A stretch of 61,071 nucleotides of DNA, the filler included, from Dugesia japonica (taxonomy: Eukaryota), in assembly GCA_001938525.1 (NCBI GenBank). It is 5 parts of 5 records of this genome, joined end to end, with 100 filler letters (N's around TTAATTAATTAA, not from the genome) between each part and the next. Parts side by side here need not be neighbours in the genome. Positions count along the whole stretch, not along the records: positions 34,108 to 51,679 come from MQRL01628809.1; 4 more parts are not named here. One strand, 5' to 3'. The notes below the pieces were generated by a model. That model ran no database searches. It was not told the origin of the DNA and saw nothing but the letters and a program-made list of their open reading frames with translations. A program made the position numbers and the translations under genes. Positions 1-61,071 of the stretch are shown one piece after another. How positions within the stretch are numbered: the first letter of the stretch is position 1; the number at the start of each line of letters is the position of its first letter.

Positions 1-2782
1 TTTCGACCTTCCCGAGCTAAAATTCGACCGTTCCAACTCGAATTCGAAATTTTTTTTCATGTATTCGTAACGACTAATGAAAATTCTTTCATACTGGCAC
101 TTCAATTACTAGCACGATCGATGGGGGGGGCGGGGGGGGTCATCGTGCCAGTGCTGACGTATCCCACTACTCTCATAGATTAACAATCAGTTTTTTTTAC
201 ATCTGAACCTTGATATGACTCTTTTTTCAATGTTTTTTAATGAGGCTGTAGTCAGAGGATTTCTATTTAGATGTTTTGGCGTCATGTAAAAATTGAAATA
301 ATTAAATATATCTTTTCAATAGAATAAAAAGGTTGTTTTTAAATATAAAAATTCAACTTCTGCTAAGTAGATAAAGGTAATCAACACAATATAAGATCTT
401 TTTCTGATTTCATACGATTAAACAAACATAAAATTCATTAATTATAGTATTTAATTGGATCATGATTCGATAACTTGCCGCTATTTGGATATCTGCACAC
501 AAAAATACTTTTTATCTCTGCGCACAGTTCTTATTAGATTTGATTATAACGAGTTAATTATACTAAGTACGAATAATAGGTGAATAATACACATTAATTA
601 AATCAAACCTATTTATTTAAAGGATTTTATTATATTCAGGTAAAAATATGTGAATGATTGAATTATTTAATTTGATTGATAACTGATTATAACTGAATGA
701 GTGAACAATTTCCGGATTTTATAAATAATAGAGTATGAACCCATTTAAAATTAAAATTTAGTTGTTTTTCAGGAGGAATATTAACATTTGAAATCAATCT
801 TTACTAAGTTATTATATGAATAAATTATCAGGACATAAACTTTGACAGTATTAGAATCACCATTACAGAAAAGATTGTGGAAATTTTAACCACCTTTAGA
901 AAGAATCTATTAAATTTTAACCACTTTTAGGAACATTTCTGTCATTTTTCAAAAATTTCAAAAAAGGGTTCTAGTAAATTTTAAAATTAAATTTGAAAAA
1001 ATTCTTTTACACAGGAATTTTGACAATTATAAAGTTTGAGTCATTCTTCAATGATTAAAAAGATTGTGGAAATTTTAACCATTTTTATGAAAGTTCTTGT
1101 CATTTTTCTGTGATGATAAGAAAGATTATGTCATTTTTTACAAAGAAAATTTTCATTTAAATTTCAAATTAAATTTCATGACTTCAAATAAATTTGATAA
1201 CACTATCTCACTCTTTCTTACCCTCCCAATCTTGGTCTCTCACACTTATCCTTTCTCACTTGATCTCTCTTATTCTTGCTTATTTCTATAATTTACAACC
1301 AAGATTAACATTAAGAAATAATTGAATGGGTATTACTTGTTTGTCAATATGTTCTTCTAAATAATAAATTATATTGTAGTTAGACTATTTACAACAATTA
1401 ATTTATTGAAGGTATCTGATTTATTAGTCTTATATTTAATTATAAAAACCTATATTGTTCCGATTGAATCCAGTATTTCATTATAAATCCCATATTTTTT
1501 TGTTAAAATTCTTATTTTCATGACAAAACCCATATTATCTATAAAACCTATATTTTCATGATAAAGCCAGTATTTTCAATGATGAAACGATAACATTATC
1601 TATTGAAACTAATATTTTTAATGTTGAGATCAATATCTCTAATGAAAGGATTCGTAATGTCTGTGTTAAACTCTTATTTTCTAACAATACATCTGAATAT
1701 TGGCTATCAAAAGGAAAAGGAATCCCATAAAATCAAAGAGCTAGCAATGAGCAAGCAGAGAAGCAGAAGAATAATCACATGATTAAAATAAACTGAAATA
1801 GTTATATTATTTAAAATAAAAAGCATGTCATATCAACTCTTGCTCACTCTCAATCAGTCTAAATGTCTTCTTTTATCACTCTTTTGACACTCTTTAAAGA
1901 TTAATGAAATGAGGTGAATGACAATATGAAGTGAAAAATTTGCATGCAATGGTGGATATTAAGAGGAAATACTGCTAAATATAGCTAAATAGTGATAAGT
2001 CAGGAAAATCAGAGTAAATGATGAAAAATTACTAAAATTATGGGTAAATGGTGGAAAATTAAGTGAAAATGAATAAAACGTAGACAAAATAAGCATATTA
2101 AATGATTATGTATAGAATAAATGCAGTATAGTTAGTAACTCATATTTTCTAATGGTAAAATTTGTATTTTCTTTGATAAGTCCATTATTTTCCAATAGTG
2201 AAACTTAAATTTTCAATAACGAAATCGCATAATACGGTATAAGTTATAGTCAAAAGATCCATTTTATTGACTGATAATTTGTATTTAAAAGAAAATGAAA
2301 CTTATAAAAATCAAAGTGCACATACGGTTGCCAATTAGCAAGCAAGAAAAGAAGGAGCAAGCGATAATAAAGGCAAATAGTGAAAGATTTTATTGAAAGA
2401 AATACCTATATTTCACAAGATAAAACCTATATTTTTCATATTGAAACCATATTGAACTCAAATTTTATTGAATTTAATCCTTAATCCAATAAAATAAACA
2501 ATAACATATTAATAAAGACTTGTTTTATTACGTAATCAACTAATAAATTAAACCACGTCTCATTATAGATATTCAAACCTTATTTACATAAATGAGAAAT
2601 TAAGTAAATCTGGTAAAATAAAGGGCAAAAAAGAGTAAAATGTAGGGAAATCGGTCAAAATTATACAAATTTGGCAAAATATAAGAAAATCAGTCATTAC
2701 AGAGAAAATTGAGAAAATAAGAAAATGTAAAATCATATAAAACAATAGAATCAAGTGACTTCTTGGAAGTATATTAAACATT

Positions 2783-2818
2783 ATGTGTGATACAATTTCG
2801 ACCTTGTCTTCGTCAGGA
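2783..2818 (-). ncRNA. Hammerhead ribozyme core (Penelope-like repeat family), cut by a gap
   Basis: Minus strand reads TC-CTGACGA-A-GAC-AAG-GTC-GAAA-TTGT-ATC, i.e. CUGANGA, short stem II, GAAA. Same family as the 19937 copy. Stem I partner lies in Ns. Confidence 0.5.
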
Positions 2819-3039
2819 NNNNNNNNNNNNNNNNNNNNNNNNNNNNNNNNNTTTTTTATCTAATATCAATAATTAAAACCTACATTTTGATCTAAGCTTT
2901 TATATTAAATGAATTATGTGTGATACTTAGATAAAGATAACCATTAAATAATACATAATAACATTAGAAAACAAAGTAATGACTAATATTTATTTAGGAA
3001 AACTTAGGTTTGTCTGAAATGATTACTCAATATGAAAAC

Positions 3040-3545
3040 CTTTCCCCAACGATTACGTAACGATTATGCAATAAGGAAATCGAGTTGATGAATAGTATCA
3101 TGATCACGCAAAGATTACGTAATTAGGAAATCGGGTTTGGTCGATTATGTAATAGTTACATAATGATAACATAATCAGGAAGGTATGTTTGTCGGGTTAT
3201 ATAATGATTTAGTAATAATTACGTATCAATCACGTAATGGGAAATGTTTTTTTCGATATCGTCATGATTAGGTATTGATAACCTAATCGGGAAGTCAAGT
3301 TCAAATGATTGCGCAGTGATTCCATAACAGTTTAGTATTGGTTACACAACTAGGAAATATTTTTGGGCGATTACCTCATGAATACGTAATGGTTATGTAA
3401 CTTTATCAGTAATTATGTGATTGTTTCGTCAACATTGCTATACCAACGCCTCGACCCTCTCCTAGGAGGGCGAGAGAGTAGGACCTTTATCAGTGATTAT
3501 GCAATGATTACACAATACCTATAAAACTTTTGTGTGATTATTACA
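3040..3545. repeat. Degenerate minisatellite built on GATTACGTAAT-like units
   Basis: Recurrent gattacgtaa / gattatgcaa / gattacacaa units interspersed with ggaaatcg. Confidence 0.5.
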
Positions 3546-5039
3546 TCACCGTCGCCATGCCAACGGCTGGCCCCCAACTGTTCTCGATTCCTCCTTTCTA
3601 TCTACTGTACTTGTATGTTTTTCATTGTTATTTCTATTTATTTCCTTGTATATACGTTTTGGCGATTTTTCTCCACGTTATTCTTACTCACCATATATTT
3701 TCTATCGAATAAATGTATTTTGCTTCGAGGTTTTTTATGTTATTTTTTGTGGACGCTTTCTCTCAATTGTTTTGATTTCTATTCTTCTATACATTGTTCT
3801 TCTTCGTGTTAATATCTTCTAGGAGTAGATACTCTGAAGTGGACACAAATTTGACAACAACTCGATTATTGTGACATCTACTTTAAGACATTTGAGACTA
3901 TGCGGTATCCCGTCTTTTTACTTCATTCTTTACGGCTGCTGTTGAATATTATAAAAATAGTCGATCATTATTATCTTATTACCCTTATTTTCTTTTGTGA
4001 TCTGGTTGTCAATTCGAGAATCCTGGGAGAGTGTTTGAACTGTTACGATTAATACTCCTTCGTAGGTGATTATGTCTGTTAGTTTTTATTTTTTAATTAA
4101 TTCTATTTTCTCCTTGAATATTAGTTCATTTTATTTTCTCAGCGATATTTTTCATTAATTCTTTTCTCTTTTTGGATAATACACTATTTTTATTAATTAT
4201 TTTCATTATTAGTTATTACTTTCATTCATTTTGAGCAAAGGTTTTATTATTACTTATTTTCTTTGATAAATTATTTCTTTAAGTGGTAGTTTATTTTTAT
4301 TTATTTCTCTTATTTTTCTGATTATAGTTTGGTAGTAAATTTCCTTGAACATTTGCTTCTTGATTTGCTAATTAAATATTTACACAAAATGTACTTTCAC
4401 ACCAGATTTCCGGAAAAACTTCCGTAAAAAAAGAAAAATCATTAATATTACTTTATTTAAACAAAAATTAAATTCCCGATTGATTATATAATAAATGATG
4501 TAATTATTTTTATCGCCCTCACCATGAAAAATTACTGGATCCATCGATGCATAAAGTAAATGAATATTTCAAGCATAGTACATCGTATAATCTAAGTAAA
4601 CATACTTAATAAACTAAAAAACATTTAATAGTCTAAATAAAACTAATATAATACACTTATAAAGCTAATAAAATGTATCCACTAATCTTATCATAATAAT
4701 AACTTTAAAACTAAAAAATTTAACAACTGTTGATATTTAATATTTTTCGTTTTTAAATATAAATTTTTAAATTTGTTTTTAAAAAAAAAGTTCTCCAAAC
4801 TCATCTAACAATGGTTTTAATATTCAGCAGTATAAGTTCACTTATATCATTTATTACAGTAATTATCTTGTCATTCGATAGATACAAGTTTCAAGTAAGC
4901 TCATCAAGCTATGATACTTAAAGAGTATAAGACGAGAAATAATTAATAACAACTTACCTCTCAATTTTATTCCATAACCTGATTTATAAATTATAAATAT
5001 ACATTAAATATACTGTAAACGAATTAAAATTTAATTTGA

Positions 5040-5373
5040 GATAATTTGAGCATAATTGGAAGATTCTTCAACATCTTCTCAACACTCTAATGTGTATTCT
5101 TTCGAATTATTACTTTTTCGGGAACATCCAATCTTTTCTTTCAGGGATGTCCTTCAAAAGTTTCGTAGAAATCCCAAACTGGCTTGTTAAAATTTTTGCT
5201 TCAATATCCATTTATTTTTACAAGTATAGAATCAAAAGGCTTGTTGAAAAGTGGAAAGAAGTAGTGCTCAATGAAGTAGATTATATTACTAACTAATTTC
5301 GTATAATCTTTGCAAAAAAAATAAAAATGTTTTGTCTTGAAATATCCACAGGAACTGATGAACCAACCTAATA
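5040..5373 (+). mobile_element. mariner transposase C-terminal remnant with 3' TIR
   Basis: SNYYFFGNIQSFLSGMSFKS...KRLVEKWKEVVLNEVDY matches the mariner C-terminus (SDYHLF..LQ..L.G..F...KLV.RW..VV...GDY). Ends in aaccaacctaaTA, a mariner-type TIR end. Confidence 0.75.
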
Positions 5374-5721
5374 TAAAAGCGTTGATTAAGTGAGCAACCA
5401 TTATTTATACATAATTTTTTATTTAAATGAGTCATTGATAGAAATTTGAATTTTTTGATCGTATGCTATACTGACATTCAAGAATCATTTTAAGCATTAA
5501 ATCATTGCTTGGTTAAATGTCTCCAGTAATTAGAGTTCTCGGTTAAATTAACACTTTTAAAGTGTAGAATGCAGATAAAATTAAATTTGCGGTTGCTTTT
5601 ATATTGTTTGTTGATAAAGACATCTTTAATGTTTTAATAAAATTCCTGGGAATACAATTAAATTATGAATGATGTAGTATACTATAGACCTGTGGTCTGA
5701 AAACTGTGTGCTATGATAATA

Positions 5722-7974
5722 TGTCTAAGTCTAAAATTGAGAACGACATTATTCGAAAGTGTAATTCACCTTAGAACACATCTTTGGTTTGTGTGTGGAA
5801 GAAGGAGAATAAAGGCATAAGATTATGTTTGGATTTTAGAACATTGAATGAGATTACAGAAAGACAAGCATTTTTAATGCCAAATATTGAAGAAATGCTG
5901 GATGCATTGAGCGATCCGACCTATTTCAGTTTGATTGACCTGGTAAATACGTATTACCAGTTGGAATTGGATCAGGACTCACAAGAAAAGACAGCGTTTC
6001 CCACAAAGCAGGGACAATATTGTTTTAATCGGATGCCGTATGGAATAGCGGCAGCTTCTGGGACTTTTCAGGAGATGATAATGGAAGTAATAAAAGAAGT
6101 ATAAGGAGCCATGGTATACCTAGATGACATATTGGTATTTTTGAAATCGAGGGAGAAACATTTGAAAATATAGAAAATTTTTTAGTTAGAATTTTAAAAT
6201 CAAGTCTGAGAATCAATCCTGAAAAGTGCTCTTTCATGAAACGAGAGATAAAATTTTTAGGTCACATCATAAGTGAAAAGGGTATTCAGACCGATCCAGT
6301 AAACGTAGAAGCAATTAAATCTTTTAGAGAGCCAAAATATTTTCAAAGAAACTACGTAGTTGCCTTAGTACATGCAACTACTATACGAAGTTTATTAAAA
6401 ATTACGCGATGAAGGCTAGAAAACTGGAAAAATTGTGGAGTGGTCAAGAAAACACAAAATTGGTTTGATCTGCAGAGTTGTCACAGATTTTTGAAGGATT
6501 GAAAACAGCACTGACCACAACACCAGTGTTGGGGTTTCCAGATCTACGGAAAGAATTCACCTTAGACACAGAAGCCAGTTTTAGCGCGGTCGGTGCAGTA
6601 TTTCACAAAAAGAGGAATACGGGAAAGAAAGGGTTATTGCCTATGGTTCACACGCGATGTCTAATCATGAGAAGAGTTATTGGATAACAAGAAAAGAATT
6701 GCTAGAAGTTTATTATTTTTGCTTACATTTTAAACATTATCTATATGGGAAACGTTTCATACTTAGAACGGATCACAAAGCAATTACGTTTATGTTTTTT
6801 TTACGTTTATTAGCCAGTTCCAAACTTGGATTAATTTTTTTTAGCAGCCATGTCATCAAGTTTGAATATAGAAAAGATACTCTTCAAGGGAATGCAGATA
6901 CACTCTGTAGATTGAATTGCGATAATTGTACACAATGCCAGATAGTACATGCTGACGCAAAAACAGAGAAGCCTAGGACGAGGTTGTTTCAGACTCAAGA
7001 TTGTGTTTTAGGCGTTAAAACTGAAATTAATGATACGAAAGAAACTATGGAAAAGGAAGGAAAAACATGGATAACTGCGGAAGAGCTAGATAAACAAATT
7101 TGGAAGATTCATAGGTTTCTATGCCATGCAGGAGTGGAAAAGACAAAAGACTACATTTGTGCGAAATTTGCTGGAGACATTTTGAGAGAAAGGGCGAAAG
7201 AATTGATGCGGACTTGTAATTGGTGTCAAAAAGCGAAGACTAGTATAGTGAGAGTTAAGGAACCTACGGTTTGGTCAGAAAATTTTGAACCGTTTGAGAT
7301 GATGTTTATTGACATCTGCGGACCTTAAAAAGAAACAAAAAAAATGAAGAAATATATTCTGGCAGATAACTATCAATCCGGGAGAACACAATGGACACAA
7401 TGAATATTCGGATTTAGATGCCCTAGAGTAATTAGATCGGATTGCAGCAGAGTATTCAAAGCTAGGGAGATGAATGATTTCGCAAAAAATAGAAGATTTT
7501 CTGGAATTTTGTTAGTCCTTACCATCACAAAACTAATGGACCGATTAAACGACAGTACCGGAAAGTACGGGACTTTATGAATGTTGTAATGCAAGATAAG
7601 GGGACATCAGATTGGGGGGAATTATTGCCAAAAATTGAGTTTGCAATAAATGCAACTAAACAAAAAACAAAGCAGTTGAGTCCGGCAGAAATGGTTTTTG
7701 GTTGGCAGATCAGTCGAAAAAAATAGTAGTCAAAAGAAAATAGGAGTCTATACGAGGAAGAAAAAAACACAGAATTCTAACAAGTTTCCAACAAGAAGAA
7801 ACTTTCAGGTCGGTAAAAAGGTCTTAGTTGAAATTGAAGCGAGAGATAAAGAAATAGATAGATACAAAGATCCCTACAAGATAGAAGAGAAATTCCCTAT
7901 ATGTGTTAGTTGGTCACGACGGCAAGAAGCTCACAAGAAATTTCGAAAAACTTAAAACATTCTTGAGAAGGGGG
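5722..7974 (+). mobile_element. Ty3/Gypsy pol remnant (RT, RNase H, integrase), 5'-truncated and pseudogenised
   Basis: RLCLDFRTLN, RMPYG, VYLDDI (about 6114), LDTEASF, ITRKELL, LRTDH, HRFLCHAG..C..C, FIDICGP, polypurine tract GAGAAGGGGG. Multiple stops and frameshifts. Confidence 0.95.
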
Positions 7975-8380
7975 TGTGAGGAAATTTGAGAATATTTTAA
8001 GTATTTTATGTGTATTAAGCGCTTACGATTTTTATTTTAATATGGATACTGTGTCAGTTTTTTAAAAAACGTTCTGTAAAATTTTGTTGGGTATTTATTT
8101 GAAAATTATTGCATGTTATTGTTTTATACTGACGATTTGATTTGTGTAAATTTTTCTGAATTGTACATTAATTGTTTAATTATTTATTTCATTAAATTAT
8201 TTTTGAAGTTGTAAATTAGTTGTAAATTTCAGTTGTAAATTAATCAATTTTGTAAATATTAATAAATTTTAGTAATTAAACCATTTCAGATTTTCTTATT
8301 ATTTTATAATTATGAATGAAAGGTTGAGTGGTAAATATAAACCCGCTAACGGAGTGTTTTGAAAAGTTCGGAATTTTACA
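7975..8380 (+). repeat. 3' LTR of the Gypsy remnant
   Basis: TG immediately after the PPT. Candidate ...TTTTACA end at 8380 is approximate. Confidence 0.6.
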
Positions 8381-8849
8381 CTAGATAATAATATAATGAG
8401 CTAAAAATTACCTCGGTTATGCATGAAATTTCATTTTCCCCCTTGTAAAATTAGTACTTTTATATTTGGAAAAACAATATATTGGACAAAAATTTCAAAA
8501 TTCCTTTTTCAGATCAATTTTTTCTCGTTTGCCGCATTGAAAGGGTTAAATATGTCCGAAAATAAAATTTCCATCTCATTAAATTCTTGACTAATATTTT
8601 TAAGTTTTATGTTTTTGATATCATTCGAAAAAGAAATAAAGTATTTCAACTATTTTTTAAAATTATTTTGTCAATTTTTGGTATCTTTTTGGTTTCTAAA
8701 GTTATTTTCGCTTAAAAAGCTTTAGAGTGTCGTCAGAAAGATTTCATCATTTAGGTGTGCCGCAAAATAGAAATTTTGCCGACCACTGCTATAGACAAAT
8801 TCATTTAAATATAAACCTGCTTCCCAGCATGAAAGATTGTATTTAAATA

Positions 8850-9700
8850 GTTATATAATATTATTAATGATTTAGAAGATCGTATGTATTATCATCCTTT
8901 ATAACATAGAATATTTGTAGAATTGCAAAAACTGTTCCATTTGACTAGGTAAAGTCTCGGCATCATTTGAAAAGCCTCTATTGATGGAATTTATGGAAAT
9001 TATCATTCAAAAAATAATAATATTTAATTCCTTGAATTTAAGATATTGACCATGGAAAAGAATCAAAAAGATTTTGTTGGTTAACCCAAGATGCTAATGT
9101 ATCTGACGGTTTTTTCCTTGAACGCAAATCTCACGGCTACTTGATTAAAATCGTTAACAGAAAAATTAATTTATAAGAGTTGAAGATTATCCCATTCATC
9201 TAAGTGAATGCTTCTAAATTTTCAAAATCATTATTATCGATAACACTTTTATTAGCTTATTCAGTGTTATCAAAGAGTTATGTAGATCCACACCACTTCC
9301 AGATAAAATTAATAATAAAATTATATTATTCTGTTTGGAAAATAATCCTTGTTTCAAAATCCTTTTCAAAACTAATAAAGAAGCTTGTAGTAGATGGCAT
9401 TCTTTATTCACCATAGCAAAATAAATTCTATCTATAATGATATTTGTTCCACATCGTATAATGTCAATAAACTTGCATTAATACCAATATTTAAATTAAA
9501 TATGTTAATTAGGATAAAAATAACAATTGGTATCATATTTGTGGAGGTTGAATGACTACGACAAGAAAACGAGAGTTTATGGTGTCTCAAATATGAAGCT
9601 CCATCCACCTCCTCAACACTAACAACTCCTAAAATGGTCCACGAGGTCTTCATCAATGTGTATACTGAAGACAATTGACTTCATTTGTGATTTATATGAT
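8850..9700 (+). pseudogene. Possible heavily decayed DNA-transposase remnant (unclassified)
   Basis: Fragment KASIDGIYGN resembles the HGK...DG.GG motif, and KLHPPPQH..LLKW resembles C-terminal motifs of some invertebrate transposases. Weak evidence. Confidence 0.25.
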
Positions 9701-11751
9701 AAATAAGTTTTACACCTGCATATGAAAATATGATTTAATGGTTTCAACTCAATTTTCACTTATTGTGGCCTCGATCGCAACATAAAACGAACCCAAATAA
9801 GATGTAGACGGTGCGCTCAAGAACTCTTAACACTAGGTAAAAAATCACTAAGCCTGCCATAAACGCAACTAAAGAACAGTTGTATCAAATTCTTGATGTG
9901 CCATATCACCCTTGACTGCAACATTTTGTTAGCCTTGTTTATTTTAAAAATATATTACAATAAAACAAACTTTTACTAGTTTAATTTCAATACAAATTAT
10001 TCACTATGAAGATTTTTAATTGAAAATATTATTTTCTAAATTGTTTTGAGTTTAAATAATTTTTAAAAATAAGTTAGAAATATTAAAATTTTAGAAATTG
10101 TAAGATTTTATTTGTAAAGAAAGCTTTTCCCCAAATGCAAGGGCACTATTGGGCATGTTCTTCGAAATAACAATTGGTTCTCAACTTATTTTAGATGGCT
10201 GCAACCTAACGGAACATTTCAAAAAAAACATTCATTATTATAATAAGTTGGCAGCTATGAAAACAACAAGTGAAAATTATATTTTAAAAATTATAAAAAT
10301 TATTTAAATAAATATAAATTTTAAATATTAAAATGGAATTCAATTTTTTGTATGAAAACTTTTATAAAAGGTATAAAATTGTGTAGTGTTTCAGATGTAT
10401 TGGATAAAATAACGTAAAATTTTCTATAATAAGGATTTCAAATTCTTTGTCTGATTTAATTTGTTTTAAATAACTCAATGAAATTTGTTCTATTTGTTTT
10501 GTAATAAATTTAAAATATAATCGACTATTCTTTCATGGCCAACAATGAGTGTCTTAAAGTTATCTGACACGCATAATGACAAAAAATATCGTTCAAATTT
10601 TTTTTTATTTTCTACAAATTAAGTTACTTAATATTTGTAAGTAGAACAAATTAATATTTTATAAATAGAAATTGTTTAACCAAATACCGATGAATATAAT
10701 CAATAACACCGATATATCACTAAACAATCATGACTGATCAAATTTTTAACAATTGCGGTTTCCTGAGATCCAATGTGGAGATTGGTTTACCGTATATTTG
10801 ATGAGTGATGTTAGCGTTATGATGTTAACCTTTAACGTTATGAAACATGATATACAACTTTTCGGTAGTAGTCCTTAAGACAATGTATACGTAGCTTTCA
10901 TAATTAATCGAATAGTATAAAATATTATTTATAACTATTATCATGTTAAATAATTTTGAGAATTAATTAATTTCCAATAATAATATTTTAGACAATGTAT
11001 AGGTAACGGTTTATAATAAGACATAATATCAAAATGTAACTATTACGTAATCATATGAAATTGTGCAAAGGTTATTACATAAGTATTTAGAATTTTCTAA
11101 TGTAAATAGGCAGTGGCACATATTTGTGTGTGTATAATAACATATGAGATTTTATTGAATTTGTCCCGTGGTTTGGTCAATTTGATAAATGTTTAGGTGA
11201 TTTTGACAATTATTTCCCCGGAAATGGTAAAATTGGTTAATCTTTATAAGTATTCATCAATTATTTCCTCGGTCTGGTCAGTTTGGGTAATTTTTATATA
11301 ATCTTAGTAAATTATTTACTCACAAGTGTTAGTTTTAGGTGAATTTGATCGATAATTTCATCTGGTTGGTCAGTTTGGGTTGAATTTTTACGAAAAATTC
11401 ATGGAAAAGTAGAATTTATTTAAATTTCAAAGTTTTTCAAAATATTTTAAATTTTTACGGTAAATTGGTGAAATTAGATAATCTTTGTTTAAATTTTCAG
11501 ATTTTTAATTTTTTTAATCAAAGATTTTGTGGTAATTCAATGTAAATATAAAAATGAAACTAACCAAACAAATTAATTTTATAAAATTATATTAATTAAC
11601 ACAAACCAAAAGTCCAAAGATGTTTTCCTTTTTAATTTTTGCAATACTTTCAATGATAATAATGATAATAATATTTGAAACAGATATTATTCTTCTAATC
11701 GGAGATCGATAAGTTTATTTGCTTTAATAATAATGCTTAATTTGGAGGTTG

Positions 11752-12800
11752 ATAAGTTTCTTAGTTTATTTTGGNAGGTGACAAGTTTATCTATTAGATT
11801 TTATTTTCCGTTTGGCAGTTGCCAAGAATTTGCGTTTTTTTTCTTTATTTCAGCGGTGGCCAAAAAAAGTTTTTAAATTTAATTACCATTTGTATTTGTC
11901 GTCAATAGTTGTTATTGACTTTTTAAATTTATATATTTTTATTATAATTATAATATGTGTGTATTTATATACACACATACCAATAGTTACATACATTTTT
12001 TAAATAAATAACAAAAACAATGACATTACAATCATCATCCCAATAGGTAACTGGTAAAACTCGAAAATAAAGTGTAAAATAAATGGGCATTCATAGGATT
12101 TTAACCTAACACCGATGGCGTATAACACCACTTCATAACAGCATTACATCGCCAACGCACATACCGAAATTTGACAAATGAAAAATCAGTATTACTGCCC
12201 CGATTACGTAAACACACATCTAAATTTCTGGCCAATCAAATTGCATGAAGTGTGTGTCAANNNNNNNNNNNNNNNNNNNNNNNNNNNNNNNNNNNNNNNN
12301 NNNNNNNNNNTCTTAGTTTATTTTGGCAGGTGACAAGTTTATCTATTAGATTTTATTTTCCGTTTGGCAGTTGCCAAGAATTTGTGTTTTTTTTCTTTAC
12401 TTCAGCGGTTGCCAAAAAAAGTTTTTAAATTTAATTACCATTTGTATTTGTCGTCAATAATTGTTATTGACTTTTTATGTTTATATATTTTTATTATCAT
12501 TATAATATGTGTGTATTTATATACACACATATCAATAGTTACATACATTTTTTAAATAAATAACAAAAACAATAACATTACAATCATCATCCTAATAGGT
12601 AACTGGTAAAACTCGAAAATAAAGTGTAAAATAAATGGTCATTCATAGGATTTTAACCCAACACTGATGGCGCTAAACACCACTTCATAACAGCATTACA
12701 TCACCAACGCACATACCGAAATTTGAAAAATCAGTATTACTACCCCGATTACGTAAACACACATCTAAATTTCTGGCCAATCAAATTGCATGAAGTGTGT
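11752..12800. repeat. About 500-bp near-identical direct duplication across a gap
   Basis: About 11759-12258 matches 12311-12800 with scattered SNPs and indels, separated by Ns. Confidence 0.85.
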
Positions 12801-12809
12801 GTACGGCCA

Positions 12810-13265
12810 ATCAAATTTATGTCGCAAAAACTTTCTACCCCATGGGGTGGATATGTGAAGCAGTACCGAACTATTTCACAACTCTAGCAGAAGTTATATT
12901 CAATAAGAAGAAACATAGAGGAAGATGGTTCAATTATGGAAAAAATGATGAAGAAATTGAAGAGTTGACACTATTACAGTGACATTTTAAAGTTGGAGAC
13001 GAGGTGCTAATCAAGATAAAAAGCATATAAAAAGACAAAGAAAGATTTAGAGGTCCATGTGAGATGATAAAACAGATTCATGAAAGACGATACCTGCTAA
13101 AGAGTTCAGACAGCAATATGATCGAAAGAAATGCGGAAAAAAAGTTTAAAAATTTTTAAAGAGGGGGAGATGTAAGAATGATTCATAGATTTGAAAATAT
13201 CTGGGAAATTTTTTTAATTTAGTATTTATTATATTATATTATATTATATAAAAAATTAATTTAAT
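12810..13265 (+). mobile_element. Gypsy integrase 3' end, PPT and LTR start
   Basis: FKVGDEVLIK...RFRGPCEMIKQIHERRYLL, then AAGAGGGGGAGA followed by TGTAAGAATG at 13171. Same family as 17100-18330. Confidence 0.8.
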
Positions 13266-13781
13266 TTTGTATCTCCATCATCGAAAACTATATCCTCGTA
13301 TGATGTGTTTAAAACAACAAAGTATCTTTTATAGTTATTGTTTTATTTCTTTTCTTACTATTGCAATACAATACAAGTTGCTTAAATCTAGAAACATTGA
13401 TTGTTTGAAAAGTATGAAAATTTCAATTAATATTTTAAATTGCTTCATTTTTACATTTGTTTTTAAGTTTTTTCCTGCTTCTTCACCTATCACATTATTT
13501 TCCTACTATTTGCTCTACAGTACCAATAACAATTGTCTATTGTAAATATACTTTAATTTAATTGGCTACACGTTCTATTTGCTCCTTAATTCCTTTAAAA
13601 ATAATTATCTGAGGACAAACTTGTAAGCCATAAATATGAAGTCTTTAAACTTGTTTATCGCAATTATTACAATAAATGAAGGATCCATTGTTTATTGTTT
13701 CAATATGGTGGAATGCGGTGTCAAGTCTATTAATAATNNNNNNNNNNNNNNNNNNNNNNNNNNNNNNNNNNNNNNNNNNNN

Positions 13782-13793
13782 TTAATTAATTAA
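13782..13793. other. Artificial contig linker
   Basis: TTAATTAATTAA embedded in Ns. Confidence 0.95.
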
Positions 13794-13837
13794 NNNNNNN
13801 NNNNNNNNNNNNNNNNNNNNNNNNNNNNNNNNNNNNN

Positions 13838-14770
13838 AATTTTGTCAAATATAAAAAAAATTTAATCAATTAAAAAAATATTTTATAAAATAAAAAAATA
13901 ATTTTGTCACATAAAAAATATTTTATCGAATAATAAAATATTTAATCAAATAAAAAAAATTAATTTATCAAATAAAACAATTATTTTGTGAAATAAAAAA
14001 AAATTTTATCAATTAAAAAAATATTTTATCAAATAAAAAATGATTTTTGTCAAATATAAAACTATTTTATCGAATATTCAAATTTTTAATCAAATAAAAA
14101 AAATTAATTTATCAAATAAAAAAATTATTTTGTCAAATATAAAAAAAATTTTATCAATTAAAATAATATTTTATCAAATAAAAAATGATTTTTGTCAAAT
14201 ATAAAACTATTTTATCGAATATTAAAATTTTTAATCAAATAAAAAAAAATTTATTTATCAAATAAAAAAATTATTTTGTCACATAAAAAAATATTTTATC
14301 GAATAATAAAATATTCTATAAAAAAAAACTATTTCGTTGTCTAAAAAGTAATGTCCGTTTTTGTTAAATAAATTAAAATAAANNNNNNNNNNNNNNNNNN
14401 NNNNNNNNNNNNNNNNNNNNNNNNNNNNNNNNTTTATCGAATAATAAAATATTTAATCAAATAAAAAAAATTATTTTATCAAATAAAACAATTATTTTGT
14501 CAAATAGAAAAAAATTTTATCAATTAAAAAAAAATATTTTATCAAATAAAAAATGAATTTTGTCAAATAAAAAAATATTTTATCAATAAAAAAAATGATT
14601 TTAATCAAATATAAAACTATTTTTATCGAATAAAAAAATTATTTTGTCAAATAAAAAAAACTTTTATCAATTAAAAAAATATTTGATCAAGTAAACAAAT
14701 ATTCTATAAAAAAAAACTATTTCGTTGTCTAAAAAGTAATGTCCGTTTTTGTTAAATAAATTAAAATAAA
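13838..14770. repeat. AT-rich satellite, about 21-bp unit (AAAAAAATTATTTTATCAAAT-like)
   Basis: Many tandem ttttatcaaat / ttttgtcaaat units with A-runs. Confidence 0.85.
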
Positions 14771-16027
14771 AAAATCTGAGTACAATAATTTTTTTAATCA
14801 TCAATGATTAACAAGTTGGTAACAAGAAATAGAATGGGATAGAGATAAATATTGTACTTAGTTTTTTTTAATTTGGATTTATTAAGAAAAACAAACATTA
14901 CTTTTTGGATGACCTAAAATTTTTTAAATAAAAAAAGCCTTATTAGATTATTACTTTTTTGTCATCGGAACTTCTAGACAATAAAACTCTAATAAAAGTA
15001 GAAATATTGTCGTTGATATTCATAAGTGTTATCTCTGAGAATCGTATTTAATGAAATTAGATGCTCCTAATCTGCAATATTATTTAAAATAAATTGAAAT
15101 ATATACGAATGTGTTTTAAATCTTCCCTCCTTCTTTATACTTTGACCGCTTCCTAATTTTTATTCAGCGCCCCCAATGAACCTGAGGCTATCGCTCGCCC
15201 TGGATTGTTCTAGCGCTCCCAGGGGCGGTATCGCTTACTTTTGGAAACATTGGTTTAAACTATACCGATATTAACAATAAGTTAGAATACAACATTGTAT
15301 TAACATTTTTGTAAATTTAATTATACGAAATTGAAATTGTTGGAAAAAGTACACATTTCAAAAGAAAAAAAGATGAATATGCTTGACGATTAGACCAAAA
15401 GTTTAAATAGTAGAAATATAATTGTTTAAATATTAGGTTTACAAGTATGACTCCGCCGATTTTTACGATTTAAAAAATCAATGACAATGAAAAAAGTCCA
15501 GGTAAATTTTTATTACAAATAATTTCCATCATTAATAGCAACATTCTTTTACATTTGGGTAATATTTTTGGATGGGTTATGAATTCAATCATAGAAGAAT
15601 TGATTTTATTTTGTGGCATTCGAATCATCTAGTCATTTTTTGACATTTTCATAATTCGTGAAGCTGTGTTCCGACAGACTATGTGTCATTGACCGCAACA
15701 AGTGGTAATCCAACGGAGCAATGTCTATTGAGTTAGCGGGTACTAAACGACGGAGTCATATTTGTACACCTAATATAATTATAATAATAATAATAATAAT
15801 AATTATTATTATTATAATTATAATAATTAATTTAATAATTATTATTATTATTATTTTTATTATTGTTATTGGTTCCGAGGTCTTTTTATATTGATTACTT
15901 TATCCCATCACTGTATTTTTCCTGTTTCTTTCTTATTACATATATTTTTGTCTGGGGTATAATACACTGGAACCGCAAGTCATACTTGTACACTTACTAT
16001 AATTCTGTTTAATTTTTCTTTTTTTAG

Positions 16028-16286
16028 AATAGACGACTCAAATTACGAAAGTGATAAACCAAATCAAAACAAAAATGTTTCGAAAATTGAAGAGAAAGGC
16101 AATATTATGGAACCTTCTAATATAAAATATTCAAATTACTCCAAGAATCAATTTAAAAAGAAGAAATATCAAGAAAATCAGCAGAAAGTTACAAATGGTG
16201 AAAAATATAGTAAAAGAATGGGTAGCCATGGTCCTAAAGATACTACTTTTGATAAAAGAAATCACCGATCAAAAGCTGAAAAATAG
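16028..16286 (+). CDS. Candidate terminal coding exon of an unidentified host gene (K/N/E-rich)
   Basis: Polypyrimidine tract plus AG at 16026-16027, then an open frame IDDSNYESDKPNQ...DKRNHRSKAEK*. Confidence 0.45.
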
Positions 16287-16899
16287 GAATTCTGATTTAT
16301 AAATTTGAATTATATTATTAACATTTCTTTCATTTAAATAATTTAATGAAAAATTTATTTTTTATTAAACTTTTCCACAAAACATAACACATAATTTGCA
16401 ATCAAGAAATTGTAGATTGTTTATTTTGAAGTTCTTTGTTTAATTGTCGAATTACCTGATTATTGCCAATTGTTATATTGTGTAAAGCTAAATATTTTTC
16501 TTTTAAATTTTCAAGTTCTCTTTGCAATTTGATAATTTTCTGATCTTTCTATAAAAATAAAATAAATATTTAAATAATTGCTGTATTAGTTTCAAAATGT
16601 TTGACAAAAACTTTGAGTATGCAATAAATAATTGATTTTTTGGCGATTTATTCAGGTGTAGGAATTGGGATTTCGGGATCGTAAAATTATCGATCCCGTT
16701 CACTTTTATGAAAAGTGATACACACATTTACTTCGAATGATGTGGAAAAGTCCCAAAAAATAGTAAAAGTCTATAATTTTTTTTATTGAAATAAGCTCTC
16801 GAAATACACGAAATTTAGATCGTGTTTCATTTCCAAACCGTGAGATGATATTTGTAAGAAATAGATCTCCAGTAAAAAACGCCCTCTCGGCATCAAGTA

Positions 16900-17060
16900 A
16901 TTTTCGTATTTGCCTCCTAATTCTGAAGAACTCCAGTTTCCAATGAATTGTCATTTCCATTGAATTTGTTCGAGTTGATACATTTTTGAAGGGAAGTCCA
17001 TCTTTGGCAGTCATACGAGCATTAATTTCTTCCATAGATGGTTTTTAGCTCGGAAAGTCA
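16900..17060 (-). mobile_element. hAT-like transposase fragment
   Basis: SMEEINARMTAKDGLPFK resembles the N-terminal 'ARLxAKDGLPF' region of invertebrate hAT transposases. Confidence 0.4.
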
Positions 17061-17099
17061 ATTAATCCTCAATTTCAGACTTGTATGAATTTTCTTAGT

Positions 17100-18330
17100 A
17101 GCCTAGATATTGTATTGGAATTTGGACAAGGTGCAAAACATTGGAATGAAGATATGCTGTCGAGAAGGAATTGTGGTACGTGTATACAACGCTTAACAGA
17201 TCATAAGAATCCAAAGGATTGAAAAATAAAGACGAGAACAATTAATGGTATTTCAGTTTCAAATACATATAAATGGCAAAGTAACGTAGAATAAATTGAA
17301 CAGAAGAATGATACAAAAAATAGAACATGTAAAAAGTTTCGATTAATAGAAGATATATAAAAAACTATAGACGGCAAAATATGGATCCCACCAGAAAGGA
17401 AAAAGTGAATAATTATTTGATAAATGAATATGATATTTGAATATTTAAGAAAAAACGTGTCAAAAGTAATTAAAGAAAGTACAGTGTAGCAAATGTACAA
17501 AGTAACAACATTTAGAACAAAGGAGGAAACTATAAAATTAAACGCTAATTAACCATTTTAGAGTATTTATATTGATATCTGTGAGCCATTCCAAGAAACC
17601 TTAGAAAGAAAAAGACATATATGTGCCTTAATATATAAATTTAGCAGATACATATGTTTAACAGTCCTAGTTAATAAATAAAGGAAACGATTATGGATAA
17701 ATAAATACTGAGATTTGGTGCTCCAAAAGAGATACATGTAGATTGTGGGGAGATCTTCGAATTGATAGTCTTTAAAGAGATGACAGATTCAATGAATATA
17801 ACTATTGATTTTTCTAGTCCATATCATCATAATACAAACGGAATAGTAGAATGTCAATTCAGAACGATCAGAGATTACATTAATGCAACATTAAAAAATA
17901 AGAAGAATAAAAATTTGGCAAATTTAATACAAGAAATTGAATATAAACTAAATGCAACAAGCCAGAAGACTTTGGAGATAAGTCAGCAGAAGTGATATTC
18001 GGTACAAAGATACATTGAGAAAAATGGTTCATTATTGGAGAAAAGAATGAAGATTCTGAAGAGTTGACACCAACAAAAAGACATTTTCAAGTTAGAGATG
18101 AGGTGCTAATCAAGGTAGAAAACAGATAAAAAAGACAAAAAATAAAGATATACAGGTCCATACGAGGTGATAAAACAGATTCATGAAAGACAATATCTGC
18201 TGAAGAGGTCAGAAGGCAAGATGATTGAAAGAAATTTGGAAAAGATTAAAAAAAAATTTAAAGAGAAGGAATGTAAAAATGATTCATTGATTTTTAATAT
18301 CTGAGAGAATTTTTAATTTTTATATATTTT
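17100..18330 (+). mobile_element. Gypsy integrase remnant with PPT and LTR start
   Basis: IYIDICEPF, FGAPKEIHVDCG, SSPYHHNTNGIVE, EIEYKLNA, then AAGAGAAGGAA followed by TGTAAAAATG at about 18272. Confidence 0.9.
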
Positions 18331-19096
18331 ATATTAAAATTTACATTCCAATTTTATTGTAAAAAATGTACTTAATAGATTTTTAAAATATTAAACCTTT
18401 TTTACATAGAAATTAATTTAAATAATTTGTATATATTATATTAGGCAAAATTATAAAAGTATAAATTATTTTATAGAAATTATGCAGAAAAATGATTAAA
18501 AATATATGTAAAGTACAAATATTTTCTAGAATTAAAATCGATATTTTTAAAATATTTTATTAAATATTTCTCAGATTTTTTGATTGAATACTAAGAATTG
18601 TTCTTTAGCATTTTTACTTTCATCAAAAATCTTGTAATAATAAATAAAAACTTATGGAGGTTTTCAATTTAACTAATACTTATATGCAAATTATTTATGT
18701 ACATATGTACATATCTATATATTGCAAATTATTTATATTGATTATTATCGTTGTTAACAATTTAATATTTTCATCTTTATAATGAAGTTAATTATTATAT
18801 TGGAAGTTTCAGATATTTCCATAGGAATGGAAGTGCTTAAAAGTTATAATCTTAAGACTAAAATTTATAAGCTGAATAAAATCTATAAGCTTAGGATTTA
18901 TATGGTTTAAATATTTTGTTTAACTGAAGCGTTACAGCCATACAAATATTGCAAATTTTGTATATTGATAATATTGGAGTATTTAATAAAAGTATTAAAC
19001 TCCACCATTTAAGTAACACAATTCTTCTATAAATGTTTTAAAGAAAGAATTATTTATAGACAGTTGGCTATAGTTTAAAGTAGGAAAATTAAATAA

Positions 19097-19738
19097 TTAA
19101 ATTAAATTTACCTTTTCAGAATGATATGTATTGCTTAGATATTTATATCTTGCAATAATTATTTCATGTTTAACATTTCTTGTCAACTTCGAATAGATAT
19201 ATTCCTTTCGTTTATTTAGTACATTTTCATTATCTATATTCACTAAAATATCACCAATTTCAATGCTATTATTGAATAAATCCAAATCGTTTTTGTGAAA
19301 ATTATCAATAATAATAATTGAAGAACTTAATTTCTCCTTTCCATTTTCCACATTAAGAGAATCGTTATTATTGCATTCTATAATTGGTACAGAAAACTTC
19401 GGTTTACAATCCTCTGTGATTGCTTGAAACACCTCTTCTTTTAATTTGATTGGAAATGAAGTATTAACATTCGATTTAATTGATAAATCAATTGAAACTA
19501 CATTGCAGTACTTAACTATTCGATAAAGATTAGGTGAATAAATTTCTAAATCAGTAGAATATTGCCTGGGAATAACGGAATTACTTAAGTTTCTATCGCT
19601 TTCATCATCTTTGAAACTGTCAGATGAAGAAATAGAGCAAGGCCTTGATGTTATTTCATCGATAATAGCATTTGTTTTAATTACTGGTTCAGGGGGATTG
19701 GTAAATTCTAAAATTTTAGAAATGGATTTGAATTCTGT
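19097..19738 (-). CDS. Terminal exon of a host PDZ-domain protein
   Basis: Acceptor AG at 19740-19739, then a 213-codon open frame TEFKSISKILEF...IEIGDILVNIDNENV...HEIIIARY...*. GD.L..I....V is the PDZ motif. Confidence 0.7.
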   Translation of the reverse strand, partial: TEFKSISKILEFTNPPEPVIKTNAIIDEITSRPCSISSSDSFKDDESDRNLSNSVIPRQYSTDLEIYSPNLYRIVKYCNVVSIDLSIKSNVNTSFPIKLKEEVFQAITEDCKPKFSVPIIECNNNDSLNVENGKEKLSSSIIIIDNFHKNDLDLFNNSIEIGDILVNIDNENVLNKRKEYIYSKLTRNVKHEIIIARYKYLSNTYHSEKVNLI

Positions 19739-19843
19739 CTAATAAGAATCATAATGATTTTAATAAAATCGTTAAAACTTTAATAGATAATAAAAAAATT
19801 AAATTTTGCAAATTATTTAAATTTAATAATTTTAATATAACTG

Positions 19844-20068
19844 GAATTCATTTAAAATAAAAGCTTCGATCAAATTTTTCTTTTGTTTTTTGAGATTGAT
19901 TCGATATTTTGACTTTGCCAGGAAGAAAAGTCAATTCCTGACGAAGACAAAGTCGAAATATCGAATCAATCTCAAAAAGAACAAAAAAAATTGTTGATCG
20001 AAGCTTTTATTTTTAATGAATTCTAAAAAACGATCAATTCAACAATTATTCTCGCAATAATTGCATTT
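19844..20068. repeat. Penelope-like inverted repeat (about 80-bp arms) containing a hammerhead motif
   Basis: 19844-19923 is the reverse complement of 19937-20023 apart from a deletion in the core. The tail sequence recurs at about 58196-58262. Confidence 0.75.
19934..19966 (+). ncRNA. Minimal type-I hammerhead ribozyme
   Basis: ATTC-CTGACGA-A-GAC-AAA-GTC-GAA-ATAT-C-GAAT gives stem I ATTC/GAAT, stem II GAC/GTC, a palindromic ATAT stem III and an AUC cleavage triplet. Confidence 0.65.
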
Positions 20069-20683
20069 GTAAAATAAAACTACTTTAATAATAAGAAAAT
20101 TATTTTTAAAAATTAGTTTAGTGGTGAGAGTCAAATAAAATATTTACAGGGTTTTTCGATCTATTAAATCATCATTAAATATATTAAAATATTTTGATTT
20201 AGATTTAACAAATTGCAGCTATGACTCCTAAAGGACACTCGGCTAAGTCAATTGCTATTATGAATGTCAAAAATTATCAGACAATTTATACATTTTCTAA
20301 CATATATTTTAAAATCGGCGAAGTATTGCTTATAAAGTGTGGAGTAGACAAACGATCTAAACTATAAGTTCAGTTGTAAGAGAAAATTAATTATTCCTGA
20401 AGAAGACAATTGTCAAAAATTTAAATATCTATAAAACAACAATTTATTTTGATTGAAGCTATTACTTTATTTTAATGAAATTATTTAATTGGTAAAATAC
20501 CTAATAAACTAACATGTTCTTTGTTTGAAAGTTCATATAAATTTAGAAGAATTCAGAACCAAGTTATAAAGTTCTTTAAATATAGCATTTCCACTTTAAA
20601 AACAACAATATTCAAAATCAGATATTTTTATGATAAATACACTACTTTTTACTATATGCATTTTTTATATTCCAATATACCTT

Positions 20684-21090
20684 CAGCGCCCGCTCTAGCA
20701 GTTACACCGCTCCAGACAAAAAGACAAATTGTCGCCCATTAAGAATAAATATAAAGTTACATATTTTTTTCCCAATAAAAATCATATCATTTTATTTGAA
20801 TTTTAATAAAAGAATATATTTAGAAAAAAAATGTAGCAGCACATCATATTGATAATGAAGTTCAAAACAGTAGAAATTGTTAACCATATCAAATTTACAT
20901 TTCTGAATGCAAAAAAAAAAAATAAAAATGTGTATTATTGCACAAACAATCAAAATGCCATTATTTTGAAAATAAAACAAGGTAACATCAACTAAAAAAA
21001 ATCACAAAACACATCAATATTTTTCTCACACTTAGCCAAAATGCCGCCCCGGGAAAAGGTCCGGTTTGCCCACCCCTAGAGCGGGCACTG
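20684..21090. mobile_element. MITE with 15-bp TIR (hAT-like)
   Basis: CAGCGCCCGCTCTAG ... CTAGAGCGGGCACTG (one mismatch). No clear TSD. Confidence 0.65.
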
Positions 21091-21184
21091 ATAATTTATT
21101 TAAATAAATATAATTTAAAATTTTCCTTTTAAACAAATTTTTGCTGGAAGGTAATTTATTAATTGTTTGTTTAATAAAGGGTAT

Positions 21185-21540
21185 GAAATGATGAACAAAC
21201 GAACCCAAACAAACCACAGCTCAACAATGATATTCGAAGACTAATTGTCAATCAAATCATCAGAAATGGGGAAACAGCAGGAAAAGTAGCACGCAGCCTA
21301 AATTTGAAAGCGAGTACAGTACATATCTATCACAATACTCGTACATGTTGAATCTGATAAAATTTGCATTCAGTAAAATCAAAGCAGTTGCGTAAGGAAT
21401 TCTGGGAAGTAACAATATCGATCTAACTGAAACGGTTGAAGAGGCTTTAACAACAATTACATGGGATGATTTCGCCGGTTAGTTCTGTCATGTGCTTAGG
21501 AATTACGCAATGGCAATGGAATCACATAGTTTTTATTAAA
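21185..21540 (+). mobile_element. Internally deleted Tc1/IS630-like transposase remnant
   Basis: HTH-like DIRRLIVNQIIRNGETAGKVARSLNLKASTV, followed by C-terminal VEEALTTITWDDFAG*FCHV. Confidence 0.5.
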
Positions 21541-23289
21541 CGTGTTTCATATTAATTCAACATTATTTTATTTATTATAAATAATAATAATTTTACTTTA
21601 TCGTGGTTTTTACTTAGATGAGGTTATGAATTAAGACAAACTGGGAATTAAGATCANNNNNNNNNNNNNNNNNNNNNNNNNNNNNNNNNNNNNNNNNNNN
21701 NNNNNNTTAAGAATTAATTTTTGGTTGGTCTTAATTTCTTCTACCTATTATATACACAAACTTTTTGCAATAAATCGTTGAGAAAAAGTCCTGGCTGGTC
21801 TTAATTCTGTAACCTACTTAAATACTTTAGATTAAACTGAAGTATTTTTTTCCCGAAAAACAAATAATCTGCTAAAATATTACCATATCTTATAACAAAA
21901 AATTGTATACTGATGAGCATTTTTATTTTACTGTAGTGTTATTTTTGAAGAGGAATGTTTAAAATTAGAGAAAATTATCATATCTAATTAATATACGTTT
22001 TGTTTTTAAACAGTATTAAATTCAATATTAATTATAAATAATATTTAACGAAATATTTTACTCCTCTATTTTCTTTTAAAGAAGAATATTTATTTTAATA
22101 ATAATTTATCAATCTTCTTAATGTATAAATAAAGATAAAAAATTAGCTTCGAAAGTTATCACTCAAACTCATGCAAAATTTGATTTATTATGAATCTGAT
22201 AGCTTATATTGATAAATATTTATTTCTAAAATACTTCATTTCTCCAATTAATTTTGAAATAAATTTTCACGAGAATATTGATTTATTATTAATGAAAATT
22301 TATCAGGTGTCAATTTATTGTGGAAATTATTAAGATTTTTCCATTAAAACAATACTGGAAAAAATAATTTTTTAATTAAAATTGTTTCCTACTTATTTAT
22401 TTACTGATTAATTTATTGACAATTTTGTTAAATTTATTGCAAGGCATATCATAGACGATCACAAATACTTTATTTTCATTCATTATTTTGTTTATATATT
22501 CAAATAAATCTAATATTTCATTCAATGTCGAATAATTTGAAAACCAACTTCTTTTTTTAAAAAAAATATATAACCCGCAAACTGAAATATTAGATTTATT
22601 TTAAATACTCGCCCTGAGAGTATGTTGATGGCAGCCCCGGTGACTCTTGCCCGACGTCAAGAGTGCATGAGCGCACCATCTGCGTGTAATTCGGATCCAT
22701 TATACATATCGACGATAGAAGTCGTAAAGAAGGAATAAATAAATATTTTATTTAGTTAATAATTCTATTTATTTCGCTTAAAAATATTTTGAATTTTAAC
22801 ATAAATTTCTTATGTAATTATAAGTTTTAATTTGCTTTTTTTTTGATTATTTTCCTAATTTCTAAAAAGTTTACCATTATGTTAATCGGTTAACTTCATT
22901 TGAAATTGTTTAAAAACACATCAATCTTCAATTCATTTTTGTTTGAACATAAAAGTCGTTGCTGATAATTTCTATTGTTCTATTGAAATAATTTACAGAA
23001 AATCACTGTTTATTCCAGTAAAAACTATCTTAAAGTTAAATTTTTATTATCTAATTTTTAAACTTATATTTGTTCATATTTATGTCGGAAGAGCTAGTTT
23101 TATTGATATTTTTTGGGATTTAAATTTTTATGAAACTTTTACAAGCATAATGATCATTTGACTAAAAATATCTAATTGATTTATTACAAATTATCTATAT
23201 GTATAAAATTAGCAAATAGATAATCAAGCAATATAATTGTAATAAGAATAATGTTAAGGGACATATTAATTATTTACTAGATGCATATG

Positions 23290-24030
23290 TCCATGTCGAA
23301 GTTATTCACAATAAAAATGTTTTCTATGATCATTATTATTGTCTTTAATTTGTTTTGTTCCTTGATCTTTAGAATTTTCAAGGTTTTCATCAACCGCTCT
23401 TCATTTTTTATTTGCCTACCTAATTTCGTTTCAAGATTACAAATAAAGATTTGCCTTTTCCCCTCGCCTCAAAATCATTTGTTTTTGACAGTATGTATCT
23501 AAATTATTCTTGTAATCCCACTCTTTCGATCAAATCTGGCTTTAAATATTCTACCACCTTGAATACAAAATCCTTTGAAATATCTCCGATAGTTAATTGT
23601 ACTTTTGTTTATCCTACTATCTCCATCGAATTCCCTTCTGCGCGTCATAGTTTATCTTCCTAAATTCTTCCTCTTTATGTATCATAAGGATATCCCATAA
23701 AATCTTTTGTTATTCAATTATCGATCAACTCATTAAGTAAGGAGTCCTGTTTATTGAGTTAGACTTACTAAATAGACTTCATTGGTTTCTGCAAATGATC
23801 CTCTCTCTTCCTTCTAAATCTCGTTTATCCAATTGTATTTTTTCCTGTCGGTTCTTGCTTCTCTAACTTTAAATAATAATAATATTCGACTCTATTGTCA
23901 TTTCTGTTGCATCTCTTACATCGTATTTCCTAACATAGTTTTCTTATATGATCTTCTTTTCTATAACCGAAGCATTTTATCACTATTTTAACCTGCTTAT
24001 CTTCTTGTTTCTGTGACACCTTAAGCACTC
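23290..24030 (-). mobile_element. Highly decayed Gypsy gag-protease remnant
   Basis: RAEGNSMEIVG*TKVQLTIGD...FKVVEYLKPDLI parallels the protease C-half of the other Gypsy copies (LRCANNSTLGIVGKV). Confidence 0.5.
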
Positions 24031-24879
24031 TACAATTTATTTTTATGAATAATTTATCCTTATAAAATCTATCAGCAAAAAAAAATTTAAATAAAAAAAA
24101 ATTTAAAAAAAAATCCTATGTAATTATATTGTAAAACATAGGGAAAATATCGCAAATATTGCATAGAAGTCAATAAAAGTTTACATAAATTGCATAGATG
24201 TCTATGTAATATTTTCAAAAATAACATAGATGTCTATCTTATATTCACAAACGAAATAATATCATAAAACACATACAATACGATCAATAATGTTATATAA
24301 TATACACAATAAACCTTATAAAATTATATAATGCACACTTAATATACTCTATATATTCACATAATGCATACAATATACACTATAATACCCACAATTTACG
24401 AAATAATGTCATATAATACGCATAATACACGAAATAATGTCATANNNNNNATATATTTAACCAAATTAAATCATTTATATACATACAATATACCCTATTG
24501 TCATATAATACATACAATAAACCTAATAATTTCATATAATACACTCAAAATAAACCTAATAACATTAAATACATACTTTTACATCAATTGAACTAGTTAA
24601 ATGATACAACAAACCCTATACATACAGGTAAATACATACAATAAACCAAATACATCTATCTAAAATATTAATATTAAATGTTCCCGGGAAAATATTAAAA
24701 TTTTATACATATTAATCCATGTGTGCATCAAAAATACATATTAAGCAATCAAAGGACTAAAATAAATTTAACAACTGATTAGTAATGGATTTGTATAATA
24801 TTATAGGCGATATGATTGAACATATAACTTCATCGNNNNNNNNNNNNNNNNNNNNNNNNNNNNNNNNNNNNNNNNNNNN

Positions 24880-24891
24880 TTAATTAATTAA
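24880..24891. other. Artificial contig linker
   Basis: TTAATTAATTAA embedded in Ns. Confidence 0.95.
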
Positions 24892-25058
24892 NNNNNNNNN
24901 NNNNNNNNNNNNNNNNNNNNNNNNNNNNNNNNNNNCCACATATTTAAATATTTTTGTACTGTCTTTATATTAAGATTATAAATTTTACAAAAACCAGTTA
25001 ATGAATTATTTTTAAAATCATAATCATTTAACATCTTATAAAAAACTGTATCCATTTT

Positions 25059-25679
25059 CTATTGTTTTAATTTGACATATGCCCGATCTATTCCAGTAAT
25101 TTCTTTTTTAGCCCCTATGCGGGTATATTTTTCTGTGGAAAAATTATTAATATCTTCATCTTTAAGTAAAATATTAAAACGTCTAGCAGTTAATCTTTTC
25201 TTTTTTTCACCTGGTACATTATGGATTTTTATTATAATATCATCAATTTTTATTGGTTCTGGTTTTTCTTTATATTTTCTTAAAACTGCATTATGTTTAT
25301 CTCTTTCTTTTTGATGATTTTCATGTAATTCATTAAGTGCGTTTATTAGTCCATCACACTTTTTCTTAAAATATTCAGCCATTAAACCATTGCTTTCTCT
25401 TCCTGTGCGTAATGTAACAATATAATTCATTACCTTTTTAAAAGCATTTTTATTTTCACACACTACATTATATTCCTCTAATTTTTTATATAGAATATCA
25501 AGATAATTTAAATTATCCCTTGCAACATCTTTTGTTAAATCATTTTTTAAATATTCTTTTAATTCATCTAAATTAACTTCTTCTTCATCCATAAAATCTT
25601 CTATTGAATTTATTAATGAAACCATTGTTAATTCACTAATTATTTTTTCATCTTGAAGAACTTTTTTCTGATCACTCAT
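25059..25679 (-). CDS. Intact 206-aa orphan protein (acidic N-half, basic C-half), possibly viral or transposon-borne
   Basis: Uninterrupted ATG-to-TAG ORF with hydrophilic, helical composition and an upstream TATAAA. No recognised domain. Confidence 0.65.
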   Translation of the reverse strand: MSDQKKVLQDEKIISELTMVSLINSIEDFMDEEEVNLDELKEYLKNDLTKDVARDNLNYLDILYKKLEEYNVVCENKNAFKKVMNYIVTLRTGRESNGLMAEYFKKKCDGLINALNELHENHQKERDKHNAVLRKYKEKPEPIKIDDIIIKIHNVPGEKKKRLTARRFNILLKDEDINNFSTEKYTRIGAKKEITGIDRAYVKLKQ

Positions 25680-25744
25680 TTTCTAGAGGAAAAATTTATG
25701 ACCTCTTAAAATAAATATTATACATTTATTTATAAATCTTATTT

Positions 25745-25969
25745 TTTATGGATTTTATTTTTTACGATTATTATGGAATTTCTAGAATAATATGCCAAAT
25801 GCAATTTTGTCATCTTTAGGAGTATAATGAAATTATTATGGAATTTCTGGAATAATATGCCAAATTGCAATTTTGTCATTATTGTGATTTGTATCATCTT
25901 TGGGAGTATAATGAGATTATTTTTTATGATTATTATGGGATTTCTGGAATATGAATCCTTCCACCTACT
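25745..25969 (-). repeat. Subterminal tandem repeats ending in AGTAGGTGG (possible Polinton-like terminus)
   Basis: Repeated TTATGGAATTTCTGGAATAATATGCCAAAT units, and CCACCTACT at 25961-25969. Confidence 0.45.
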
Positions 25970-28020
25970 AAAGGCCATATACAAATTATCTGTATTTCTT
26001 TAAGGAAGAATATTTTGATTTATTTTTTTATCTTTTGATTCTATTTGAGAAGCTTAATTTGACTAGATTTATTCTTAAGTTTTAATATTGAAATGCTTTT
26101 GGGGTTGTTGCAAAAGCAAATCAGCAGTTAAGTGAGTTTATGTAAATTTTATAATAATTGATAACCAAAATATTTGTTGAAATGCTCTTGATTATATCAA
26201 GTCAACAACTGCGTGAATTTTAGAATTTTTGGTATTATAGTATAGGTATATTAAAGTTCATTATATAATCTTAATGTATTTACTTTAGATATAATAATAT
26301 AGTTATAAGTATTCTATATTCCTTATTATTATTATCCTTATATAATCAATAATATTTTTTTAAATAATTTATTGATTTACAACAAATACAAACTAAATTT
26401 TAAAAGTGTTACTATTTTTACTCTAGTTGTTCAGCTTCAGAAGCCAAAAACTGTTGTACAACTTTAAATAGAAGAGGGTAAAAATTCTAATTACAAGTTT
26501 TATTAATACTATTTTGCAAACCGGTGGGTTGGTAACACACCTGATGTTTATAAAATATTTTTTTAAAATTTACCGTAATTTTCCTACAAAAATCAATAAA
26601 ATGGAATACGCTATTTATGCAATATAATAAATTTGTAAAAACAAGGTATACTTTTTGATAAAAATTTGCTATACTGTTAATCGATTATTAAAATTTACAA
26701 TACAGTAAATCAATAAATAAAAATTAATAGTTGAATAAGTTTAATCAAAGCAGGAAGATTCCAGGCGCCTTTAGGTCATTTTGTGCGGAACAAAGATATT
26801 GTATTTCATTCAGTTTTTGAGAAGACTCTGGATCGTTTGAAGAATGATCCCATAAATTAATAAACATTTTAAAAATTGACATGTCATTAAATTAAATTGG
26901 ATTTTAAAAAATCAGATTACGATTATTTTAATATTATGTAAGTATGTAAAATAATTTGATTAACAAGCCTATTTCTTCAAGTAATTTTTATATTATTGTC
27001 AGATATTTTCCACCACTAACACCATTACAATCACCATTACAATGCACAAAAGGTTCTTTCATAGTATTCATCCAATAAAATAGCACTGGAAACAAAATAT
27101 AAAATAATTTGCGAAGATTCAAAAACTTTATTATAACTTTAAAGAAGCAAATCGAAAAACTAAAAGATTAGAAACCAATTTTCCAACAAACCAACAGATT
27201 TTTAATCGAAGTGATCAATTTAATGAAAACTACGTTAATTTAGGGTAAGCGCTTGTTAACGACGCAGTATAAAAAGATTCCCTAAAAATCAGAAGATAAA
27301 CTTTTTTGTAAATACATAATTGACAACCATTTTTTAAAATGGTTTTTATTGTAAATAAATAGATATTTTAAAACAGATGTCAAAGTTCATTCAAAAATTT
27401 TGCTGCATTTTTCTCCATGAATTTGAAGTATAGTTATATAAAGTTTTTGATGATGTTAAATTGTGTTTCAATTAGTAGTATTATGGTTTATTATTTTTGA
27501 AAAAATTCACGCACTATATTAGTATCTAAGAATCAGGTATTATATTTTGGAAATTGTATCATATACAATGAGTATTNGTCAATTTTATATTTAAATATCC
27601 ACAATTTGATGTGAAGATTTTATGTATCACCATAGATGAGATGGCAAAAATATTTAATCCTAAGTTTTCTACAAAATTTTAATTACAATATATTTAATTT
27701 GATTTAGGAACTTTCACAATATAAAAAAACTGTTTTCAATATTTAGTTAATATCAGTATTATGTAATAAATTTTGTTAAATATATCGTAAGTTTCACGTA
27801 TGTTTAAATTAATCAGTTATTAAATTAATTTTGCAAATGAAATTAAGTTCCGATAGTAATTTTATATAATAAGGTAAATCGAAGTTTATTGCAGTGCAGA
27901 TATTATCAAGTAATTAATCTGAAGTAAAAAAGTCTTCTATTATTTATTAACTTAGTTATATTTAAATCATAGTTTTTTGCTTGTTTATATTGTTTTTTGT
28001 TTTTAGGTTTGATCTAAGGC

Positions 28021-31000
28021 ATGTCTACAATTTTATGCATTTCTGAAATCGAAGAACCTATTATATTTCAAACAAGTTTAACAGTAAGTGTAAAACAACA
28101 ATATAATATGTATTGTGTTTTGGTTAAAGATTATTTTATCTTATTTAAAAAGCCATCTGATATAATATCCTTCAAAAGACTTCCTATTACTAATAAAACG
28201 AATATAGAATTGGATAATTCTCAAAATAGTTTATCAATTTCTATAGGATCAAACAAATATACTTTTATCAGTACTGATATTGCATTGATTGAAAATTTGT
28301 TTGATGAAATTACATGTCTTATCAATAATTACATAAGTCCAAAACCATTAATTGATTATGAATATGCTGAAGTGAAAATCGATCAGATTGGATCATCTAG
28401 TGTTTATATTTTAATGGGCCGTGAAGATTATCATTTGTTTATCTATGAGAATCTCGATGAACACCAAAACAATATCGTTTCACATATTATCAATTGTAAA
28501 TTCTATTCTATCGAAAATGATTCAACTCATTCTATCGTGAAATCTTTGAAATTAATAGGTAAAAATCAAACATTTAAAATCAATTTTAAAGACGACACAA
28601 TCGTTGCCGATTGGAAAAGTTTATTTTCAAAATCATTAAATTCAGCTTTTAATGATGACGACTTTAAAATATTAACCGATATTTACGATAATGAATCGAA
28701 CAGGAGTTGTGCAGATTGTGGTAGTCCAAATCCAGAATGGGTTTCGATTAATTTGTTCGTAATTGTCTGTATAAATTGCGCTGGAATCCATAGATCACTC
28801 GGTACATCGGTTTCTCGAATTCAAAGTGCAATTATCGACAAACGAATTTGGGAAAATTCGAATCTAGTAGAAATCATGAAAGAAATCGGAAATGAGAAAT
28901 TGAATTCATTTTGGTGTAGAAATAAACCGAAATCAATTGATAATAAAAACAGTATCAATTCGATTTTATCGGATAATACGATATTCATTAAAGAGAAATA
29001 TCTGATGAAAAAATATATCGATCATGAATTCATCGATAATTCTGACGAAGAATTAAAAGAAAAATTGAAATTATCAGTTGGAACAAACGATCTGTTTTTA
29101 ACAATGCGATTATGGAACTCGATAAATTTCGATTATAACTCGGATTTCGTTGAGAAATTGTTGGAAATATCGAGAAATTCTCAACAAAATCTACAACAAG
29201 AATTTCTATCTGTACAACCGTTGAATAAATCGATTTTAAACACGCATAATTCGATTGTAATCAGTGAAAATGTATTGCAAATCGCTATTAATAATAATAA
29301 TAATTCAGAAAAACTCAATAATTTATTTCTGGTGTCCTTATTGAATAATTGTATATCGATTAAAGTCGAAAATTGCTCTGTAACCCCTATTGAATTAATA
29401 AACGTTTGTTGTATTTATTTTGATAGTATCGATTTAGTTTGGTATGATTATTTCAATAATGAAAATCTAATTATATCCGTTAATCCAGCGAGTAATTTCC
29501 ATAGAATTATCGGTAAAATCTCACTCAATAATTACCAGCAGATCGATGTAGATCGATTTGCATTTTTCAGCCAATCAAAACCGGTTTTAAAAAACTTGAA
29601 ATTTGATTTACTGAAATTATTGATTCCTAATGATAATAAAATAATCAATATTAACAATGATGAATTGACTTTATTTATCAATGTAGACGTGAGAAAAAAT
29701 TTCGAACGTTTCTCGAAATGTAAATGTTTCGTAACAGATCATGAAATTATTTTCTTGTCGCCGTTTTCTATGTTGTATGATTTGAAAAAATCGGAAAAAT
29801 GTGTTTTAATCGATGATAAGAAATCCATTCTGATAAAATTTAAAGTCGATGAACTCGAATTGATTACAACTGGGGTTGAAAATCAGAAAATCATTTATAA
29901 TTGTCTGGAAAAGGGAACGAAATCCAGTGAATTATTGAAGGATCCAATTGATAAAATGATTTTCTTTATCAGTTCTCGGGGTTTAAAATCAGAAGGAATT
30001 TTCCGAATTGGTGGAGCAATTAAAAAAGTAGATGCGCTTTTTAAAACTATAGATAATAAATCCACCAGTTTTACTATTGATCCTAACGTTTACAATGTTA
30101 ATGATGTCGCATCTTGTTTGAAGAAATATTTCCGATCACTTGATGAACCGATAATTAGTTGCGATTTATTTGACAAATTTAAAAGAGCTTCAATCGAACC
30201 AAATGAAAATGAGAAACTTCTTCTTTATAAAGAAGGATTATCACATTTACCACGTGATAATTATTTAGTTTTCCGTAAATTACTCGAACTGTTCTTCATG
30301 ATTCAAATGCCGATTAACCGTAATCGAATGGATAGTTCGAGTTTATCGATTTCCGTTTCTTCGTCTTTCATTTCTTTCGATAATTCCAACATACAAATTA
30401 ATAGTAATATAATGCGAGATCTCATTGAGAATTTTTTCTTTTTGTTTGACTATTCGAAAACCGAATCGGAAATATTGAGAAAATTCGTTGAAGGTCCAGA
30501 CAATGTTGATCAGAATATCATCAGAAACTTTTACGTTCATCCGAAATTGAAAAACAACTTAACGATTAATAAATTCGATAATGGAAAACTGAACTTTCTT
30601 GAACGGGAAATCAATTACATCATCATTAATATCAATATAAACAAATGTGTTGTTGTTAAACACGTTTATGAATTGTTTTTCAATGATTGTGGAATGCAGT
30701 TATGGCATTTTCTAACGAAACGATCGGGGTTTTCGTTGAAAACTATTAAAAGATTGATTTATTTGAATGATGGTATAACTCATTCGATTCTTTATCCGAG
30801 AACTATATTGAACTATGATAGTTATTTTGTTTTTCTAATAAACCCTCAAAATATAAATTCTACTGTGAGAAGATTGTTTCAGTGTGAAGTGAAATTGAAA
30901 TCAGCGGAAAAATATCAAGATTTCACTTTAATGATGAGTTTTCCGACTTCTCTGCAATTTTTCGATGATAAAAGTCATTCTCTTGACCCAGTTTATAATT

Positions 31001-31155
31001 TTCTACTGTCAGATATTATCGTTTACAGATTCCATACGAAAAGTATTAGTAAAATTTTTATTCTGTTCGGTACCAACGGTTTTATAAAGGTTAAATTTGA
31101 TAATTTCGACCTCTTAAAAGAATTTTTATGTATTTATGATCAATTCAGAAATTAA
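28021..31155 (+). CDS. ARAP: ARAP (centaurin-delta)-like protein with PH-like regions, ArfGAP and RhoGAP
   Basis: ArfGAP zinc finger CADCGSPNPEWVSINLFVIVCINCAGIHRSLG. RhoGAP GLKSEGIFRIGG...DVASCLKKYFRSLDEP. 1044-aa open frame with an in-frame TAA just upstream of the ATG. Confidence 0.9.
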   Translation: MSTILCISEIEEPIIFQTSLTVSVKQQYNMYCVLVKDYFILFKKPSDIISFKRLPITNKTNIELDNSQNSLSISIGSNKYTFISTDIALIENLFDEITCLINNYISPKPLIDYEYAEVKIDQIGSSSVYILMGREDYHLFIYENLDEHQNNIVSHIINCKFYSIENDSTHSIVKSLKLIGKNQTFKINFKDDTIVADWKSLFSKSLNSAFNDDDFKILTDIYDNESNRSCADCGSPNPEWVSINLFVIVCINCAGIHRSLGTSVSRIQSAIIDKRIWENSNLVEIMKEIGNEKLNSFWCRNKPKSIDNKNSINSILSDNTIFIKEKYLMKKYIDHEFIDNSDEELKEKLKLSVGTNDLFLTMRLWNSINFDYNSDFVEKLLEISRNSQQNLQQEFLSVQPLNKSILNTHNSIVISENVLQIAINNNNNSEKLNNLFLVSLLNNCISIKVENCSVTPIELINVCCIYFDSIDLVWYDYFNNENLIISVNPASNFHRIIGKISLNNYQQIDVDRFAFFSQSKPVLKNLKFDLLKLLIPNDNKIININNDELTLFINVDVRKNFERFSKCKCFVTDHEIIFLSPFSMLYDLKKSEKCVLIDDKKSILIKFKVDELELITTGVENQKIIYNCLEKGTKSSELLKDPIDKMIFFISSRGLKSEGIFRIGGAIKKVDALFKTIDNKSTSFTIDPNVYNVNDVASCLKKYFRSLDEPIISCDLFDKFKRASIEPNENEKLLLYKEGLSHLPRDNYLVFRKLLELFFMIQMPINRNRMDSSSLSISVSSSFISFDNSNIQINSNIMRDLIENFFFLFDYSKTESEILRKFVEGPDNVDQNIIRNFYVHPKLKNNLTINKFDNGKLNFLEREINYIIINININKCVVVKHVYELFFNDCGMQLWHFLTKRSGFSLKTIKRLIYLNDGITHSILYPRTILNYDSYFVFLINPQNINSTVRRLFQCEVKLKSAEKYQDFTLMMSFPTSLQFFDDKSHSLDPVYNFLLSDIIVYRFHTKSISKIFILFGTNGFIKVKFDNFDLLKEFLCIYDQFRN

Positions 31156-31839
31156 TTTTAGAATTTTTATTTATTTATTTATTTATATATTGCAAATGTG
31201 TTTTATATATGAAGCTGATATTATTTTGATTTTCATTTAACAAATAAATTTGTGTGGTTTTCTAGTTGGCTTTTGTTTAATGGATTTGTATTGATTTGCA
31301 AGCGTGTAAATATCATTAGTGTGATCAGTATCAATTAATTAATGCATATTTTATACTATTCAGACTATCAAATGGATTTCACTAAATCTCATTCCACAAC
31401 AAAATTGAAAATCAATAATATTTACACACGCGATAGTTAGTTGATAAAGTAAGTTTCAAATTTGGTTTTTTCCAAAAATATTTGGTTTCGTTATTGCTAA
31501 TCGTAATGAATATTAGGTTCAATTAATACATAATTTTCTTTTGTTTTCCTTTGATTTGGATTCATTATTCGAATTTCTACAAAATTTAGCATTGTTTATT
31601 GTTTCAAAGTTATTTTATTTGCACACTACCTATATGGATAAAAGTTTTGTTAAGTGTCGATTTTTATTCATGATTTTAATTTGTTGATTAAGGGTATCCA
31701 TCTTAAGTTCGAATTCTTTTAGTAACTCTGTATTTTTATAGTGTATGGATGCTTCGTTTTATTTTGGTTCAGAGAGCTAGAGTGTACAAAGCTATCAGAG
31801 TAAAAAAAATTGGAATACGCGGAGCCAACGAGTAAAGTT

Positions 31840-32105
31840 TTCGATGAATTCAAGGTAGCAAACATGACAATTTCGGTCTTTTCCCCCTATTAGAGAAGGA
31901 AGTTCAATTTAGATAATAATGTCAGTTCTGATACAATCAGAGCGGTGCAATCACAAATAGATAAAGACGGAAGACAAAGAGTAATTGCCATGAAAAGGCG
32001 TATTATGTCGTTCAGAAAGAGCTAATGTCGGTTTATAATAAGTTTGCATACATTTTAAGCGCTGCCTATATTAGAATAGATGTAAGCTCACAACGGACCA
32101 TTTAT
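31840..32105 (+). mobile_element. Gypsy RT-connection/RNase H fragment
   Basis: SQIDKDGRQRVIA, QKELMSV, HFKRCLY, LTTDH. Confidence 0.65.
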
Positions 32106-32281
32106 GTAGAAATTAATTCCTTCCATATTATTTTTGTCATTTCTGTTTGTAATTTGGTTTTTAGTTCTGTTAGTTTTATTTTGATTTTTTAATTATTTCT
32201 TCTTACTGCTACCACAGCTCTTTATTTGTAGTACTGTTGGGCTGGAACGCCAAATTTTTATTTTTATTTTACAAAGGAAAA

Positions 32282-34007
32282 AATGGTAGCAAAGATAGCA
32301 AAAAAGTTGAAGAAGAAGAGACTTTGCGGAAAAGAGAGATTATACAAGAAATTAAGTAGATCGAGTAAAGAAAAACAGAGATCGAGTTGATGCAGTTGGA
32401 AATTACGCGGGAGTTACAAATCTAAATTATCAAAAACCGGTAAATTATACAGTGAATAGACATGTGGAGCAAAGAAAGGAAAAACAAAAAATGGAATGTT
32501 GGTAATTTCATAAGATCGGTCATACTAAAGCAAATTGTCCGACAAAAAAAGTAGTAGAGTGCTGGAGTTCTTATAAAACAGGACATATGAGTCGTGATTG
32601 TCCAAATAAAAATCCAATAAAATTTTTTGGTTGTGGAAAGGTTGGCCATATTAGAAGGTTATGTCAAGAAGTGAGGTGTAAACAATGTGGTAATGGTGGA
32701 CATAGAGCAGAAGAGTGCTACACAAATTTAAAAGNAAAAAGAACAAGTGAGAAATTTATGACTGCACAAATATCAAGAAACCAATATAATCGAGTACATG
32801 CTATTGAAGATGAAGATGTCCGAACAAACGATGGATATGAGTAAGTATATGAAAGTGATTCCAAAAGACAGTGCTCCAGCAGTAGAGAAGTTAGTTGGAG
32901 CCATCCATTGTTAAATGAAGTTTGTAATTATCCTCAAGTGGTCGAAAAGTGAGATGATATCGGAAAAATTACAGAAAATGTATACAGGTTTTAAAAGAGG
33001 AAAGGTTTTGCGGATGATAGAAAAGTAGAATGGGTTTGAAAAGTTGATGCAGAAAAGAAAACAAATACTTCTTACCATAAATTGCAAGGCAGACCAAGTG
33101 TTAAGATATCGATTCAAGGAAATAAAGTAGAATGTCTATTAGATACAGGGGCTCGAATTAACGTGATGAGTCAGAGTTTTTTTAATAAATTACAAAAAGT
33201 AAATTTAGAAATGATTGATGAAAATTGCGTTGTGCAAATAATAGTACACATCTAACAAAACACAAAATAATCACAAGTGGTNAACCAATCAATGTAAAAC
33301 CGTATAGACAACCAATGAATTTGAAATCTAAAATTGAAGAAGCTATCCAAAACCTTCTCGAAAATAATATTATCTGGAAATGCAACTCTACATGGAAAAA
33401 CCCACTGATCTGTGTTTGGAAAAAGGAAAAAAAAGACAAAAGAATATGTTTGGATTTCAGACAATTGAATGCAGTAACGAAAAGACAAGCCTTTCCTATG
33501 CCTAATATCGATGAAATGCTGGACAAGTTAGATGGAGCCAAATATTTAGTTCAATAGATTTTGGAAAAGCATACTATCAGGTAGAGTTCGAAGAAGAATA
33601 TCAAGAAAAAATGACGTTTTCAACGAAGCATGGACAATATTATTTTAATATAATGCCATTTGGAATCGCAGCGGCACCAGAGACATTTNNNNNNNNNATG
33701 ACAAATGTGGTAGGCGGAATCACTGGAGCTCTGGTGTATCTTGATGACATCCTGATATTTACCCACAATAAAGATAAACACTATGAAGTAATTGAAAGAG
33801 TGTTGATCGAAATAATGAAGGCTGGTCTAAGAATCAATACAGAAAAGTGTCCGTTTCTTCAAAACGAAATCACCTTGCTCGGACACATAATTAGCAGAGA
33901 TGGTGTTAGAACTGATCCGTCTTAAATAGAAGCTAAGAACATTTGGCAAACCTAACTGTGTGAAGAAGTTACGAAGTTTCTTGGGAATTTATAATTATTA
34001 CAGGAAG
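32282..34007 (+). mobile_element. Gypsy gag (multiple CCHC knuckles), protease and RT, pseudogenised
   Basis: GCGKVGHIRRLC, CKQCGNGGHRAEEC, CLLDTG, ICLDFRQLN, MPFG, VYLDDIL. Runs into the contig end. Confidence 0.95.
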
Positions 34008-34051
34008 NNNNNNNNNNNNNNNNNNNNNNNNNNNNNNNNNNNNNNNNNNNN

Positions 34052-34063
34052 TTAATTAATTAA
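34052..34063. other. Artificial contig linker
   Basis: TTAATTAATTAA embedded in Ns. Confidence 0.95.
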
Positions 34064-34479
34064 NNNNNNNNNNNNNNNNNNNNNNNNNNNNNNNNNNNNN
34101 NNNNNNNTATATATATATATATATAATCTAAATATATAATTAAATTTACTTTTTCAAATATTCTCTTCCTTGAGGATTAACCTGTTTTCTTATTGTAATT
34201 CATTTTTATCTAAATAAAATAACAATAAATCTAAAATAAATTAATAAAGAAAAACTTACAAAATTGTTGATAATTGTTATTGTTTTAAAATTTAGAAATT
34301 AAATTGTGACAAAAATTAATCAATAATACTTTTTTGTACACTAGTTTATAAAGAAACCAATAAGATTGTGAGAAAATTTTAAAATACCACAACGCAACAT
34401 ATTGTTGCATTAACAAATTATTAGTCATGAAAATAATAAAGACTAATTAAAAATAAAAAAAATAAAGACATTTTTAATT

Positions 34480-34890
34480 TTATACATTTATTAATATATA
34501 ACATACATTTTCAACTACAATTTTGATATTTATTTACATGAATTTCACTCATAATGTTGATTTTTTAAACATAACAGACAATGTTGACCACAGGTCTTTG
34601 TAAACGGATTTTGAATTCTAATTTTATTATATACAATTGGTTTTGATATTCTTGAGAGATGCGAGACCAACATTTGCGGATAATAAAAACCAATCGGATC
34701 AAAACTAATATTTTCATAGGTTTATGGTTAACTGCTATCCAATGTTCTCCATCGAGATTTGATGTGTGTGTATTGACGATTATGGCTTTATTAACTGGAA
34801 AGTATGGAAGCTTGTCTAGTGGATACACTCTTAACCATGTTGATCCAAGCACTTTTTTCCGATTTGATTAATCTGAATAGAACTATTAAA
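34480..34890 (-). pseudogene. Adenain-like (adenovirus-type) cysteine protease
   Basis: IIVNTH...GEHWIAV (His), FDPIG (Asp), IQNPFTKTCGQHC (Gln, Cys), read across frameshifts. Confidence 0.88.
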
Positions 34891-34983
34891 GTAAAAAATC
34901 AATTATATAATTAGGTATACTTTATAACATATATTGATTATAACATATATTGTTTACACTTATGCCTTTTAATCCAAGTTCGG

Positions 34984-36181
34984 TTAAACCAATACCGTTC
35001 TATTGACGTTAATTTGAATTTCCTTTTCAAATACTCTATTTATTACTACATATGCTGGTACGGACAAAGTTTTTTTCAAACTTTATATCCAATCATAAAT
35101 TACCTTGTTGCGTTAATTGACTTTGAGTTATATCGAAATCCGGAGCCAATACAAATGTAAAGAATGGATACTTGCTTTTTAATTCTTCAAATGTGATTCC
35201 GCAATCCAAATTCTTATTAAAGTATCCCATGTTTCTAACTATAGATTAGATCTATGTCATACTATAATCTTCCTTTTCAAAATCTTGGATATATATCTCT
35301 CGATAATCCGACATGTTTAAATGTTGAAATTGAGCTTTTATAGCCATCATTTAATTGTTCTTCACTTTGAAATGTGATTAAAATAAAGTTAGGCAAACGA
35401 CGATCACCAAATATTTGCTTCTTATGAAATGAAGAACTATTTTTATTAATAGCAAAAGCAACTATTTCCTTGTTTCTTATTGGGTACACTGCATTTTGCT
35501 TATTTAATTCAATTTAATGACCAGTCAATACAAAGGGATCAACTCATACGCGTTTAGCCATTAATTTTGCATCCATATTTTTATATCTAGGTTCATCAGT
35601 TCAAGATTCCAAACATATTTCAAAAGATTCTCTTTTCATTCGAATTTGAAAATTAACTCCAGGAATAAGATATTTTGGTTGATCCATAAATTCGAGTTGT
35701 ATTGATTCCCACAGAGACAATGATTTCTTTATACTCTTTTTTCTATTTGCTTCTGTTCCATATTCAATCTAATAATAAAGATTTTACTATCACCATTATA
35801 ATTCAGTATAGTTTCAATGAATACTTTTTGAATATAAGTTTCATTTCCACCTTCAATTTTGTAAGTATTAAATATCAGAATTACATCTTTTAACAAGGTG
35901 TGAAACATATAGTAGTTAGGCACCACATCTAACTTCTCATCCAATTCCTTTCCAGCCTTTTCAACTGCTTTTACTTGTATAGACAACAGAGTATCATTCA
36001 AATCTACATATTTAGTTTGTGAACCATTTATAATAAAAACCACATCATTTTTTGGATCATATATTAAATTCATTGGAAACACATCTTCAAACGATCCATA
36101 CTCAATAACCTCTTGGAGAGATGGTCGGTCGAAAATACGCAAGTCAGTTTTTCGCAAATCATTAATCGAATATAGTTCCAT
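34984..36181 (-). pseudogene. Major capsid protein (double jelly-roll), frameshifted
   Basis: DLRIFDRPSLQEVIEYG, YVDLNDTLLSIQVK, FMDQPKYLIPGVNFQIRMKR, YPIRNKEI, RLPNFILITF and FTFVLAPD follow the Polinton MCP motif order over about 400 codons. Confidence 0.82.
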
Positions 36182-36596
36182 GTCCTCTCATTCGTTTGTT
36201 TATACCTGATGATCTTGATTTCTTACATTTTTTATTATGTTTTGTAGGTTGTTTTGTTATAGTATTAGTTATACTATTGGGTATCTTGTTAGCTATGCAT
36301 GTTGGCAGCATGTTTGCTACCTTCGGTATCATATTAGTTACGCCAGACGGTAATGAAGACATTACATTTCGAAGCTTAGCTAATGCATTTGATTTTAGGG
36401 ATGATAGTATGTTTCCGTTATTTGCCAGCACATCCTGAGCAGTTTTCCCACCAAATAAACCAAAACGTTTAACAATCGGCAAAGCATATCTTTCAATTGT
36501 TTGCAACCAACCAGATCCATACTGTTTTCCAATAAAGTATGGCAATTCACCACCAACTTGACCGGTACTATACAATGCTACCATTTCAGAATTCAT
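36162..36596 (-). CDS. Conserved Polinton/adintovirus glycine-motif protein between minor and major capsid genes (putative core or membrane-active virion protein)
   Basis: Y...QVGGELPYFIGKQYGSGWLQTIERYALP, basic tail, MRGHG..IF end. Frame still open. Confidence 0.7.
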   Translation of the reverse strand: MNSEMVALYSTGQVGGELPYFIGKQYGSGWLQTIERYALPIVKRFGLFGGKTAQDVLANNGNILSSLKSNALAKLRNVMSSLPSGVTNMIPKVANMLPTCIANKIPNSITNTITKQPTKHNKKCKKSRSSGINKRMRGHGTIFD

Positions 36597-37637
36597 TTAT
36601 TTTTCGAAAATGTAATGTTAAATGAGTTTTTGTATCTTTTGGAAACAAAATTAATTGTTCATTATCATCAGTTATAATTATTTCTATATTGTTTATACGT
36701 GATGTAGAAATAGGCAAATACATGGGATTATCAACAATTATTTGAACCACTTTATCATTTTCTTCGTTATTCATCCAAACTGTTTTCAAAAGAGGAACAT
36801 TTACATCACCTACAATTATCGGTTCGACAATACTACTACATATCAACATTTAATTATGACACTTTAGTAGTTTAGGTTTCTTAATACTCTTGAGTATTTT
36901 ACCTGGTACATTGATGTTAGTTCGAATATATTGCGGTGTTTCTAATCCAAGAGTTTTTCTCAAGGTTGAATGGAATGCAATACTTCTAATTTTATCTCCT
37001 ATTTCTAATTCCATTAACTAATCAGGCTTTAATGTGAATGATTTAAATAGTTTTGAACAGTTTTTATTAATATATTCATTTAATTGATTTAAATCTTTTA
37101 TGAATAATTCATTCTAAAATTGAAATGTATGATCACTTACAGTAAAATAATAGAGTCATCGTTTTTAAATGGTTGCATGTTAATAGAAAATTGATGGTCA
37201 AAATAATGGTTAATTGTTTTATTTAAATTAAATCTCTTTACATTTTCCTCACTATCAATTGACAAAACACTCTCTGAACTAACCGTACTATTATTATTAT
37301 AAGATGTAATCGTATTTCAATTCGAAAATATATGGGTTTCAACACCACTAAATTTTGGCTGTGGTCCTACATAATATAAACTGATTGACTTGTTTTTATT
37401 GTCAATAGAAACAATTATTGCTCTTGTTATAAGATGAAATTCTTGATATTGAATCGTGACGTCACTATAATACGGAAAATGAAAATATACATATGTGAAA
37501 TCCATCATGGCTACTTCCCAATTACCTTCCAAGTAAATCGGATTTTGAAACTCAACATTAAACTTACTAGCTGTATTGTTCGGATAAATAAGAGGACTAC
37601 TATTACTTGGTAAAAGTGTAAAGAAATTGTTGTTTAT
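36586..37637 (-). pseudogene. Minor capsid (penton-like) protein
   Basis: N-terminal FFTLLPSNSS..YPNNTASKFNVEFQNPIYLEGNWEVAM and C-terminal IVEPIIVGDVNVPLLKTV...PMYLPI...LTLHFRK. Confidence 0.85.
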
Positions 37638-37644
37638 TGTTGAT

Positions 37645-38666
37645 TTATTGCGATGCAGATATCCAACTAGGATTTTATAACCATGCCACTTTACATAATA
37701 TTGTTTATTCTGTTTCGTACCCTTTGACCTTATAACATTTTCAATTTTGAATACTGATGGCAGATGAATTACTTGTAGCTCCTATTCATAAAACCTTCCC
37801 TGCATAATATTATTCTCATAATCTTTAATGACATACATGACAGGATTTTGTTTGGTATTGATTTTAAATATTTGAAACACCTCATCACTCTCATTAGTAT
37901 TGAAATTCTTGATGAATTAAGAAGTCAATATCTTTAAAATTCTAACGTGGTCACCAACTTTAAGTTTTGGTTTTTTAATTGCTTTCTTATGTTGTCGTGA
38001 GAGCCACAGTTTTAATTGATTATTTGAACTTACATCAACTGGTCTTTCTCCATTTAAACCCATATGACTTGAATTATTGTAACTATAATTTAGTTTCGGC
38101 AATTATTCATGTTTTATTACCAATATACACAAAATATTTCTTCAAAACATCTCTCAATGTACGATTAAATCTCTCGACATGTGCGGCTTTGTACTGACTA
38201 AATACAGTATAATGATTTATTTTTAAATGCGATGGTAGATTTTTGACTTAAGAAATATAAAATATCTTACCCAAATCTGTTTATAAATTATACGGGTGTC
38301 CATTTTTAAACATTAATTTTATTGCAGCTTCAATATCGGGTGCGGATCTTGATTTGACTGGAACTGTTCTTGCAAATCTGTTTAATGCATCAATACAAGT
38401 CAAAATATATTTGTTTCCTTTATTGATTTTTGAGTATGGAATCATTTCCATTAAATCTATTTGCCATAAATCGTCAATACCATATGTTTTATATGCTCTC
38501 GTTGGAAATCTTTTCAGCATTGGCTTGCTCAGACTGTACGCTAACTGGTTTGATAACCACTTATTTGTTTTGCTTTTCGATTTTGGTGCGGTTTTCATCA
38601 ATTTTCTATGCCACGAAAACTTGCTTTGCTTTTTAGATCCGTCCATATCGTCTGCAGTTTGCCCAT
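37645..38666 (-). pseudogene. Retroviral-type (rve) integrase with C-terminal chromodomain, copy B
   Basis: MGKLQTIWTD, WLSNQLAYSLSKP, WQIDL, YILTCID, AAHVERFNRTL, LKVGDHVRI, GRFYE, KQYYVKWHGY..SWI. Confidence 0.9.
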
Positions 38667-38732
38667 TACAACAATTTGATGAAAATTTGAAATTAAAATT
38701 AGGTAGTGATTGTAAAGCACCCATTGTTTTTT

Positions 38733-39055
38733 TAAAATGAGTCTAGCCTAATGCGGCTAATGAAATTGGTAATAAAGCAGCAATAAAACCACCATCTTGT
38801 TTATCTATTACGTTTCTCATCAATCTCTTGTTCATAGTATTTACAAGCGATACTAACAATTTTTTATATTTTTTCAAGACTTATTCTCTATTTTTGCTTA
38901 CATTTACATTACCATTTACAATATTTACAAAAAAGTTCAATCAAATCATCAATAACATAGGTTGGAAATTATTGCAAAATTTTCATTCTTTTTTGTTTTG
39001 AAGATTTGAGAAATGCTGCAAAAAATGGAATTATTCTTTGTAAATAAATTACATA
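38733..39055 (-). pseudogene. Small Polinton protein with QxGGF and amphipathic C-terminus, copy B
   Basis: VNIVNGNVNVS...LKKYKKLL...KQDGGFIAALLPISLAALG. Confidence 0.7.
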
Positions 39056-39226
39056 CTTGTTGATTGTTTATTAAACATATTTTTGAACTGATTTTTGATT
39101 TTCTTTGTCAGGTTCTTGTTTTACTTTTGAATGCTGCTTATTATCCGAACGTTATTTAGCTTTTGGATTGGTTTGCTCTTGTTTAACTATAACATTTGTA
39201 AATTTCGTCGTTTTGTAACAAAATAA

Positions 39227-39376
39227 TTACTTCGTTTGTTTATACACTATGACGCGATTAGAGTTAAACATATAAGTTCGCACTCTCAAATAATGTGGAC
39301 ATTGTTGTGTAAAGTCTAAGAAGAGGTATCCATGCGGCTTTACTGTTGCATCCTTGAAAGCGTTCAATAGAAATTA
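39227..39376 (-). pseudogene. Packaging ATPase C-terminal fragment, copy B
   Basis: FLLNAFKDATVKPHGYLFLDFTQQCP..LRVRT aligns with copy A FLIESF*DATETPHGNLFLDFTQQFP..YRVRT. Confidence 0.85.
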
Positions 39377-40152
39377 CTATTTAAATTCTTGATAAATGGT
39401 GAAGCTGATATCTTTGAGATTTTCACATGATCACCAACTTTATACTTTAGTTTTTTATTTGCTTTTGAATGTTTACGCGATAATCATAACTTTAATTGAT
39501 TGTTTGTACTTACATCAACCGGTCTTGCTCCATTTAATCCTTTATGACCAGAATGATTATAACTATGAATAAGTTTCGGTAAAACATTTATCCAAGTCTT
39601 ATTACCAACATGTACAAAGTACTTTTTCAATGCATCTCTCAATGTGCGATTAAATCTCTCTACATATGCAGCTTTATACTGCGAGAATACACTATAATAG
39701 TTTATGGATAGATGATTTATAAGTTGTTTCACCTTAGAATTGTAAACTTCCTTTCCCAAATCTGTTTGAAAATTATCTGGATGTCCATTTTTAAACATTG
39801 ACTTGATTACCGGTTCCACATCATTAGCAGATTTTGATTTAACAAGAACAGCTCTTGCAAATCTACTGAATACATCAATATATGTCAAAATATACTTGCA
39901 TCCTTTATTAATGTTTGAATATGGAATCATCTCTATTAGACCCATTTGCCATAAATCATCAATACCATATGTTTTATATGCTCTTGTTGGAAATCTTTTC
40001 AACATCGGCTTGTTCAGGCTGTACGATAGTTGTCACAATAACTACTTTTTTGTATTTCTTTTCATTTTTTGAGCTGCTTTCATCAACTTGTCTACGCCTC
40101 GAACACCTGCTGGGTTTTTTGGATCCGTCCATATTGTCTTTAGTTTCCCCAT
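39377..40152 (-). pseudogene. rve integrase, copy A, 3'-truncated
   Basis: MGKLKTIWTDPKNPAGVRGVDKL, YIDVFSRFA, QTDLGKE, ERFNRTL, KVGDHVKI, then breaks into ATPase sequence. Confidence 0.9.
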
Positions 40153-40210
40153 TACAACAGTTCGATGCCAATTTTAAGTCAAAATTAGATAATGATTGCA
40201 ATTCGCCCAT
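39974..40210 (-). CDS. 78-aa ORF overprinted on the integrase 5' end (MGxxxS and CC motifs)
   Basis: MGELQSLSNFDLKLASNCCNG...EQADVEKISNKSI*. Homologous frame in copy B is MGALQSLPNFNFKFSSNCCNG...EQANAEKISNESI*. Confidence 0.6.
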   Translation of the reverse strand: MGELQSLSNFDLKLASNCCNGETKDNMDGSKKPSRCSRRRQVDESSSKNEKKYKKVVIVTTIVQPEQADVEKISNKSI

Positions 40211-40251
40211 TGTTTATTAAAATATTGATCAAAAGCTTCAATTGTTTATTT

Positions 40252-40557
40252 GAAATGAGTTAAACCTAAAGCTGCTAATGCAATTGGTAGTAATGTTGCT
40301 ATAAATTCACCACCTTGATTAGTTTGTATTACTTTCCTCATCAATCTCCTATTTTTAGTATTTACAAGCGATTATGTTTTTTTATGTTTTTTCAATGTTT
40401 TCTTTTAAACTTCGCTCAAATTTACATTACAGTGTAAAATTTATGATTTTAAATCATCCATAACATATAGTGGAAACAATTCCAAAATTCTCATTCTCAT
40501 TGATTTTGATGATTTAATCAAAGCAGTAAAAAACGGAATACTTCTTTCTAATTTCAT
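40252..40557 (-). pseudogene. Small QxGG/amphipathic protein, copy A
   Basis: MKLERSIPFFTALIKS...NQGGEFIATLLPIALAALGL. Confidence 0.7.
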
Positions 40558-40594
40558 TTTTTTATTTCAAAGCAAAGACATACCAGTTAATTGT

Positions 40595-40938
40595 TTATAA
40601 TGATATCCATTTTCTATTCATAAATTTCAGTTTCTTTCTAGTACTTTTTGCAAGTTTTTTAAACTTATTCAATACATTATTCTTATTTGCATATGGTTTC
40701 TTATGTGATATCCATCTTCCATCTGTCATTTGCAGTTTCTTTTCATCACTTTTTGAAAGTTTTTTAAACTTATTCAACTGTATTTTATTATTTGCATTTG
40801 TTTTCTTATGAGATTGTTTTTGTGAGACTTTTTCTTATAAGATCGATTTGTTTTTTTCTTCAAAACTAACCTTTTCCTTTGTTCAACAACATCACCATCA
40901 GTAACTGAATCAACTACAATTTTCTTAAACTTTGCCAT
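40595..40938 (-). pseudogene. Lysine-rich small protein with an internal repeat of about 35 aa
   Basis: MAKFKKIVVDSV..., then a repeated LNKFKKL.KS..KKL...WIS unit. Confidence 0.5.
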
Positions 40939-40958
40939 TTTATATAATATTATGAAAA

Positions 40959-41611
40959 TTACCTATTTTGTTTATATACTGTGATACCATTAGGGTTGAA
41001 TATATCTGTTCTCACCCTATAATCATCTGGAAATTGTTGTGTAAAGTCGAGAAATAGATTTCCATGTGGTGTTTCTGTCGCATCTTAAAATGATTCAATA
41101 AGAAATTGTCTGTTATTTAGATATGCTTGTCTTGCTAAAAAATCAACAACAGTTTGATCTCTAGGATTTTTGAATAGAACCAAATATTGCAGGTTTAAAT
41201 TGCGTGTTCTATGACTACCTCCTTGATAAAATAGATTTTGTGTAATAAATATAACAGTCACATTACTATGTCTCAATATCTTTGTGAATAAATTATTGAA
41301 ATCTTTTTCTTTATTTGCCTCCTGATACAGATCATCAACAANNNNNNNNNNNNNNNNNNNNNNNNNNNNNNNNNNNNNNNNNNNNNNNNNNTACTCCAAT
41401 TAGAATCAAAACCATTTATGATTTTCATTTTAATATTACAAAATTCAGATTTAGTCAGACCATGCACCTCATCTGAACCTCTATGCTAGTATATGTTTTT
41501 AAATTTAGACTTGAATAACTTTGATTTCAATAATTGACATACAAACAAAGTTTTCCCGCTACCACTAAGTCCAACAATTTGATAGACTGCATCATTTCTT
41601 AATCTCTCCAT
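40959..41611 (-). pseudogene. A32/FtsK-like genome-packaging ATPase, copy A
   Basis: Walker A GLSGSGKT, Walker B VDDL, RHSNVTVIFITQN, RNLNLQYLVLFKNPRD. Confidence 0.92.
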
Positions 41612-41899
41612 CTTGTTTTTCTTTAGTTTACTCATAATTTAGTATATTGTTTATAATTAAAAGTTAAAGAAACATTAAAAATCACGTGACTATGAATTTT
41701 TATTAATAAATAAATAGGTGTGTAACTCAGATGCAACACACATACACTGTAAATCACGCGCTTATGAATTTTAGACTCCCCTCATACCATGTAAAAAATA
41801 AAGACTCCCTCGTCCCTTGCAAAATATTAAGACTACCCCATCTGTTACATAAAAAAATAATTTAATTAAATTTAATTTAATTTAATTTATTTATATTAA

Positions 41900-42065
41900 A
41901 AAGATTTCCCTGCCTTGCAATAAAAAATTTCCAACCAAAATATTGTTTTTAAATTTCCCGCCAAAAATATATTTTTGAATTTCCCGCCAAAAATTTTTTT
42001 AAAAATTTCCCGCCAAAAACGTTTTTGAAAATATTAAGACTCTTCTCTTCCCCGCTCAAAAATCT
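41900..42065. promoter_or_regulatory. Array of TTTCCCGCCAAAA (E2F-consensus-like) motifs at 26-bp spacing
   Basis: Perfect copies start at 41954, 41980 and 42006. Degenerate copies at about 41904, 41928 and 42048. Confidence 0.55.
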
Positions 42066-42769
42066 TACAAAACAACACTTCCCTGATCAAAATACCGAAA
42101 AAATAACCAAAAATACAACAAATACATAAAAATAACATTACTTTCATTAAATTCATCAAATTAAGCAATATACAGCATTTTAAACCAAATTAAATATTTC
42201 AAAACATTATGACGCATAACCAACTGACAGAAAAATTTCAAATAAATATCATAAAATCCAATAATTAATTCTCTTTCCACTCATACCAACCTCCACCTCA
42301 CGAAAATATTTTTAGCACACTTATACCACTTACAAAATAAACCAATCAAATAGTAACCCTTAAAATAAAAAATCAAAGCACATTCGACAACCAACATCTT
42401 CACTATCACATTACCTCTCCAACAAGCCATCAACCAACAAATTCCATCAACAACATAAAAACCTACAAGCCCCACAAAAACCACCCACGATAACTCATAC
42501 GAATGTGCCCGTGTGCCACTACCCTTGTACCGACAACCATCCATCCAAACTCATAAGTCCTTTAGACAATATATAGACCAAATCTTTGTCCAACAACAAA
42601 TAAATCTTNNNNNNNNNNNNNNNNNNNNNNNNNNNNNNNNNNNNNNNNNNNNNNNNNNNNNNNNNNNNNNNNNNNNNNNNNNNNNNNNNNNNNNNTTTTT
42701 AAAAACCACCTTAGCAACCCAAACACACACAAAATTTAAAATTTAAAAATACACACACACTTTCAGGAT

Positions 42770-42960
42770 TAAAAAAAACTGATCAGATCAAAAAAAAATT
42801 TGATCCGATCAAAAAATTTATGATCCCAAAAATCTTAGAAAAAAATCGAGCACAAAAATCATGGCTAAAAAGCGCAGCTTAAGCGTAATGTGTTTCCGAG
42901 CCCCCCTCTGGGAATGGGGGCGATTTAGAAATTGTGCCCATGTGCCACTATCTACCTACT
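42770..42960 (-). repeat. Putative Polinton terminal (TIR) region
   Basis: 5'-AGTAGGTAGATAGTG end, GC-rich subterminal block and GATC-A(n) repeats. Partner TIR is not in the window. Confidence 0.6.
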
Positions 42961-43333
42961 CTCCGTATTAGCCACAAAATGAGTTTTGTTCATTAATCAA
43001 GGAGTATACAAATGTCAACGTTGATTCAGTTCTAGACGAATATTCATCTATATCAATGGCATGTCCCTATAAATGTAATAGTTGCATTCGACGAAATATC
43101 CAGAAAGTTTTACATATTCATATTAACAATCAAAATGAAAAACACTAGAATAATGTTTGTAATAAATGTTTTATAAATGATTTTCTTTTATTTTAACTTT
43201 TTCAATAATCAAANAAATAATCAAAGAAATAAAATATTAACATTTATTAATTATAACAATTACAACAGTTTTAATCACGTTTTATTCAAGTTTGTTAAGT
43301 TTTAATTATCCAAATTGGTGTAGATTCAATATT

Positions 43334-43790
43334 TCATTTCTTGATTCTTTGAATTTCGATTGTAAGCATCCACCTGTCTTTATTTACATATCCTTCATCA
43401 TATGTGTTTTCCAGAACTTCTTTCGAATTACTAAATACATTGTCTTTGATTGGCATTGTTTGGTCCAATCTCAAAAGTACCGAATTTATAATTAATTTAT
43501 CCGACGAACTAATTTCTTTAATCATGTTATATGGACGTCTTTTTAACTTGACAGATTCCTAAATAAAAATTATTAATAGTAAATAATACTAAAAAATAAA
43601 TTACTTGAAATGTATACAGAATAGACTTCTTCAGTAAATTCATTTTATGTTGATGAAAATCAACAATTTTACCACAGTCAAGACTAATGTTCAATACGTT
43701 ATCAATTGTTAGTATTTGCTTTCCTTCCATTTTAAAATAATGAAATTTTTTTTTAAAAACTTTCTTGCTTATATACTTACTTGAACTCAT
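43334..43790 (-). CDS. Two-exon ORF of unknown function (possibly a pseudogene)
   Basis: A 46-nt GT-AG phase-0 intron at 43559-43604 joins ...ILYTFQ to ESVKLKRRPYNMIKEI... in frame. Confidence 0.5.
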
Positions 43791-44009
43791 TAAGTGAATT
43801 TCTTTGGTTGATTTTAACTAGTGTGCGTGGACGTATTTCACAATAACTGCATACTTTCCAATATCTGTACGATTTTAATTCGCTGATAATTCTTTAAATT
43901 TATAAGATTTACAAGTTCAAATCTTATTAATTTCTAAAATAACAGAAAAGAAAGAATCTGAAACAAATAATTACATTGAAAACAAAGATGTTGTATGTTA
44001 ACAAATTTA

Positions 44010-45270
44010 CTAGATATACCCCATAGAAATGCTGTTCATTGCATTTGCATATCCTTCACGATTCCTTTTATAAAAGTCCATTATGTAGGATAATGGCATT
44101 GAAAGAGTATTTGCAGTTTATAATGCCAACCTTCNACAGAGTTTGTTGTTCTGGCTATTCCTTCAGAAGCAATTTCATAATGATTCCAGCTTTCTATTGG
44201 AAAGAGCTCTGAACCATAATATTCAGTACATCCTGATCGCCTTCTGTCTTAAATATAAGTGTGTTTAAAATAGGCCAAAATCTCAGACATCTTATTGTAC
44301 AGCTAATATCATAAAAGCATTAATAACATCTGCTAAAGGAACCATAGCCTAAACAGATAAGCAGCGAATGGCTGTTCACAAACAGTCGATCCTTTTATAA
44401 TAGACTTTCATGCCAATTTCATTTAATTTCCGATTTACACTTTGCATTAGATGAAAATAGCAACCAATAACCTTTGCATTTAGAAAAGCTGCTCTAAAGG
44501 CACATTTTGCAGAAATCTCAAGTTGAGCAGTATTCTATATGTTGAAGCCAGTGGAATACTCTGTTTAATTGCTATTATAATGCGATCATAAACAGCAAGT
44601 ATTTTTGTTTGAATCAGACAGTAAATATCAGTAGGATCTATACCAGGAACAAGTTGAACATGTAAAGTATATTGTTGAAAAAATATAGAAAACACTACTT
44701 TAATCTGCCAACTATAGTTTAGCTCTTGCCAATCCATCCAATAGTTCGTCACTTCCCATTATCAAAGCCGATCGAATCCAGATCCTAAAATCATAAAAAA
44801 TCATATTTTGAAATTCTTCAGGTATATTGAATGTCATATCTTTTGGAGGTGTAAGAAGATATGTCAATACTGACTCCGACTGTATATTTTGGCGTTTTTG
44901 CTGCAAAGTTCGCTTAAGAGAATCCTTTTTTGGTAAAGCTAAAAGAACCTCTGATTAAAGTTTCATACTTACAGAACCTATCACTGCAATTGTTGTAGTT
45001 CATATTTCATCCATTTTGTCTTTCATTTTAGAAACTGATTGTTTGGCCAAAAAAGTATTCTTATTACCATCATAATCACAATCACCCAGTAATTTATCTT
45101 TTGCTATTGTCAAACGGGCTTGATGTTAGCAGATCTGATAACGCTTACAATGCCATTGAAAATTACCATTTGCATATTTCAGGTGCTTAATAAATTCATA
45201 TTGCTTATGCAAAACAGACACTTTCTACTTTTTAGTAGTGCGAAAACTAATTTTATTATCAGTTATTTTA
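44010..45270 (-). mobile_element. MULE (Mutator-like) transposase with FLYWCH-like N-terminus, pseudogenised
   Basis: FQWHCKR, LPKKDSLKRTLQ, KVVFSIFFQQYTLH, VIGCYFHLMQS, FPIESWN, RTTNSVEGWH. Confidence 0.88.
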
Positions 45271-45449
45271 GCCCTTTAAATACTTTAATAAGTATATTTA
45301 TAGCTAATTAAATATTACATAACTAACAAACGTGATTTAGTTTCAAGGATTAAATTAAATCACAGTGATTAATTAATAAATTAATAATGTGGATTGATGC
45401 TTATTTTGTTCTATTTTATCAGTGATTAGGTGTCGAGTGATTAAGTGTC

Positions 45450-48400
45450 ACCAAACCAATTAAATATTAATAATAATAAGCTTCCTAGAGACTATACGAT
45501 AATCTAAATAATAATGCATGTAATAACCCAATCATTAACTAGATTAAAGAATTACATCATTGCATCATTTAAAGATAACTATATTATTTAGTAAAATAAG
45601 TGTAAGTTAGTAGAATAATTATTTATATGTTTAGAAGTATGTTAGAAGTATGTTTCATTACCATAATATTTATTAAATGACAATCTAAAAAGGAGAAATA
45701 AATATATAAATAATTATGATTTGACCAATCACCATACCTCAATCAGCAAAAAAACATTGACCTACATATTGACCAACATACAAAATATTTGAACTCATAG
45801 TCAAATATAAGTTGTGCAACATGCAATTTTAATAATAATTTATAGTAAATATAAAATATCCTCACATTCCCATCTCTTTAAAAGCTCTTAACCACTCTAC
45901 ATTTTTGATAACTATTTTACCATTTTCAAATTTAATGTAATAACTCCTATCTTGTCTCTTTTTAATTATTATTTCTGGGCTTTCGTACATATCTTTGTCC
46001 TTATTAGCAGTGATATTTTTTACCAAAACGTTGTCTCCAATTTTAAAATGTATTTTTGTAATTCTATACATGCTAAGACTAATTTCATCTTGATCAATGA
46101 GATTTGTTATTCTTTTTCCATGTTTCTCTTCGACATTTTCATGAATATTCTATTCTTGTGAAATTTTCTTTCCAAAACCAATTTCTGCTGGACTCAATTT
46201 TAATGTACTTTGATATGAAGAAATTATCATAAATTCTACTTCTGGGAGTATATCTGTCCAATCTTTATTTGTTATATTTTGTAATGTTCTATGAATTACA
46301 GATCCTATAGTTCGAAATTGTCTTTCGATTTATCCATTACTAGAATGATGATACGGACTTGAAATGTTTAACTCTATTCCATGCTTTTCTGTCAATTTTC
46401 TAATCAAATTCGATTCAAATGATCTTACTTTATTACAATTANTAATTTTAGGTGCCCTGAATTTCAAAATCCACTNATTTTTTAATGTATTTGCTACAGT
46501 TTTTTCGGTTTGATCAATTACAGATGTTAATGAAATATACTTGCTAAATTGATTTATAATAGGTAATATATATTTTTTACTATTTCTAGCGGTTTTAAAC
46601 GGTCCACAGAAATCAATATGTATAATTTNNNNNNNNNNNNNNNNNNNNNNNNNNNNNNNNNNNNNNNNNNNNNNNNNNAATTTCAAATATATCTGTAGGC
46701 AATGTTTTAATAATGTCTTCTTTTGTTTTTGAAGTTACAGTTTTCTTTTTTTTGATGTTTTTCACAACTTCTTTTCATCCAGCATAACATAATAATTGAT
46801 TAGTATAATCAATGAATTTGATTCTCATTTCTTTTGAGATCCAGATTTTATTGTGAATTGTATAAACAATATTTTCAATCAATTTAAATTTATAATTTCT
46901 TTCAAATCTTAAGTTCTCTTTAATAACATCGATTTTTTAAAATCCTTCTTGCGATATACCACAATTATTTTGTAACATTAATGGCAATATTTTAGTTTTT
47001 AATTTTCCAGATTTCGGATCTTTATGTATAGTCTGGAATTGGACATACGTTTCACAATCCGTTCTTGAGAGAGCATCTGCATTAAGATGATCTTCACATT
47101 TTCTGTATTCCAATTTAATATCCAAACTGTTAAGATGGTTGATCCAAGTCTGAAATTGTGGTGTTATTGGTCTTTTAGTCTTCAGCATAAACTTTATTGT
47201 TTTATGATCAGTTCTTAATCGAATTATCTGTCCATACAAATAATGTTTCAAATGTTCTTTGAAATAAAAAATCGCCAAAAATTCTTTTCTGGTAATGTAA
47301 TAGCTCAGCTCGTGTTTACTCATGGTTTTAGATCCATAAGCAATATTTTTTTATCAATTTGACTTAAAACTGCACGTATTCTATCAAAGCTGGCATCAGT
47401 ATCCAATATAAATTTTTTAGAAAAATTCAGAAATGCTAAAACTGGAGCTTTCATTAGTTCAGCTTTCAAATCTCTTCAGTATATTTTTTTCTGGTTACTA
47501 CTACGTAGATTTTCTAAACATTTTGTCTACTTTGTGTAATCCTTTATAAATTTTCTATAATAATTTGCGAGGCATAAAAAACTACTCAACTTTTTACACA
47601 TTTTGGGGTTTTAAAATTAAAAATTGCTTCAATTTTTTTATTATCAGTATCAATTCCTTTTGAATTAATAATATGACCCAGAAATTTTATCTCGTTTTTC
47701 ATGAAATGACATTTAGATGGACTTATTTTAAAACCGGCTTCTTTTATACGTTTCAAAACCTTGTCAATTCTCTTATAGTGTTCTTTAATAGTTTCAGGAA
47801 AAAATTAAAATATCATTTAAGTAAGCCACTGCTTAATTACCATTTAAGGGACCTAAAACCTTATTCATCAATTTCTGAAAAATAGCAGTAGCAGCTGCAA
47901 TTCCAAAGAGCATTCTATTAAAATAATATTGTGCACCTTTTGTCGAAAATTCAATTTTATATTTTAAGTCATCTGTTAATTCTACTTGATAGTAAGCATT
48001 ACCAAAATCTATACTTGTAAAATATTTGGCTCCATATAAAATATCCATCATTTCCGCAGTGTTTGGAATAGGAAAAATTGGTCTTTCTGTCACTTCATTT
48101 AACAATCTATAATCTAATCAAAGTAGTATTTCATCATTGTCTCGTTTTTTTATGCAAACCTAAGGAGCATTCAAAGGGGAGTCACATTTATTTATAATTC
48201 CATTTATTTCTATTTCTTTAATATTTTGCTCAATCCTATCTATTAAATGATAAGGTTGACGCCTAGGATTAATTGCAAAATTGGTTTACTACTGTTTTTA
48301 TTTCATGTTTTACAATATTAGTTTTTTCAATATCCAATTTATGTTTCATTATAATACTTTCATATTTTTCTAAAATCGTCAATATCATTTTATCTTTAAT

Positions 48401-48800
48401 ATTTTCAATTTCTAATATTTTTGGTTTAAATTAAATTACATTAACAGATTCTTCATTAAATGGCGAGTTCTATATTAAATTTATTCAAAAGATTTATTCC
48501 ACAAATAACGGGTGGGGATATTTCTTTAGCAACATAAAAACAAAAATTCTTCATTTTTCTATTAAGCTTTACATTTAAGTATACTTTTCCTACAATTTCT
48601 AAAGAACTATTATTTGCACATTTGACATTTATATTAGAATCAATTATTGAAACTTTTCCTATTCTTTTTAATAATTCGTATATAATAACACTAATTTTAG
48701 CTCCAGTATCAAGTAAACATGATGTAACAATATTATTAATTTTTAAATTAATTGTAGGTCAACTATCTAGGGTATTATAGTTTTCATAAATTTCTTTATC
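45450..48800 (-). mobile_element. Gypsy protease, RT, RNase H and integrase remnant with 3' LTR
   Basis: CLLDTGAKISV (about 48700), FTSIDFGNAYYQ, LDTDASF, LRTDH, HIDFCGP, SSPYHHSSNG. PPT at 45867-45879 followed by TGTGAGG. Distal LTR end is approximate. Confidence 0.93.
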
Positions 48801-48879
48801 AAAATTATTAATAATTGATAAATTATTATTATCGTCATAATTATCATTGTTAAGTAAATCTTCAATTGTTAATTCATTT

Positions 48880-51533
48880 AGCAAATCAGAGTTCATATTG
48901 TTAGACATTTTTTATTTTACTACTACAAACTATACTTAATAAGAAAAATGATTATTGAATAGAATTTTAAAAATCTTTGTGCAATTTCTATTGGCTCAAA
49001 ATTATTAAATAATAATTATTTCCTCATACCCCCATTCTTAAGAAACTTTCTAAGTTTTTCCACATTTCTTTCTAATTGCTCTCTATTTTCTCCTTGTACT
49101 GCATACCGCCTTTCATGAATTTTCTCAATCTGTGTTCAAATCTGTGTTGGCTTTTATTTCTTGTTTCTATCTTGATGAGTACCATATCACCACTTTGAGT
49201 TCTCTTTTAGTAATCACGTCTGAAGTATTTTCTTTAGCTCTTTCTGAAACGTCTGACTCATACCACTTTTTTCTGTTAATTTTCTTTCCAAGTAAAATCT
49301 CAGCCGGAAATATTAGTGCAGTCATTAGAGATTTCTACAGACCCTCAAAAGTATCGTTTATTTCATCTGTCCATTCTAATTTCTTGTTGCTTGGTCCGCT
49401 ACACAACTGCTCTAATATCTTTGATTTTCTTGGTAGTTTTTTATAAACTTCCTGTAATAATTACAAATTCCCAAGACACTTCGTAACTTCTTTACACAGT
49501 TAGGTTTGCCAAATGTTCTTATAGCTTCTATTTTAGACGGATCAGTTCTAANNNNNNNNNNNNNNNNNNNNNNNNNNNNNNNNNNNNNNNNNNNNNNNNN
49601 NNNNNNNNNNNNNNNNNNNNNNNNNNNNNNNNNNNNNNNNNNNNNNNNNNNNNNNNNNNNNNNNNNNNNNNNNNNNNNNNNNNNNNNNNNNNNNNNNNNN
49701 NNNNNNNNNNNNNNNAAACCATGGCTCCATTGATTCCGCCTACCACTTTTGTCATCATCTCTTGAAATGTCCCTGGTGCTGCTGCGATGTTAAATGGCAT
49801 TCTATTAAAACAATATTATCAGTGCTTCATTGAAAACGCCGTTTTTTCTTGAGATTCTTTTTCGATTTCTACCTGATAGTATGCATTTCCAAAATCTATT
49901 GAACTGAAATATTTGGTTCCATCTAACTTGTCCAGCATTTCAACGGCATTAGGCATCGGAAAGGCTTGTCATTTCGTTACTGCATTCAATTATCTAAGCA
50001 TATTCTTACATCCTTCTTTTTTCTTTTTCCAAAAACAAATCAGGGAGGTATCCCATGGAGAGTTGCATTTTGAGACAATATTATTCTCGAAAAGGTTTTG
50101 GATAGTTTATTCAATTTTAAATTCTTAGTTCATTGGTTTTACAATGATTGGTTCACCACCTTTGATTATTTTGTGTCTTGTCAGATGTGTGCGTCCTACA
50201 TCCCATTTATCTGCCATAAAAGCAGATCTTTTTTACTTTCAGTTATGTTCAATAACCGTTGATCTTCTTTAATCTTCAAAGTATTTAAAGCTCTTGTCAA
50301 TTGCTCTCTCTTTTTAATTTGTCTCCAAAATTTTGCTTCAATATTACAAATCTAATTTTCAACTTTTTAATGCGTTTTGCTATCAACCTTTTACATAAGT
50401 TGATATCCAAAAATCTTCTGCATATCTATTACTCCTATTAGATCTGGAGTCACTCTTTCAACAACTAAGAAACTTCAACAATTATCACTCCAGTTCTAAC
50501 TTTCCCAACAATTCCAAGTGTACTATTATTTGCACAACGCAATTTTTCATCACTCATTTCTAAATGAACTTCTTGTAATTTATTAAAACAACTCAAACTC
50601 ATAACGTTAATTCTAGTTCCTGTATCTAATATACATTCAACTTTATTTCCTTGAATTGATACCGTAACACTTAGCCTGCTTTGCAATTTATGATACGACA
50701 TATTTGTTTTGTGTTCTGCTTCAATTGTTCCAACCCATTCTACTTTTCAATTATCCCAAAACTTTTCCCTCTTTAAGAACCTGTATACTTTTTCTGTAAC
50801 TTTCTCGATATCATCCCACTTTTCGACCCCTTGAGGATAATTACTAACTTCATTTAACAATGGATGGCTCCAAACAACTCCTCTACTGGTNNNNNNNNNN
50901 NNTTTGGGTACTGCCTTTCAAAATCACTTTCATATGCTTCCTCATATCCATCGTTTGTACTGAGATCTTCATCTTCAATCGAATGTACTCGATTATATCG
51001 GTTTCTTGATCTTTCTGCAGTCAAAAATTTCTCACTTGTTCTTTTTGCTTTCAAATTTGAGTAGCACTCTTCTGCTCTATGTCCACTATTATCACATCGT
51101 TTACACCTCACTTCTTGACATAACTTTCTAATATGGCCAACCTTTCCACAACCAAAACATTTTGATGGTTTTTTGTTTGGACAATCTCAACTTATATGTC
51201 CTGTTTTATGACAACTCCAACACTCTACCACTTTTTCTGTCGGACAATTAGCTTTAGTATGACCGATCTTATGACATAACCAATATTCAATATTTTGTTT
51301 TTCCTTTCTTTGCTCCACATGTCTATTGATTGTATATTTACAGGTTTCTGATAATTTTGATTTGTAACTCTCGCGTAACTTCTAACTACATCAACTCGAT
51401 TTCTGTTTTCCTCTACTCGATCTACTAACGTCATTGTTTCTTCAATTTCTTCAATATTCTCTCGTTTCCGTAAAGTCACTTCTTCTTCAACCTTTCTGTT
51501 ATCTGAACAATATACTAGCATCTTTGCAACCAT
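48880..51533 (-). mobile_element. Gypsy element (gag, protease, RT, internal deletion, integrase tail, LTR start); same family as 32282-34007
   Basis: Four CCHC-like knuckles, CILDTG, MPFNI. Sequence jumps to the integrase tail at about 49320. PPT AAGAATGGGGG at about 49029-49040. Confidence 0.92.
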
Positions 51534-51723
51534 TTTGTTGTTGGGTATTTCTACTCAACAAAAGATTTTATGGTTCGAAAATATAATTAAGATTTTACGG
51601 GTGTCAAATTCTTTATCTTTAATTGTGTGTCGATACAATATTATATAATCAATATGTGACAATGTAAATAAACTAATATNNNNNNNNNNNNNNNNNNNNN
51701 NNNNNNNNNNNNNNNNNNNNNNN

Positions 51724-51735
51724 TTAATTAATTAA
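51724..51735. other. Artificial contig linker
   Basis: TTAATTAATTAA embedded in Ns. Confidence 0.95.
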
Positions 51736-51947
51736 NNNNNNNNNNNNNNNNNNNNNNNNNNNNNNNNNNNNNNNNNNNNAAACCCATCATAATTATAAAC
51801 ACAAAATATAACACATACAGAATTATAGACACATAATAAATTAGACATATAATGTATACATAATTTACAATATAATAATAATAATTATAATAATAATGAT
51901 AATAATTACAATTACAAAAATTACGAGAAATAAGAAATTTCAATATA

Positions 51948-52803
51948 CAAGTAACCTTCTTACAACGCGGTAGATATGTTCCTAATAAATGCTGCGTTTT
52001 AAGAAATCGTGTTGTAGGAGACGTTAACTCCATAAAAAAAATCAGAATTTGGTTCCAAATTGCAAAATTGGTTTTTATATTGTATATACTTACTATCTTT
52101 TAGTTTTTTTTATTGAGTCTTGACAACATAATTTGATAACACTTCATTTATTCAAATAAAAACAAAACAAAATAGAATAAAAATAGAATTTAAAAGCTTC
52201 TTAACATATTCAAGTTGAAAGACTTAATGAATCAAAATAAAAATAAAACGATAACTTTTTTCAAATCTAGACACACTCCTCCTCATCACTTATCATCAAT
52301 CATTTGAGTCTATCTTGAATGTTTTGCTTGTGGTGGTACTAATTCAAAATTCCGAGCTTGATCGCTATCAGATTCCGGTACCTTTTCAACGATTATTAGC
52401 TTAAAAATATAGTTTAATGAAGTCTGTATGTTGTTGTTTCGTAAATATTTATAAATTTACTTATTGATTTTGATTTTCATAAATTAAATTTCCATATTTT
52501 AAATCTTATATATAAAAAGCATATAAAAACTNNNNNNNNNNNNNNNNNNNNNNNNNNNNNNNNNNNNNNNNNNNNNNNNNNNNNNNNNNNNNNNNNNNNN
52601 NNNNTATAATTTAATTCTTACGACTTCTTTGTGAATGACGTGAAAAGCATAAATTTCAATAACGAATTTTGAAATTGTATTTATGGGAAGAACCTTTTTT
52701 TAAATTGAAATAAAAATGTTTGAAAAAAATTGCGTTACATATAAAAAAAATTCTGTGAAAATCGCGTTGTAGGAAACTTCAGATTGTGTGAGAGGGATGC
52801 CTG
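51948..52803. mobile_element. Possible pogo/Tigger-like non-autonomous element
   Basis: TA-CAAGTAACC...TACAACGCG at left and CGCGTTGTAGG...GATGCCTG-TA at right. Confidence 0.45.
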
Positions 52804-55800
52804 TACTCTTATATAACAATTTTACTCGATTAATGTTTTTCGATTGATTTACACTGGTCAATTTTAGATTTTAATTTTATTCGATAGATTTTCACGGGTA
52901 ATATATTAAGCAGTTAATTTTAAGAATTTTAATTAGGTTAAATTTTTACTATATAATTTTTAATAGGTTTATTTTTAGCAGTTAATTTTAGAATGTAATT
53001 TTTTATATATTATTTATATAGTATAACATTTTATATAGTATTTTTACAATTGATTTTAGGTAGTTGATTTTTACAATTAATTTTAAGTAGTTAATTTTTA
53101 CCTTATAAATTTTTGTATAAGATTTTAACATAGAATACGTTTTCATTGGTTAATTTATACTTGGATTGATTTTCAAGTAGTTAAGTCTTTTATTTTTAAT
53201 CAATTAATTCAACTTAAGCTAACTTTTATATTATAATTTTTCATGGGTTTATTCTCGAATTTTAATATGAAGTCATTTTAATCGGTTAAGATTAAGTAGT
53301 TAATTTTTTAGTTAAATTTTTATATAAGATTTTCACTGGTTTATTTTTGAATTTTATCCAGTGGTATTTCAGTTTTTATTTAAAATTTTCACACCGATTA
53401 ATTTTTACTTTGATTTATTTCCCCTGATTGTATTTTAGTTTTATTCAATTGATATTTTCGATTATTTTTCCTTTGGTAATATATTTGAATTTTACTTTGG
53501 TAGAATTTTAGAGTTTGCCTATAGTATCAATTTTTCATCGGATAATCATCCCCAATGTTATTTAATTTTTTTATAAGATTTTAGCATGGATTAATTTTTA
53601 CAAGGTTATTCTTAAGAATTTTGTCTCGGGTTAATATTTTAATTTGTCCCTGTTTGATTGTAAATTTTACCTTGGTAGTAGTTTAGAGTTTTGACCCTAG
53701 TGATACTTTAAATTTTAGAACCTGCTAATATGTTTTCTATTTTTATATAAATATTTAAATTTTAGAGTTCATTTGTTACATTAGTATATAGAATATGAAG
53801 AATTTAATTAATTATTTAATTAATTTATGAATTAAGTAGGTTAAAAGAATAAGACCTATAGATTATATTTAATGAAATAAACATATTCAATTAAGTAACT
53901 AAAGTTATTTGTTTAGTGGATATAGTGTATCACCTTTATGAGTTTATTTGGTTTATTTAGATTTTTGAATATATTTTCGTTTATTATGTATATTTAACTT
54001 AGATTATATGGTGTATCGCAAAAAATTGGTAGATAATTTTGCAAGAGTAGAAATCTGAGTTAACACAACAGTTCGAAAAATTTCTCACCATTTGAAATCG
54101 AGTTTAGTCGAAAGATAAATTTACATGCTAAAGAAGTAAGAATGAAGGAAGATATCATTTTTTAAGATATTGTTTTAGATTTGATATTCATTATTTGGCT
54201 TAATTATTTATCTAAAATTTTATTGCCACTATTGGTTTTAAATGTTAATTTGTACCGTGCTTAATTATCTAATTTTAATTTTCCTTGCTTAATAAAATTA
54301 ATGATTTTAATTTTTGTTAATTTATTTAATCATTTAGTTATCTGATCTAGTTAATTAGTTCAAATTTAATTCTAAACAGTTGCTTATTGAACTATTCTAA
54401 GGTGTTAATAACGAAAGTTAATTCTAGAATTTTCTAGATGACAATAAAATTTTTACTCCTTTGCATCATGCTGTTTTGTTGCTGCAAAATGGGAATTATA
54501 AATAATTATTTTCACTGAACCATGATTATAGGGATTCTTGCTAAGACTCCGTAAGGGTTCGAACGAGAATAGATGGCGAAGTTTCCCTATCTTCTCTCTT
54601 TTGGGCTCTAGGAGTGGTGGACGAAGATAAATGATGCTGCATAAATAAACGTAATTTAAACATTTTTTAAAGCATTTCTATTAAAATAGTTTTGATGGTT
54701 ATTAATTTTAATAACAGATGTACGCGTTGAGAAAAATTACGGAAAAAAGACATTTATATTTGGCCGTATTTGGATGAGAATGGTTACTATTATATCGAAT
54801 GGTCCGAGGTTCAATTGATATTAAATGCAGGCGAGAAGCAAATGGAAGAACAAAGAGCTGAATTGGTAGCAGAGCTAAAAATAACAAAACTGAAGCTGGC
54901 AATAAAATATAGTAATCTCCAGAAGAATAAGATGCGTGAGATAATGGGTGGCTTATAAGAAAATTACCAGATAAACCATCTGTTGGCAGTACGAGGAGGG
55001 TGAGTATTCGACCCCTAAAAAACTAGGCGACCGAGCAGCAAGAGCAGTAAGAAGAAATGCAGATATTACGAGAACTGGTGGGCCTGAGCGGCAGAACCCA
55101 ACAGCTTAAGTTCGACTAATAAAAATATTAGTGTTTGTTATTTATTTAACTTTTATCATTTTCGTGATCTTTGTTTTGTTTCGAAACTTAGTGTCACGGT
55201 GATATGTATGTGACAGTTAAATTATGTTATTCTTCTTAACCAGCAGAAGCTGTGGTCCTAAGGAACTATCATTGAGTACAACAAAATTTGTTAATTGGCC
55301 GTAGAAAGGAATAAAATTGAATTTTCTCCATTAGAATATTTTAGTTACGAATGTTTAAATTAAAATTAACATACATGAAATTTCGTATATTTGAATTTGA
55401 ATTACTGTCGATCGTGATAATTTTTTTGTCCAATAATTTCAGTGAACAAATGGCTAAAGACGTGCTGGTATTGCAAAAACGAGGAAAGGACGAAAGACGT
55501 TAGAAGAATTCCCTGATTTACGAGACGATACTGGGCTTCAAAAACATTTGTTTTATCAAAGCATTCCGCTGGTTTTATGAGTTTCTGAACTTTTTCATCG
55601 TGGATTCTTTGAGTTATTGTTTCATAACGTTCCTGCGCATTGTAGAGTCTAGTAATTTCAAAGGTTTAAAATGACTTCAAAGTAACAGCTACTGCTTAGT
55701 AACTTTTATGAAATAATTAACAAAGTCGATTTTTCAATAATTATATTAATTAGAATTTATTATATTCCTGTTAATATGAATTATAATTTTCTGAACCAAA

Positions 55801-56259
55801 AAACTTGAAATTTTCAATCATTTTTAAGTTTTGATAATTTATTTCGATATTAAAATAGTTTCTCTAAAATATATTTTTTACCACATTATTATTCAAAACT
55901 ATTAAAACTATTAATTAAAACATTAATAAAAATTTCATCAATAACTATTATTCAATGTTCATTTTCAGTAAAACCAATCATTATAATGGAAATAATAACT
56001 CTATCATCTAATAAATAGGACTCCATAATCAACCAGTCACACTTTATTACTTATCGTTAATAAAAATCTACTACTTTTACCAACAATGAACAAAGAAATA
56101 TAATTTCGCATACCATCTGAAACAGTTAGTGATTTGATGTGAAAAGAATTATGAAATGCGATTGCACACATTAACCACTTCGTAACATAATTAGCTGCTT
56201 CATTGATTGTATCAATCAATAAATATTCATTAATATATTCATTTTATTTTGATTTGTGC

Positions 56260-56578
56260 AATGAATAATTACAACTCTTTTGAAAATTCAAATGTAATAG
56301 ATCAAAGTGCCTTCTCTAATTTACCAAATAATCAACGATTACCTCTGCATTTTCTTCATAATCAAACTCCAAACAATAATAATCTTAATAACAGTATTTT
56401 TCAATCTGGAAATTTCGAAAATGAAAGTTATAGAATGATTTACAGCAACACTTATCAATCCGGATTTCCTAATTCACAACAAAATAGAAATTCAGTATTT
56501 TTGGCTTATTTACAAAGCAAAAAATCAATTTATATTGGTCCGATTTTGATGAATGTTTCTTACTTAAATAATTGTTAG
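56260..56578 (+). CDS. Asn/Gln/Ser-rich ORF, possible host exon
   Basis: MNNYNSFENSNVIDQSAF..., about 105 codons, low complexity, no domain. Confidence 0.35.
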
Positions 56579-56779
56579 TTGAATTTATTTTTTTGAATTG
56601 ATTTTATGAATTTTGTGGTTGACATTGATGAATGATATTTCAATAAAATGGTCGCATTTCATNNNNNNNNNNNNNNNNNNNNNNNNNNNNNNNNNNNNNN
56701 NNNNNNNNNNNNNNNNNNNNNNNNNNNNNNNNNNNNNNNNNNNNNNNNNTATCCCACTTAATTAATTTCAACTTGAAAT

Positions 56780-57360
56780 AGTTGAAAATACTTTCATAAA
56801 GGTATTTTTGTTCCAATATTATTCCTTGCACAACAGTGGTATATATTCTATGTTCTTAGCCGGGTAAAATGCAACATTAATGGAGTTCGTTTTACGTATC
56901 ATCATTGCCTTGCGCATAGAAAAATTAAAACATTACCTGCGCCAATAAAAACGAGTTCGTGTTCACTAAAAGTTGAGATAGGTTATAAATATGAGGAAGA
57001 ATATTCAACTCAATTGTTTNTCAGCCGTTTCTTAAATCCGGCATTTTGTAGAATTTTTCCAAAGTGTTGTTAAATCTTTTTAATCCTCTCTAAATAGTTG
57101 CTGGTCAAATTTGGACTTCATATTTTTCTCAGTGTAGTGTTTTTAAAGTTACTGTATAATTGTTATCTTGGTTTCTCATTCTATGCTAGCTACTGTTGGT
57201 TGATTTTCTTCTTTTTTATCTAAATTAATACTTTTAGTGATTATAAACCTAATAATTATTGAAATAACAGTAGTTCTTCAAATTCATGTTTTCATTATTG
57301 TGATTTTGGTTGTTGTGCATTAATACAATTCTGTTTCTTAAGACACTGATTGTTAACTCG
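56780..57360 (-). mobile_element. Tc1/IS630-like transposase remnant
   Basis: ELVFIGAGNVFNFSMRK resembles 'LIFIDESGFNLSMRR'. Heavily decayed. Confidence 0.45.
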
Positions 57361-58264
57361 TAACTTCCTCGATCCAGTACATTTAATTCTTTTAAGGATT
57401 TATAAAGTATCATTATAATTAATGTGATAATTAATCATATTTCATTAAATACATTTTAGCAATTAATTTACACTGCCGAAATAAAATGAAATTTTGTTAT
57501 TTTGTTCAATAATACTTTTTATTTTATAAATTCGTTTTCTTCAATCTGATATCCCTAAGCCATGTAGTGTTTCTTATGTCAGTGTTTCTTAAAATGTGGT
57601 CCGTTAACCCATATAATTCTTTAACCAAAATAATCTCTAAGCATTACATTGATCATGTCTTCCATAGGTTCTCATCCTCTGTTTATAATATAGATATATT
57701 ATATGAATAAAAGTAAAAGTACTTACAGACGATATAAGAGCAAATCAACAAATACTACTGCTTAGAAAAAAAACCTTATATGATTCTAAAAAATAGTAAA
57801 AAATAAATTAATCAGATAAATAAATAAATAATTTTACTAATTAAAGAAAGTTAAGCAGTATTACTAATAGCTCAAAGATAGTCTACCGCTTGAAATAAAA
57901 ACATCACAAAATTATACTACTGAATATAGAGAATATTTTCTTATTAACAATTAATTCTAGTCTATAATTACAATTATTGCTAGAAAATTGTTGGATTTTA
58001 CTACTAAATGCGTTTTAAAAGTTTCAATAAGTTGAAAAGCTTAGATCGAAATGATCATTTTACTCAAAGCTTTTTAATGTATTGAAACTAATTCTATTCA
58101 TAAATTAATGANNNNNNNNNNNNNNNNNNNNNNNNNNNNNNNNNNNNNNNNNNNNNNNNNNATTTTTTTCCACAATCAACTACAATGTTGAATTATTTTA
58201 AATGAATTCTGAAAAACGATCAATGGTTACGCCCAAAAATTATTCTCGAAATAATTGCAATTTT

Positions 58265-58299
<35 letters not shown>

Positions 58300-58920
58300 A
58301 TTATATTATTATTATTTTTATAAATATATTCTTTTTATTAAATTGAAACTATATAACCGTATATTAATCGATGTTGAGACGACGCCATTTGAAATATTCA
58401 AATATTTATTATCTGATTCTATAAAAATGTAATATAATCAATTTATTTGATATATCTTACTTCATATGTTAATGTCTATTTTTTTTAAAATTTCTTAAGT
58501 GAATAAAAATATTAGTTCATATGTTTTATACTTTTCGTATTTGAAAAAGTCTTGAAAAATTAAAGAAACCACATCCTTGTTTCTGTAATTAAGCAGAATT
58601 TAAAGTTCTTTTAACATCATATTTTTAATAGAAAAATAAAATATTTGTTTTAATTTATTTGTAATGACCCTAAAAACTAGTACAGAAAATTCGATTTCAA
58701 TTTGTAAAGTGAAAGAATTTATTGTTTAATTTGATATATTCGTTGAAACTATATATTACTATATATTTGATATATTACGTAAAAACCAAAAAAGCCGGAG
58801 CTAATCTTTTGCAAAGCAAATAGTTGAGATAAGCTTGAAGATATATTTTTTTATTTTGTAAATTAAAATAGTTGAAAATTTCATCTTAGTGTACATACAT
58901 AATCAATTTCTAATTGCATG

Positions 58921-59108
58921 ATGTGCTCAAAATATGAAACCAGGGGGTTTACGACCATTTGAATACATTTGTAAGTAGCTCATAAAACTGTAGAAATAAA
59001 ATAAAATTCTGTTAAATAATACTTATTATTATCAATTTCGTTTTATTCAACCTGGTATTTCGAAAAATGTGGTCCGTAAAATCCCTTGGTTTCATATTTT
59101 GAGTGCAT
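58921..59108. mobile_element. Fold-back/MITE-like element with about 45-bp imperfect inverted repeats
   Basis: CTCAAAATATGAAACCA... at 58926 and TGGTTTCATATTTTGAG at about 59087-59103. Confidence 0.65.
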
Positions 59109-59699
59109 TTTTGCTTGTGAACTATCCGAATCCTGACTTTACGAATGGAGACAAACATATATGATACACACTTACTATTTTTAAAAGAAATATTAATTTG
59201 TAGGTTTGTAAGAATAATTAAACTAATAAAAATAATAATTAAAGAGTAGGTTTATATGAGTGTATCGGACATTTCCCCCTTTACTTAATATAGTGATCTA
59301 TGATTTAACATGTGTTTTATGCGACGATAAAAATTATATAATCGATGTGCACTATCGATCGATTGTTGTGCGCCTATTTTGAAATATTTTAAATGATAAC
59401 ATTTAATTAGCAAAAATTTTTTTGAAAAACATTTTTGATTTATTATTATAGCTGTCTAATATTCAGTATAAATCCTTAAGATTTTAATCGAGGGTTTTAA
59501 TTTAATGAAATCATAAATCCGTAAATCTTAGTATGAATAATACAAACTGCACTACGTAAAGTGGGAAATGGGGTGGCCAGCTGTACTCTTATTTATCTAC
59601 TTTAAAGTTTAATTATTCCAAATAATAATTTAATTTAAAAATAACTCATATTTTTTAAATATTTCTCGATTTTATTTATATTTTATTTTGAACCCGTTC

Positions 59700-60050
59700 G
59701 CTTATATGACGGTCCCAAAATGCAATTTTTCTTGTGAACTTTTCAAATCATCAATAGAACCTAGTTTTGTTTTGTTTTTGAAAAGGTATAAAAACTTTGA
59801 TATAATTTGTTTCAATATTTTATTTTCTATACAAGAACAATAAAAAAAATTATAAATCTTTATAATCAAGTTGGGCCAATGTGACTTAACGTCAAAATTT
59901 GGTGAACGTTTTTCTGACCATTTAAAAATATTATTTTCAAAATGTAATCCAGAAAGATCATGGTGTAACTGCAATGCAATGTAATAATAAAATTTTTAAT
60001 ATTTTGTTACGTTTTGATAAAAAAAGAGAAGTGACTTTTGACTCACCCTG
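59700..60050. mobile_element. Tc1/mariner-type element end
   Basis: Ends TGACTTTTGACTCACCCTG-TA (TA-CAGGGTG TIR type). Other end not found. Confidence 0.45.
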
Positions 60051-61071
60051 TATATTCTTTCAAAGCTTCGTGTCGTATCCAATTAAATTAAGTTATGTTT
60101 TATTTGAATTGTAAAATATACCAGATTTTCCATTAATTAATATTTTATTAAAATTTATAGTAAATTATATTAAAAGTTTTTCATAATAAATTTTCTTATT
60201 ATTATTAAAGAAATATATTTTACTATTTTAAACATTATTATAAATGATTCATTTCTCATTTCTGGCCACTACTTGCTTAGAAAAAGGTGTAACATCTGTA
60301 AGAGCAATTCATAAATGATGCATATCTTGAGAATTTTTTAATTTAATAATTTGGTATATATAATATAGTATTATATTAAAATTAATTCTTGAAATATTTT
60401 TAAAAATTACTTTGAATATTTTATATTAAAAACAAAGCATATAAGAGATTTAAAAAACAAGACATTTTTTGTTGAAGTTTTTTTGTGAAAATTTAAATTG
60501 GTTTAAATCATATTTATATTGTATTGTACAAAATTATTTTAATAAAAATATCTTTTAAATTATATTAATATTTTCTAAATATTTATATTACTGATTTTTT
60601 AAAAATTTAATTATAAAATTATTTTGAAAGATTAGTAAAGAAAATATCATGTGTATTTTTTTCGAAAATTGATATTTTTAAAAATAAAATTTTAAATTCT
60701 CTGATATGGGTTATTTATTTAAGTATGATGGATTATTCTTACATCTTTTTAACATTAATAAAACAATTGTGATAGTAAATAAAACTTATGGAAAATTGTG
60801 TAGTTCTCAATGTAACTAATAGCCTCGTTGCGTTTAAAAAGTGAGTCGCAAATGTTGATGCAATACAGTAAAGATTCAGAAAAAGAAACTACTTTGAAAC
60901 AAAATTTGAAAAAAGTTTGTTTTTCTGTAAAAAGTTTCTTTTTGTGAATTTGGTGTACAATTTCATCTTTTTTAGCAAAAAAAATTACTATGTAAATCTA
61001 ATAGTATTATAATTATATATTTTTCACCAAGCAAGTAAAAAAGGATGTATAACGAAAACAAACTTTTACTG

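Follow-up and report, generated by a model that had tools for sequence, protein, structure and literature searches.

A decayed Polinton/Maverick copy, likely a hybrid of two sister families, in the genome of Dugesia japonica

The Dugesia japonica region described here belongs to the endogenous Polinton/adintovirus-like elements and has a genuine capsid-morphogenesis module (Table 1). Very probably we are dealing with an ordinary adintovirus-type Polinton/Maverick that has decayed and is likely a hybrid between two sister families; its PolB probably either sits past the assembly break or has been deleted. The element is an ordinary member of this common, known type; the genes of this copy are pseudogenes, and its capsid-morphogenesis module is not functional. 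The window, that is, the whole stretch of 61,071 nucleotides analysed, consists of separate pieces linked via N44-TTAATTAATTAA-N44 spacers, and the assembled piece holding the element starts at 34108. An earlier note on this DNA described an endogenous virus of this kind with a virion module at 34480..42960. The identity and the module stand, as does the likely terminus at 42960, which is present in the sequence; position 34480 need not be an end, since the piece starts at 34108, and a single functional element is not what we find, the copy being broken and likely two elements joined.

Table 1. Features of the element, listed from the terminus inward
Feature	Positions	Strand	Evidence
Likely left terminus, begins AGTAG	42948..42960	-	sequence; contig-depth drop; resemblance to Maverick end motif
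Sub-terminal non-coding region, 87-N gap	41640..42947		relatives' ORFs without match; contig depth
Three 26-base repeats containing TTTCCCGCC	41926..42026		sequence; shuffle test
Packaging ATPase, copy A, stops, internal 50-N gap	40965..41611	-	Pox_A32; L008
Lysine-rich ORF remnants	40598..40943	-	sequence
QxGG gene, copy A, 3 stops	40252..40557	-	46% to L005/L008 ORFs, E 1e-19 or better
Small conserved Met-Gly ORF, copy A	39977..40210	-	L013 ORF
rve integrase, copy A, ends at about residue 260/345, 3 stops	39370..40152	-	Pfam rve E 7.6e-9
A/B joint (integrase of A, ATPase 3' end of B)	39370..39376		few-base overlap, no N gap
ATPase, copy B, last 46 residues only	39233..39373	-	L008 ATPase (70%, E 3e-17)
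QxGG gene, copy B, frameshift and stops	38734..39043	-	sequence comparison with relatives
Small conserved Met-Gly ORF, copy B	38485..38724	-	L013 ORF
rve integrase with chromodomain, copy B, full span, broken	37627..38660	-	rve E 4e-5; Chromo E 0.0017
Minor capsid/penton (PX), broken	36598..37637	-	33-43% to relatives, E to 6e-28
Glycine-motif gene, open frame, no stop	36165..36596	-	43% over 114 aa to L008
Major capsid (PY), 4 pieces, 6 internal stops	34987..36151 (aligned)	-	P0272, P0122
Adenain-type cysteine protease, one frameshift	34548..34858 (34554-34858 aligned)	-	L008; motifs
AT-rich non-coding stretch, 16% GC, (TA)n at piece edge	34108..34547		sequence

Inward from 42960 the minus strand carries ATPase, lysine-rich ORF, QxGG gene, integrase with chromodomain, minor capsid, glycine-motif gene, major capsid and protease. 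This is the order previously claimed for eight tightly packed, co-oriented genes; seven are well matched, and the lysine-rich ORF, which carries a 105-base tandem repeat (81%), gives weak matches only (E 0.015), to small K-rich ORFs at the equivalent place in relatives. All strongly matched genes are broken except the glycine-motif ORF. The same gene order is found, as far as each extends, in 14/14 related loci holding both integrase and this capsid type. Copy A of the ATPase has a Walker A motif (GLSGSGKT), and its pieces are 57% and 77% identical to the L008 ATPase; its N-piece matches Pox_A32 at E 4e-4, below Pfam's cut-off, and the L006 ATPase does so at 4.8e-6, above it. The integrase is 73-74% (copy A) and 67-75% (copy B) identical to P0001/P0002. 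A small Met-Gly ORF overlapping the integrase start, absent from the earlier note, matches the L013 ORF (E 5e-10 and 1.5e-7), and the QxGG gene is predicted to encode a pX-like core protein. The protease pieces are 57% and 49% identical to L008, the His, Asp, Gln and Cys motifs are visible, and the protease of another relative, L029, matches Peptidase_C5 (E 1e-7). Pfam gave no match for the glycine-motif and cupiennin/GasderminX-candidate ORFs. The glycine-motif gene occupies the PW (cupiennin-like) position, in agreement with the place of PW in vertebrate Mavericks (PMC8097293).

The major capsid is 55-68% identical to P0272 and 48-59% to P0122, nearly over the full length. Capsid folds were modelled on intact relatives, and they bear out the jelly-roll expectation: the P0122 model (pLDDT 94) is a double jelly-roll that matches iridovirus, PBCV-1, Sputnik and mavirus capsids (E 2.5e-17 to 4e-12). 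The L011 penton, 37-40% identical to the window's minor capsid gene, gives a model that matches mavirus, Sputnik, adenovirus and PBCV-1 pentons, with E 5.5e-7 against the mavirus penton (Z 10.7, rmsd 8.6, 230 aligned) and Z 12.0 against 6ncl_a6 (rmsd 3.3, 130 aligned). Judging from this modelled relative, the minor capsid is a single jelly-roll penton (PX) encoded near the capsid gene. Because intact relatives reach 79% identity in the integrase, 72% in the N-part of the major capsid and about 77-80% in the C-part of the ATPase, the strongly divergent lineage suggested earlier is not supported.

The terminus at 42960 reads AGTAGG.., and the flank CTCCGT noted earlier is indeed present beside it. 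Summed contig depth in X1 falls from 141,765 (bin 42788-43097) to 2,978 (bin 43098-43400), and the drop past 42960 is similar in X2, X4 and X9. AGTAG resembles the (AGT)2 motif found at Maverick ends (PMC8097293). No partner arm of a terminal inverted repeat was found within the window, nor is a 6-base target site duplication visible there, the assembled piece being without the other end. A resemblance of this terminus to the start of L006 was rejected, as 212/2000 shuffles score equally high. The sub-terminal region has high contig depth in four runs, shows no match to relatives' ORFs searched against it, and is too short for PolB or the accessory genes placed there in relatives. Two of its three 26-base repeats have an adjacent TTYRAA (2 matches against 0.02 expected; 0/100 shuffles), and we take these repeats with TTYRAA to be E2F/CHR-like. 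A protein atlas search with a flank ORF (43337-43558) returned no usable match. At the other side, the AT-rich stretch is likely the spacer that precedes PolB, or else host DNA left beside the element by a deletion. Contig depth over 34211-34504 is weak proof that this spacer belongs to the element, since similar depth is seen at 43185-43329 beyond the terminus, and poly(A) loose ends at 34430/34466 (X21) were dismissed because the stretch there is A-rich.

The ATPase 3' end, the QxGG gene and the integrase are each present twice, which the earlier note missed. The copies lie head-to-tail at an offset of 1.5-1.7 kb (39373-40551 against 37893-39043, 74% over 1196 columns; 40957-41107 against 39225-39375, 76%). 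Such an arrangement could come from an old tandem duplication within one element followed by neutral decay, and penton genes are in fact tandemly duplicated in L001, L006 and L048. However, the differences between copies A and B number 43/39/86 at the first, second and third codon positions (p 4e-6), with dN/dS 0.19 and dS 0.8 (247 codons), and the 76% identity of the two copies is comparable to that of A or B with P0001/P0002 (76-79%); third-position bias, dN/dS and distance together point to divergence under selection, not to neutral decay of a duplicate. Moreover, two separate integrase genes occur in 0/65 loci with an integrase match (L038 and L039 have only an overlapping frameshifted piece, not a second gene), and we regard tandem duplication as very unlikely. 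An assembly error joining contigs of two different copies is somewhat less improbable, though still unlikely. The family is extremely repetitive (50,503 X1 contigs match 9.3 kb), the assembly is fragmented with many N gaps, and no contig among the matches listed bridges the A/B joint. Against this, the joint has no N gap, and its sides share only a few bases and are copies 26% apart, while mis-joins need long near-identical overlap. A 74% repeat with dN/dS 0.19 makes this copy likely a hybrid of two once-active families; by sequence, it appears to be two elements joined, from sister families. In keeping with this, other copies, as seen in their contigs and reads, pass over the repeat or run around it.

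PolB was reported as not visible, and this is borne out for the whole 61 kb: 0/120 PolB homologues match at E<0.01, and a 45-sequence PolB profile, which finds the L006 PolB at 1731 bits, reaches E 0.44 at best. Together with the lack of room between terminus and ATPase, and the lack of any PZ or PolB trace in the 440 bases past the protease, this could speak for a lineage that truly lacks PolB and depends on helpers, retaining integrase and capsid genes while using the polymerase of autonomous Polintons. However, the assembled piece ends just there, 440 bases past the protease, where two of the three long relatives carry PolB; in L011, the protease is followed by 277 bases of about 20% GC and then the PolB 3' end (the window's spacer of 440 bases and 16% GC is longer and ends in a microsatellite). 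Among the 14 integrase and capsid loci, all from relatives and none a PolB-bearing copy from the host itself, a protein-primed PolB is present in 3/3 above 12 kb (L006, L011 and L064) and in 0/11 that are no longer than 8.4 kb. To the extent that relatives are informative, long copies have PolB, which the earlier note had said would count against the PolB-less idea; it was also right to offer a PolB beyond the contig break. Three more integrase relatives have a longest contig equally long as that of a PolB relative (13555, 15324, 17960), which suggests integrase-PolB linkage in these as well. The place of PolB is not fixed, as it lies upstream of ATPase in L064, L019 and L033, and L029 and L049 extend 1.6 and 1.3 kb beyond the protease without it. 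In a quick tree, built without named adintovirus reference sequences, the window's capsid piece falls in a 19-row clade with L006 and L011 (SH-aLRT 99); its nearest relatives form a 12-row subclade (P0271-P0281) that contributes no genomic context and enters no PolB count, a point in favour of a PolB-less lineage, the PolB-bearing L006 and L011 being in the sister part. Because the piece ends so close to the protease, the long relatives all have PolB, and gene losses in so heavily broken a copy are uninformative on the lineage, the helper-dependent reading is unsupported and we hold it highly improbable. We find it equally hard to believe that the hybrid belongs, as an old member, to a recombinant subfamily without PolB which spread in the host using the polymerase of autonomous sister Polintons.

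PolB identity in the relatives rests on motifs, PHROG 1907 and homologues. The L006 and L011 proteins retain Exo I-III and Pol A-C motifs and an endonuclease VII insert, L011 PolB matches PHROG 1907 (E 5e-20), and homologues of both match Pfam DNA_pol_B_2. PF03175 at E 0.01 gave no match on these two proteins themselves and is present on close L011 PolB homologues; a PDB sequence search with L006 PolB returned nothing. L006 and L011 showed no terminal inverted repeats at their ends, and these loci are not demonstrably complete.

From what is known of the family, the intact ancestor would have been copied by protein-primed PolB from terminal repeats and inserted by its rve integrase; major capsid and penton would have formed an icosahedral particle, which the ATPase would have filled and the protease brought to maturity. 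Element A, from the terminus to mid-integrase, may then have been joined to element B, from the ATPase end to the protease, with an overlap of a few bases. The simplest route would be a deletion reaching from one insertion into another that lay beside or within it, which would also have taken out A's own capsid genes and PolB. The hybrid would have decayed after joining; among vertebrate Maverick loci, 96% are degraded as well (PMC8097293). If the copy is such a decayed hybrid, we lean slightly towards the assembly break rather than deletion for the missing PolB of B.

RNA raw reads under the same species label, three of the four runs being from one study, gave 140, 2287, 2118 and 2442 matches from 10.5-13.6 million per run, on both strands, of which 1, 5, 3 and 1 were at least 99% identical. 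These are low-level transcripts of other copies of this highly repeated family and do not support expression of this copy. A search across sequencing runs listed no RNA run that contains it. Viral-contig scans with the window integrase piece and a close capsid alignment found no relatives, and a scan with the integrase alignment found 10 more distant loci (35-43%, different gene order).

In animal genomes Polinton copies are as a rule degraded, and this one is of little consequence in itself. It does warn clearly against taking the lack of PolB at the edge of an assembly for a trait of the lineage, and it is of modest interest in recording the joint of two sister families. Its clade is marked by an ATPase-first layout, an endonuclease VII-bearing PolB, and TBP-like and other host-like accessory genes, and has many intact members in metagenomes. 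If a satellite family with capsid genes and no PolB were real, it would bear on the mutual dependence of these elements, and a PolB-less recombinant subfamily would amount to a satellite that lives off an endogenous animal DNA virus; our evidence speaks against such a satellite family. In the literature, we found no account of this hybrid or of an animal Polinton family that encodes capsids but no PolB, though a search of this kind cannot prove that none exists.

As described for Polintons/Mavericks (Krupovic et al., 2014, PMC4028283), the element has a double jelly-roll PY with the penton PX one gene upstream, an A32-like ATPase, an adenovirus-like protease and an rve integrase, and at the N-terminus its penton resembles, when compared by eye, the PX group of turtle, frog, sea urchin and Ciona. 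Unlike those Polintons, this copy is broken and likely hybrid, and its assembled piece shows neither PolB nor a second terminal repeat. The planarian Schmidtea mediterranea has catalogued Polintons, Polinton-1_SM and Polinton-2_SM (11.6-15.9 kb; PMC4028283 Table S1), which carry penton and ATPase, the two longer entries also capsid and protease; their sizes fit L006 and L011, a likeness by description, not sequence, and four short capsid motifs had 0 matches in 4 paper supplements, themselves without a visible SM capsid sequence. Some adintoviruses (Starrett et al., 2021, PMC8502044) combine an Alpha (pfam03175) PolB that begins with an OTU domain and a virion module of the Beta/Terrapene class, with cupiennin-like and GasderminX genes and with hexon and penton in the Terrapene cluster; TBP- and TRAF-like accessory genes are named in the figure legends. 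The PolB of the relatives, to judge by PF03175 on L011 PolB homologues, may fit this type, as may the element's cupiennin-position gene (a positional match only) and its predicted pX-like QxGG gene. Vertebrate Mavericks (Barreat and Katzourakis, 2021, PMC8097293) share the int-mcp-pw-Mcp-pro order, probably the AGT-type end, and the mostly degraded state of copies, but their ATPase is grouped with PolB and PZ on the other strand; in the element and in L006, L011 and L064, the ATPase is co-oriented with and upstream of the integrase, and in these three relatives PolB stands alone on the opposite strand.

Intact relatives searched against the window by tblastn recovered a minus-strand gene series from 42960 inward (ATPase, K-rich ORF, QxGG gene, small Met-Gly ORF, integrase, penton or minor capsid, glycine-motif gene, major capsid, and protease), the K-rich ORF matching weakly, and Pfam detected rve, chromo, and A32 on the window pieces; the co-oriented virion gene set proposed in the earlier note was recovered in its order. 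Stops or frameshifts interrupt all strongly matched genes but the glycine-motif and small Met-Gly ORFs, and the major capsid gene is in four pieces with six stops. We regard the region as a real but ordinary, decayed Polinton copy, and likely a hybrid.

The ATPase 3′ end, QxGG gene, and integrase are present twice within the element, as copies A and B, a duplication that the earlier note overlooked. Integrase A breaks off near residue 260 and is joined directly to the C-terminal 46 residues of another ATPase; the QxGG gene then recurs, followed by an integrase of full span and the capsid module. Because the two integrases differ mostly at third codon positions (43/39/86 differences at positions 1/2/3; dN/dS 0.19, dS 0.8), and A and B are no more alike than either is to outside relatives, they are likely separately selected families joined in the window copy. 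The join shows a few bases of overlap, contigs and RNA reads from other copies skip or bypass the repeat, and two integrase genes were found together in none of the 65 loci with an integrase match; an assembly mis-join is a possible explanation of the repeat, less likely than the joining of two families. In Polintons PolB, the protein-primed polymerase, is described as replicating the element and the integrase as inserting it, and capsid, penton, ATPase, and protease are predicted to form a virion (PMC4028283; PMC8502044; PMC8097293; PMC6431247). A and B insertions that lay side by side or one within the other would have been fused by a deletion into the hybrid, which may now be inert.

Coordinates of features in the window and in related loci (L numbers)
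Feature	Location	Strand	Remark
Assembly piece with the element	34108-51679		
Element	34480-42960	-	extent given in the earlier note
Repeat	37893-39043 and 39373-40551		74% identity
Repeat	39225-39375 and 40957-41107		76% identity
26-base repeats	41926-42026		~300 bases upstream of ATPase; presumably E2F/CHR-like
Repeated right flank	43000-45000		contig depth >1,000 at 43185-43329
ORF remnants	44030-44954		MULE transposase-like by eye; no match in Pfam search
ArfGAP + RhoGAP host gene	28018-31155	+	neighboring piece; 1045-codon unbroken ORF; presumably ARAP-like
Decayed LTR retrotransposon	32300-34007	+	zinc knuckle, RT, RNase H
Decayed LTR retrotransposon	49450-51500	-	as above
Decayed LTR retrotransposon	5700-7700		as above
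TBP-like gene	L011:2175-2618		
Host-like accessory genes	L006:225-719; L008:952-1260; L004:1710-2168; L020:1545-2729		

Among 50%-cluster representatives, the N-terminal piece of the window capsid had 395 relatives at E 0.001, with full-length relatives up to 72% identity, and P0122, an intact relative, spans the gene at 48-59% identity. Folds were predicted for intact relatives standing in for the broken window genes. The P0122 model (pLDDT 94) matches the double jelly-roll capsids of iridovirus, PBCV-1, Sputnik, and mavirus, and that of the L011 penton (pLDDT 82, pTM 0.51, 15 sequences) matches the pentons of mavirus, Sputnik, PBCV-1, and adenovirus; these models favor the putative major and minor capsid assignments. 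Two tandem penton genes, ~30-35% alike, occur in L001, L003, L006, L048, and L065.

None of 120 PolB homologues matched the window, and a PolB profile gave a best E of 0.44 there versus 1731 bits on L006, bearing out the observation that PolB is not visible. Related loci numbered 66 (53 metagenome and 10 viral from the integrase alignment, three more from the capsid alignment), and 14 of these combined the integrase with the window's capsid type, in the window's gene order. PolB was present in all three of the 14 longer than 12 kb; the other 11, at most 8.4 kb long, had none within their span. In L006 and L011 it lies on the opposite strand and directly follows the protease (PZ may be present or absent); its exonuclease and polymerase motifs are intact, and it has an endonuclease VII insert. 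Pfam DNA_pol_B_2 was found on close homologues. The protease-PolB gap of L011 is 277 AT-rich bases, and the window runs for 440 bases at 16% GC after the protease before the assembly piece ends. PolB is upstream of the ATPase in L064, L019, and L033; in the window, that side of the ATPase spans just 1.3 kb to the terminus. A quick tree placed the window capsid piece in a 19-row clade with L006 and L011 (SH-aLRT 99), its nearest 11 relatives being without DNA context. Because of the long relatives, the L011 spacer, and this clade, the lineage, as distinct from this copy cut by the assembly break, very likely encodes PolB. The PolB-less lineage, which the earlier note offered as one option, is unsupported, given the three long loci, and we consider it highly improbable.

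In four DNA-like runs, 2,885 to 50,503 contigs mapped on 9.3 kb, mostly at <95% identity, and summed contig depth, which does not equal copy number, fell by a factor of ~50 or more to the right of the bin containing 42960; these counts and this drop support a large family with a terminus near 42960, at 310-base resolution. RNA reads on the element were few, with almost none at 99% identity to the window copy. The 26-base-repeat motif had no site in eight of nine related loci scanned and one site in L020.

The window strings assembly pieces together via N44-TTAATTAATTAA-N44 spacers; its DNA is ~25% GC and rich in decayed retrotransposons, two of the three LTR copies being 81-92% alike in inverted orientation.

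A TBP-like gene, absent from the window copy, was found in eight related loci (L004, L006, L007, L011, L021, L029, L037, and L064), where it either lies upstream of the ATPase or follows the protease. Its Pfam TBP matches have E 5e-18 and 2e-17, and its PDB TBP matches reach 5e-17; a figure legend already names such genes (PMC8502044). Relatives also carry host-like genes for a ubiquitin-conjugating enzyme, dual-specificity phosphatase, RING finger, and TRAF/MATH. Polinton contigs of the window element's clade (L064, L065, and L066) were binned in three bacterial MAGs, likely as contamination.

Planarian Polintons are already catalogued (PMC4028283, Table S1), are described as piRNA targets (PMC8532177), and are reported as expanded in Dugesia (10.64898/2025.12.11.693146); in nematodes, Polinton classes are described as having exchanged PolB (10.1101/2023.08.22.554363). 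The element end reads AGTAG, near the (AGT)2 end motif of Mavericks (PMC8097293), and its module of integrase, penton, glycine-motif gene in the PW position, capsid, and protease is that described for vertebrate Mavericks (PMC8097293). Together with PolB of the PF03175 type, a module of this kind resembles the mixed Alpha/Beta adintoviruses described in PMC8502044, a candidate assignment. In line with the Polinton/adintovirus-like reading of the earlier note, the element works like a Polinton/Maverick, and on every testable feature it is one.

Follow-up and report, generated by a model that had tools for sequence, protein, structure and literature searches.

Small acylated proteins whose genes overlap a larger gene have been described in geminiviruses and in hepatitis E virus (HEV). 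The geminivirus C4/AC4 proteins are 7-11 kDa, disordered and poorly conserved in sequence, carry predicted myristoylation and palmitoylation sites, and overlap the replication gene in another frame (passages of PMC8496806). HEV ORF3 is a small protein, described as palmitoylated, that starts just before the larger capsid gene and overlaps it, is made from a bicistronic message by leaky scanning, and is needed for release of a non-enveloped-type capsid (passages of PMC8469867). In Mavericks and adintoviruses, the described accessory genes include PM, PZ and PW (PMC8097293, in part) as well as GasderminX, PLA2X, Cupiennin, Adintoc and Macc, among which membrane-active proteins have been proposed (PMC8502044 and PMC11071296, in part). 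According to the available text of PMC8097293, Maverick particles have not been observed to date. How such particles would cross animal cell membranes is a question for which the small gene described here offers a handle.

This gene lies in a 61,071-nt stretch of Dugesia japonica DNA (GCA_001938525.1; hereafter the window), in the same kind of element and the same cassette as the accessory genes above. It is unannotated and conserved, bears the signatures of a lipid anchor, and is coupled in a fixed manner to integrase within a particle-building cassette. It is a homologue of neither C4 nor ORF3. Unlike C4, with which it shares no homology (no Pfam family match), it overlaps integrase rather than Rep, belongs to an animal dsDNA element, begins upstream of the overlapped gene and has a conserved core outside the overlap. 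Like ORF3, it begins just before a larger gene and would be translated from a bicistronic message, but the overlapped gene is not that of the capsid.

In this AT-rich genome, a decayed Maverick/Polinton occupies the minus strand of the region. The gene order, all on the minus strand, is ATPase, small basic gene, GasderminX/PZ-like gene, small ORF, integrase, penton-, PW- and hexon-position genes, and protease. The A32/FtsK-type packaging ATPase (40968..41611, broken) has its 3' end repeated at 39373-39236; PF04665 matches above cut-off in the relative L009, and the window copy is 51-77% identical. The GasderminX/PZ-like gene (40246..40557, broken, with a pX-like hydrophobic C-terminus) was located by tblastn with the L009 protein, has a second copy at about 39025-38743, and was assigned because by eye it resembles entries for GasderminX in the available supplement of PMC11071296. 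Integrase is present as copy A (39370..40152), which is interrupted by stops, ends at about 39370 and matches rve (PF00665) above cut-off, and as a broken copy B (37674..38666) with a chromodomain, the Chromo match being weak in both the window and L009 (E about 0.002, below cut-off). Downstream lie a broken penton/minor-capsid-position gene (36601..37628), named from position and similarity to relatives and without a family match; an open PW/cupiennin-position gene of 144 aa (36162..36596), named from position; and a broken, putative major-capsid-position gene (34987..36151; about 405 aa in relatives), named from position and similarity. At the major-capsid position a conserved ORF of 403-413 aa stands at the expected place, with no Pfam, PHROG or PDB sequence match. 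The adenain-type protease (34554..34858, broken) is 49-57% identical to the L009 protease, and PF00770 (Adenain/Ulp1-type) matches above cut-off in L027.

Protein-primed PolB gave no match in the window; in the in-clade loci L011 and L023, C-terminal pieces carry polymerase-like motifs by eye, without a Pfam match. No terminal inverted repeats were evident in 31000-48000, where the copy is decayed and contains N gaps. Two copies of the block running from the ATPase tail to integrase meet near 39375 (39375-39236 and 40968-41107); they are about 73-78% identical and may have arisen by duplication or by recombination between family members. In two DNA sequencing runs, 3829 and 3198 contigs match 401 bases, so the family is large in the organism sequenced. 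On a smaller scale, 105 nt are tandemly duplicated in the region of the basic gene (40601-40810), and a 26-nt tandem repeat lies ahead of the ATPase (41926-42026). Among relatives, L041 encodes a 487-aa protease-integrase fusion protein (3557-5020) adjoining a 1290-aa PolB, and a tandem pair of penton-like genes occurs in L006 (4987-7058) and L001 (1432-3480).

The first-pass annotation had pointed to an ATG 58 nt upstream of the integrase ATG in both copies, and both pairs are indeed present (40210/40152 and 38724/38666). In copy A, this ATG opens an ORF of 78 aa (39974..40210) that covers integrase codons 1-59 in a different frame and stays open, while stops at 40044 and 40035 interrupt the integrase frame. 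Its conserved non-overlapping core (40153..40210) comprises Met1-Gly2, an alternating hydrophobic stretch and Cys18-Cys19, with M1, G2, C18 and C19 invariant. Copy B (38489..38724) is broken, as had been noted: near 38604, a gap of 1 nt against copy A fuses the small-ORF and integrase frames into a 147-aa ORF, and the small ORF's own frame has a single internal stop at 38563. The two copies were also said to end at equivalent positions. The copy B stop (38491-38489) does match that of copy A, but the end is not fixed among relatives, whose ORFs span 41-158 aa, and the stop common to both copies corresponds to conserved Tyr-Lys codons of integrase. We therefore rejected the common stop as evidence for a gene, since its position varies. 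Because the copies are about 78-80% identical across the small-ORF region, their agreement is weak evidence by itself and the window alone is compatible with chance; evidence beyond chance comes from relatives.

Metagenomic loci were retrieved with an integrase alignment only, the best 80 of 96 being kept, and the small ORF played no part in their choice. Fifty-seven loci were scored first and the remaining 23 later, with Gly2 forming part of the detection rule. Of the first 57, 41 carry an ORF in frame +2 to integrase that opens with ATG-Gly and contains CC or CxC, and L028 and L071 carry an ATG-Gly Cys-pair ORF among the other 23. Ten of the 80 have too little upstream DNA to score, including L033, in which the motif is visible and the start is not. 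Within the integrase clade of the window, the upstream ATG-Gly ORF with its Cys pair occurs in 42 of 43 scorable loci; outside that clade, such an ORF is found in 1 of 27 (L071). In an integrase tree of 37 rows, four short rows being omitted, a single branch (100/99) unites the window with the carriers; a few carriers were placed in the clade by identity only.

The two exceptional loci deserve separate mention. L037 (1280-1560) lies within the clade and has no small ORF between its GasderminX-like gene and integrase, an apparent loss; this element manages without the small gene. L071 (489-749) has an MG..CC ORF in the same layout and frame, beside an integrase that is 31% identical and without an ATAAAC box. 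Its ORF either shares an ancient origin with that of the main clade or arose by convergence, between which the tree comparison does not decide (p-AU 0.36).

Several observations argue against a chance ORF. Long ATG-Gly ORFs in 26 dereplicated loci fall 26 times in frame +2, once in +1 and once in frame 0. An MG ORF lies over the ATG of other genes in 2 of 80 control cases, none with a Cys pair. This frame bias, the distribution by clade, the controls and the selection described below led us to reject chance. A mere start-context effect of G at +4 behind Gly2 was likewise rejected, as only 5 of 109 other ORFs have Gly2, and so was a motif conserved purely as DNA at the Cys codons, as synonymous codons are used: all four Gly codons and both Cys codons occur in the small ORF. 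Profile searches added 53 and 45 proteins, overlapping in part with the metagenomic loci; IMG/VR scans returned no relatives. Gene callers often overlook the ORF and instead extend integrase upstream, giving Val/Ala-rich leaders. We conclude that the small ORF is almost certainly a real gene, and relatives thus bear out the proposal that a conserved gene carrying Gly2 and a Cys pair is hidden here.

The small proteins fall into two subgroups. The CC type, that of the window, has Met-Gly, often P-S-L-P, an alternating hydrophobic stretch, Cys-Cys at about 18-19 (13-19 across the type) and a charged tail. The sister CAC type has Met-Gly-Asn, a short helix, a linker and I-x-C-A-C-F (at 24-45, often with an extra Cys near the start), then an acidic or Ser-rich tail. 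From the small-ORF ATG to the integrase ATG there are 49-88 nt in the CC type and 106-277 nt in the CAC type. Profile alignment of the two is weak (probability 2.9%), and their homology is drawn from position, frame and tree. AlphaFold models are largely unfolded and of low confidence (pTM 0.21-0.22). Pfam, PHROG and PDB sequence searches found no match for the small protein, with no Pfam family for the window ORF, the L009 ORF, P0170 or P0219, and no conserved linear motif was found in the tail.

A strong beta-type periodicity precedes the Cys pair. With I-x-C-A-C-F conserved beyond the needs of an acylation site, and with element proteases as short as 105-133 aa, the hydrophobic strand and Cys pair might instead form a binding or metal/disulfide module, for example a protease cofactor strand such as adenovirus pVIc. 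We consider this very improbable: the motif is internal and lacks a cleavage site, no structure match was found, and by eye the four proteases inspected show no conserved Cys ahead of the catalytic one that could serve as a partner.

Selection acts on the protein. Across 13 disjoint pairs, the non-overlapping 5' part has pS 0.625 and pN 0.279, indicating purifying selection, and the non-overlapping core of copy A versus copy B has pS 0.57 and pN 0.14. Among the 40 best-supported of 190 differences, 8 fall in the non-overlapping part, of which 5 are at third positions and 4 are synonymous (by hand); none affects the ATG, Gly2 or Cys codons.

The view that the protein is overprinted on the integrase N-terminus needs to be divided. 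The conserved part, 16-50 codons, lies upstream of the integrase ATG, and it is the tail that forms a long, stop-free overprint, in the CC subgroup of the window. There the overlap is open for 37-128 codons and exceeds synonymous resampling in 12 of 13 loci, and in a fixed window third-position T occurs at 1 of 78 stop-creating sites versus 67 of 184 safe sites. Such avoidance of T was absent further downstream, in the CAC subgroup (Fisher p 0.08) and in outgroups; the CAC overlap is short and does not exceed chance length. These p values overstate independence, because the lineages are related. The sister subgroups thus display two stages of gene overlap, one short and of chance length, the other long and free of stops. 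A further test suggested at first pass, for reduced synonymous variation within the overlap, was negative (0.54 in the overlap versus 0.49-0.54 elsewhere, measured as third-position differences at identical integrase residues, near-saturated sites limiting power). The tail sequence therefore appears weakly constrained, though it is kept open.

The N-terminus carries putative signals of acylation. After dereplication, 87 of 98 homologues start with Met-Gly; the profiles behind this set were seeded with MG sequences, which biases it, and some upstream gene-caller starts were trimmed. Residue 3 is compatible with N-myristoyltransferase (NMT) in 85 of the 87 (background 57%), being Asn in 48, and residue 6 is an allowed one in 48 (background 38%). 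The proposed MGxxxS consensus survives in its glycine and only partly in its serine: Ser6 is present in only 39 of 87 and Pro6 in 13, and copy A has Glu3. The full PROSITE-type myristoylation pattern, which requires favourable residues at positions 3 and 6, matches 47 of 87 sequences. Copy B, P0001 and P0002 fit it; copy A fails through its Glu3. Eight of the 11 homologues lacking Gly2 have at least two Cys in their first 15 residues (one of the eight counts only because its start adjoins the CAC motif), versus 10 of the 87 with Gly2. N-terminal Cys clusters in the absence of Gly2 are seen in P0204, P0214, P0217, P0257, P0258, P0260 and P0261. This suggests that membrane anchoring, rather than Gly2 itself, is what is kept.

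On these sequence signals, Gly2 is predicted with good confidence to be myristoylated, and the Cys pair is a probable site of S-acylation. A precedent is flotillin-2, which is acylated at Gly2 and Cys4/19/20: its Gly2 is myristoylated, and the two adjacent cysteines at 19-20, set among hydrophobic residues, are palmitoylated (PMC7177705, in part), compared with Cys18-Cys19 in the small protein. The analogy is one of spacing only, as the small protein has neither homology to flotillin-2 nor an SPFH domain.

Upstream of the small ORF stands a likely promoter. In copy A, an ATAAAC box (40244..40249, minus strand) lies 39 nt before the small-ORF ATG, similar boxes preceding the ATPase, basic and GasderminX-like genes of the window by 43, 37 and 41 nt. 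In copy B the upstream box is missing, within a 32-nt gap. Among CC relatives, the box is found 14-37 nt upstream of the small ORF in 13 of 13, and among CAC relatives up to 59 nt upstream in 7 of 12, each against a background of 9.6%. The box stands before 43 of 72 other long ORFs; of 11 integrases, none has it. These data point to ATAAAC as a promoter for particle-building genes. In the window, boxes occur at 41654, 40975, 40598, 40249 and 36203 (minus strand), 30-45 nt before most element genes, and they likewise precede most genes in L004, L006, L008, L011, L025, L027, L036 and L056. Several relatives encode a TBP-like gene (PF00352 in L006, L011 and L036); the box and this protein could possibly make up an element-encoded promoter system. 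In 8 of 13 CAC loci, a box lies between the small-ORF ATG and the integrase core, mostly at Ser-Ile-Asn codons, so the CAC integrase may have its own promoter and the motif may be partly conserved as DNA.

Leaky scanning from the small ORF to integrase had been proposed as a means of regulation. It is plausible in the CC subgroup of the window only. There, 12 of 13 small-ORF starts have A at -3, with G at +4, a strong context that disfavours leaky scanning on any but a very short leader. Such a leader could let some ribosomes pass even a strong start, and if the box acts at the spacing of a TATA-like element, the small-ORF leader would be very short and some ribosomes could reach the integrase ATG. 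No ATG intervenes between the two starts in 13 of 13 CC loci, but this was rejected as evidence because it is not significant when the protein is held fixed (p 0.13). On balance, we lean towards a single message for both ORFs in the CC subgroup, on which most ribosomes would start at the small ORF and fewer would reach integrase. In four RNA runs, 90-2229 reads match, mostly under 90% alike, indicating related copies in poly(A) RNA; from these reads, neither a transcript start nor a splice joint at the start of integrase emerged, and the strand was not clear.

A related possibility is that the small ORF acts mainly as a regulatory overlapping upstream ORF that damps integrase translation, the peptide being secondary. 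The ORF is always first behind the box and always extends beyond the integrase ATG, and its tail sequence is weakly constrained, as such a role would allow. This reading is nonetheless highly unlikely. Already weakened by the protein-level selection, it leaves unexplained Gly2, Asn/Ala/Ser3, the hydrophobic strand, the Cys pair and a pN well below pS, and the ORF persists in the CAC loci even though a separate box may serve integrase there.

What the protein does is best considered from its cassette. We favour, by a modest degree of confidence, a conserved gene of one Maverick/Polinton lineage that encodes a predicted dually acylated, late membrane protein, most likely aiding particle assembly or release. 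A mostly disordered small protein would be expressed late, from the box, within the particle-building cassette; its predicted Gly2 myristate and Cys-pair palmitate would anchor it on the cytosolic face of producing-cell membranes; and the anchored protein might then help particles to assemble at, or leave through, membranes. The narrower claim, that the protein acts in release or in assembly linked to membranes and not in entry or host signalling, is held tentatively and falls short of probable. HEV ORF3 uses a PSAP late domain to engage release, and this domain is absent from the small protein. Across 125 sequences, the ESCRT late-domain motifs PT/SAP and PPxY occur in none and YPxL in one, and their absence leaves ESCRT-type budding unsupported. 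The most specific form of the proposal is doubtful: a dedicated lipid-anchored release factor of a whole animal Maverick lineage, with integrase dose tied to it through one late box-driven message, and with up to 128 integrase codons secondarily overprinted in one subgroup. Such a factor would be the first candidate for how non-enveloped Maverick particles get wrapped in host membrane and leave cells.

The same setting could house an internal virion protein for entry, that is, a myristoylated membrane-penetration peptide packed in the capsid, for which polyomavirus VP2, picornavirus VP4 and reovirus mu1N are models. The small ORF sits in the particle-building cassette behind the same ATAAAC box, and the N-terminal helix of the CAC types (residues 4-13) has a higher hydrophobic moment; CC types, however, lack the helix. 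An adenain-type cleavage motif is absent from 124 of the 125 sequences, and the Cys clusters that replace Gly2 would be more in keeping with an anchor in the producing cell than with a capsid switch that depends on myristate. Buck et al. (PMC11071296), in the text available, mention signals for myristoylation and put forward a class of membrane-active proteins of the capsid core, but the cassette already has two candidate entry proteins, GasderminX and cupiennin (PMC8502044, in part). We regard an entry peptide as unlikely.

The comparison with C4 raises another reading, a non-structural host modulator at membranes, in which a disordered acylated protein would bind signalling or defence proteins. 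Size, disorder, a fast-evolving tail, overlap with a replication-type gene and the Gly2/Cys signals all match C4 (passages of PMC8496806), and the distribution is patchy and limited to the lineage. The small ORF nevertheless has the box of particle-building genes, and its tail lacks a conserved linear motif; we consider a host modulator improbable.

The small ORF appears to represent an undescribed family. No description of a small MG-Cys ORF over the integrase start was found in the available portions of the Maverick and adintovirus literature (PMC8502044, PMC11071296, PMC8097293, PMC11161782, PMC11296320 and 10.1101/2025.04.19.649669), and motif searches of the accessible supplements of PMC8502044 and PMC11071296 (10.1101/2024.03.25.586562) gave no matching entry among the matches listed. 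Earlier annotation under an arbitrary name is possible in Repbase, GenBank adintovirus records and most subscription papers, which lay outside the search. Identity with Adintoc5, which precedes integrase in other lineages, was rejected, as that protein is by eye different and longer.

The element itself lies among other genomic features. An ArfGAP-RhoGAP host gene of 1044 uninterrupted aa occupies 28021-31155 on the plus strand. Pieces of decayed Ty3/gypsy-type retrotransposons flank the element at 32500-33925 (+), 45860-48100 (-) and 6657-7328 (+); these were called by eye, the 6657-7328 piece also matching Pfam RT_RNaseH and Integrase_H2C2.

Follow-up and report, generated by a model that had tools for sequence, protein, structure and literature searches.

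A repeated gene block and an integrase-ATPase junction in a decayed Maverick-derived locus of Dugesia japonica

Mavericks and the Dugesia locus

Mavericks or Polintons (animal adintoviruses, Polintoviricetes) are described as carrying an A32-type ATPase, an rve integrase with a chromodomain, a penton, a double-jelly-roll capsid protein and an adenain-like protease (PMC8097293; PMC8502044), and most of their genomic copies are reported to be degraded (PMC8097293). Mosaicism is widespread among the genomes of Mavericks and related elements. Transfer of the capsid module between adintovirus lineages has been described (PMC8502044), and Barth, Ha and Aylward (2026; bioRxiv 10.64898/2026.10.13.758929) report tandem integration with tandem modules that are 70-78% identical, and propose a deletion overlapping two integrated viruses as a route to mosaic genomes. 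In the polisuvirus examples of that preprint, the tandem modules are kept and have different replicases.

The locus described here has a similar gene set. It lies in the MQRL01628809.1 part of the window (the whole stretch of D. japonica DNA that was analysed, 61,071 nucleotides with filler included) and contains a Maverick ATPase, integrase, penton, capsid and a probable protease gene, with at most one end (Table 1). Its run of integrase, minor capsid, small ORF, major capsid and protease corresponds to the int-mcp-pw-Mcp-pro module of PMC8097293. Judged by its gene content, the element is a decayed Maverick-derived fossil; as the window shows no polymerase, we refrain from describing it as complete.

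The integrase, broken in both of its copies, matches rve (PF00665) with an E value of 7.6e-9 in copy A; in copy B the matches to rve (E 4.1e-5) and Chromo (E 0.0017) are both under the Pfam cut-off. Copy A aligns with residues 1-257 of P0002, an uncultured integrase of 347 amino acids, at 74%, and copy B with residues 1-346 in four pieces. The ATPase of copy A matches the ATPases of relatives at 57-77% (tblastn, residues 2-74 and 85-209), and a relative matches Pox_A32 above the cut-off (E 1.8e-6). The major capsid gene is 45-57% similar to an ORF of the metagenome locus L016, for which the nearest Atlas cluster is the double-jelly-roll family PF21738 at 0.98; Pfam and PDB sequence and profile searches with the major capsid gave no match. 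A model of the intact L016 penton (pLDDT 83.9) matches the mavirus penton 6g41 (E 3.8e-8, TM 0.34) as well as the Sputnik and adenovirus pentons, and the window penton is 37-40% similar to that of L016 at both ends. For the protease, the corresponding ORF of L018 matches Peptidase_C5 weakly (E 0.024, under the cut-off), and the position of the gene fits.

The locus differs from the usual Maverick in three ways: no polymerase is seen within the window, one end is present at most, and the block from ATPase to integrase is repeated, apparently from a second lineage. Queries with the long L010 and L016 ORFs gave no protein-primed DNA polymerase B in the window (best E 0.28). These ORFs were taken as pPolB from motifs judged by eye, Pfam giving only Endonuclease_7. 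The polymerase may sit outside the window, because the contig stops at the linker where relatives have a polymerase-like ORF; with no polymerase in the window, the Alpha or Beta class is not assignable. Maverick termini are inverted repeats with 5'-(AG)3 or (AGT)2 ends, bordered by a 6-bp target site duplication. The likely terminal region here has an imperfect AG/AGT-type end motif, and its candidate end (42960-42962) matches (AGT)2 at 5 of 6 bases and has no partner repeat within the window. The ATPase, K-rich and QxGG ORFs are on the strand of the integrase module, as in L010 and L016, whereas in most vertebrate elements they are on the opposite strand.

Table 1. Features of the locus, in minus-strand order, with the evidence or condition of each
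Feature	Position	Strand	Remarks
Likely left terminal region, element A	41640-42962	-	Non-coding; 26-bp repeats at 41926-42026; 87-N gap inside; likely end 42960-42962
Packaging ATPase A	40962-41635	-	Full length, with stops and a 50-N gap; tblastn with relatives' ATPases
K-rich ORF A (pm position)	40598-40938	-	Frameshifted; 105-bp tandem duplication inside
QxGG ORF A (pz position)	40252-40557	-	3 stops; tblastn with L015 ORF, residues 1-104, 43%
Integrase A	39373-40143	-	Residues 1-257 of 347 only, without the chromodomain end; 3 stops
Junction	39372-39375	-	Register comparison
ATPase B	39233-39373	-	Last ~47 codons only; no Walker motifs
K-rich ORF B	39075-39215	-	Short, decayed; limits approximate
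QxGG ORF B	38734-39067	-	Stops and a frameshift
Integrase B	37627-38657	-	Full length with chromodomain; stops and frameshifts
Minor capsid (penton) gene	36598-37637	-	Broken; tblastn of relatives
Small ORF, pw position	36162-36596	-	Open, 144 aa; 50-55% to relatives over first ~80 residues
Major capsid gene	34987-36165	-	Broken; tblastn with L016 ORF, four pieces
Probable adenain-like protease gene	34554-34858	-	Frameshifted; tblastn with L018 ORF, 49-57%
AT-rich sequence, probably element B	34110-34553	.	Multi-copy contigs extend over it; terminates with a TA repeat and a scaffold linker

The repeated block and its junction

An earlier, sequence-only reading had proposed that a block made of the ATPase C-terminus, a K-rich ORF, a QxGG ORF and the integrase occurs twice, and our comparison recovers both copies on the minus strand, A at 39372-41107 and B at 37893-39375. 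In a global alignment of A with B, 1135 of the 1490 aligned bases are identical (76.2%), and self-BLAST returns two matches, 37893-39043 with 39373-40551 (74%) and 39225-39375 with 40957-41107 (76%). Along the minus strand the terminal region is followed by ATPase, K-rich ORF, QxGG ORF and integrase of copy A; beyond the junction come the end of ATPase B, the K-rich ORF, QxGG ORF and integrase of copy B, and then penton, small ORF, major capsid and protease. The two K-rich ORFs are counterparts by position that align poorly, that of B being far shorter (gaps of 92, 37 and 33 nt), and the names pm, pz and pw are likewise given from position alone. A candidate integrase-penton fusion ORF at 37317-37781 was rejected as a frameshift product, since integrase residues 332-346 run on in a different frame.

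The assembly around the locus is fragmented, with 31 runs of N across the 61-kb window, and its DNA is AT-rich (GC mostly 20-33% per kb). The window also holds an intronless ArfGAP-RhoGAP gene (28021-31155, 1044 aa) that resembles animal ARAP proteins, the Atlas score of 0.78 for this likeness being a lead only. Both copies of the block and the junction are contained in an N-free contig stretch of 7.2 kb (34108-41341). The terminal region and the first part of ATPase A stand on the far side of a 50-N gap (41342-41391), and their link to the rest of copy A is therefore a scaffold join; across the gap the ATPase stays in register in the gene, from residue 74 to residue 85. At the capsid and protease side, the MQRL01628809.1 part is bounded by the linker at 34008-34107.

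In the assembly, integrase A gives way to ATPase B at 39375-39372; the sequence-only reading had placed this change at about 39377. Integrase A is cut short at residue 257 of about 347 and followed, out of frame, by the final ~47 codons of ATPase B; this stub corresponds to residues 163-209 of a 212-aa relative (66%, tblastn). Because the halves are out of frame and the integrase frame meets a stop two codons past the junction, the join would yield no fusion protein.

Register comparison with integrase B and ATPase A shows that bases 39375-39373 match both sides. Base 39372 matches the ATPase side and also fits the next residue in all seven of the integrases displayed. These 3-4 shared bases are a modest hint of microhomology-mediated joining. 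Their weight is low, since 8.6% of random joins between the halves have 3 or more bases in common and 3.2% have 4 or more, and since the microhomology is judged from proxies that are just 73-78% identical.

Divergence of the copies and their relatives

The copies were compared as genes over 380 codons, with 20 of 400 passed over for stops or gaps. Over this set dS is 0.67 and dN 0.18, giving a dN/dS of 0.27 (bootstrap 0.19-0.37), well below 1 as the check proposed with the sequence-only reading would have it for divergence during activity. When neutral change with the same base spectrum is simulated, the ratio comes to 0.60-1.21, with a minimum of 0.50 in 300 runs. By gene, the ratio is 0.26 for the ATPase end (43 codons), 0.43 for the QxGG ORF (91 codons) and 0.22 for the integrase (246 codons), so that it is low even in the two genes that are truncated here, ATPase B and integrase A. 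Differences between the integrases pile up at third codon positions (39, 36 and 82 at first, second and third), which argues that A and B are not an assembly duplicate of one sequence; the sequence-only reading had drawn this conclusion from their synonymous differences.

In their present state a stub of 47 ATPase codons and a cut integrase cannot be under purifying selection, so most of the divergence would predate the join. On this reading of the codon data, A and B grew apart while each was still functional, and the join came later. Decay since then is alike in both halves: each has 7 stops in the aligned frames, and near-invariant integrase residues are lost at 7 of 84 and 12 of 82 positions (Fisher p 0.23). 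The dS between A and B far exceeds this post-insertion decay. The product at this locus is a broken fossil and likely has no function, given the stops and frameshifts in most genes, the lack of a fusion protein and the lack of a polymerase in the window.

Searches returned 145 longer integrase homologues, the best 79% similar to the core of integrase A, and 119 of the 120 listed carry PF00665. A and B form one clade with the uncultured integrases P0001 and P0002 (support 100/99 in a careful 12-row tree, 99 in a quick 45-row tree). Over the same columns, A is 74% identical to B, and A and B are each 75% identical to P0002. Within the 12-row tree, A and B are weakly supported sisters on a short branch (82/78), a relation that the 45-row tree leaves unresolved; the other rows of both trees are database relatives. 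Weak as it is, the sister relation weighs against a fusion of two lineages. The pattern named beforehand for a neutral duplication after insertion, A and B as each other's closest relatives together with a dN/dS near 1, is thus seen faintly in its first half and not in its second.

Among 65 metagenome loci examined, 30 have ATPase and integrase together, many of them on short contigs, and none of these 30 has a second copy of either gene. The long related loci keep the gene order of the window. L010, L016 and L018 share this order, but their genes are open and each has one ATPase and one integrase; L010 and L016 also have additional genes ahead of the ATPase and, on the other strand, the long polymerase-like ORF. 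A scan of viral contigs found no relatives.

The best public sequencing runs contain 17-22% of the words of the stretch, so they appear to carry relatives and not the exact locus. We mapped four of the 16 runs, these four being of organism A and from four samples, to 34110-42608 at 85% likeness, leaving out same-sample runs (X2, X4, X6) and runs with small shares (X7-X11, X13-X16). Between 18,358 and 42,937 records matched per run, about 129,000 in all. Summed depth, which is not copy number, reaches 9,700-17,000 in the K-rich A bin and 1,300-2,400 in the K-rich B bin, and in the likely terminal region of A it stays high as far as 42608, the limit of the mapped stretch. A-like and B-like contigs form separate populations, both present in all four runs. 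Single B-side contigs reach depths of 1,000-1,750 and show many differences from the window, which would be expected were the B of the window one decayed copy within a repeated family.

One contig, from run X12, tracks integrase A exactly to 39372, and its remaining 163 letters depart from the window sequence, as would an unfused A-type copy. No contig bridging the junction was present among the 31 records listed of the ~129,000, in runs that apparently lack the exact locus. Among the joints (15 listed of 855), 39455 to 37990, 38989 to 40503 and 38692 to 40241 are in roughly homologous register, and we take them for intermediate family members, distinct from the junction.

Probable origin of the locus and its meaning

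Our preferred explanation, held with moderate confidence, is that two Maverick copies, now decayed and from lineages 76% identical, were fused by a deletion between same-direction copies that lay in tandem or with B within A. A and B would at first have been separate active subfamilies, integrated side by side or B into A. One deletion would then have taken the left end of B and the first ~162 codons of its ATPase and, had the copies stood in tandem, also what remained of A. The deletion was probably repaired over the 3-4 shared bases, and the fused product would have decayed afterwards.

The low dN/dS, the single block in all 30 relatives and the separate contig populations in four runs support a fusion of two lineages, in line with the out-of-register fusion of two subfamilies that the sequence-only reading had put forward. 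The departure of the X12 contig at 39372 counts for the deletion. That reading had also drawn the terminus and ATPase from one element and the capsid genes from another; the capsid genes do go to B by contiguity, while the terminal end goes to A by the scaffold join only. The right end of B and any remainder of A fall outside the contig. The converse arrangement, A inserted into the ATPase of B, was rejected within the window, which past the end of A has neither a second end nor the front of an ATPase.

The similar decay of the two halves fits a one-time integration of a ready-made chimera equally well. Here a template switch or end-joining between two Mavericks replicating in one cell would have made a defective genome, with the left end of A and the capsid module of B, that was inserted whole by an integrase acting in trans. 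The same runs are rich in both lineages, and free contigs with tandem modules of the same range of identity as in the tandem integrations are reported in the preprint cited above. Against this stands the lack of any sign of multiplication, the junction being absent from the listed records, which is weak evidence, and we consider a chimera older than its integration unlikely. A shade less probable again is the fuller version, in which a recombinant made in replication, its end and packaging ATPase from one lineage and its capsid module from the other, was inserted whole and may then have multiplied as a non-autonomous family.

We are about as doubtful that the junction is an artefact, with two loci of a very repetitive family joined either in a chimeric molecule of the library or wrongly by the assembler, as we are of a chimera made before integration. 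The fragmented assembly, the tens of thousands of matching records per run and the missing bridge would all suit such an error. The junction, however, lies in the N-free stretch, which counts for a real join, and its overlap of 3-4 bases is too short to favour a k-mer misjoin and out of register, where misjoins of repeats would be expected in homologous register; in runs without this locus, moreover, an absent bridge proves nothing.

An old internal tandem duplication within one element, its copies diverging later, would formally give the same layout and would suit the weak sister relation, but it has only a slim chance, and in its neutral form is unlikely and rejected, because the dN/dS values imply that the now truncated ATPase B and integrase A were selected as whole genes, dS is too high for decay after insertion, A and B are each as near to P0002 as to one another, and no relative has the duplication.

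A fusion by deletion of two same-direction Mavericks would make this locus a plausible, though dead, example of a process that has already been proposed. Like the tandem and tandem-mosaic polisuviruses of Barth, Ha and Aylward, A and B are same-direction neighbours with modules of comparable identity. In contrast to those examples, the deletion would here be already done, with its breakpoint placed to 3-4 bases within two non-homologous genes and its product dead. Our literature search, mostly at the level of listings, found no base-resolved Maverick-Maverick junction, and cases may exist. As a single dead copy, bridged at its junction by none of the listed records, the locus illustrates the route and does not demonstrate that working viruses arise from it.

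If real, the locus offers the tandem-deletion route a concrete candidate whose breakpoint is mapped, and suggests that lineages 24% apart can be fused when non-homologous genes are joined over short homology. Should the chimera instead have formed before integration, it would offer a base-resolved breakpoint for how Mavericks turn mosaic. For annotation, the warning is that gene blocks found twice in a Maverick are not necessarily the outcome of a duplication or an assembly error.

Artificial joins and other window features

The window contains four 100-base scaffold linkers (see table), and because these are artificial joins, adjacency across them provides no evidence. The repeat spanning an N gap is probably an assembly overlap. 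Additional gypsy-like fragments lie near 5.7-7.7 kb, 17.7-18.3 kb and 45.9-48.8 kb. Full-length homologues of the ArfGAP-RhoGAP host gene number only two, at 58% and 45%.

Features of the window outside the viral genes
Feature	Position	Description
Scaffold linkers	13738-13837, 24836-24935, 34008-34107, 51680-51779	44 N, 12-base all-frame stop, 44 N
Repeat	11759-12610	96%, 552 bp apart, spans N gap
Satellite	13833-14715	units of 20-21 bp
ArfGAP-RhoGAP (ARAP-like) host gene	28021-31155	1044 aa, intronless
Gypsy-like retrotransposon, two decayed copies	32293-34007, 49448-51504	opposite orientation, 81-94% identical
Putative Mutator-type transposase-like fragments	44480-44954	

Gene content of the relatives and the window

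Among the related metagenome loci, L010 (5616-7687), L001, L002 and L003 carry two tandem, diverged penton genes, whereas the window has one. A TBP-like gene precedes the ATPase in L010 (2420-2869), where it matches PF00352 (E 5e-18), and in L016 (2175-2621), where the gene is similar by eye; a TBP-like gene was looked for in the window and was not found. At the start of the L010 contig, an ORF (222-719) resembles a ubiquitin-conjugating (E2) enzyme, as judged by eye.

Between the penton and major capsid genes, the window has a small ORF of 144 aa (36162-36596, minus strand), called pw from its position only; this ORF is entirely open, with broken genes adjacent to it. It exceeds most relatives (mostly 99-118 aa) by 30-45 residues, and longer ORFs of 136-138 aa occur in the loci L020, L021 and L028.

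Repeat number in the K-rich ORF

The frameshifted K-rich ORF of copy A contains a 105-bp tandem duplication (79%, window 40601-40810). Two contigs of the public run X5 join 40709 to 40820, which leaves out approximately one 105-bp unit, and repeat number in this ORF therefore varies across the family.
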